Below, in pieces: positions 1 through 32,542 of a DNA stretch of 32,542 nt. A program made the translations under genes and the position numbers. Source of the stretch: Gammaproteobacteria bacterium (lineage in GTDB: Bacteria; Pseudomonadota; Gammaproteobacteria; SZUA-229); the NCBI GenBank assembly GCA_029879605.1, contig JAOUQA010000001.1, forward strand, positions 1-32,542, in the 5' to 3' direction. Every line of letters starts with the position of its first letter. Position 1 is the first letter of the stretch. A model generated the notes under the pieces. It saw only the letters and a list, made by a program, of their open reading frames with translations. It searched no databases and was not told the origin of the DNA.

Positions 1-133
1 TCCGATCTTTATCCATTGAGGCGACTTCTACGGTATGGCCTAGAGCCGCAGCAATGGGTGAAAACTGCCTGACCCACTCGATGACGCCGCCAAGCTGTGG
101 GTTAGTCGAGCAGATAATATTAAGTATACGCAT
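1..133 (-). CDS. GT-B (GT4-type) glycosyltransferase, N-terminal fragment; the gene runs off the window start
   Basis: Not in the ORF track because it is short and open-ended. The reverse complement from ATG (133-131) reads MRILNIICSTNPQLGGVIEWVRQFSPIAAALGHTVEVASMDKDR with no stop down to position 1. The pattern M-R-I-L, hydrophobic strand, GG, then GH-x-V-x-V is the usual first beta-alpha-beta of GT4-type enzymes. It is divergent from the next glycosyltransferase gene. Confidence 0.5.
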   Translation of the reverse strand, partial: MRILNIICSTNPQLGGVIEWVRQFSPIAAALGHTVEVASMDKDR

Positions 134-283
134 GGAAGCAAATGCTAATTATTTAGTGTATTTCGAGCGGCGTGCGCATTCGATTAGGTTATTTCCCTGT
201 CAGGGTTGTATTATACTCCGCACGGATTAAGGTGCTAGAAGTAGGGGTTTTGCCCCAAAACGGTGATATTACCCCAAATTGTT

Positions 284-1489
284 ATGAAGATACTCATTAA
301 TAGTATAAATTACGCGCCGGAGCTGGTGGGTATCGGAAAATATACGGCTGAAATGGCAGAGTGGCTTGCTGAGGCGGGGCACGATGTAAAAGTGGTGACG
401 GCTGCGCCTTATTATCCTGATTGGAAGGTTTTTGAAGGATATTCAGCATACAAATATATGACTGAAACGAAGGATGGAGCGAAGGTGATTCGTTGTCCAT
501 TGTGGGTCCCGGCCCGTCCGTCCGGGGCAAAGAGAGTGCTCCATCTGGTCAGTTTTGCCCTGACCGCATTTCCTGTCATGATCTGGCAGGGGATTTTCTG
601 GCGCCCAGATATATTGTTTGTTGTCGAACCGCCATTCTTTTGTACTCCTGGCGCACTTTTGTCTACAGTTCTGGGGCGCGGACAGAGTTGGCTACATATA
701 CAAGATTTTGAGATTGATGCGGCCTTTGATCTGGGTATGCTCAAGTCAAAAAAGCTTAGACTCTGGGTGAGCAGTGTTGAGAGCTGGTTGATGAGAAAGT
801 TTGACAGGGTTTCGACAATATCGGACAGAATGATGGATCGCGTTATCAACAAGGGCGTTGCGGCTGAAAAAACGGTTCTTTTCGAGAACTGGGTTGATAC
901 CGAACTGATATTTCCATTGCTTGATCGCCCTGCGCTATACCGCGAGCTAGGGTTGCCAGAAAACCGTACTATAGTGTTGTATTCCGGTAACATGGGTGAA
1001 AAGCAGGGGCTAGAGATCATAATTGAAGTGGCCAGGTTATTTAGAGAAAGGCAGGATATACTCTTTATACTCTGTGGAACCGGTTCGGCCAATCAGCGTT
1101 TAAAGCATTTTGCGAAGGATCTTGATAATGTAGTATTTTTCCCGCTGCAGCCTGTTGAAAAATTAAATGAATTGCTAAATCTGGCAAATATACACCTGTT
1201 GCCGCAGAAATCTGGTGCGGAGGATTTAGTGATGCCGTCTAAGTTGACTAATATGATGGCCAGCGGCAAACCTGTAGTCGCCACAGCGGCAGAAGGTTCA
1301 CAGATTTCTAGAGTGCTAACAGATTGCGGTATGGTTGTTGAGCCAGGTGATGTTAAGGCGTTTTATAGTGCTGTCGAATATCTGGCTGATAACCCTGATA
1401 GTGCAAATAGACTAGGCATTAATGGCCGCGCTTATGTTGAAGCTCACTGGAATATGAATGATGTGCTCTCAAAAATCTTTGTTAATTAA
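284..1489 (+). CDS. WcaI/WbuB-like GT-B glycosyltransferase
   Basis: ORF 263..1489. The internal ATG at 284 gives MKILINSINYAPELVGIGKYTAEMAEWLAEAGHDVKVVTAAPYYPDW, the characteristic N-terminus of WcaI/WbuB-type transferases. The C-terminal half carries the PSKLTNMMASGKPVVA motif typical of this group. The choice of start (GTG 263 versus ATG 284) is uncertain. Confidence 0.85.
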   Translation: MKILINSINYAPELVGIGKYTAEMAEWLAEAGHDVKVVTAAPYYPDWKVFEGYSAYKYMTETKDGAKVIRCPLWVPARPSGAKRVLHLVSFALTAFPVMIWQGIFWRPDILFVVEPPFFCTPGALLSTVLGRGQSWLHIQDFEIDAAFDLGMLKSKKLRLWVSSVESWLMRKFDRVSTISDRMMDRVINKGVAAEKTVLFENWVDTELIFPLLDRPALYRELGLPENRTIVLYSGNMGEKQGLEIIIEVARLFRERQDILFILCGTGSANQRLKHFAKDLDNVVFFPLQPVEKLNELLNLANIHLLPQKSGAEDLVMPSKLTNMMASGKPVVATAAEGSQISRVLTDCGMVVEPGDVKAFYSAVEYLADNPDSANRLGINGRAYVEAHWNMNDVLSKIFVN

Positions 1490-1505
1490 TATATATAAAT
1501 AAATT

Positions 1506-3065
1506 ATGAAACTTAACTCAATATATTTAAATAATATTTATTTTTTGCTTGCTACCTATCTGCTTATTGCTGGCGTTGTTTTTTATGCCTCTTATGCAAG
1601 CCTGGTGGTAATGGAAAATATGTGGAGTTCAAAAGAAGAATATGGGTACGCCTATTTGATTCCTTTTATTTCTGGGTTCTTCATATGGCAGAAAGTTGAA
1701 GAAATTGAGAGAGCAAAATTTGAGCCAAGTATTTTGGGTGGTATTTTTTTTATTGGATCTATGATGCTGATTTTGTTAGGTGTCCTTAGTGCGACACACT
1801 CAATAACGCAATATGGATTTGTTATGGTATTGATAGCAATAGTTCATATGCTTATGGGTAGTGCTGTGTTACGTGTCGTGATTGCACCAATGCTACTGCT
1901 TTTTGTGATGGTCCCGCTGCCAGCATTTCTATTTAATAACTTATCGTCATATTTACAATTATTGTCTTCGCAACTAGGTGTTTTCTTTATCAGGTTGTTT
2001 GATATTAGTGTATATCTTGAAGGAAATGTTATTGATCTGGGCTCATATAAGTTACAAGTAGTAGAAGCATGTAGTGGGCTTCGTTATTTGTTTCCGTTAT
2101 TTAGTCTTGCTCTTATAGCGTCTTATATATATAGCGCTGCAATGTGGAAGAGAGTCGTTCTGGTCTTGTCAAGTATTCCGATTACGGTTTTAATGAATAG
2201 TTTTCGAATAGGTATTATCGGTGTATTGGTTGAGTATTGGGGGCAGGGCCAGGCTGAGGGGTTTTTACATGACTTTGAAGGCTGGGTTATTTTTATGTTT
2301 TGTACGGCATTTCTGATTCTGGAAATGTGGGTGTTACTCAAGATTGATTCAAATGGAAAAAATTTATCGGATGTCTTTGCAATTGATATCCCTGAGAGTA
2401 GGTGTGTTAAGTTTAATATCTCTTTGCCAAGTGGTAAGTATTTCATTATGACAATCGTTGCAATAATGCTTGGTATTTCTGTTGGTTTGGTTAATGAACG
2501 GCAGGAAGTGATTGTTGAGCGTAATGATTTTAGTAGTTTCCCCCTTTCATTTGAAAACTGGACGGGATATAGAGATGTACTTGAATCTCCAGTATTAAGA
2601 GCGCTGAAGCTGGATGATTATGTTATCGCAGATTATGTTGATAAACATGGAAGTCCAATTAACTTGTATGTTGCTTATTATGCTGCACAGAGATCTGGTC
2701 AGGCTGCACACTCACCTAAATCCTGTATTCCTGGTGGGGGGTGGAGGATTAATGATTTTTCTACCATAACAGGACTACTGCCATCTGCAGAATCAGAAGT
2801 TGTGAATCGACTAATTATCGCTAAGGCGGATGAAAAGCAGCTTGTATATTATTGGTTTTCTCAACGAGGTCGTATTATCGCTAATGAATATATGGTTAAG
2901 TGGTATTTGTTTTGGGATGCGCTGACGCTTAATCGTACAGATGGAGCTTTGGTGAGATTTGCGATTCCAGTGTCTTCTGGAGAAGATATTAATAAGGCAG
3001 ATGAGAGAATGGTTAATTTTATTCGTCTTGTTTGGCCGCATATGTCTGAATATATACCTGATTAG
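1506..3065 (+). CDS. xrtA: Exosortase A (XrtA/EpsH family) fused to a C-terminal EpsI-family domain
   Basis: The N-terminal ~290 aa is polytopic membrane protein with the exosortase signature residues: Cys in VVEACSGLRY (TGT 2070-2072), Arg in NSFRIGIIG and His in LHDFEGW. The C-terminal ~200 aa has one TM (IMTIVAIMLGISVGLV) followed by a soluble domain with the EpsI-like AHSPKSCIPGGGW motif. The XrtA subtype is inferred from linkage to prsT, prsK and prsR. Confidence 0.88.
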   Translation: MKLNSIYLNNIYFLLATYLLIAGVVFYASYASLVVMENMWSSKEEYGYAYLIPFISGFFIWQKVEEIERAKFEPSILGGIFFIGSMMLILLGVLSATHSITQYGFVMVLIAIVHMLMGSAVLRVVIAPMLLLFVMVPLPAFLFNNLSSYLQLLSSQLGVFFIRLFDISVYLEGNVIDLGSYKLQVVEACSGLRYLFPLFSLALIASYIYSAAMWKRVVLVLSSIPITVLMNSFRIGIIGVLVEYWGQGQAEGFLHDFEGWVIFMFCTAFLILEMWVLLKIDSNGKNLSDVFAIDIPESRCVKFNISLPSGKYFIMTIVAIMLGISVGLVNERQEVIVERNDFSSFPLSFENWTGYRDVLESPVLRALKLDDYVIADYVDKHGSPINLYVAYYAAQRSGQAAHSPKSCIPGGGWRINDFSTITGLLPSAESEVVNRLIIAKADEKQLVYYWFSQRGRIIANEYMVKWYLFWDALTLNRTDGALVRFAIPVSSGEDINKADERMVNFIRLVWPHMSEYIPD

Positions 3066-3105
3066 GATTTATTAACTAGAGTGTCTCACTGAATAGCGAC
3101 TGTTT

Positions 3106-4740
3106 ATGTTTGATTCGACCTTAGGGATTTATCTAATTATTGCTTTTATGGCTATGGCTGTCAGTATGGCGGTGATTCCTCTTATGATGAGATTTGCTGC
3201 TTCCATTGGCATGATGGATCAGCCTGATTCAAGAAAAGTACATATTACACCAGTTCCCAGGGTGGGTGGAATTGGTATTGTGCTTGGTGCGCTCATGCCG
3301 ATGGCGATCTGGTTACCATTCAATGATCTAGTGCTGTCTTATCTCGTGGGCTCTATTGTGCTGTTAGTTTTTGGTATTTGGGATGATGCTAAAGAGATTG
3401 GTCATTATGTGAAATTTATTGGCCAGTTTATTGCGGCAGCTACGGTGGTTTACTATGGCGATTTATATGTTATTCATTTTCCGTTTATGGGTATGGATTT
3501 ATTGCCTGAGTCAATTGGGCGTCCTTTCACTGTTGTGGCTGTAGTTGGAATGATAAATGCGATAAATCATTCTGATGGTCTTGATGGTCTAGCTGGTGGT
3601 GAGTCTCTTTTAAGTCTTGCCGCTATTATATATCTTGGTTATTTATTTGATAGTGTTCTAATTGTCGTTATTGCTGCTGCGACTGTAGGTGGTGTATTTG
3701 GCTTCTTACGATTCAATTCACATCCCGCCTTGGTTTTTATGGGTGATGGAGGTAGCCAGTTCCTAGGGTTTACACTGGCCTTTCTTGTTCTCGTTTTGAC
3801 GCAGCAAGCCAATGAAGTATTGAGTCCGGCACTACCTCTTTTATTATTAGGTCTGCCTATCGCAGATATATTAGCTGTGTTTATCTTGCGAGCACGAGGA
3901 GGCATGAATCTATTTAGGGCAACTAGAAATCATATTCATCATCGGTTGTTAGAATTGGGTTTCTATCATTATGAAGCAGTGGTGATTATATATTCTATAC
4001 AAATGTTGCTCATAGTATGTGCGATCTTAATGCCCTATGCATATGACTGGTTGATTTTTTCTATTTATCTTGGTGTTTGTTCAGCAATATTTGTTTTACT
4101 AACGATGGCGGAGAGAAAAAAATGGGGTATTAAACACAATCTTCCCAGTCTTGATAAATTACAAATAAAAATTATACCAAAAGATATTTTGATAAAAATT
4201 TCAGCTCGAGGGCTTGAGACGTGTGTTTCATTGTTCTTAATCGCGGCAGCAATTATGTCTACTGATATCCCTTTTGATATAGGCGTGTCTTCATTGTTTT
4301 TGCTGGTGGCGCTATTGTTTTTGTTATTTTTTAGTGGCCTGCATTTTTTGTTATACAGGTTGATTCTATTTGTCACCGTGGGATTTTCCGTGTATTTACT
4401 TTCTACAAACCCGCCTTCTTGGTTACTTGTAAAAGGACACATAATATATATGTACTTTGGTATTGTCGTTATTCTTGCGTTATTGGTGGCTCGCATGGCA
4501 GCAAAAGGGGCGTTTAAGATTACCCCACTTGATTACTTGGTGATCATGCTGACACTTATAATTGGCGTTGGGCATGACAACACCGTGCAGTCAGATAGCC
4601 TTATCTGGATGTCAATACAGATTATTATTCTGTTTTATGCCTGTGAACTTATTATTCAAAATATGACAAGGCGTTTAAATAATTTGACGTTATCTGCAGC
4701 TGTAACGCTAGTTTTGATTTCATTGAGGAGTGTTATTTAA
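3106..4740 (+). CDS. WecA/MraY-family polyprenyl-phosphate sugar-1-phosphate transferase with a long C-terminal membrane extension
   Basis: Family motifs are present: FGIWDDAKEIG, NAINHSDGLDGLAGG and VFMGDGGSQFLGF, and the protein is multi-pass membrane throughout. At 544 aa it exceeds typical WecA enzymes (which I recall as roughly 350-370 aa). The last ~200 aa form extra predicted TM helices. Confidence 0.85.
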   Translation: MFDSTLGIYLIIAFMAMAVSMAVIPLMMRFAASIGMMDQPDSRKVHITPVPRVGGIGIVLGALMPMAIWLPFNDLVLSYLVGSIVLLVFGIWDDAKEIGHYVKFIGQFIAAATVVYYGDLYVIHFPFMGMDLLPESIGRPFTVVAVVGMINAINHSDGLDGLAGGESLLSLAAIIYLGYLFDSVLIVVIAAATVGGVFGFLRFNSHPALVFMGDGGSQFLGFTLAFLVLVLTQQANEVLSPALPLLLLGLPIADILAVFILRARGGMNLFRATRNHIHHRLLELGFYHYEAVVIIYSIQMLLIVCAILMPYAYDWLIFSIYLGVCSAIFVLLTMAERKKWGIKHNLPSLDKLQIKIIPKDILIKISARGLETCVSLFLIAAAIMSTDIPFDIGVSSLFLLVALLFLLFFSGLHFLLYRLILFVTVGFSVYLLSTNPPSWLLVKGHIIYMYFGIVVILALLVARMAAKGAFKITPLDYLVIMLTLIIGVGHDNTVQSDSLIWMSIQIIILFYACELIIQNMTRRLNNLTLSAAVTLVLISLRSVI

Positions 4741-4860
4741 CTTGTTTAAGTTATTAGCGGCCTACTTTTTGTGAATTTCCGGCATTACGTTTTATTTTTA
4801 TTATTTATAATAATATTCTTATATTCTAATGCGATATTTTCTTAACTACCATACAGTATC

Positions 4861-4869
4861 TGCTATAAT
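4861..4869 (+). promoter_or_regulatory. Candidate extended -10 sigma-70 promoter element (TGCTATAAT) upstream of epsE
   Basis: A perfect TGn-TATAAT lies in the 220-bp AT-rich gap between the WecA-like gene and epsE, about 90 bp upstream of ATG 4961. The -35 is weak (TTAACT at 4842-4847). Identified by sequence pattern only. Confidence 0.3.
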
Positions 4870-4960
4870 TCTTGGGCATTTGGATTAGTGTCCACATATA
4901 TATGAGGACGCATGTCAAATAAGATAAATATAAATAACACTCTATTATAATTTTAAAAGA

Positions 4961-5518
4961 ATGAATCAAATTTTTAATCTATTCGCACTAGTATTACTGG
5001 CTTGTACATCCATCCAGTTAGCTCAGGCTCAAGAAGATGCCTATATAATCGGATCTGGAGACCAACTTTCGATATCTGTATGGAAAGAGCAAGATCTCCA
5101 GAAAGAAGTGCTTGTTAATCCTGATGGGTATATAACATTTCCACTTATTGGGGATGTTAAGGCAGGAGGTTTAACAACAAAAGCACTTACCCAGATTATG
5201 GTAAAAAAGCTAAATGCGTACATCCCAAACCCTAACATAACAATAAGCGTTTTGATGTCTAGAAGTAACAGGGTATATGTAATTGGTCAGGTTAATAAAC
5301 CGGGTGAATATGTTACATCACAGTATATGGATGTATTGCAAGCACTAACTGTTGCAGGAGGGCTTACGCCTTATGCGGATTCAGATGATATAAAAATTAT
5401 TAGACGTACTGATAGTGGTAAGGAAGTTTATGAATTTGATTACGACGAAGTAGTTAGTGGAAATGAAATGGAGATGAATATTATGCTGAAGCCTGGTGAT
5501 ACGATAGTAGTGCCATAA
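4961..5518 (+). CDS. epsE: Periplasmic polysaccharide export protein (Wza N-terminal/SLBB type; EpsE of PEP-CTERM loci)
   Basis: It has a signal peptide (LFALVLLACTSIQLAQA). It carries the Poly_export-like motif YIIGSGDQLSISVW..NPDGYITFPLIGDV.AGGLT and an SLBB-like part (VYVIGQVNKPGEY, LQALTVAGGLT, IIRR, LKPGDTIVVP). Its short length (185 aa) fits the EpsE subtype. Confidence 0.85.
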   Translation: MNQIFNLFALVLLACTSIQLAQAQEDAYIIGSGDQLSISVWKEQDLQKEVLVNPDGYITFPLIGDVKAGGLTTKALTQIMVKKLNAYIPNPNITISVLMSRSNRVYVIGQVNKPGEYVTSQYMDVLQALTVAGGLTPYADSDDIKIIRRTDSGKEVYEFDYDEVVSGNEMEMNIMLKPGDTIVVP

Positions 5519-5550
5519 AATAGAATTCAGCATTATTGAAGGTAATTTCA

Positions 5551-6735
5551 ATGTATAAAAATAAGATAAATATAGTATTATTAATCATTTTATGTTCGCC
5601 TGCTGCTCAGGTGTATGCATCTGATCTTATGATGGAGGCAGATGTTATCGCCTCAACATCATTTGATGACAATGTAGATTATTCTACAGTAGGAAATACC
5701 GTATCGGTTTATACGGTTAAGCCGAAATTAGAGTTGGCATATGAAAGTGATGAATGGAAAACGACATCTACTTTATATGTTTCAGAGAAAATATATTCAG
5801 AGCGCCTGCAAAATCAATTCGATAATTATATAGATATTGGCACAGCTTATAAACAGGACAGGGGTGTTTATTCAGTAGAAGCTAGTTATTATAATCAGGC
5901 TAGGCGTGCTGAGGAGACAAATATATTAGGTAGTAGTGTAGAACAGGTGGATTCTAAAACAATATCTGTTGCGCCTCGATATACCTACAATATAAATGAG
6001 CGCGCATTTATGTCAATTGCATATGCGTTAAATAGTGTGGATTTTGGCGCCAACACAGTTGGAAGGTTTTTTTCATATGATACCCATACCGCGGTTGGCT
6101 CTCTGGGATACAAGTTGTCACAAAGGAGTAACTTGAATTTGAATCTATCAGCTCAAGATTATGCGTCTGATAATGGGGCTTCGGAATATCAGGTTATGTC
6201 AACAAATCTTGAATATGGATATGCAGTTACGCAAATAATGACGGCGAAATTATCAGTAGGATCGAATAACTTTAAATTCGAAAATAAGAGTACACAATCA
6301 TTTCCTTATTTTGGGTCACTGGTTACAGGTGTAACAGCTCTGGAAACTACTAGTAGTGGCGCATCATATCATGCTGGTATAGATGCAGGTTGGCTAACTT
6401 TGGGGGTTGGGCGTAATTATGTGTCAAGTTCAGTCGGAGGGCTTCAGCAGAGCGATAGTGTAGATGCAAAGCTTAGAATGCAGGCAACGCCGCTTATTGG
6501 GCTGACGTTATCAATTATTCGTGATGAGCGAGAGGAGAAAAATGTTTATGTGTCAAGTTACTCTGATACAAGAACCGAGATCACGCCAGAAATGATTGTT
6601 TCATTGGCTCATAATTTGCAGGTTCGCGCTAAGTATACTACAGGAGAAAAAGAAATATTTTCTTCCTCCATTAATAGGTCAATTGATTACAAGAGATTCT
6701 ATGTGGACATAAGGTATGTGTTTCCCTCTATTTGA
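5551..6735 (+). CDS. epsL: Putative outer-membrane beta-barrel protein (EpsL-like, PEP-CTERM-locus associated)
   Basis: ORF 5536..6735, with ATG 5551 giving the signal peptide MYKNKINIVLLIILCSPAAQVYA. The rest is rich in Y/S/T/N/G with alternating hydrophobicity and no TM helices. It sits between epsE and epsF as in Methylobacillus-type eps loci. Function is assigned mainly from context, and the C-terminus (RYVFPSI) is not the canonical terminal Phe. Confidence 0.6.
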   Translation: MYKNKINIVLLIILCSPAAQVYASDLMMEADVIASTSFDDNVDYSTVGNTVSVYTVKPKLELAYESDEWKTTSTLYVSEKIYSERLQNQFDNYIDIGTAYKQDRGVYSVEASYYNQARRAEETNILGSSVEQVDSKTISVAPRYTYNINERAFMSIAYALNSVDFGANTVGRFFSYDTHTAVGSLGYKLSQRSNLNLNLSAQDYASDNGASEYQVMSTNLEYGYAVTQIMTAKLSVGSNNFKFENKSTQSFPYFGSLVTGVTALETTSSGASYHAGIDAGWLTLGVGRNYVSSSVGGLQQSDSVDAKLRMQATPLIGLTLSIIRDEREEKNVYVSSYSDTRTEITPEMIVSLAHNLQVRAKYTTGEKEIFSSSINRSIDYKRFYVDIRYVFPSI

Positions 6736-6787
6736 TTTCTTTAAAAAAATATCTTTTTGACATTCGTCTTATATTCTCTGTTTATAT

Positions 6788-8551
6788 TTGAGTGGTTATA
6801 TTGTGGAAGAGCAACACCTTGATTTGCGTGATTTTATTACTATCCTGCGCAGGCGAAAAAAAGCGATGTATATTATCGCTACGACACTTGTCAGCCTTAT
6901 TATTCTTGTAACTGTTTTATTGCCGTCGATTTATAAGTCATCCGCAACTATTTTAATTGAGCAGCAAGAAGTGCCTCGTGAGTTAGTTATGTCTACTGTA
7001 ACTAGTTATGCGGCGGAAAGGATTCAAACGATTCAGGCTCAAGTGATGAGCAGAATTAACTTGATCAAGATTATTGAAAAATTTAATTTGTATGAGGATG
7101 ATAAAAAATATCGTACAACAGAAGCAATTATTGCTCGAATGCGCGATGACGTATCTCTGGATTTGATAAGTGCGGATATAGTAGATCCTACAACTGGCCG
7201 CCCTTCATCTGCGACTATTGCATTTTCGCTCTCATATTCAGGAAAAAATCCGGCTCAGGTTCAAAAAGTTGTTAGTGAATTGACGTCATTGTATTTGAAT
7301 AAAAATATAGAAAGTCGTTCTACAAAAGCATCTGAAACGGCGGGTTTTTTCAAAGGTGAATCTGAGCGAATAGTTCAAACAATTGCCGATCTAGAGAAAA
7401 AGCTCGCTGAGTTTAAGCAGAATAATGCAAAGATGCTGCCTGAGGTTCAGCAGGTTAATATGCAGATGCTGCAAAGAATAGAATCCTCAATATCTGCAAC
7501 GACTACAAGGCTTTTAAATCTAGAAGAAAGAAAGTTTAATCTTGAAGGGCAGCTGTCTCAGGTTAGCCCGGAAAATCCGCTGTTACAAAGTGCTGGAACC
7601 AGACTCAAGTTGCTTGAGGCGGCTTATGCATCCTTAGTTTCCAAATACTCAGAATCTCATCCTGATGTAATAAGAATAAAAAATGAAATGGATGCTTTAC
7701 GATCCGGCAAAAAGAGTAGTGATGCTGATATTCTGGCGTCAGAATTGATTGCACTTAAAAATGAACTGGATATTACTTCAAAAAAATATACAGATCAGCA
7801 CCCTGATGTCACTGCTCTAAAAACAAAAATTGCATCTCTGGAAAAGAAATTCAGTGAAGTTAATACTAATAGAAAAAAATCTGATGATGAACTTCAGGAA
7901 TACTTAAAAGAATCACCAGATAACCCTGCTTATATAACGCTTAGATCTCAATTGGATGGGATTATGAGTGAAATGAATGCACTGAATGAGCAAAAAAAGG
8001 AGTTGATTGAAAAACAGGATGAATTAGAAAAAATTATGCTTATTGCGCCTCAGGTTGAGCGTGAATATCTAGTATTACAACGTGATTATGAAAATGCGCT
8101 GAGGTTGCATCATGATATAGCGGCAAAGCAGCGATCTGCCGATATAGCTGTTGAATTAGAATCGCAAAGCAAGGGAGAGCGCTTTACTTTGATTGATCCG
8201 CCGGCTTTTCCCGAAGAGCCTGTTAGTCCCAATAGGCCATTAGTGATTCTTATAGGGTTGATTTTCTCTATAGCTGCGGCATTTGGTTATGCGTTTACCG
8301 CTGAAGCTGTAAGTGGAACTGTTAGAGGTGCAAATGGTGTAGAGAGTATACTAGATGTTGCTCCACTATCAATTGTGCCATATCAGCTAACATTGCATGA
8401 TATTGAAGCTGATAAGCTCTCTCAGAGGAAAATAATGATAGCCGTTTCAGTCTTAACTGTTCTTGTGATTGTCTTTGTACACTTTTTTATTGCACGAATT
8501 GATGTGTTATGGTTTCGTATCTTTAGGCATATAGAATCATTTCTGGGTTGA
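6788..8551 (+). CDS. epsF: Polysaccharide chain-length determinant / co-polymerase (Wzz-GumC, PCP-2 type; EpsF)
   Basis: The N-terminal Wzz-like segment (LRDFITILRRRKK) is followed by a TM. A long coiled-coil periplasmic region contains duplicated HPDV motifs (SESHPDVIRIKNEM and TDQHPDVTALKTKI). A Pro-rich stretch (PPAFPEEPVSPNRP) precedes the second TM. The start is non-ATG (TTG 6788 or in-frame GTG 6803). Confidence 0.85.
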   Translation: MSGYIVEEQHLDLRDFITILRRRKKAMYIIATTLVSLIILVTVLLPSIYKSSATILIEQQEVPRELVMSTVTSYAAERIQTIQAQVMSRINLIKIIEKFNLYEDDKKYRTTEAIIARMRDDVSLDLISADIVDPTTGRPSSATIAFSLSYSGKNPAQVQKVVSELTSLYLNKNIESRSTKASETAGFFKGESERIVQTIADLEKKLAEFKQNNAKMLPEVQQVNMQMLQRIESSISATTTRLLNLEERKFNLEGQLSQVSPENPLLQSAGTRLKLLEAAYASLVSKYSESHPDVIRIKNEMDALRSGKKSSDADILASELIALKNELDITSKKYTDQHPDVTALKTKIASLEKKFSEVNTNRKKSDDELQEYLKESPDNPAYITLRSQLDGIMSEMNALNEQKKELIEKQDELEKIMLIAPQVEREYLVLQRDYENALRLHHDIAAKQRSADIAVELESQSKGERFTLIDPPAFPEEPVSPNRPLVILIGLIFSIAAAFGYAFTAEAVSGTVRGANGVESILDVAPLSIVPYQLTLHDIEADKLSQRKIMIAVSVLTVLVIVFVHFFIARIDVLWFRIFRHIESFLG

Positions 8552-8572
8552 TAACTTTTTAGGATTCGATCA

Positions 8573-9340
8573 ATGGAAAAAATAAAACAAGCGCTCGATA
8601 GAGCCAAAAAACAAAGAGGTGATACACAAAGTGCTCGAATGAGCATGGATTGGTCGCCTGTTAAATATGATGAAACAAAGGCAGTAAAAAGTTCAAAAGA
8701 GAGTATGCAGAAGAATAGAATATCTGCTGCTTTAGAGGATGATAAATACAAAGATGCATATGATATTCTTGCAGTGCAGGTGTTGCAAAGAATGGAAGAG
8801 CATCGTTGGTCTACATTGGCAGTGACTAGTCCAGTTGGTGATGAAGGAACAACTACAGCTGCTATTAATCTTGCAATTAGTATTGCAAAGGAAGTTGAGT
8901 ACTCAGTTCTTCTGGTAGATGCAAATTTAAGGAATCCAAAAGTGCATGAATACTTTGGCGTAAAACCAAAGTATGGTCTATGTGATTATTTACGAAGTGA
9001 CATGGAATTGTCAGATGTACTTTATAGGCCTGAGGAGATAGAGCATTTTATTATTTTGCCAGGTGGTGCGCCAATATCTAGTTCTGCTGAGATGATGGGA
9101 TCTCCAAAAATGTGTGGACTCGTAGAAACTTTAAAAGATCATTATCCAAAAAGAATTATACTATTTGATCTTCCTCCAATACTTGGAACGGCTGATGCAA
9201 TGTCTATCGCTCCTTGTATTGATGCATCACTTTTAGTGATTGAAGACGGTGTTACTAAGCAATCTGACCTAAAGAAAGCGGTAGATATTTTGTCAGTAAC
9301 AAACATTATTGGCTCAGTATTGAATAAAGCTAGATATTAA
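8573..9340 (+). CDS. epsG: BY-kinase-like P-loop ATPase partner of EpsF (EpsG type), with a degenerate Walker A
   Basis: It shows MinD/BY-kinase architecture. The Walker A-like segment is VTSPVGDEGTTTAAINLA (8822-8870), the Walker A' is LLVDANLRNPKVH and the Walker B is IILFDLPPIL. It lies immediately downstream of epsF. AGGA is present upstream of ATG 8573. Confidence 0.8.
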   Translation: MEKIKQALDRAKKQRGDTQSARMSMDWSPVKYDETKAVKSSKESMQKNRISAALEDDKYKDAYDILAVQVLQRMEEHRWSTLAVTSPVGDEGTTTAAINLAISIAKEVEYSVLLVDANLRNPKVHEYFGVKPKYGLCDYLRSDMELSDVLYRPEEIEHFIILPGGAPISSSAEMMGSPKMCGLVETLKDHYPKRIILFDLPPILGTADAMSIAPCIDASLLVIEDGVTKQSDLKKAVDILSVTNIIGSVLNKARY

Positions 9341-9465
9341 ATCTTTAGATGGTGGTAATATTATTTGTTTTTATACATATATTAATTCTAGATTGGGATA
9401 AAGCTTTGTGGTTTTCAGGTCTATTATAATGATGTATCTATAAAGCCTTCTTATTTTTATATACT

Positions 9466-11193
9466 ATGGACCATCTAACTCCCCCCTACCAAGGTCAGTT
9501 AATAAATCTGCTACTAGATGCAGCGGATGCATATGAATTAGAAGCTAATTCAGAAAATTTTGTGAATATTACCTTGTCGCAACGTCAACAGTGTGATCTT
9601 GAGATGTTGTTAAATGGGTCACTGTCACCATTGACTGGATTTATGACGGAAGATATTTATAATTCGGTAATAGCTAATACATGTTTGCCAGATGGTGTTG
9701 TATGGCCAATACCATACTGTCTTGATATTGACGAAAATCATGCCTCTAACATAGTAATTGGTTCACGAGTAGCGCTAAGAGATACTGAAGGTTTCATGCC
9801 AGCAGTTATGGAGGTTCAGAGTATTTGGCGTCCGGATCTGGAAAAAGAGGCGAAGTCAATTTATGGTACAGTAGATGCGTCACATCCTGGTGTTAATTAC
9901 CTGCTCAATTCGGTCAAGCCGGTATATATAGGTGGGCCTATTTATGGGATTCAATTACCATTTCATTATGATTTTGAGAATTTACGTCATACGCCTCAAG
10001 AGCTGAGACAGAAGTTCATTAAATCAGGATGGAGAAACGTGGTGGCTTTTCATACAAGCAAGCCAATGCATCGAGTGCATCGTGAGATCACTCTTTGTGC
10101 TGCAAAGCAGGCAAATGCGCACGTGTTAATACATCCTATAGTTGGGATGTCAAAGCCAGGTGATATTCATTATCATGCTCGAGTTCATTGTTATCAAGCT
10201 ATGTTAGAGTATTACCCTAAGAATCTTGTAGGGTTGTCGTTATTGCCAATGGCTATGCGTATGGCTGGACCAAGAGAAGCCTTAATGAACGCGATAATAC
10301 GCCAGAATTATGGCTGTAGCCACTATATTATTGGTAAGGAGCACGCAGCACCTCCAAACGTACGTGATGATGCAAAAAGATTTTATCCTACTGGTTCCGC
10401 GCAGGAATATGTAAAAAAATTTGAAAGCAGTCTAGATATTAAAGTTATTGATATTGATGAGCTTTATTACAATGAAAATCAGGAAAAATTTGTTAGTTAT
10501 AATGAAGCTGAAATAGATAATGCTGGTATAAAAAATTTTTCTAATAGTATGATCATAAATGCAATTCAAAAAGGTGAGGATATTCCCACATGGGTTACTT
10601 ATCCTGGCGTTATATCAGCAATAAAGTCAGCGTGCCCGCCTCGTTCAGAGCAGGGTATTACATTGTTTTTTACTGGTCTGTCAGGTTCGGGAAAATCAAC
10701 CTTGGCTCGTATCATCTATGCAAAATTTATTGAAGAGGGAGGGCGTCCAGTCACCCTTCTTGATGGTGATGTAGTGAGACATAACTTGTCTAGTGAATTA
10801 GGTTTTTCAAGAAAAGACAGGGATATAAATGTAAAAAGAATTGGTTATGTTGCAAGTGAGATCACAAAGAATCGCGGAATAGCTATATGTGCGCCAATTG
10901 CTCCGTACGCAAATATGCGTAGAGAAGTTAGAAAAAATATTGAACAATATGGTGCTTTTATTGAAATTCATGTAGCTACCTCACTTGAAGAATGTGAAAG
11001 ACGTGATCGTAAAGGACTCTATAAAAAAGCTAGAAAAGGGCTTATTCCGGAATTTACAGGTATAAGTGATCCATATGAGATACCAGAAAATCCAGAGATT
11101 AGGATTGATACTCAAAATATGACGCCAATGGAAGCAGCGCAAGAAGTGTATCTTTATTTGTTGGGAGAAGGCTATATTGGTCAGGGCTTGTAA
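9466..11193 (+). CDS. Two-domain ATP-sulfurylase-like / adenylylsulfate (APS) kinase protein (PAPS synthesis)
   Basis: The N-terminal ~390 aa has the ATP sulfurylase fold motifs in modified form (FHTSKPMHRVHRE, IHPIVGMSKPGD, IIGKEHAA). The C-terminal ~180 aa is a canonical APS kinase: P-loop FFTGLSGSGKSTLA, then LDGDVVRHNL and LGFSRKDRDINVKRIGYVA. Confidence 0.9.
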   Translation: MDHLTPPYQGQLINLLLDAADAYELEANSENFVNITLSQRQQCDLEMLLNGSLSPLTGFMTEDIYNSVIANTCLPDGVVWPIPYCLDIDENHASNIVIGSRVALRDTEGFMPAVMEVQSIWRPDLEKEAKSIYGTVDASHPGVNYLLNSVKPVYIGGPIYGIQLPFHYDFENLRHTPQELRQKFIKSGWRNVVAFHTSKPMHRVHREITLCAAKQANAHVLIHPIVGMSKPGDIHYHARVHCYQAMLEYYPKNLVGLSLLPMAMRMAGPREALMNAIIRQNYGCSHYIIGKEHAAPPNVRDDAKRFYPTGSAQEYVKKFESSLDIKVIDIDELYYNENQEKFVSYNEAEIDNAGIKNFSNSMIINAIQKGEDIPTWVTYPGVISAIKSACPPRSEQGITLFFTGLSGSGKSTLARIIYAKFIEEGGRPVTLLDGDVVRHNLSSELGFSRKDRDINVKRIGYVASEITKNRGIAICAPIAPYANMRREVRKNIEQYGAFIEIHVATSLEECERRDRKGLYKKARKGLIPEFTGISDPYEIPENPEIRIDTQNMTPMEAAQEVYLYLLGEGYIGQGL

Positions 11194-11328
11194 GTCGTTA
11201 TAGAGGCAGCGGCTTTTATAAAGAGAGACGCCGTAGTAGCTAATATGATGGCAAAAGTTATTAATATAACGGTACTACTAATATTTGTTGTTTAAGAATA
11301 ATTATGAATATATTGGATGTTTAATATA

Positions 11329-13713
11329 ATGAAAAACTATAGATTATTATTCGTATTAATGTTGGCTGTTAATTTGTTGTCTGCGTGTGGTGGGGCAGAT
11401 GAAAGAAAGGTAGCTTATATAGAAAAAGCCGAAAGCTGGCTTGCTGATGGTAATTATGATAAAGCGCGAATAGAACTTCAAAATGCTTTACAGATTGACC
11501 CAAAATATGCCTATGCACATTATAAGCTAGGTGAGGTGCATGAGCACAATCGTAATTATCAGAAAGCATTTATATCTTATCAAAGAGCTGTGGATTACGA
11601 TAAAAATAATCTTGATTATAGAGCAAAAATTGGTCGTTTTTATCTTGTATTAGCCGGTGATTTAGAAAAAGCGATAGAGATAAGAGATTTTATTTCGGCT
11701 AATGATAAAAATAATATAAATGGTAAATTGCTTGATGCTGGAATTTATCTGCAGCAAGGGAATATTGATGAAGCAAAGAAAATATCAAAAGATATATATT
11801 TGTCGCAACCAGAAATGGTGGAAAATATCCAATTTCTTTCACTGCTTTATTCAAAAGAAAAATCATATGATGAATCTATCGGTGTTCTTGCTACGGGGAT
11901 ACAGAGAAACCCTAATGATCGCTCATTAAAATACATGCTGGCAAATACATATCAAATAGCTGGTAAATATGATTACGCAGAAGCCCTATATAAGAAAATT
12001 ATTGAAGCTGCTCCAGATAATTTGGACAACTATATAAAATTAGCTGTTTTTTATAGAGAAATCGGAAATGTTGATAAGGCTGAGGAAACTTTGCGAAATG
12101 CAAGTGAAGTGGATTCAAGTGACGTTCAAAGAAAATTAGTGTTAGTTGACTTTATACAAAAAAACAAAGGATTACAAAATGCAATAGATGAATTGATGGT
12201 GCTTGTTAGCAAGTATCCAGAAATGAGTGAGTTAAAGCTTGCATTGGGTCGGCTATATGTTGCTCAGAAAAAAATTGATGACGCAGAAAAAATATTCTTG
12301 CAAGCAATATCAGATTCTTCTGATGATTCAGTAGGCATTATGTCAAGAGTGGATCTTGCTAATTTGTACATGATGAATAATAAGGTCGATCAGGCTGTCA
12401 GTGTTATTAAAGAAGCGGCTAAAATATCTCCGAATGACGCAGATGTAAATTTCGTCAGGGCAAAATTATTGCTTGTAACTAAAGATTATGACGGTGCAAT
12501 AATCTCGTTAAGAACTGTTCTTAAGGATAATCCTGAAAACATCCAGGCGTACTTACTGCTTGCATCATTGCATAACGCTAAAGGGGAAACTGATCATGCT
12601 AAATTGGTATTAAATCAGGCATATGAGAATAATCGAGCTATTGCTGAGAATCTAATGGCTCTTTCAAAATATCATGATAAAAATAAGAACTATGCTGAAT
12701 TAGAAAAAGTAATTGATAGTGTTTTAATTATAGATGCAAAGAACTATGATGCATTGACATATAAAGCTAAGCTATTTAATCAGAAAGAGAGATTTTCTGA
12801 AGCGCGATCAAAGGCTGAATTATTGATTGAAGCATATTCAGACATGCCAAGCGGATATATTGAGTCAGTACCATATTACATTAATCTAAATGAAATATCT
12901 GAAGCCATTAGTTTGTTGGAAAAGGGATATGAGAAGGTTTCTGATAAATCAAAAATTCAAGAGTACCTGACTCGTCTCTATATCAATGCTAAAAAATTCA
13001 ATGAAGCTACAGAAATGATACAGAATGCTCTTAAAGAAAGTGGAGAGTCAGCTGAGTTATATATGCTTTTGGCAAATGTCCAAATATCTTCTAATGATCT
13101 AGCTAATGCTCAGTCTAGCTTGGATAAGGCAAGGAATATTAATCCAGACTGGAACGAGCCCTATCTGATGCTGGCAAATTTGTCTATAGCTAATAACCAG
13201 CATGCTAATGCCATCAATATTCTACAGGAAGGACTGGCCAGGCAAAGCGATGACCTGAAGTTGTCATTAGTTCTTGCTAAAGTGTACGAAAATATGGGTG
13301 ACTATAATAAAGCAATCGAAGTATATGAAAAATCATACGCGATAAATAATAGTAATATGATTTTGGCTAATAACCTAGCATCATTATTATCTGATCATCG
13401 TGATGATGAAAATAGTCTAAAACGTGCTAAAGAGTTGGCTGATAGGTTAATGCCTATCGAACAGGCTGTTACTCGTGATACTGTTGGCTGGGTATATTAT
13501 CGGCTTGGCAAATATGATGAAGCATTAAATATTATAAGGCCAGTTGTAGATAAGCATCCTGATGTGCCGATGTTTAATTATCATTATGGAATGGCTCTGT
13601 ATAAATCAGGTGATGAGGCAGGAGCTAAATTATATTTAGAGCGCTCTGTAACAAGTGAAATATCATTCTTTGGTAAGAGTGAAGCAGAGGCTTATCTTAA
13701 AAAGCTACAGTAA
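11329..13713 (+). CDS. prsT: PEP-CTERM system TPR-repeat lipoprotein PrsT
   Basis: ORF 11317..13713. ATG 11329 gives MKNYRLLFVLMLAVNLLSACGG, a lipoprotein signal with lipobox LLSAC. About 790 aa of consecutive TPR-like repeats follow (A..Y..A...DP.N pattern throughout). It lies directly upstream of prsK-prsR. Confidence 0.8.
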   Translation: MKNYRLLFVLMLAVNLLSACGGADERKVAYIEKAESWLADGNYDKARIELQNALQIDPKYAYAHYKLGEVHEHNRNYQKAFISYQRAVDYDKNNLDYRAKIGRFYLVLAGDLEKAIEIRDFISANDKNNINGKLLDAGIYLQQGNIDEAKKISKDIYLSQPEMVENIQFLSLLYSKEKSYDESIGVLATGIQRNPNDRSLKYMLANTYQIAGKYDYAEALYKKIIEAAPDNLDNYIKLAVFYREIGNVDKAEETLRNASEVDSSDVQRKLVLVDFIQKNKGLQNAIDELMVLVSKYPEMSELKLALGRLYVAQKKIDDAEKIFLQAISDSSDDSVGIMSRVDLANLYMMNNKVDQAVSVIKEAAKISPNDADVNFVRAKLLLVTKDYDGAIISLRTVLKDNPENIQAYLLLASLHNAKGETDHAKLVLNQAYENNRAIAENLMALSKYHDKNKNYAELEKVIDSVLIIDAKNYDALTYKAKLFNQKERFSEARSKAELLIEAYSDMPSGYIESVPYYINLNEISEAISLLEKGYEKVSDKSKIQEYLTRLYINAKKFNEATEMIQNALKESGESAELYMLLANVQISSNDLANAQSSLDKARNINPDWNEPYLMLANLSIANNQHANAINILQEGLARQSDDLKLSLVLAKVYENMGDYNKAIEVYEKSYAINNSNMILANNLASLLSDHRDDENSLKRAKELADRLMPIEQAVTRDTVGWVYYRLGKYDEALNIIRPVVDKHPDVPMFNYHYGMALYKSGDEAGAKLYLERSVTSEISFFGKSEAEAYLKKLQ

Positions 13714-13789
13714 AGATGCTTAAATGATAATTGTCGATAATTTACTATTATGTATGATGTCCAGGTAACATAGGAAAAAGCTGCATATA

Positions 13790-15856
13790 ATGAATATCGG
13801 ATCAGTTGGCTATTCGATTACATCGCTTACATTTTTTATATTCTTTACGATTCTAGTAACTGATAAGCATAAAGGGCCGACCAAAAAACTTCTTCTGGCC
13901 GCTGCATTTTTAAGCAGTATCTGGTCGCTTTCAATGTCGTATCAGGCTGTAACGGGCTATGACCTAATTACGCCACAAGTTTTAGAGTTCATTAAAAGCA
14001 TTGCATGGATAACGCTTCTTCTTAGGATGTTGAGCGTTGCTTATGGGCTGGGTATTACGAGAAATGGATTTTTTATCTCGATAGGGTCCATAGTTGTCTT
14101 TGTTTCGCTTATGACGTTACCAGTTCTGTACCATTATTTTCATGATGGCGATACTGAACTTGGCAGTAATTTCAATTACTTGTTAGCTAGTCATCTTTTA
14201 TTATCTGTAATTGGAATTGTTCTTGTAGAGCAGCTATATAGAAATACGCAGCCTGAGCAGAGATGGGTTATTAAATTTTTATGTCTTGGTTTGGGAGGAA
14301 TGTATGTTTTTGACTTTTACATGTATTCAGATGGGCTTTTGTATAAGCGGATAGATTTAACATTGTGGCATGCGAGAGGATTTGTAGATGCTCTTGTAGT
14401 TCCATTAATTGGTATAGCAGTTATAAGAGACCCTCTCTGGTCGCCAGAAATATTTATTTCAAGAAAAGTTGTGTTCCACACCACAACACTGCTGGCCAGT
14501 GCAGTTTATCTTATGACTATGGGGATAGCTGGGTATTATGTGCGCGACTATGGTGGTAGTTGGGGATTAGTTGCCCAAGCATTTCTATTATTTTTTACAA
14601 TATTATCTCTACTGTTGTTTCTTTTTTCTGAGCGTATACGTGCACGCTGGAAGGTTCTGCTTAATAAACACTTCTACCCCTATAAGTACGATTATCGAGA
14701 TGAATGGTTAAGATTTATACGTACTATATCTAGTTCAGAAGGTGAGCAAAGTTTTTATACTAAGACAATAATTTCTATTGCTCAAATTATTGATAGCCCA
14801 GGTGGGATGCTATGGCTTTATAATGAACATGATGGTTTGTATGAGTGCGTTGAAACATATCATATGCCAATGGTTAATGATAAAGAATTGGCTGAGTCGT
14901 CTTTGGTGCAGTTTATGGCTGAAAATGAATTTGTTATCAGTGTCGATGAGTTTTATGTGGCTCCAGAGGTATATAAGCGACTTGGTTGTCTAGAGCTGCC
15001 ATCATGGGTTGATGAGGTATCAGCTTGGTTAATAGTTCCACTAATACATATTGATGATTTGATTGGATTTATCGTGCTTAATCACTCTAGAATTGATAAT
15101 AAACATTTTAACTGGGAAGATAGCGATTTATTAAATACAGTTGCAAGGCAAGCAGCATCATTTATTGTGCAGCGAGAAGTCTCAGAAGCTTTAGCTGAAG
15201 CAAGACAGTTTGAGAATTATAATAAACTATCAACTTACATGGTTCATGATATAAAAAATCTTGTTACCCAGTTGTCGCTAATTACTAGTAATGCGGAAAA
15301 GCATAAGGCAAATCCACTATTTGTAGATGATGTAATTAAGACAATTATAAATTCCGTAGATAAAATGAACATTATGATGAATATGTTGCAGGGAAAATCT
15401 GTGAATAAGCCATTTATTATAGTGAATATTATTGAGTTATTACATGAGCTTGTTATTAATAGAAAAAATGCTGGTGTTATGCCAGCTCCTATATTAACTT
15501 GTAAGGATGAGCAATGTAATGTGGTCTGTGATCGTGAGCAGCTTTTTTCGATTGTAGGACACCTTATTCAGAATGCACAAGATGCAACTGAAAGTGACGG
15601 CAGAATAGATTTGATACTTTCAACTCATGATGGATGGGTTGTAATAGAGGTGAAAGATACGGGCTGTGGTATGTCAGATCAATATATAAAAAATGAATTG
15701 TTTAAGCCCTTTAAATCAACAAAAGGTGGTAGAGGTATGGGAATCGGAGTTTATGAGGTTAGAGAAATTATCACTTCTTTTGGTGGAAAGGTTGATGTAG
15801 CAAGTGAGGTAGGTGTTGGCACATCTTTTAAAGTCATGATTCCAGCTAAGAAATAA
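13790..15856 (+). CDS. prsK: PEP-CTERM system sensor histidine kinase PrsK
   Basis: The N-terminal ~290 aa is polytopic membrane protein. A GAF-like segment follows (GGMLWLYNEHDG...WLIVPLIHIDDLIGFIVLNH). Kinase boxes are present: H-box MVHDIKNLVTQLSLI, N-box LIQNAQDAT, G1 VKDTGCGM and G2 GRGMGIGVY. It is adjacent to prsR. Confidence 0.85.
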   Translation: MNIGSVGYSITSLTFFIFFTILVTDKHKGPTKKLLLAAAFLSSIWSLSMSYQAVTGYDLITPQVLEFIKSIAWITLLLRMLSVAYGLGITRNGFFISIGSIVVFVSLMTLPVLYHYFHDGDTELGSNFNYLLASHLLLSVIGIVLVEQLYRNTQPEQRWVIKFLCLGLGGMYVFDFYMYSDGLLYKRIDLTLWHARGFVDALVVPLIGIAVIRDPLWSPEIFISRKVVFHTTTLLASAVYLMTMGIAGYYVRDYGGSWGLVAQAFLLFFTILSLLLFLFSERIRARWKVLLNKHFYPYKYDYRDEWLRFIRTISSSEGEQSFYTKTIISIAQIIDSPGGMLWLYNEHDGLYECVETYHMPMVNDKELAESSLVQFMAENEFVISVDEFYVAPEVYKRLGCLELPSWVDEVSAWLIVPLIHIDDLIGFIVLNHSRIDNKHFNWEDSDLLNTVARQAASFIVQREVSEALAEARQFENYNKLSTYMVHDIKNLVTQLSLITSNAEKHKANPLFVDDVIKTIINSVDKMNIMMNMLQGKSVNKPFIIVNIIELLHELVINRKNAGVMPAPILTCKDEQCNVVCDREQLFSIVGHLIQNAQDATESDGRIDLILSTHDGWVVIEVKDTGCGMSDQYIKNELFKPFKSTKGGRGMGIGVYEVREIITSFGGKVDVASEVGVGTSFKVMIPAKK

Positions 15857-15912
15857 TATATTTTTATGTTAAATATTTCGACAATACTTATTTTTTGTGT
15901 TAAACATAACTG

Positions 15913-17268
15913 ATGTCCATAGATAACAATAGATTGCTGATAGTAGAAGATGATCCTGGTTTGCAAAGTCAAATCAGGTGGTGCTTTGAAGATTATGATG
16001 TATTGCTTGCTGAGGATCGTGAAAGCGCACTTGAACAAATTCGATTATATAAGCCAGCAGTCGTTACATTAGACCTCGGTTTGCCACCTGAAATAGATAA
16101 TGTGTCTGAAGGCATTGCTACACTTAAGCAAATATTAGAGATTGATCCAAATACCAAGGTTATAGTAGTTACAGGACAGGACGAGAAAGAGAATGCTGTA
16201 CAAGCTGTAGGTCTTGGTGCGTATGATTTTTACTCAAAACCCTTCCAACCGGAGATTCTTAGCCTTATTGTCAGGCGTGCATTCAGGTTGCATGATTTAG
16301 AAAGAGAAAACAGGGTTTTACAGGACACCTCTAAACATGAGCATTTTAATGGAGTTATTGCCTGTAGCCCGCAGATGCAAAGTGTCTGTAAGGCTATAGA
16401 AAAAATTGCTCCGTCAGATGCAACAGTATTATTACTCGGAGAAAGTGGAACTGGTAAAGAAATTTGTGCGCGTGGGCTTCATGTGAAGGGAAGGCGTAGT
16501 CAGGGTAATTTTGTCGCAATTAACTGCGCTGCAATTCCTGACAATTTATTAGAAAGTGAGCTTTTTGGTTATGAGAAAGGCGCATTTACAGGAGCGGTAA
16601 AACAAACGATAGGTAAAATTGAATACGCTGATGGTGGAACGTTATTTCTTGATGAAATGGGAGATTTGCCTTTTTCGTTGCAGGCAAAGTTATTGCGTTT
16701 TTTGCAGGAGCGAGTCATTGAGCGTATTGGTAGCCATAAGCCAATACCAGTAAATGTACGTATAGTCTGTGCAACACATCAAAACTTGCGAGAAAAGATT
16801 GAGAAAGGAGAATTCAGGGAAGATCTTTTTTACAGGATCAGTGAGATCCCGATAGAAATACCTCCATTAAGAGATCGTGAGGGCGATATAATATTGTTAG
16901 CTAAATATTTTTTCAATGAATATAACGAGGAACAGGGTAGTAAGTTAAAAGGATTTAGTAGTGATGCGCTTTTAGCTATGGAATCATACGGATGGCCAGG
17001 TAATGTACGTGAGTTGCAAAATCGTATTAAAAGAGCAGTAATAATGTGTGATGGTAAACAAATTACGGCATCAGACCTTGAGCTTGATAAAACCTCAGCA
17101 GATAGAATGAATTTTAATTTGACTGAGCTTCGAGAAAAAGTAGAACGTCAGGCTATACTTAGAGCACTGTCTTATGCAAATGGTAAAGTTGCTCCGGCGG
17201 CCAAATTGTTAGGAGTTAGTCGACCAACTTTATACGATTTAATCAACAAACTGGATATCAAATACTAA
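15913..17268 (+). CDS. prsR: Sigma-54-dependent response regulator PrsR (REC + AAA+ sigma-54 interaction domain + Fis-type HTH)
   Basis: The receiver domain has LLIVEDDPGL and the phospho-acceptor context VVTLDLGLPP. The AAA+ domain has Walker A GESGTGKE, the GAFTGA loop (EKGAFTGA) and Walker B LFLDEMG. The C-terminal HTH is AAKLLGVSRPTLYDLINK. Confidence 0.9.
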   Translation: MSIDNNRLLIVEDDPGLQSQIRWCFEDYDVLLAEDRESALEQIRLYKPAVVTLDLGLPPEIDNVSEGIATLKQILEIDPNTKVIVVTGQDEKENAVQAVGLGAYDFYSKPFQPEILSLIVRRAFRLHDLERENRVLQDTSKHEHFNGVIACSPQMQSVCKAIEKIAPSDATVLLLGESGTGKEICARGLHVKGRRSQGNFVAINCAAIPDNLLESELFGYEKGAFTGAVKQTIGKIEYADGGTLFLDEMGDLPFSLQAKLLRFLQERVIERIGSHKPIPVNVRIVCATHQNLREKIEKGEFREDLFYRISEIPIEIPPLRDREGDIILLAKYFFNEYNEEQGSKLKGFSSDALLAMESYGWPGNVRELQNRIKRAVIMCDGKQITASDLELDKTSADRMNFNLTELREKVERQAILRALSYANGKVAPAAKLLGVSRPTLYDLINKLDIKY

Positions 17269-17279
17269 AAAATTTCAGT

Positions 17280-18386
17280 TTACTGGAGTTGTTCTTTAGA
17301 TAGCTTGCAGTATAAGATCTCATATGATGCGTACTGATTTAGTCCAAATGTTGGGTTTGAGCGCTGTTCCTGAGGAGAGTCACCGCTGTACATTTTAATC
17401 CGTATCGGCTTCATTCCTCTATTAAGTAGCTCACTATATAAATCATTTATAACCCGTTTCCTGTCAATAAATTCCTGGTCTGTATCGCCTGAGCCTATTG
17501 TGGTTATGAAGTCTGCCTGAGAATCTATAACACGGCCAATACTGCTTATATAGCCGGGTATATCCGTATAAGCCCTGGGCTCAAGTCGGTATGCTGTTAT
17601 TAATGTTCTGGGTTTGAGTGCATTACATGCAATTGCCTCTGAAACTTCATCAAGGCCGATGTATACGTCTTTGTTAATAGCATGGATATTTTTCTGGCTA
17701 TTAAGGTGCTCATAAGTGTCTTTCATATTTATATCATTATCAATTAGCACGATGTCATAGGCATGTGATTGAATCGTGCTCAGCTTGATAGGGGCGCCAC
17801 TTGTCAAAGGATTCATTGCAATATGTGGTGTTAAGTGAGTTGCAACCCGGTCTCGGATACCGATGGAGCTTCCGGTTGACAGTTGATAGTGCTCTGGAGC
17901 TATAGTTAGTAGACCGAGAATTTTTAATGTCTGTATGACTCGAATAGTGTCTGCATTATTGAGCCTTACCGCCATATTCTGCCCCAGAGTTGGCTGCGTT
18001 TTTATGGCACTAGTGATGGCCATGTTTAAAAATTCATCTGACATGCTGATATCAACTGTACTAAGGGGAATTGACCAGCCGTTAAAAACTTCACAGCTTG
18101 CTGCAAGATTAACGCAGGTAAATAAATGGTTAGATCTAACAGGTTCAACGGAAGCATCGATTAAGTTATCTTTACTAAGTAACTCTAATAAATTATTTCC
18201 CAGAATGGCCGAGCGTCTCTCATGTAGGAAGGCATTGTAATTAGCAAATAATGGTGCAATGCTCGCCCCCGCCCTTGATTGAAATAAATTAATTAGCATT
18301 TTAAGCTCATATGAATAGCCTTGAATGGCAAGCTTTAAAATATCATTTATTGACAGGCGTTCGTCATGTGACATGTCTATTTCCAA
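17280..18386 (-). CDS. Hypothetical protein (368 aa), no recognisable family
   Basis: A long uninterrupted ORF with no TM or signal peptide, 37 bp downstream of and co-directional with the TPR-sulfotransferase at 18424-20604. I found no catalytic motif I can name. Coding status is inferred from length and operon position. Confidence 0.6.
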   Translation of the reverse strand: MEIDMSHDERLSINDILKLAIQGYSYELKMLINLFQSRAGASIAPLFANYNAFLHERRSAILGNNLLELLSKDNLIDASVEPVRSNHLFTCVNLAASCEVFNGWSIPLSTVDISMSDEFLNMAITSAIKTQPTLGQNMAVRLNNADTIRVIQTLKILGLLTIAPEHYQLSTGSSIGIRDRVATHLTPHIAMNPLTSGAPIKLSTIQSHAYDIVLIDNDINMKDTYEHLNSQKNIHAINKDVYIGLDEVSEAIACNALKPRTLITAYRLEPRAYTDIPGYISSIGRVIDSQADFITTIGSGDTDQEFIDRKRVINDLYSELLNRGMKPIRIKMYSGDSPQEQRSNPTFGLNQYASYEILYCKLSKEQLQ

Positions 18387-18423
18387 AAAAGACTGAAATG
18401 CTGTTTCAACAGTGAGTGAGGAT

Positions 18424-20604
18424 TTAATCAGCTTCGTTGAGTGCTTTCTCTAAGGGTTTAAGCTGGGATGTATAGTGCTTCCATTTTTCTATAGAGCTAG
18501 TATAAATAGGTTTATTAACCTGGTCATAACTGGCTGTTCTTACAACACGATCAGACTCGTAATAACGTAGACACTGCTCATTCCATTCTAGCCCGCAATA
18601 CTCAATCATTTTGCGTGATACTGCTTCAGTATTAGCCACCAGATCTTCGTACACAACCTCAAGGAAGGGGATATTGTCGACATCTCGATAATGATGCATC
18701 AGGTGCTTGTAGGCTGAGTAATACCTGCCAAGGTTTTCAAGATTGTAGGCGTAGTCGTGATGGCCTGCGAATTCCTGGAAATAGATCGACAAACAAGTAT
18801 CCATAGGATTACGTACGCAGTGAATGATACGGGCATCTGGAAATAGCATCCTGATAAAAATAATATGCTGGAAATTCTGTGGCATTTTATCAGTCAAAAT
18901 ACTGATACCTGCGGGCAAACTGTTGGTAAACTCTTCGTATGCAGACAATGTTTGATTAATATGATCGGCAGTTACACGCGCCAGGCATTCAGGATAAGTG
19001 CCACCTATGCCGTCCATAGAAGGAAGGCGTCTTATAATAGAAGGTATCTCGTTACGCTCATCGCCAGCAAGTGCCTGTGGGTGGCTTGAAATAATCTGTT
19101 CTACCAGACTGGTGCCTGAGCGTGGCATACCTACGATGAAAACAGGTCGTATACGCGCTGTTGTGTTAATTTCGCGTGGTTGTTTAGCCAGTGATGTTAT
19201 TTCCGAACTAGCTAGTTGATTAAATAGTTCGATGGTCTTAGCGTGATCGTAACTACAGCGTTTCAGTTCATTGGCTTTCTGTATAGTGTCAAATGCAGAC
19301 TGGTAGTTATGCAGGCGATCATGCAGTCTGCCAAGGGTAAATAATAGATCTCGACGGTATGAAACGCTCAAATCCGCTCTTTCCAGTGCTTCATTGATGC
19401 TGGCTATAGCATTTTCACATTCATTATATTTATGGCACTGGCGTCCAAATACATTTGCGAGCGTTGCCGGCACTTTGCCATCTTGCATTGATGATTTTAC
19501 TATCTGGTAGGCATCATCGTGTTTACCCAGCCTCTCCAGTAGGCTTGCTTTTGTTCCGAGTATTTTCGAATCATCGGGCATGCTCAAAGATAGAATCTCA
19601 AGTTCTTTCAAGGCCTCTTCATGTCGCGATGCGCTGGCAAGTGATGTGACCTTAAACAGGCGGGCAACTTTGTTATCGGGATCAAGATCCAGAGCCCTGT
19701 TACAGCAATCTACTGCCTGGTTTGGCATACCATATTCACAATATAACCGAGCCAGTTCTCCGAGGGCTTCCAAAGGTTCGCTACTTTTATCAACAGCCTG
19801 TTTCAAATAGGTGATGGCCTGTATGTAATCGCCCTGACGTTCCAGGATATCTGCAATATGAAGGTAGGAAAAGACAAAATTGGGATACTTATTGATGATG
19901 CTCATTAATAGCTTATAGGCTTCATCATCCCTGCCTAATTTAATCAGGCAGTATGCATAAGTATCTACAGCGCGATAGTTATCAACTGCCTCTGTCACCA
20001 GTGGCTGCAAGGCTGACAGGGCAGCATCAGATTGGTCCTGGGCAGACATTGATTTGGCCATGCCAACAATGGCTTCCTGATTGGAGGTATTCAGCTCACA
20101 GGCTTTTTTGTAACACGCTTCAGCTTCCTGATATTTGGCTAGTGCATATTTGGCATTGCCTAGATTAACTAAGGCATCTACATTGGTTGGCACTATTGAT
20201 ATGGCTTTTTGGCCCCAGTGCTCAGCCTCATCGAAACGTTTTAACTGGCCTGCGAGACCGGTAATAAACAACAGGGCCTCATCATATTCATCATCACGCT
20301 CGACGGCTTTCAGAACGCTTTCATAGGCTGCTTCGATCTGTCCTGTTCGGTGTAGCAGGTGAGCCCTGGTTAAATAGGCCTCAACATAAGTTTCATCCAG
20401 CTCGATGGCCTTATCCGCGCACTTAAGGGCTTCATCTGTTTCACCTGCCTCACCTTTCAGGGCGGCCAGGGTCAACCAGTGTTCTTCATTGTTGCTATCC
20501 ATATGGCAGAGCCTTGCATAAAGGTCTTTGGCCTTATCCAGTTGGTTGTTGATCAGGCAAGCCTGGGCTTGCTCAGCAAGATTTACAATCGAACTATCGT
20601 TCAT
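18424..20604 (-). CDS. TPR-repeat protein with C-terminal PAPS-dependent sulfotransferase domain (paralog A)
   Basis: ORF 18424..20631. The likely start is ATG 20604 (MNDSS...), with GGAG 9 nt upstream. The N-terminal ~480 aa are TPR repeats. The C-terminal domain has the 5'-PSB loop RPVFIVGMPRSGTSLVEQIISSHP, the 3'-PB region ARIIHCVRNPMDTCLSIYFQ and the tail RTASYDQVNKPIYTSSIEKWKHY. Confidence 0.85.
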   Translation of the reverse strand: MNDSSIVNLAEQAQACLINNQLDKAKDLYARLCHMDSNNEEHWLTLAALKGEAGETDEALKCADKAIELDETYVEAYLTRAHLLHRTGQIEAAYESVLKAVERDDEYDEALLFITGLAGQLKRFDEAEHWGQKAISIVPTNVDALVNLGNAKYALAKYQEAEACYKKACELNTSNQEAIVGMAKSMSAQDQSDAALSALQPLVTEAVDNYRAVDTYAYCLIKLGRDDEAYKLLMSIINKYPNFVFSYLHIADILERQGDYIQAITYLKQAVDKSSEPLEALGELARLYCEYGMPNQAVDCCNRALDLDPDNKVARLFKVTSLASASRHEEALKELEILSLSMPDDSKILGTKASLLERLGKHDDAYQIVKSSMQDGKVPATLANVFGRQCHKYNECENAIASINEALERADLSVSYRRDLLFTLGRLHDRLHNYQSAFDTIQKANELKRCSYDHAKTIELFNQLASSEITSLAKQPREINTTARIRPVFIVGMPRSGTSLVEQIISSHPQALAGDERNEIPSIIRRLPSMDGIGGTYPECLARVTADHINQTLSAYEEFTNSLPAGISILTDKMPQNFQHIIFIRMLFPDARIIHCVRNPMDTCLSIYFQEFAGHHDYAYNLENLGRYYSAYKHLMHHYRDVDNIPFLEVVYEDLVANTEAVSRKMIEYCGLEWNEQCLRYYESDRVVRTASYDQVNKPIYTSSIEKWKHYTSQLKPLEKALNEAD

Positions 20605-21158
20605 ACTCAAGACTCCGAACCGCACTGACAAGATACTATATAAGCGGTGCGCATAATGTTAATTTTGAGGCTGGATATTAATACACGGCAGTGCTGCCAC
20701 TATGGATGGTGCGCATTATGCTGTTTCTACGTACTAAAGCCATTATAATTTTTGGCGTATATTACCACGTTTGGCGGCAAAAAATTTGTCTTCAGGCCTC
20801 CTGAACGTCGGTTTTTAAGACAAACACAGACAGTTTAAGCCGATTTTGGTCCATTAAATAATGATTGGCTCCCCTGAAAATGCAGAATAATCTACTGATA
20901 ATCAGGGTGGGGCGGGTATTATCTGCAGTGGGCACAGGCAAAGTTTTTGAGGGTTCGGAATTCTTTCCATTTCTCAAATTAACCATATAAAAGCCGTATG
21001 TATAAGTAAAACATATATAAAACAAATAGATATAAGTTATAATTTATTTAATTTATTAAGTAATGATGTGTCGATTTTATTTACATAGTGTGGGATTGGC
21101 GCTGATCTAAATTCAAAATGAAATGGTAACTGCTTGATATCAGTTGGGGAATATTAAT

Positions 21159-21174
21159 TGGCATACGATTTGCT
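21159..21174 (+). promoter_or_regulatory. Sigma-54 (RpoN) promoter, -24/-12 elements TGGCAT-N7-TTGCT
   Basis: TGGCATACGATTTGCT matches the TGGCAC-N5-TTGCW consensus with the exact GG-N10-GC spacing (GG 21160-21161, GC 21172-21173). It lies about 78 bp upstream of the PEP-CTERM gene start. A sigma-54 activator (prsR) is encoded in the same locus. Confidence 0.7.
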
Positions 21175-21189
21175 TGTATAAGCACTGAC

Positions 21190-21201
21190 ATATGATCATA
21201 T
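21190..21201. promoter_or_regulatory. Perfect 12-bp palindrome ATATGATCATAT just downstream of the sigma-54 promoter (candidate operator; contains GATC)
   Basis: It is directly readable: ATATGA followed by its reverse complement TCATAT. It sits about 17-28 bp after the -12 element, at the predicted start of the 5' UTR. Any function is inferred only. Confidence 0.3.
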
Positions 21202-21251
21202 CTAAAAATGTCGACAAAAATTATTAATAGTTATTTCGAGGTAATCAAAAA

Positions 21252-21812
21252 ATGAAAAGATCGTTACTAGCAACAGCCGTTGCTTTATCACTGGGTGTAA
21301 GTGCAACCGCTGATGCGGGTACTGCCGGTTTAACTGGCGTATGGACAGGTACTTACAGCTTCGCAATGTTCTCACCAGGTTTTGCCCCAGTAGGTGCTCC
21401 AACAGCTCCACAGGCTTGGTCATGGGATTTCGGTGCTGGCACAATCACAATTGCTAACACCACTACATTCTACGCTTCTGTATGGACAGCTCACAATGTA
21501 ACCTTCGTTGACAATGGTGATGGTACTTACGGTAACCCAACTCCAGGTGTTACTCCTAACATGCTGTTCGACTGGAGTGTTAACTTGAACATTCCTGTTG
21601 ATGCAACTTGGGATGTTACAGACAACGGTAACGGCACTCTGACTGTTGCTTCTGTTTCTACAACCATCATGCCTTCTTCAGCTGCATTCCCAGGCTTCCA
21701 CCCAACCTTTACAGGTACTCTGGGTTCTGCAGTGCCAGTTCCAGCTGCCGTTTGGTTGATGGGTTCTGGTCTGATCGGTCTGGTTGGTGTTGCTCGCCGC
21801 CGTCGCAGCTAA
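21252..21812 (+). CDS. PEP-CTERM sorting-domain protein (exosortase A cargo), secreted, Thr/Gly-rich
   Basis: It has a signal peptide MKRSLLATAVALSLGVSATADA. The C-terminal PEP-CTERM tripartite signal lies at 21732-21809: the VPVP motif, the hydrophobic helix AAVWLMGSGLIGLVGVA and the basic tail RRRRS. GAGG lies 10 nt upstream of the ATG. Codon choice is strongly biased (GGT, ACT, GCT, TTC, TAC, AAC, CGC). Confidence 0.9.
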   Translation: MKRSLLATAVALSLGVSATADAGTAGLTGVWTGTYSFAMFSPGFAPVGAPTAPQAWSWDFGAGTITIANTTTFYASVWTAHNVTFVDNGDGTYGNPTPGVTPNMLFDWSVNLNIPVDATWDVTDNGNGTLTVASVSTTIMPSSAAFPGFHPTFTGTLGSAVPVPAAVWLMGSGLIGLVGVARRRRS

Positions 21813-21860
21813 TAACTTCGTTATTGGTTGTATCCGGGGGTAACTTCGGAAAGACAGAAA

Positions 21861-21893
21861 GGCCTCGTCGCAAGACGGGGCCTTTTGTTTTCT
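21861..21893 (+). terminator. Rho-independent terminator after the PEP-CTERM gene
   Basis: The stem GGCCTCGTC (21861-21869) pairs with GACGGGGCC (21874-21882) across a GCAA loop, giving 9 pairs including one G-U. The run TTTTGTTTTCT follows. An upstream A-run (AGAAA) would allow bidirectional function. Confidence 0.8.
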
Positions 21894-21988
21894 ATCGGTC
21901 ATATTTTGTTAAACTGTTTGCCCTCTGGGGCTTATCGGTAATATTGTCTGCCTCGTCATAGCCAACAGATAACCGTCGAGATTTTATT

Positions 21989-23872
21989 TTGGACCTTTCT
22001 AGATTACAAAAAGCGGAAGTATTGCTCGGAAAGGGCAAGTTGAAAGAAGCCGAGGCCCTGCTGGTTAAATTTGTCAAACAGTATGGGCAGGCGCAAAATG
22101 CCTGGTTGATGCTGGCCTCCATATATGGCCAAACCGGGCGCTACGACCAGGTTGCGATGGCCTGTAACAAGGTTATTGCGCTCAATCCCAATCATCCCAT
22201 GGCGCGTTCATTGCTCGGTAGTGCCTGCATTTTTTTAAACAGGCCGGATGAGGCTATCGAGCACCTTCAGGTTGCGCAGCAACTGATTCCCAATAATCCC
22301 GGTATTATGAATAACCTGGCCAATGTTTACTTTGTCCTGGAGAAAGTGGCAGAGGCAGAGCACTGGTTCACAGCAACGCTCAATATTGATGCGAGCCATG
22401 CCCAGGCTAATTTTGGTATGGGTAACTGCTGTCTGGCAAAAAGCCTGTGGGGTGAGGCCGTGCAGTATTACTTGAAGGCTTATGACGCCATGTCAGATAG
22501 CTATGACATCAACATGAGCCTGGGTAAGGCTTATGTCAATCTTGCCCGTCTTGATGAGTCGATGGAGTGCCTGAGCAGGGCGGCCAAACTCACTGAGCAG
22601 CCATCTGATGCCTACCACGGTCTCGCGCATGTGGCCTTGCTCAATGGTAATCTTGATATGGCCCTGGCGTATATCGAACAATCGCTGAAGCATCAGCCAG
22701 ATAATATAGGTGCATTAGCAGAGCAGGCTGAAATCCAGTACAGGTTGGGTAATATTGAGCTGGCGCATGAGCAGATTCGTCGCCTTGTTGACAGTGGTAG
22801 TGCAGTGTCGAGTGTTGTCCTGACCTGGTCTAACCTGAGCCGGCATTTTGATGAATGCGATGAAGTTAAAAAGCATGCTCACTTACTGCTCGATGCGGGC
22901 ACTATCGGTAAATCTGAGCAGATTTCACTGCATTACAAACTGGGCAAACTTTACGATATGGATGCTGATTTTGATAAGGCGTTTTATCATTACCAACAGG
23001 CTAACCAGATTATACAGAACAACTTTGACCGCGACTTTCATGCCGCCATGATCACTAGCCTGATAGAAAATTTTGACAGGGATAAGATTGAGGGTTTATC
23101 GCACACCAGCTGCACAGATGAACGCCCTGTCTTTATCATAGGTATGCCCCGTTCTGGCACCAGCCTTGTTGAGCAGATCCTGTCTAGTCATCCGGATGTT
23201 TATGGCGCGGGTGAGCTAAATGACATTAAGGAGCTGGCCTGTCAGGCGCTCGCTGATACCGTTGTCGACGATGAATCTAATCGCTTTATAAATATAAAAA
23301 AGGAAAAACTGGAAGAGCTGGCAGAGGCCTATTTATCTCGAATCTCGGAAATGGCGGGCTCGGCAATACGGGTGACGGATAAAATGCCGGCCAATTTTTT
23401 ATGGCTTGGCTTAATCAAGCAGCTTTTTCCCAGGGCGCGAATCATACACTGTCGGCGTGATCCAAGAGATAGCTGCCTGTCTATCTTTTTTCAGGAGTTT
23501 AGTCGTGGTGGGCATGAATACGCCAACGATCTGGCCGATGTCGCTTTTTATTATCGTGAATACCAGAGATTGATGTCGCACTGGCAACAGGTTCTGGATT
23601 TGCCGATACTGGATGTGAACTATTCAGATCTGGTTCTGGATTTTGAAGGCTGCGTCAGAAATATCATTAAGTTTCTTGATCTGGGCTGGGATGATGCCTG
23701 TCTTAAATTCCACAAGTCTGATAGAGCTATTGCTACCGCCAGTTGGGACCAGGTGCGACAACGTGTCTACACAAAATCACTTGATCGTTGGAAAAATTAC
23801 AGTGAGCACATTACGCCCTTGCTTGATGTATTTGGCAACGATGACCTGCCGAAAAAATTTCAGCCAACATAG
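21989..23872 (+). CDS. TPR-repeat protein with C-terminal sulfotransferase domain (paralog B)
   Basis: TPR repeats begin at the first residues, so the TTG start at 21989 is needed to keep the first repeat. The sulfotransferase motifs are RPVFIIGMPRSGTSLVEQILSSHPDVYGAGEL, ARIIHCRRDPRDSCLSIFFQ and ATASWDQVRQRVYTKSLDRWKNY. Confidence 0.85.
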   Translation: MDLSRLQKAEVLLGKGKLKEAEALLVKFVKQYGQAQNAWLMLASIYGQTGRYDQVAMACNKVIALNPNHPMARSLLGSACIFLNRPDEAIEHLQVAQQLIPNNPGIMNNLANVYFVLEKVAEAEHWFTATLNIDASHAQANFGMGNCCLAKSLWGEAVQYYLKAYDAMSDSYDINMSLGKAYVNLARLDESMECLSRAAKLTEQPSDAYHGLAHVALLNGNLDMALAYIEQSLKHQPDNIGALAEQAEIQYRLGNIELAHEQIRRLVDSGSAVSSVVLTWSNLSRHFDECDEVKKHAHLLLDAGTIGKSEQISLHYKLGKLYDMDADFDKAFYHYQQANQIIQNNFDRDFHAAMITSLIENFDRDKIEGLSHTSCTDERPVFIIGMPRSGTSLVEQILSSHPDVYGAGELNDIKELACQALADTVVDDESNRFINIKKEKLEELAEAYLSRISEMAGSAIRVTDKMPANFLWLGLIKQLFPRARIIHCRRDPRDSCLSIFFQEFSRGGHEYANDLADVAFYYREYQRLMSHWQQVLDLPILDVNYSDLVLDFEGCVRNIIKFLDLGWDDACLKFHKSDRAIATASWDQVRQRVYTKSLDRWKNYSEHITPLLDVFGNDDLPKKFQPT

Positions 23873-23935
23873 ATTAAAATTTTATAATCCTGATTTTCCT
23901 TACCTTGTTATTACGCGCTGAGATTTTACCTGCTT

Positions 23936-25798
23936 ATGTCTAATTCAAAATCAAGTATGCATCCAAAATTGGCAAAGGTGCAGCTATTGATACAGTCAGG
24001 AAAATACGCTGACGCTCTTATACTGCTCGATAAGGTTAGCAAAAAAGACCAGAAGAATGCAGATGTATGGTTTATGCAGGGTGCCATACTGGGTAATGTC
24101 GGTAGATTTGAGGAAGCGGTGCAATGTCTGCAGAAGGCCATCATGTTCAGGCCGGGACATGCGCTCAGTTATTTCAACCTTGGCAATGTTCTGAGCAGTC
24201 AGGGTAAGTTTATAGATGCAGCGGCAATGTTTTCAAAGTCCTTGTCGCTGGGTATGAAAAATCCTGAATTGCTACGTGCACTGGGTCGTGCAGAAGTTAA
24301 CAGTGGTCGACCGAAGCAGGCTATTAGCGTGTATCAGGAGTATCTTAAACTGGTGCCTGATAATTTGGATGTTCTGGGTAATCTTGCTGCCTGTTATTTT
24401 CATGCTGGCGATCTCAATGAAGCGGTAGAGGCCTATAAGCGTGTACTTGGTATTTCCAGGGATGCGAGATACCTGAATGGTTTAGGTGCTGCGCTGTGTC
24501 AGCAGGGTTTGTTCGAAGAGGCTATTGCAGTGCAGCGCGAGGCTGTGCAAATGCAGCCGGATAATATCATTGCTTACTCAAATCTTCTGCTAAGTTTGAA
24601 TTACCTGCCGGATATTTCGGCCAGGACATTGTTTGAAGAGCATCAGGCATGGGCGCAAAGTTGCCGTATTAATAAAGTCGATTTGATTGCGAGATCAAAG
24701 CAGCCTGATCGTCGTTTACGAATAGGTTATGTCTCGCCAGACTTTCGTATGCATTCGGTGGCCTATTTTTTTGCACCACTACTGCAGCATCATAATGCGG
24801 AGCATGTAGAGACGTGGTGTTATGCAGCATCACCACGTGTAGATGAAATCACCCGGCGTCTACAGGCTATGGCCGACCACTGGTGTGATATAAGTGGTCT
24901 GGACAATGCCAGTGCGATCGAGCAGATTCAATCGGATAAAATTGATATCCTGGTTGATCTTGCTGGTCATACCGCAGGTAATCGAATAACAATCTTTGCC
25001 GCCAGGCCCGCGCCGATACAACTGACATGGTTAGGTTATCCAGCGACAACGGGGCTGTCGGAAATTGATTATCGGGTTACCGATGTTATTGCAGATCCGC
25101 AGGGACAGGATGAATTTTATAGCGAAAAGCTCTACCGTTTACCTGGTTGTTTCCTGTGCTATGAGCCGTATAACAATAGTCCTGATGTAGCGCTACCGCC
25201 AATCATTGAAAAAGGTTTTGTTACTTTTGGTAGCTTTAATAACCTGGCAAAAATTAATCTGGATGTAGTTGCGGTATGGGCGAGATTGTTGCACGCAGTA
25301 CCGGGTTCTCATTTGCTGATAAAAAATCCTTCTCTGACAGACCATGCAACAGCAGAGCGTTATCTAAATTTATTTAAGCAGCATGGCGTTACAGAAGACC
25401 GTGTTGAATTACTGGGTCTTGCGCCTACAACTGAAGAGCATCTGAAAACCTATAATCGAATCGATATTGCGCTTGATACTTTTCCATACAATGGGACGAC
25501 AACAAGCTGCGAAGCATTATACATGGGAGTGCCTGTAGTTACGCTAACAGGCCATACTCATGCCGGTCGTGTTAGTACCAGCTTATTATCGTCACTTGGT
25601 CTGCGTGATCTTGCTGCGACGACTGCAGATGAATATATTGATATTGCTGCAAGCCTGGCAGCGGACCAGGTTCGGTTATCCGAGCTGCGCTTGACGCTAC
25701 GGCGACGTATGTCTGAATCACCGCTAAGTGATGGTAAAACTTTTGCGCACAAAATAGAGCAGGCCTACCGTGCAATATGGCAGTCATATTGCTCGTAG
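23936..25798 (+). CDS. TPR-repeat protein with C-terminal GT41 (O-GlcNAc transferase / SPINDLY-like) glycosyltransferase domain
   Basis: The N-terminal ~230 aa are TPRs. The C-terminal hallmarks of bacterial OGT/SPY-family proteins are present: LRIGYVSPDFRMHSVAYFFAPLLQHHN, DILVDLAGHTAGNRITIFAARPAPIQLTWLGYPATTG, FGSFNNLAKIN and IALDTFPYNGTTTSCEALYMGVPVVTL. Confidence 0.85.
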   Translation: MSNSKSSMHPKLAKVQLLIQSGKYADALILLDKVSKKDQKNADVWFMQGAILGNVGRFEEAVQCLQKAIMFRPGHALSYFNLGNVLSSQGKFIDAAAMFSKSLSLGMKNPELLRALGRAEVNSGRPKQAISVYQEYLKLVPDNLDVLGNLAACYFHAGDLNEAVEAYKRVLGISRDARYLNGLGAALCQQGLFEEAIAVQREAVQMQPDNIIAYSNLLLSLNYLPDISARTLFEEHQAWAQSCRINKVDLIARSKQPDRRLRIGYVSPDFRMHSVAYFFAPLLQHHNAEHVETWCYAASPRVDEITRRLQAMADHWCDISGLDNASAIEQIQSDKIDILVDLAGHTAGNRITIFAARPAPIQLTWLGYPATTGLSEIDYRVTDVIADPQGQDEFYSEKLYRLPGCFLCYEPYNNSPDVALPPIIEKGFVTFGSFNNLAKINLDVVAVWARLLHAVPGSHLLIKNPSLTDHATAERYLNLFKQHGVTEDRVELLGLAPTTEEHLKTYNRIDIALDTFPYNGTTTSCEALYMGVPVVTLTGHTHAGRVSTSLLSSLGLRDLAATTADEYIDIAASLAADQVRLSELRLTLRRRMSESPLSDGKTFAHKIEQAYRAIWQSYCS

Positions 25799-25828
25799 AG
25801 GATTGTCCTCAGTGACTTGCCTGTCGTG

Positions 25829-27454
25829 CTAGTAATGAAAAGCCTTAATGTATGGTTCGAGTATCGGCAGAACTGATTTTATCTGGGTTTTATAATTGCG
25901 CCATCTGCCCATGGACTTTGAATAGATCGGGGAGGTGATGGCGCTGTAACTGGGTGTTCTTACGTCACGCTTACTAGCATGTTCAAAGTAGTTTAGAACG
26001 GTGTCGTCCCATTCTTCATCGGTAAACTCGACAAGTTTGCGTGCTTCAGTTTCTAAATCATCGACCATATCTTCATAACGTACTTCCAGGAATTCCAGGC
26101 CAAGAACGGATTGATAATGTGCCAGTAAATCCATGGTCGCAGCATAAAATTTTGAGCTCTGCTTAAGTGAGAGAAAATTAACCATTGACTGATTTAGCTG
26201 AAATGGTTGCATGAAACAGCTAAGACAACAGTCGCGTGGGTCACGTAAAACGACAATGATACGTGCATCGGGGAATAGCCTGTAAACCATGCCCAGGTCA
26301 ATAATGTTAAGAGGTAGTTTATCCAGTAGTCTTTTGCCTTCTTCGGGTTTTCCTATCATGGCATCGACCAGTGTCCAGTAACGTGCCCTTAGTGTTTTCA
26401 GTTCATCGTCACACAACTTATTAAGATCTTCTGGATAGCGAAAAGGGCGGTTCAGTAGCATGGGTAATTCGCTGATCAGACGACTCAACACAGGCTGTTC
26501 ATCACTGGGAACAATTGAATCGAGGGAGGCCAGCACCTGTTCTGTCAGTGTTGTACCTGAGCGCGGGAAGCCGACCAGGAATATCGGTGATGGTTCATCA
26601 TTATCCTGAACTTCATTGTCCCAGCCTTCTGTTCTGGCAGGGGTAAACCAGTGCATGTGCCTGTTAATCTGGTGAATAACATTTCCTTGCTCCGCCTGTT
26701 CGGGTGAAATTGTATCTGCCAGGGTCTTATTGCCAGTATCAAACGATTCATATGCCGCTGTATAGTCGCCCATTCGATCTAACACATCACCCAGCTCGGC
26801 TGCCAATGTTGCAATCTGCAGAGGGGGGAGGCTCTTATTTAATTCAGTCATAAGACGGAGACGGGCATGTTCAAGATTGCCTGCACGCTTATCCAGTTTT
26901 GCTATTATCAGGTTGGCACGTACATGGCCGGGGCTTATATTAAGTGCCTTTTCTGCCTCAGAGCGAGCGTCTTCCAGTTGATTGCTATGCTCAAGTGCAA
27001 CAGCCAGTTGGCAATAAATATTGGCATCAGCGGGTGCATATTTTAGTGCTATGTGACAGGCGTCGATCGTTTCCAGAAACTTACCTGAAGCGAGTAGTGC
27101 TATTACCAGGCTTCGATGGGCATCGATATGGTTTTCCCGTAGATCAATGGCATGCTGTAAATTTTTGATAGCGAGATCTGTCCAGCCCCTGTTGAGCCAG
27201 ATTCTACCTAAGTGATAGTGAGCATCAGCTGAGTCAGGATTAACAGCAATGGCCCTTTCTAGGCAAACTATTGCAGATTCAACCTGGCCAAGTTGCAGCA
27301 TGCATAAGCCCTGCATCAGCCATGCTTCATCATCCTGGGGATTTATTTTGGTTATTTTCTGGAAAGCGGCGCCAGATTTTTGATATTCCTGGCTAGAAAA
27401 AAACTGGTATGCGGTGACTTTATCCGCGTTGTCGGGTGGTTTCATATTGTTCAT
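25829..27454 (-). CDS. TPR-repeat protein with C-terminal sulfotransferase domain (paralog C, the most divergent)
   Basis: ORF 25829..27511, with probable starts at ATG 27454 (MNNMKPP) or 27445. TPRs occupy the N-terminal ~290 aa. The sulfotransferase motifs are SPIFLVGFPRSGTTLTEQVLAS, ARIIVVLRDPRDCCLSCFMQ and RTPSYSAITSPIYSKSMGRWRNY. Confidence 0.8.
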   Translation of the reverse strand: MNNMKPPDNADKVTAYQFFSSQEYQKSGAAFQKITKINPQDDEAWLMQGLCMLQLGQVESAIVCLERAIAVNPDSADAHYHLGRIWLNRGWTDLAIKNLQHAIDLRENHIDAHRSLVIALLASGKFLETIDACHIALKYAPADANIYCQLAVALEHSNQLEDARSEAEKALNISPGHVRANLIIAKLDKRAGNLEHARLRLMTELNKSLPPLQIATLAAELGDVLDRMGDYTAAYESFDTGNKTLADTISPEQAEQGNVIHQINRHMHWFTPARTEGWDNEVQDNDEPSPIFLVGFPRSGTTLTEQVLASLDSIVPSDEQPVLSRLISELPMLLNRPFRYPEDLNKLCDDELKTLRARYWTLVDAMIGKPEEGKRLLDKLPLNIIDLGMVYRLFPDARIIVVLRDPRDCCLSCFMQPFQLNQSMVNFLSLKQSSKFYAATMDLLAHYQSVLGLEFLEVRYEDMVDDLETEARKLVEFTDEEWDDTVLNYFEHASKRDVRTPSYSAITSPIYSKSMGRWRNYKTQIKSVLPILEPYIKAFHY

Positions 27455-27682
27455 GCGATAGATTTGCAGCGACAGGTTTTTTGGAAATAGACTCAAATTT
27501 TCCAGTACCATTATATAAGAATTTTACTCTGTTGTTTTGCATGATTTTTACTGAGAATACGGTATTTTCGTTGTTATAGAGGATTTTATGAACGGTATTG
27601 CACCTGCTCTGATACAATTGCAATTTTTAGAGTATTCATGTGCAACAAAGGTTATCTTGATTTTACGGGTGGGATTTTCTAA

Positions 27683-29572
27683 GTGAACGTTAGTTCTTTC
27701 GAAGATATTGCAGCTGCGAAGCAGCAGGCGTTGGTACTTTGCCAGCAGGGTGATTTTGTTCAGGCAAAAAAATTACTCGATCCATTTTTTCAAAGTGGTC
27801 GGATGGATGCACAGGCATACTCTATGCTTGGGCGCATCAATTGGCAATTAGGCTATGCTGAAGAGGCCGTGCTGTGTTTGCAGGAGACCGTTAAATTTCA
27901 GCCAAATTCACCTGATATACACTATGCCCTGGGAACAGGCCTGTCTAAACTGGGTCGTTTGCCTGAGGCAGAGGCCAGCTTTAATAAGGTTCTGCAGTTT
28001 GATCCGACGAATATACAGGCGGTGCTGGAGCTGGCTATTGTCGAATTTAGTCAGCAAAAGCTGACAGAAGCAGAAGCTCACTTTAAGCAGGTTATTGAAC
28101 ACGATCCAAACATACTGAAGGCGCTGATGGGTCTGGGCAGGCTGTACCAGTTATTAAATAAACCGGAATTTGCAATTAATTATTATAATCGTGCGCTTGA
28201 AATTAATCCTGAAATTTCAGATGCGCACTATCACCTTGGTACCATTTACCTGGGCCAGGGGCAGATTGACTTAGCTGAAGACGCGTACAAAAAGGCGCAA
28301 ATGGCAGACCCCATGAATGTTGCTGTACATATGGAAATGGGCCAGCTGTATATGACCACAAATAAAATTGACCAGGCCAAGGAATCGTTTCAGAAAGCAC
28401 TTTCAATCCAGCCGGATAACCTCGATGCTATTGCCTGCGAAGCCCAGTTATATGAGCAGCTAGGCGATATAGATGCAGCGCAGGAGCGGGTTAGGCATTA
28501 TATAGAGCAGGGCGTCAAACACGTTGGTGTAGGTATTTTATTTTCTAAAATCTGCAAGCACTCTAATAGCTGTGAACAAGCAGTCGACTATCTCGAAGAT
28601 TTGATTCTTGATGCAGAAAAAAATGGCACTGGAAAAACCAGCAAAATATATTTTGCCCTGGGCAAGCTTTACGACCAGCTTGGACAATATGACAAGGCCT
28701 TTTCCTGTTTTAAGAAGGCGAATGATCAGAAGCAGGATACTTTTAATACAATCGAACACACCGGTTGTATCAGTACTTTAATTACAAGCTGCGACTGGAA
28801 CTTTTTTATGCAGGCGCCGCGCTCTACACAAAAAACAGAGCGCCCGGTGTTTATCGTTGGCATGCCAAGGTCGGGTACAACATTAACAGAGCAGATTTTA
28901 TCGAGCCATCCAGACGTTTACGGTGCGGGTGAAATTATCACGTTCCCCAATATTATAAAAAATCTATCGGCATATCTTGGTGCGGGTACAGCGTATCCAG
29001 GTAATTTATCGAACTTAACGGTAGAAATTCTCGATACACTGGCGGCCACGTATCTCGATGAAATAAACCAGCTTAACGACACAGCTTTGCGTATCGTTGA
29101 CAAAACATTAGCTAATTTCCTCTACCTTGGTTTGATCTCGCTGATGTTTCCCCATGCAAAAATTATTCACTGTAAACGTGATCCGAGAGATACGTGCCTG
29201 TCTATCTATTTCCAGAATTTTGACGAAAGCCACAATTACGCAACGCGCCTGGAAAACCTTGGTTTTTATTACAAGGAATACGAACGTGTTATGCAGCACT
29301 GGAAAAGCATACTCAGGGTTCCGATTTATGAGGTTCAGTATGAAGAGCTGGTACAAAACCAGGAAGCCATATCACGTGAATTAATCGATTTTATTGGGCT
29401 TGAATGGGATGAGCGGGTGCTCGATTTCCACAAAACTAAACGTAGTGTAGTGACGGCCAGTTATGACCAGGTACGCCAGAAAATGTACACAAGATCGACC
29501 CAGAGATGGAAAAATTACGAAAACCATATCGATGACCTGGTGCGGACACTGGGGATGGAAAAGGATAAATAA
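27683..29572 (+). CDS. TPR-repeat protein with C-terminal sulfotransferase domain (paralog D)
   Basis: The GTG start at 27683 is needed to retain the first TPR. The motifs are RPVFIVGMPRSGTTLTEQILSSHPDVYGAGEI, AKIIHCKRDPRDTCLSIYFQ and VTASYDQVRQKMYTRSTQRWKNY. It is divergent from paralog C. Confidence 0.85.
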   Translation: MNVSSFEDIAAAKQQALVLCQQGDFVQAKKLLDPFFQSGRMDAQAYSMLGRINWQLGYAEEAVLCLQETVKFQPNSPDIHYALGTGLSKLGRLPEAEASFNKVLQFDPTNIQAVLELAIVEFSQQKLTEAEAHFKQVIEHDPNILKALMGLGRLYQLLNKPEFAINYYNRALEINPEISDAHYHLGTIYLGQGQIDLAEDAYKKAQMADPMNVAVHMEMGQLYMTTNKIDQAKESFQKALSIQPDNLDAIACEAQLYEQLGDIDAAQERVRHYIEQGVKHVGVGILFSKICKHSNSCEQAVDYLEDLILDAEKNGTGKTSKIYFALGKLYDQLGQYDKAFSCFKKANDQKQDTFNTIEHTGCISTLITSCDWNFFMQAPRSTQKTERPVFIVGMPRSGTTLTEQILSSHPDVYGAGEIITFPNIIKNLSAYLGAGTAYPGNLSNLTVEILDTLAATYLDEINQLNDTALRIVDKTLANFLYLGLISLMFPHAKIIHCKRDPRDTCLSIYFQNFDESHNYATRLENLGFYYKEYERVMQHWKSILRVPIYEVQYEELVQNQEAISRELIDFIGLEWDERVLDFHKTKRSVVTASYDQVRQKMYTRSTQRWKNYENHIDDLVRTLGMEKDK

Positions 29573-30020
29573 GCAAAAATAGTAATGGATTTTACATTTG
29601 TCTATGTTTTCAATAACTTATTTTGTGTTTAGGGCAGTAAATACCCGCCTTTGGCGTGGGTAATTATCTTGACATTGTTGATATCCGCCGATAACATCAA
29701 ACCGCTTGATTTGGATGGTTTGATTCACTTCAGATGACATTCCCGGCGTAGACACACAGCATACCAGCCATAAGTGTGGGCGCTCTAAGTATGTATCTCT
29801 GAAATAGAAAAAATCAGCTGACGGCCTGCGCCATGTAGATCCGAGTCGATCACTGGGCGAGGTACAGGCTGATCTAGAAACAGATCTAGATAATAATTAT
29901 AAAAAAGAGGCATTTCTGGCCTGTTGCCCCGAATATGCTCAAAATTAATAACATATGTTTTTAGCCTGTTATGCAGGCTAAATAAATAATTGAAATTTCA
30001 AGAGGTTGAGGAATAAAGTG

Positions 30021-32542
30021 ATGTTATATAAAAAAATGAATGGTCTTATCTCGGCGAAGTCGATCGCTGTTTGTCTGCTAGCCCTGACATCACTACCCAA
30101 CAATGCCTCTGCCGCAACACATACCTTTAGTTCAGGCAATTTCACCATGCTTACTCCTACGGGAGCGCTTACCGGTGGTGCCACTGACGTCAATGGTAGT
30201 TTCGATGACTCAAAAATCTGTGATAGTGTCGCCTGTACAGACGTTGACGGTATCACGCTGGCCTCGACACAGCCCTTTTTGGGCCCCACCTGGACCGCGC
30301 ATCATGCCAGGGTCTTTGGTCCCGGTACCTATACGGTCGATACTGACTGTGATGGCACGCAGATTGCCGCTGGCACCACCTCCTGTCCCGCTAATGGCAC
30401 CACCGATACCATCGAGGGGCCTGACCTGACCTTTACCGTTAATCCCGGCCAGCTAGGCGCTCACATGCTGTTCGACTGGAGCACATCGACGAATATCGAC
30501 GTGGCCGTGGTCTGGAACTATAACACCGACTTTAATTCATCGTTTAACACAGCTGGCGGCAGCATTACCCCGGTGATCTATAATGGCGGCTGTCCTGCTG
30601 GCATCTACTGTGACGCTACCATGACCCTGGTGCGTGCCTGGAACATTACGTCTACTGATGGTAACGGCAATAACATTCCCGGCATTCCAATGGTCGATGG
30701 CCCATTCCCCAATTTCCACGCCAACTTCAACCTGGACATGACCGTGGCCTATAACCCGGTCGACGTGACCGATGATACAGCGGACACTGTCAATGGCGTT
30801 GCGGTGATTGATGTGCTGGCCAATGACTCGGATGCCGTCGATGGTACGCCGCCAGACCCGGCCGCTGTTACCGTCAATATTACTAGCGATGGCGCCCAGG
30901 CAAGTGTCGCCTCAACGGTTAACCCTGCGACAGGGGCCATTACCTATACTGCAAATACGGCTTTTTCGGGTGTTGATACGATTAAATACACCGTCACAGA
31001 TAGTGATACCAATATTTCTGCCAAGGGTAGTGTAACGATCACGGTAACCCAGACACCGGTGGCCAGTAATGTCACCTTCAGCACCAACACCGATGTACAG
31101 AAGGTAATTGCAATTACCGATTTAGGTGCTGGATCTACAGCGATTGCGACAGATGGTGATACCGCAACAGCCTCGCTGACCTTTGTCAACCTGGGCGCAA
31201 CGGCCCAGGCAGGCAATGGCAGTACTGTAACGGGTAATGGCTTAAGTTCATTAACCTATACACCACCGACGGGTCTAAATGGTCTTAGCGACACCTTCAC
31301 CTTCCAGGTGACCGATGGCGTCAATACCTCTGCAGCCATGACTATGACCATTGACGTCAACAACGTGCTGCCAGTTGCCGCTACGGACTCAGCCGGCGTG
31401 CTACCAAGTAATGCAGTCATTATCACTGTTCTGGACAATGATAGTGATGCCGAGGACGGCCCCACACCAGGTTCGCTGTCAGAACCGACTGTTACGCTGG
31501 CAATTAATACACAGGGCACTAAGGGTACAGCCGTGGCAAATGGTGATGGCACCATTACCTATACAGCCGGCACGATTACGGTTGATCCAACCCCTGACTC
31601 GTTTACCTATGACCTGACCGACAGCGATGGCGGCACCAGTACCGGTACTGTGAATGTGACCATTTCAAATACGGTCAATAATGCACCGATAGGCTATGAT
31701 TCTGCCTTCACCACGGATGCCGGCACAGCGCTGCAGATCAATATCGATACTTCAACCGGTGGTGGCCCGGGCGGCATTATCGCCGATGATAATGATACTA
31801 TCGTACAGCCCCTTACCTTCACCGCCGTATCAGCCACCTCGGCGCAGGGCGGTACAGTGAGCGTTGATGGCACCGGTAAAATCATTACCTACACGCCGGC
31901 AGCGGGATACAACGCGCTGGATGCGGCTACCGATAGCTTTACCTTTAAAGTCAGCGACGGTATTGGTACCTCGGCTGTCGCCAATACCATGACGATTACC
32001 GTGAATGCCCTGCCGCCTGTGGCCAATGATGATCTGGGTAATACCATGTTATTGACTGACGGTACTCTGAGCATTGATGTGCTGGCCAATGACACCGATG
32101 TGGAAGATGATGCGACCGCTACCGCATTGACAATAACCACTGGTTCTCTCGCGGGTGCCGATGCCGGCGATGCCGTCATCAACGCCGGTAAGATCGACTT
32201 CACGCCAACGACTGTGGGCGCGAAGAGCTTTACCTATACCGTGACCGATAGCGATGGCTTTATCTCGGGCACTGCACAGGTGGATATTACGGTAACGGCC
32301 GCGCCCACGACATCCAATAAGACACTGTCGACCAATGAGGACACGGCGCTGGTGATTACCCTGCCGGATGCCACGATCGCCGATGACCTGGACGGTGACA
32401 CGCTGGCCTTTGATGTTGTCGATGCGAGCTCAACACAGGGTGGAACTATCGTTGTAAGCACAACCACAACTGCTAATGACACACTGACCTATACACCAGC
32501 GGCGAACTATAACGGTTTGGGTGATACCTTTACCTTCTCGGT
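30021..32542 (+). CDS. Large secreted tandem-repeat (cadherin/Ig-like, tandem-95-type) adhesin-like protein, 5' part only; open to the window end
   Basis: It is absent from the ORF track because there is no stop codon in the window. I read the frame codon by codon from ATG 30021 for 840 codons without a stop; the in-frame stop upstream is TGA 29991. GAGG lies 9 nt upstream of the ATG. The signal peptide is MLYKKMNGLISAKSIAVCLLALTSLPNNASA. An N-terminal ~240-aa Cys-containing domain is followed by at least 6 repeats of ~100 aa with recurring VLANDSD/VLDNDSD/VLANDTD and TYTP..G..G.D.FTF.V.D motifs. Confidence 0.8.
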   Translation, partial: MLYKKMNGLISAKSIAVCLLALTSLPNNASAATHTFSSGNFTMLTPTGALTGGATDVNGSFDDSKICDSVACTDVDGITLASTQPFLGPTWTAHHARVFGPGTYTVDTDCDGTQIAAGTTSCPANGTTDTIEGPDLTFTVNPGQLGAHMLFDWSTSTNIDVAVVWNYNTDFNSSFNTAGGSITPVIYNGGCPAGIYCDATMTLVRAWNITSTDGNGNNIPGIPMVDGPFPNFHANFNLDMTVAYNPVDVTDDTADTVNGVAVIDVLANDSDAVDGTPPDPAAVTVNITSDGAQASVASTVNPATGAITYTANTAFSGVDTIKYTVTDSDTNISAKGSVTITVTQTPVASNVTFSTNTDVQKVIAITDLGAGSTAIATDGDTATASLTFVNLGATAQAGNGSTVTGNGLSSLTYTPPTGLNGLSDTFTFQVTDGVNTSAAMTMTIDVNNVLPVAATDSAGVLPSNAVIITVLDNDSDAEDGPTPGSLSEPTVTLAINTQGTKGTAVANGDGTITYTAGTITVDPTPDSFTYDLTDSDGGTSTGTVNVTISNTVNNAPIGYDSAFTTDAGTALQINIDTSTGGGPGGIIADDNDTIVQPLTFTAVSATSAQGGTVSVDGTGKIITYTPAAGYNALDAATDSFTFKVSDGIGTSAVANTMTITVNALPPVANDDLGNTMLLTDGTLSIDVLANDTDVEDDATATALTITTGSLAGADAGDAVINAGKIDFTPTTVGAKSFTYTVTDSDGFISGTAQVDITVTAAPTTSNKTLSTNEDTALVITLPDATIADDLDGDTLAFDVVDASSTQGGTIVVSTTTTANDTLTYTPAANYNGLGDTFTFS
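30753..32542 (+). repeat. Coding tandem repeats (~300 nt / ~100 aa units, at least 6 copies, diverged) within the adhesin gene
   Basis: Repeat boundaries recur at ...ITVT / ...TIDV / ...VTIS / ...TITV / ...DITV. DNA-level recurrence is visible, for example GATGTGCTGGCCAATGAC at about 30808 and again at about 32076. The units are diverged rather than identical. Confidence 0.7.

Follow-up and report, generated by a model that had tools for sequence, protein, structure and literature searches.

Cytoplasmic glycosylation of adhesins ahead of Sec export is known from the GT41 enzyme HMW1C and from the autotransporter heptosyltransferases, and the module that we propose below would likewise act in the cytoplasm before Sec export. 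As a point against this module, we know of no precedent for the Sec export of a sulfated protein. In Xanthomonas, the tyrosines of RaxX are sulfated by RaxST (PMC4646787, PMC4892823), and RpoN dependence has been reported for PEP-CTERM genes (PMC9850573). A first-pass annotation of the DNA studied here had remarked that sulfation was not established in exosortase pathways; our literature searches agreed, returning no relevant paper and none on a cargo-modifying module for sulfation and glycosylation.

The window, i.e., the whole stretch of 32,542 nucleotides that we analyzed, lies on contig JAOUQA010000001.1 of a Gammaproteobacteria bacterium. It encodes four TPR-sulfotransferases (ST1–ST4) and a TPR-GT41 around a small secreted protein with an exosortase sorting tail (the cargo). 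On balance, sequence comparisons and structure models lead us to favor a cytoplasmic module that would modify the cargo before Sec export and sorting by XrtD. If this is true, bacteria sulfate and glycosylate an exported surface protein, and not only slime polysaccharide.

Gene content of the window

Features are listed by position, with scores against model cut-offs where given:

1506..3065, plus strand: exosortase XrtD fused to an EpsI domain (TIGR04152; Pfam Exosortase_EpsH and DUF3485/EpsI)
9466..11193, plus strand: bifunctional ATP sulfurylase/APS kinase, predicted PAPS source (NF004040; Pfam ATP-sulfurylase, APS_kinase, PUA_2)
11317-13713, plus strand: PrsT, TPR lipoprotein of PEP-CTERM systems (TIGR02917, 344 bits vs 312)
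13790-15856, plus strand: PrsK, sensor kinase of PEP-CTERM systems (TIGR02916, 734 bits vs 300)
15913-17268, plus strand: PrsR, sigma-54 activator of PEP-CTERM systems (TIGR02915, 703 bits vs 503)
17280..18386, minus strand: orf368, orphan protein conserved beside the ST1-type gene in related cassettes
18424..20604, minus strand: ST1, TPR and sulfotransferase, 726 aa, divergent from the cargo gene (PF13469, E 3.5e-43)
20955..20969, plus strand: conserved upstream motif TCGGAATTCTTTCC, consensus TCGGAATTCTTTACA, candidate PrsR enhancer site
21159..21174, plus strand: sigma-54-type promoter (-24/-12) TGGCATacgatTTGCT, 5' of the cargo gene, from a pattern search
21252..21812, plus strand: cargo, 186 aa, VPLPA-CTERM secreted protein (TIGR03370, 32.6 bits vs 25.35)
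21857..21886, plus strand: intrinsic terminator hairpin (stem and T-run), directly 3' of the cargo gene
21989..23872, plus strand: ST2, TPR and sulfotransferase (PF13469, E 1.8e-46)
23936..25798, plus strand: TPR-GT41, SPINDLY/OGT-type protein O-glycosyltransferase homologue (PF13844, 227 bits)
25829..27454, minus strand: ST3, TPR and sulfotransferase, most divergent paralogue (PF13469, E 8.4e-36)
27683..29572, plus strand: ST4, TPR and sulfotransferase (PF13469, E 9.9e-46)
30021..32542, plus strand: giant adhesin, 5' part, >1400 aa, running off the contig (translation; Pfam Big_9, Cadherin_4/5)

As first described, each sulfotransferase joins N-terminal TPR arrays to a C-terminal Sulfotransfer_3 domain (PF13469, 125–160 bits vs the 27-bit Pfam cut-off). 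Alignment reproduced the three motifs that had been read from the letters: the 5'-PSB loop (GMPRSGTSL, GMPRSGTSL, GFPRSGTTL, and GMPRSGTTL), the 3'-PB segment (RNPMDTCLS, RDPRDSCLS, RDPRDCCLS, and RDPRDTCLS), and the W-[KR]-x-Y tail (WKHY, WKNY, WRNY, and WKNY). Mechanical ORFs are longer for ST1 (to a TTG at 20631) and ST3 (to 27511); the starts chosen earlier agree with the public gene call for ST1 (ATG at 20604, 726 aa) and with orthologue lengths for ST3 (27454, 542–544 aa). The sulfotransferases are not the only TPR enzymes in the window, as the TPR-GT41 between ST2 and ST3 had been overlooked. No hydrophobic segment was found in the five TPR enzymes or orf368 (maximum 19-residue Kyte-Doolittle mean <1.5), and from this absence the five enzymes are predicted to be cytoplasmic. 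orf368 had no match in Pfam, NCBIfam, or PDB; its homologues form only 16 clusters, all hypothetical, with orthologues in loci L033, L083/L084, L088, L089, and L172.

The exosortase had been linked to the exosortase A (XrtA) pathway, which we revise to XrtD with a VPLPA-CTERM cargo and PrsK, PrsR, and PrsT. It scored 559.7 bits against the TIGR04152 XrtD model (cut-off 400) and 174.4 bits against the XrtA model, under the cut-off of 208, and XrtD is the predicted sorting enzyme of the cargo. Similarly, the predicted APS kinase activity stands, but the gene encodes a bifunctional sulfate adenylyltransferase/adenylylsulfate kinase (NF004040, 782.5 bits vs 669) and does not adjoin the sulfotransferases, being separated from ST1 by 7 kb. 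Among the complete ORFs of the window, the cargo gene alone ends in a PEP-CTERM-like tail (Pfam PEP-CTERM, 20.9 bits vs a 20.7 cut-off). It lies between the sulfotransferases as proposed, but the claim of a single cargo needs qualification for the incomplete adhesin, which contains two cargo-like domains.

Relatives of the TPR enzymes

By sequence, the nearest relatives of the sulfotransferase domains were TPST2 and TPST1 (E about 1e-11), compared with E about 0.9 for heparan-sulfate 3-O-sulfotransferase. The C-terminal 309 aa of ST4 were modeled with AlphaFold2 (pLDDT 95.5), and the model was searched against PDB with Foldseek: the 13 best matches were all tyrosylprotein sulfotransferases (TM-score 0.59–0.70) and none of the top 50 was a carbohydrate sulfotransferase, though few bacterial Sulfotransfer_3-type enzymes that act on carbohydrates are represented in PDB and the closeness to TPST may therefore partly reflect sampling. 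Positions aligned to TPST2 Arg78, Glu99, Lys158, Arg183, and Ser191, whose roles are known from the TPST2 structure, were invariant in all four paralogues.

Each window sulfotransferase had its own orthologue at 541–854 bits, far over the paralogues at 135–402 bits. One-to-one orthologues of ST1 scored 607–854 bits vs 160–330 bits for paralogues. Those of ST2 (541–642 bits) were always directly downstream of the cargo gene, and those of ST3 (554–677 bits) were found in L033, L040, and L086, with a 542-aa sulfotransferase gene in the equivalent position in L172. Because orthologues outscore paralogues by so much, ST1–ST4 are ancient and non-redundant, that is, old and separate orthologue groups rather than recent duplicates.

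The GT41 catalytic domain matched SPINDLY (E 6.6e-108), T. terrenum OGT (5e-92), and human OGT (1e-58), but HMW1C only weakly (6e-12). The solved GT41 relatives among the matches listed all bear the names of enzymes that modify proteins or peptides, or of adhesin glycosyltransferases. A TPR-GT41 was present in nearly every related cassette.

Conservation of the cassette and competing explanations

The order orf368, ST1, cargo, ST2, GT41, ST3, ST4 recurred in L033, L040, L083/L084, L085–L088, and L172, and was seen in many marine Gammaproteobacteria contigs, sometimes without polysaccharide genes nearby. Amino acid identities to the window were 44–59% for the enzymes and orf368 and 52–69% for the cargo in L033, L040, L083/L084, and L085–L088, with 84% for the cargo in L172. 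The ST1–ST4 orthologue groups held fixed positions around the cargo gene in >10 independent loci. When loci were instead chosen by their cargo, independently of the sulfotransferases, 15/19 carried a TPR-sulfotransferase or GT41. Of the 8 cargo homologues on long contigs among these, 7 had a TPR-sulfotransferase or a TPR-GT41 no more than 10 kb away. The other 11 came from a metagenome scan, in which the enzymes occurred at 8/11 loci with the cargo domain vs 2/10 loci with only a VPLPA tail (Fisher p = 0.03), such that the association tracks the N-terminal domain of the cargo rather than its sorting signal. One cargo pair from a single sample had no TPR-sulfotransferase or GT41 nearby. The first-pass annotation had asked whether the paralogues were scattered genome-wide. 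This is so for the wider TPR-sulfotransferase family (>4300 clusters), which has mixed neighbors and, at ~65/79 genome loci, neither a cargo nor an exosortase gene closer than 10 kb, but the four orthologue groups of the window are tightly cargo-linked.

The foremost alternative is that ST1–ST4 sulfate an exopolysaccharide or undecaprenyl-linked repeat unit at several positions, which we consider unlikely, as we do the accompanying idea that the TPR arrays dock on assembly machinery and the cargo is clustered only through matrix co-regulation. The contig does encode a full polysaccharide pathway (WecA-like initiating transferase, GT2, GT4, Wza-like exporter, chain-length determinant, tyrosine kinase, and PAPS synthase), and L002, L006, L083, L095, L112, and L154 have Wza-like or chain-length genes close to the cassette. 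A multiply sulfated repeat unit would suit four distinct sulfotransferases, and multi-sulfotransferase clusters for sulfated exopolysaccharide exist, e.g., for synechan (PMC8205485). However, the TPR-sulfotransferases adjoin the cargo and not glycosyltransferases, even in L033 and L088, where the cassette sits between housekeeping flanks with no polysaccharide genes within 10 kb. Their nearest domain relatives are protein sulfotransferases, and their constant partner is a GT41 for which every solved relative found here is a protein glycosyltransferase. The glycosyltransferase block upstream of the window on the same contig also already contains a carbohydrate-type sulfotransferase, a 303-aa protein without TPRs that matches heparan-sulfate NDST1 (3e-18) and 3-O-sulfotransferase (1e-15) and not TPST; judged by these matches, it is more likely than ST1–ST4 to sulfate polysaccharide at this locus.

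The exopolysaccharide was one of two readings offered in the first-pass annotation, and the evidence favors the other, modification of the protein or of glycans on the cargo, because of the cassette synteny with the cargo, the TPST-like domains, and the separate heparan-sulfate-type enzyme among the glycosyltransferases. Region 17280–29572 is thus, in our moderately confident estimate, a conserved cassette for cargo modification and not primarily a polysaccharide sulfation block. Gene neighborhood indicates a functional link and not an enzyme-substrate relation, and ST1–ST4 and GT41 could instead produce a sulfated polymer to which the cargo binds.

Less probable still is that the enzymes modify other proteins, such as cytoplasmic regulators or secretion and sorting components in analogy to OGT signaling, and that the cargo only shares their regulon. 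TPR-sulfotransferase and TPR-GT41 genes are paired without a cargo gene in L021 (two sulfotransferases and three GT41 genes), L014, L043, and L071, the wider family occurs broadly across genomes with no cargo homologue seen nearby, and all the enzymes are predicted to be cytoplasmic, but the fixed positions of ST1–ST4 around the cargo and the association with its N-terminal domain speak against this reading. A small molecule or lipid substrate (e.g., a sulfolipid or secondary metabolite), with TPRs that only oligomerize, is very improbable: the next structural matches after TPSTs were indeed polyketide-synthase sulfotransferase domains (olefin synthase, CurM) and mycobacterial Stf1, and FadL/TodX-like outer-membrane channels for hydrophobic compounds flank the cassette in L004, L040, L083, L086, L087, and L172, but the polyketide-synthase TM-scores (0.51–0.57) fall below those of tyrosylprotein sulfotransferases (0.62–0.64), every cassette lacks lipid or polyketide biosynthesis genes, and the constant GT41 and cargo partners are left unexplained.

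Proposed modification of the cargo and its expression

The conserved placement of ST1–ST4 and GT41 around the cargo suggests that the cargo itself is sulfated and glycosylated before export. We infer the substrate, acceptor atom, pre-export timing, and role of XrtD in the following scheme. PrsK, PrsR, and sigma-54 would turn on the cargo gene, and the nascent or unfolded protein would be bound ahead of Sec by the TPR arrays of the five soluble cytoplasmic enzymes, which probably also bind the related domains of the neighboring giant adhesin. The SPINDLY/OGT-like GT41 would put a sugar on the cargo protein, and the four non-redundant TPST-like sulfotransferases would move sulfate from PAPS, supplied by the locus's own ATP sulfurylase/APS kinase, to protein side chains (Tyr, Ser, or Thr) or to the sugar installed by GT41. 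The modified cargo would then be exported, and XrtD would cleave its C-terminal tail and anchor the protein at the cell surface or in the matrix.

The cargo begins with a Sec signal peptide, continues as a compact all-beta domain, and ends in the VPLPA-CTERM sorting tail. Its family has ~490 clusters and no Pfam domain. Nothing in PDB matched the fold of its AlphaFold2 model (mean pLDDT 84.6, core >95) better than E 0.04. Two features speak against the proposed modification: the cargo is modeled with confidence as a compact beta domain instead of a mucin-like Ser/Thr stretch, and it has no tyrosine in the acidic context usual at TPST sites, the best-conserved tyrosine being within G-[TS]-Y-G. 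The giant adhesin combines Big_9/cadherin repeats with two cargo-like beta domains, at residues 21–238 and 966–1169, that are matched by cargo-like proteins of L004 and L006. The 186-aa protein may therefore not be the sole relevant substrate, and the adhesin is a possible second one.

The upstream motif at 20955..20969 occurs once in the window and lies 290–340 bp 5' of the start codon of the cargo gene, both here and in L033, L040, L083, L086, L087, and L088, making it a candidate enhancer that we tentatively assign to PrsR. A strict sigma-54 pattern precedes the cargo gene in 9/15 related loci. In the terminator after the cargo gene, 7 of the 13 base pairs of the stem are GC, and a T-run follows.

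Gene content of the locus

The window begins at position 7619 of a 41.8-kb metagenome contig (ENA ERZ27296366 k141_2053239) and was mapped from an ORF listing with Pfam and NCBIfam profile searches. NCBI assigns proteins identical to its cargo and orf368 to a Gammaproteobacteria MAG. Numbers beginning with L denote the loci compared.

Features of the window (coordinates, strand where given, product)
263–1489, WcaI-like GT4
1506–3065, plus, exosortase fused to EpsI (XrtD)
3106–4740, WecA-like initiating transferase
4961–5518, Wza-like exporter
5536–6735, unassigned 399-aa ORF
6788–8551, chain-length determinant
8573–9340, tyrosine autokinase
9466–11193, plus, bifunctional ATP sulfurylase/APS kinase
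11317–17268, plus, PrsT, PrsK, PrsR
17280–18386, minus, orphan orf368
18424–20604, minus, TPR-sulfotransferase ST1
21252–21812, plus, cargo, a 186-aa secreted protein
21989–23872, plus, TPR-sulfotransferase ST2
23936–25798, plus, TPR-GT41
25829–27454, minus, TPR-sulfotransferase ST3
27683–29572, plus, TPR-sulfotransferase ST4
30021–32542 and continuing to L001:16538, plus, start of a giant Big_9/cadherin adhesin gene

The first-pass annotation had described four genes joining TPR arrays to a sulfotransferase domain, and Pfam bore this out with a Sulfotransfer_3 domain behind the TPRs in each (E about 1e-36 to 1e-46). Every sulfotransferase motif it had listed was present and invariant in an alignment of the four proteins. 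The 186-aa protein, which it had named as the sole PEP-CTERM cargo of the window, was confirmed as the only complete ORF there with a PEP-CTERM-like tail. The APS kinase said to neighbor these genes exists as a sulfate-activation gene, but it is a bifunctional ATP sulfurylase/APS kinase and lies 7 kb away. That account left out the cluster's fifth TPR enzyme, the GT41 encoded at its center. The proposed tie to exosortase A failed: the exosortase scored 174.4 bits on the XrtA model TIGR03109 (cut-off 208) and 559.7 bits on the XrtD model TIGR04152 (cut-off 400), and XrtA membership was rejected in favor of XrtD. The cargo tail, VPVPAAVWLMGSGLIGLVGVARRRRS, passed the VPLPA-CTERM model TIGR03370 (32.6 vs. 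25.35). With both an XrtD exosortase and a VPLPA-CTERM cargo, 18 kb apart in the window, the locus belongs by profile to the XrtD/VPLPA-CTERM system.

Cargo. The cargo family comprises about 490 clusters, mostly of 180–200 aa, and has no Pfam domain; the sorting-tail model was the only NCBIfam model to reach its curated cut-off on the cargo. The cargo has a Sec signal peptide, and the model of its structure is an all-beta domain of high confidence (mean pLDDT 84.6, core >95). A fold search of this model against the PDB gave no significant match: the best E was 0.04, TM-scores did not exceed 0.35, and small beta-barrels such as TbpB and LolA were only weakly similar. Threonine makes up 17.6% of the mature protein, NxS/T sequons occur at positions 69, 82, and 127, and the tyrosines are residues 35, 74, and 93, of which Tyr93 is invariant and Tyr35 nearly so.

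Adhesin and orf368. In the giant adhesin, of which more than 1400 aa are encoded before the contig ends, Big_9/cadherin repeats accompany a cargo-like beta domain that is present twice, at approximately residues 30–250 and 960–1170. The adhesin gene has a G+C content of 53%, above that of the rest of the window (34–49%). The orphan protein orf368 had just 16 homolog clusters among 5.8 billion sequences, one from a cyanobacterium (Microcoleus), and no Pfam, NCBIfam, or PDB match. Wherever it was found in cassettes its gene adjoined an ST1-type gene, except at L089, where no ST1-type gene was nearby. It could be one more component of the modification machinery, or a chaperone.

Relatives of the TPR enzymes

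Sulfotransferases. ST1–ST4 alike matched PF13469 (Sulfotransfer_3) at 125–160 bits against a cut-off of 27, and no NCBIfam model reached its curated cut-off on them. The 5'-phosphosulfate-binding loop G[MF]PRSGT[ST]L and the 3'-phosphate-binding Arg/Ser segment R[ND]PxDxCLS were invariant across the four paralogs and 45 homologs. The ST4 domain, modeled with AlphaFold2 (pLDDT 95.5), returned 58 PDB matches at E ≤ 0.001 in Foldseek. The best 50 of the 58 were all sulfotransferase-fold entries, the sole non-sulfotransferases being three retinol dehydratase entries, and included no carbohydrate sulfotransferase. Tyrosylprotein sulfotransferases (TPSTs) filled ranks 1–13 (TM-score 0.59–0.70), followed by olefin synthase and CurM sulfotransferase domains, Stf1, and cytosolic SULTs. 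Searching solved structures with the sulfotransferase domain alone (phmmer) placed TPST2/TPST1 first (E about 1e-11) and polyketide-synthase sulfotransferase domains next, with heparan-sulfate 3-O-sulfotransferase only at E about 0.9. By profile, motifs, and predicted fold, ST1–ST4 are members of the PAPS-dependent sulfotransferase superfamily. The PDB is poor in bacterial carbohydrate sulfotransferases, which is a weakness of the protein-modification model that we prefer.

Residues aligned with TPST2 Arg78, Glu99, Lys158, Arg183, and Ser191 were invariant in ST1–ST4 and their homologs; we take the first three to be catalytic in TPST2. ST1–ST4 and animal TPST1/TPST2, their best sequence and fold matches, have in common the fold and a PAPS-dependent catalytic domain, but identity is only 21–24% and the acceptor of ST1–ST4 need not be tyrosine. 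Animal TPSTs are type II membrane proteins of the Golgi, whereas ST1–ST4 are predicted to be soluble and cytoplasmic, with a 300–500-aa N-terminal TPR array and four paralogs per locus in the present cassette. No hydrophobic segment was found in the five TPR enzymes or orf368.

Glycosyltransferase. The TPR-GT41 has TPRs at residues 12–220 and then a catalytic domain, matching PF13844 at 227 bits (cut-off 25). That domain matched Arabidopsis SPINDLY (E 6.6e-108), a bacterial (T. terrenum) OGT (5e-92), and human OGT (1e-58). An HMW1C/NGT-type identity was rejected, given 54 bits on NF049992 (cut-off 1000) and an HMW1C match of only 6e-12. Profile and architecture make it a predicted GT41 protein glycosyltransferase of the OGT/SPINDLY type.

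A carbohydrate-type sulfotransferase. Upstream of the window by 6.5 kb on the same contig, L170:1140-2051 (plus) encodes a 303-aa sulfotransferase without TPRs, embedded in a block of GT2, GT4, methyltransferase, and acetyltransferase genes. The solved structures nearest to it were an Alicyclobacillus sulfotransferase (9e-24), heparan-sulfate NDST1 (3e-18), and 3-O-sulfotransferases (1e-15), not TPST, and it is likely the polysaccharide sulfotransferase of the locus. A carbohydrate-type enzyme amid glycosyltransferases was thus found at L170:1140-2051 and not among ST1–ST4. From this contrast in relatives and neighbors, the locus appears to split its work between a carbohydrate-type sulfotransferase kept with the sugar genes and protein-type TPR-sulfotransferases, with a protein-type GT41, kept with the cargo. 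Two adjacent ORFs on the same upstream stretch (L170:2969-3562 and 3587-4426, minus) had sub-threshold Sulfotransfer_3 matches.

Proposed modification. We lean towards cytoplasmic modification of the cargo by the five TPR enzymes before export, a reading in which substrate, acceptor atom, and timing are what we infer. The TPR arrays would capture the unfolded cargo in the cytoplasm, where the GT41 would add a sugar and the four sulfotransferases would place sulfate on cargo side chains or on that sugar. The modified cargo would then cross the Sec translocon and be sorted by XrtD. PAPS and nucleotide sugars are cytoplasmic, and together with TPR enzymes that have no hydrophobic segments and a cargo with a Sec signal this makes modification before export the most economical order. 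Weighing against this model, the cargo is compact and not mucin-like, it has no typical acidic tyrosine-sulfation site, and we know of no precedent for Sec export of a sulfated protein.

Conservation of the cassette and specificity for the cargo

We searched for the cassette (17280–29572) with the sulfotransferase-domain alignment against species-representative genomes and by looking up contigs that encode cargo homologs. The same order and orientation, orf368(minus)-ST1(minus)-cargo-ST2-GT41-ST3(minus)-ST4, was found at L033, L040, L083/L084, L085, L086, L087, L088, and L172. Pairwise identity among ST1–ST4 is just 27–33%, and each has a one-to-one ortholog in these cassettes (541–854 bits, vs. 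135–402 for paralogs). Recent tandem duplication was rejected, as orthologs elsewhere score 2–4 times above the paralogs, and this pattern argues for four separate specificities instead of redundancy.

Looser versions combine a cargo-domain protein with one or two TPR-sulfotransferases and, in two of three cases, a GT41. The cultured Thiohalobacter thiocyanaticus Hrh1 (L004) has four VPLPA-CTERM proteins, two TPR-sulfotransferases, and a GT41, a Desulfocapsa MAG (L010) has a GT41 and a cargo with a classical VPEPAS PEP-CTERM tail, and in a betaproteobacterial MAG (L006) the locus lacks a GT41. L002 and L003 resemble these, except that the adjoining VPLPA-CTERM protein matches the sorting tail only.

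The association depended on the side from which it was viewed. The TPR-sulfotransferase family is very large, exceeding 4300 clusters at E ≤ 1e-10 and spanning Proteobacteria, Planctomycetota, and other groups, and about 65 of 79 genome loci lacked any cargo or exosortase-related gene within 10 kb. Outside the cassette, the genes next to TPR-sulfotransferases pointed to no common role for the wider family: their 106 products carried 141 Pfam families, none dominant, with methyltransferases commonest at 5/106. From the cargo side, seven of eight cargo homologs on long contigs had a TPR-sulfotransferase and/or TPR-GT41 within 10 kb. In a metagenome scan, the enzymes were present at 8/11 loci matching the cargo N-terminal domain vs. 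2/10 loci matching the tail only (Fisher p = 0.03). The tail-only control group, proteins sharing just the VPLPA tail, was the majority of what the cargo alignment retrieved. The association therefore tracks the cargo domain and not exosortase signals in general.

The one exception on long contigs was a tandem pair of cargo paralogs (184 and 183 aa) at L081:9364-10552, on a different, 97-kb contig from the same sample. The 183-aa paralog is 68% identical to the window cargo. No sulfotransferase or GT41 was nearby, and the pair adjoins a Leu/Phe-tRNA protein transferase gene and a FemAB-like gene. The pair may represent further substrates, encoded at another site of this genome or of a related one.

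The main alternative is that ST1–ST4 decorate a polysaccharide and the cargo just shares its matrix regulon. Synechan (xss) of Synechocystis gives this reading a model, as there too one locus unites polysaccharide genes with sulfotransferases and a requirement for PAPS; the synechan paper mentions an exosortase only outside its main text (PMC8205485). That model fits the TPR-less 303-aa enzyme. ST1–ST4 differ from synechan-type clusters in that they are not amid glycosyltransferases, travel with the cargo gene, and have nearest relatives other than carbohydrate sulfotransferases. The cassette association also holds at L033 and L088, which have housekeeping flanks and no polysaccharide genes within reach. 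We regard polysaccharide decoration as unlikely.

It is also conceivable that the TPR enzymes act on other proteins. In favor, pairs of TPR-sulfotransferase and GT41 occur without a cargo gene: a Thiogranum MAG (L021, 428–11228) clusters two TPR-sulfotransferases with three TPR-GT41 genes, and no cargo-family gene was found on this 12-kb stretch, which suggests a general partnership beyond this cassette. Set beside the tracking of the cargo domain, we give this reading a small chance. A lipid or small-molecule acceptor is very improbable for enzymes whose closest matches are TPSTs.

Returning to cargo modification, we extend it more tentatively to a wider claim: marine sulfur-cycle Gammaproteobacteria may hold a dedicated cytoplasmic system for modifying exosortase cargo, with looser versions in Betaproteobacteria and Desulfobacterota. 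A SPINDLY/OGT-like GT41 and up to four TPR-guided TPST-like sulfotransferases would turn a small VPLPA/PEP-CTERM protein that resembles a beta-barrel, together with the corresponding domains of adhesins, into sulfated glycoproteins before Sec export and exosortase sorting.

Several other genes recur at these loci. A FadL/TodX-like outer-membrane channel gene lies beside the cassette at L004:16731-18125, L040:10957-12261, L083:4316-5746, L086:2285-3703, L087:2405-3823, and L172:15048-16370. An approximately 238-aa Rce1-like (CPBP) membrane protease is recurrent in several loci, as is an approximately 780-aa protein without a Pfam match (L004, L085, L086, L087). The corresponding position in the window holds the 399-aa ORF at 5536–6735. 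Group II intron reverse transcriptase/maturase genes sit beside the cargo gene inside the cassettes of L010 (11715–13115, minus) and L086 (11139–12434, plus).

Comparison with known systems and cargo gene regulation

The individual parts are members of known families. On the proposed model, the system would be a case of secreted surface proteins being modified in the cytoplasm, here by a conserved set that includes several sulfotransferases and is linked to exosortase cargo. Our literature search returned nothing relevant linking sulfotransferases or sulfation with PEP-CTERM, exosortases, GT41, or TPRs, nor GT41 with PEP-CTERM or exosortase systems.

Protein-modifying systems. HMW1C, a GT41, and autotransporter heptosyltransferases glycosylate adhesins in the cytoplasm before Sec export. 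The HMW1C/HMW1 layout, a modifying glycosyltransferase gene beside the gene for its secreted surface protein, is the one proposed here, with the differences that the present GT41 is not of the HMW1C/NGT type, that sulfation would be an added chemistry, and that export would end in exosortase sorting and not in two-partner or autotransporter secretion. OGT, SPINDLY, and bacterial OGT homologs (T. terrenum, Xanthomonas) have the TPR and GT41 architecture of 23936–25798, and ST1–ST4 use a similar design, with a TPR array ahead of the catalytic domain; here, however, the partner would be a neighboring secreted exosortase cargo. We know of no bacterial GT41 that works jointly with sulfotransferases. 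To our knowledge, RaxST is the single known case of bacterial protein sulfation. RaxST of Xanthomonas carries out tyrosine sulfation of the secreted peptide RaxX in the cytoplasm (PMC4646787, PMC4892823). Its likeness to ST1–ST4 would be one of function, as a bacterial precedent for sulfating a secreted peptide.

Glycosylation and matrix attachment of PEP-CTERM proteins have long been suspected, and we know of no enzymes recognized as dedicated to modifying them. The cassette offers five named candidates for such enzymes and, as candidate substrate, a single small protein with a well-formed fold, which opens the idea to direct testing. If correct, the model would describe the first sulfation pathway for proteins that is linked to exosortases and, RaxST aside, the first bacterial family of protein sulfotransferases. 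It would also give a first function to the very large, uncharacterized TPR-sulfotransferase family and to bacterial OGT/SPINDLY homologs. Should the sulfotransferases act on the protein or its glycan, bacterial protein sulfation would extend far beyond RaxST. Sulfated glycoproteins would also matter for the biofilms of sediments and granules, whose matrices are highly anionic.

Exosortase systems. The locus shares an exosortase, a sorting tail, regulators, polysaccharide export genes, and a sigma-54 promoter upstream of the cargo gene with the XrtA systems with PrsK/PrsR/PrsT of floc-forming Betaproteobacteria (PepA of Aquincola and Zoogloea). It differs from them in having XrtD, a VPLPA-CTERM signal, and an undescribed cargo domain family. 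The TPR-sulfotransferase/GT41 cassette was not found in the papers retrieved on PEP-CTERM/exosortase systems.

Regulation. The sigma-54-type promoter of the cargo gene (21159–21174) is conserved upstream of 9/15 related cargo genes, and a strong terminator follows the cargo gene. The motif TCGGAATTCTTTCC (consensus TCGGAATTCTTTACA) occurs in the window a single time, at 20955–20969, approximately 200 bp upstream of the promoter. It is conserved in seven loci (the window and six related), at a distance of 290–340 bp ahead of the cargo start codon, and is a candidate PrsR enhancer site. This layout agrees with the published finding that PEP-CTERM genes depend on RpoN and with the control by PrsK/PrsR that has been proposed (PMC9850573).
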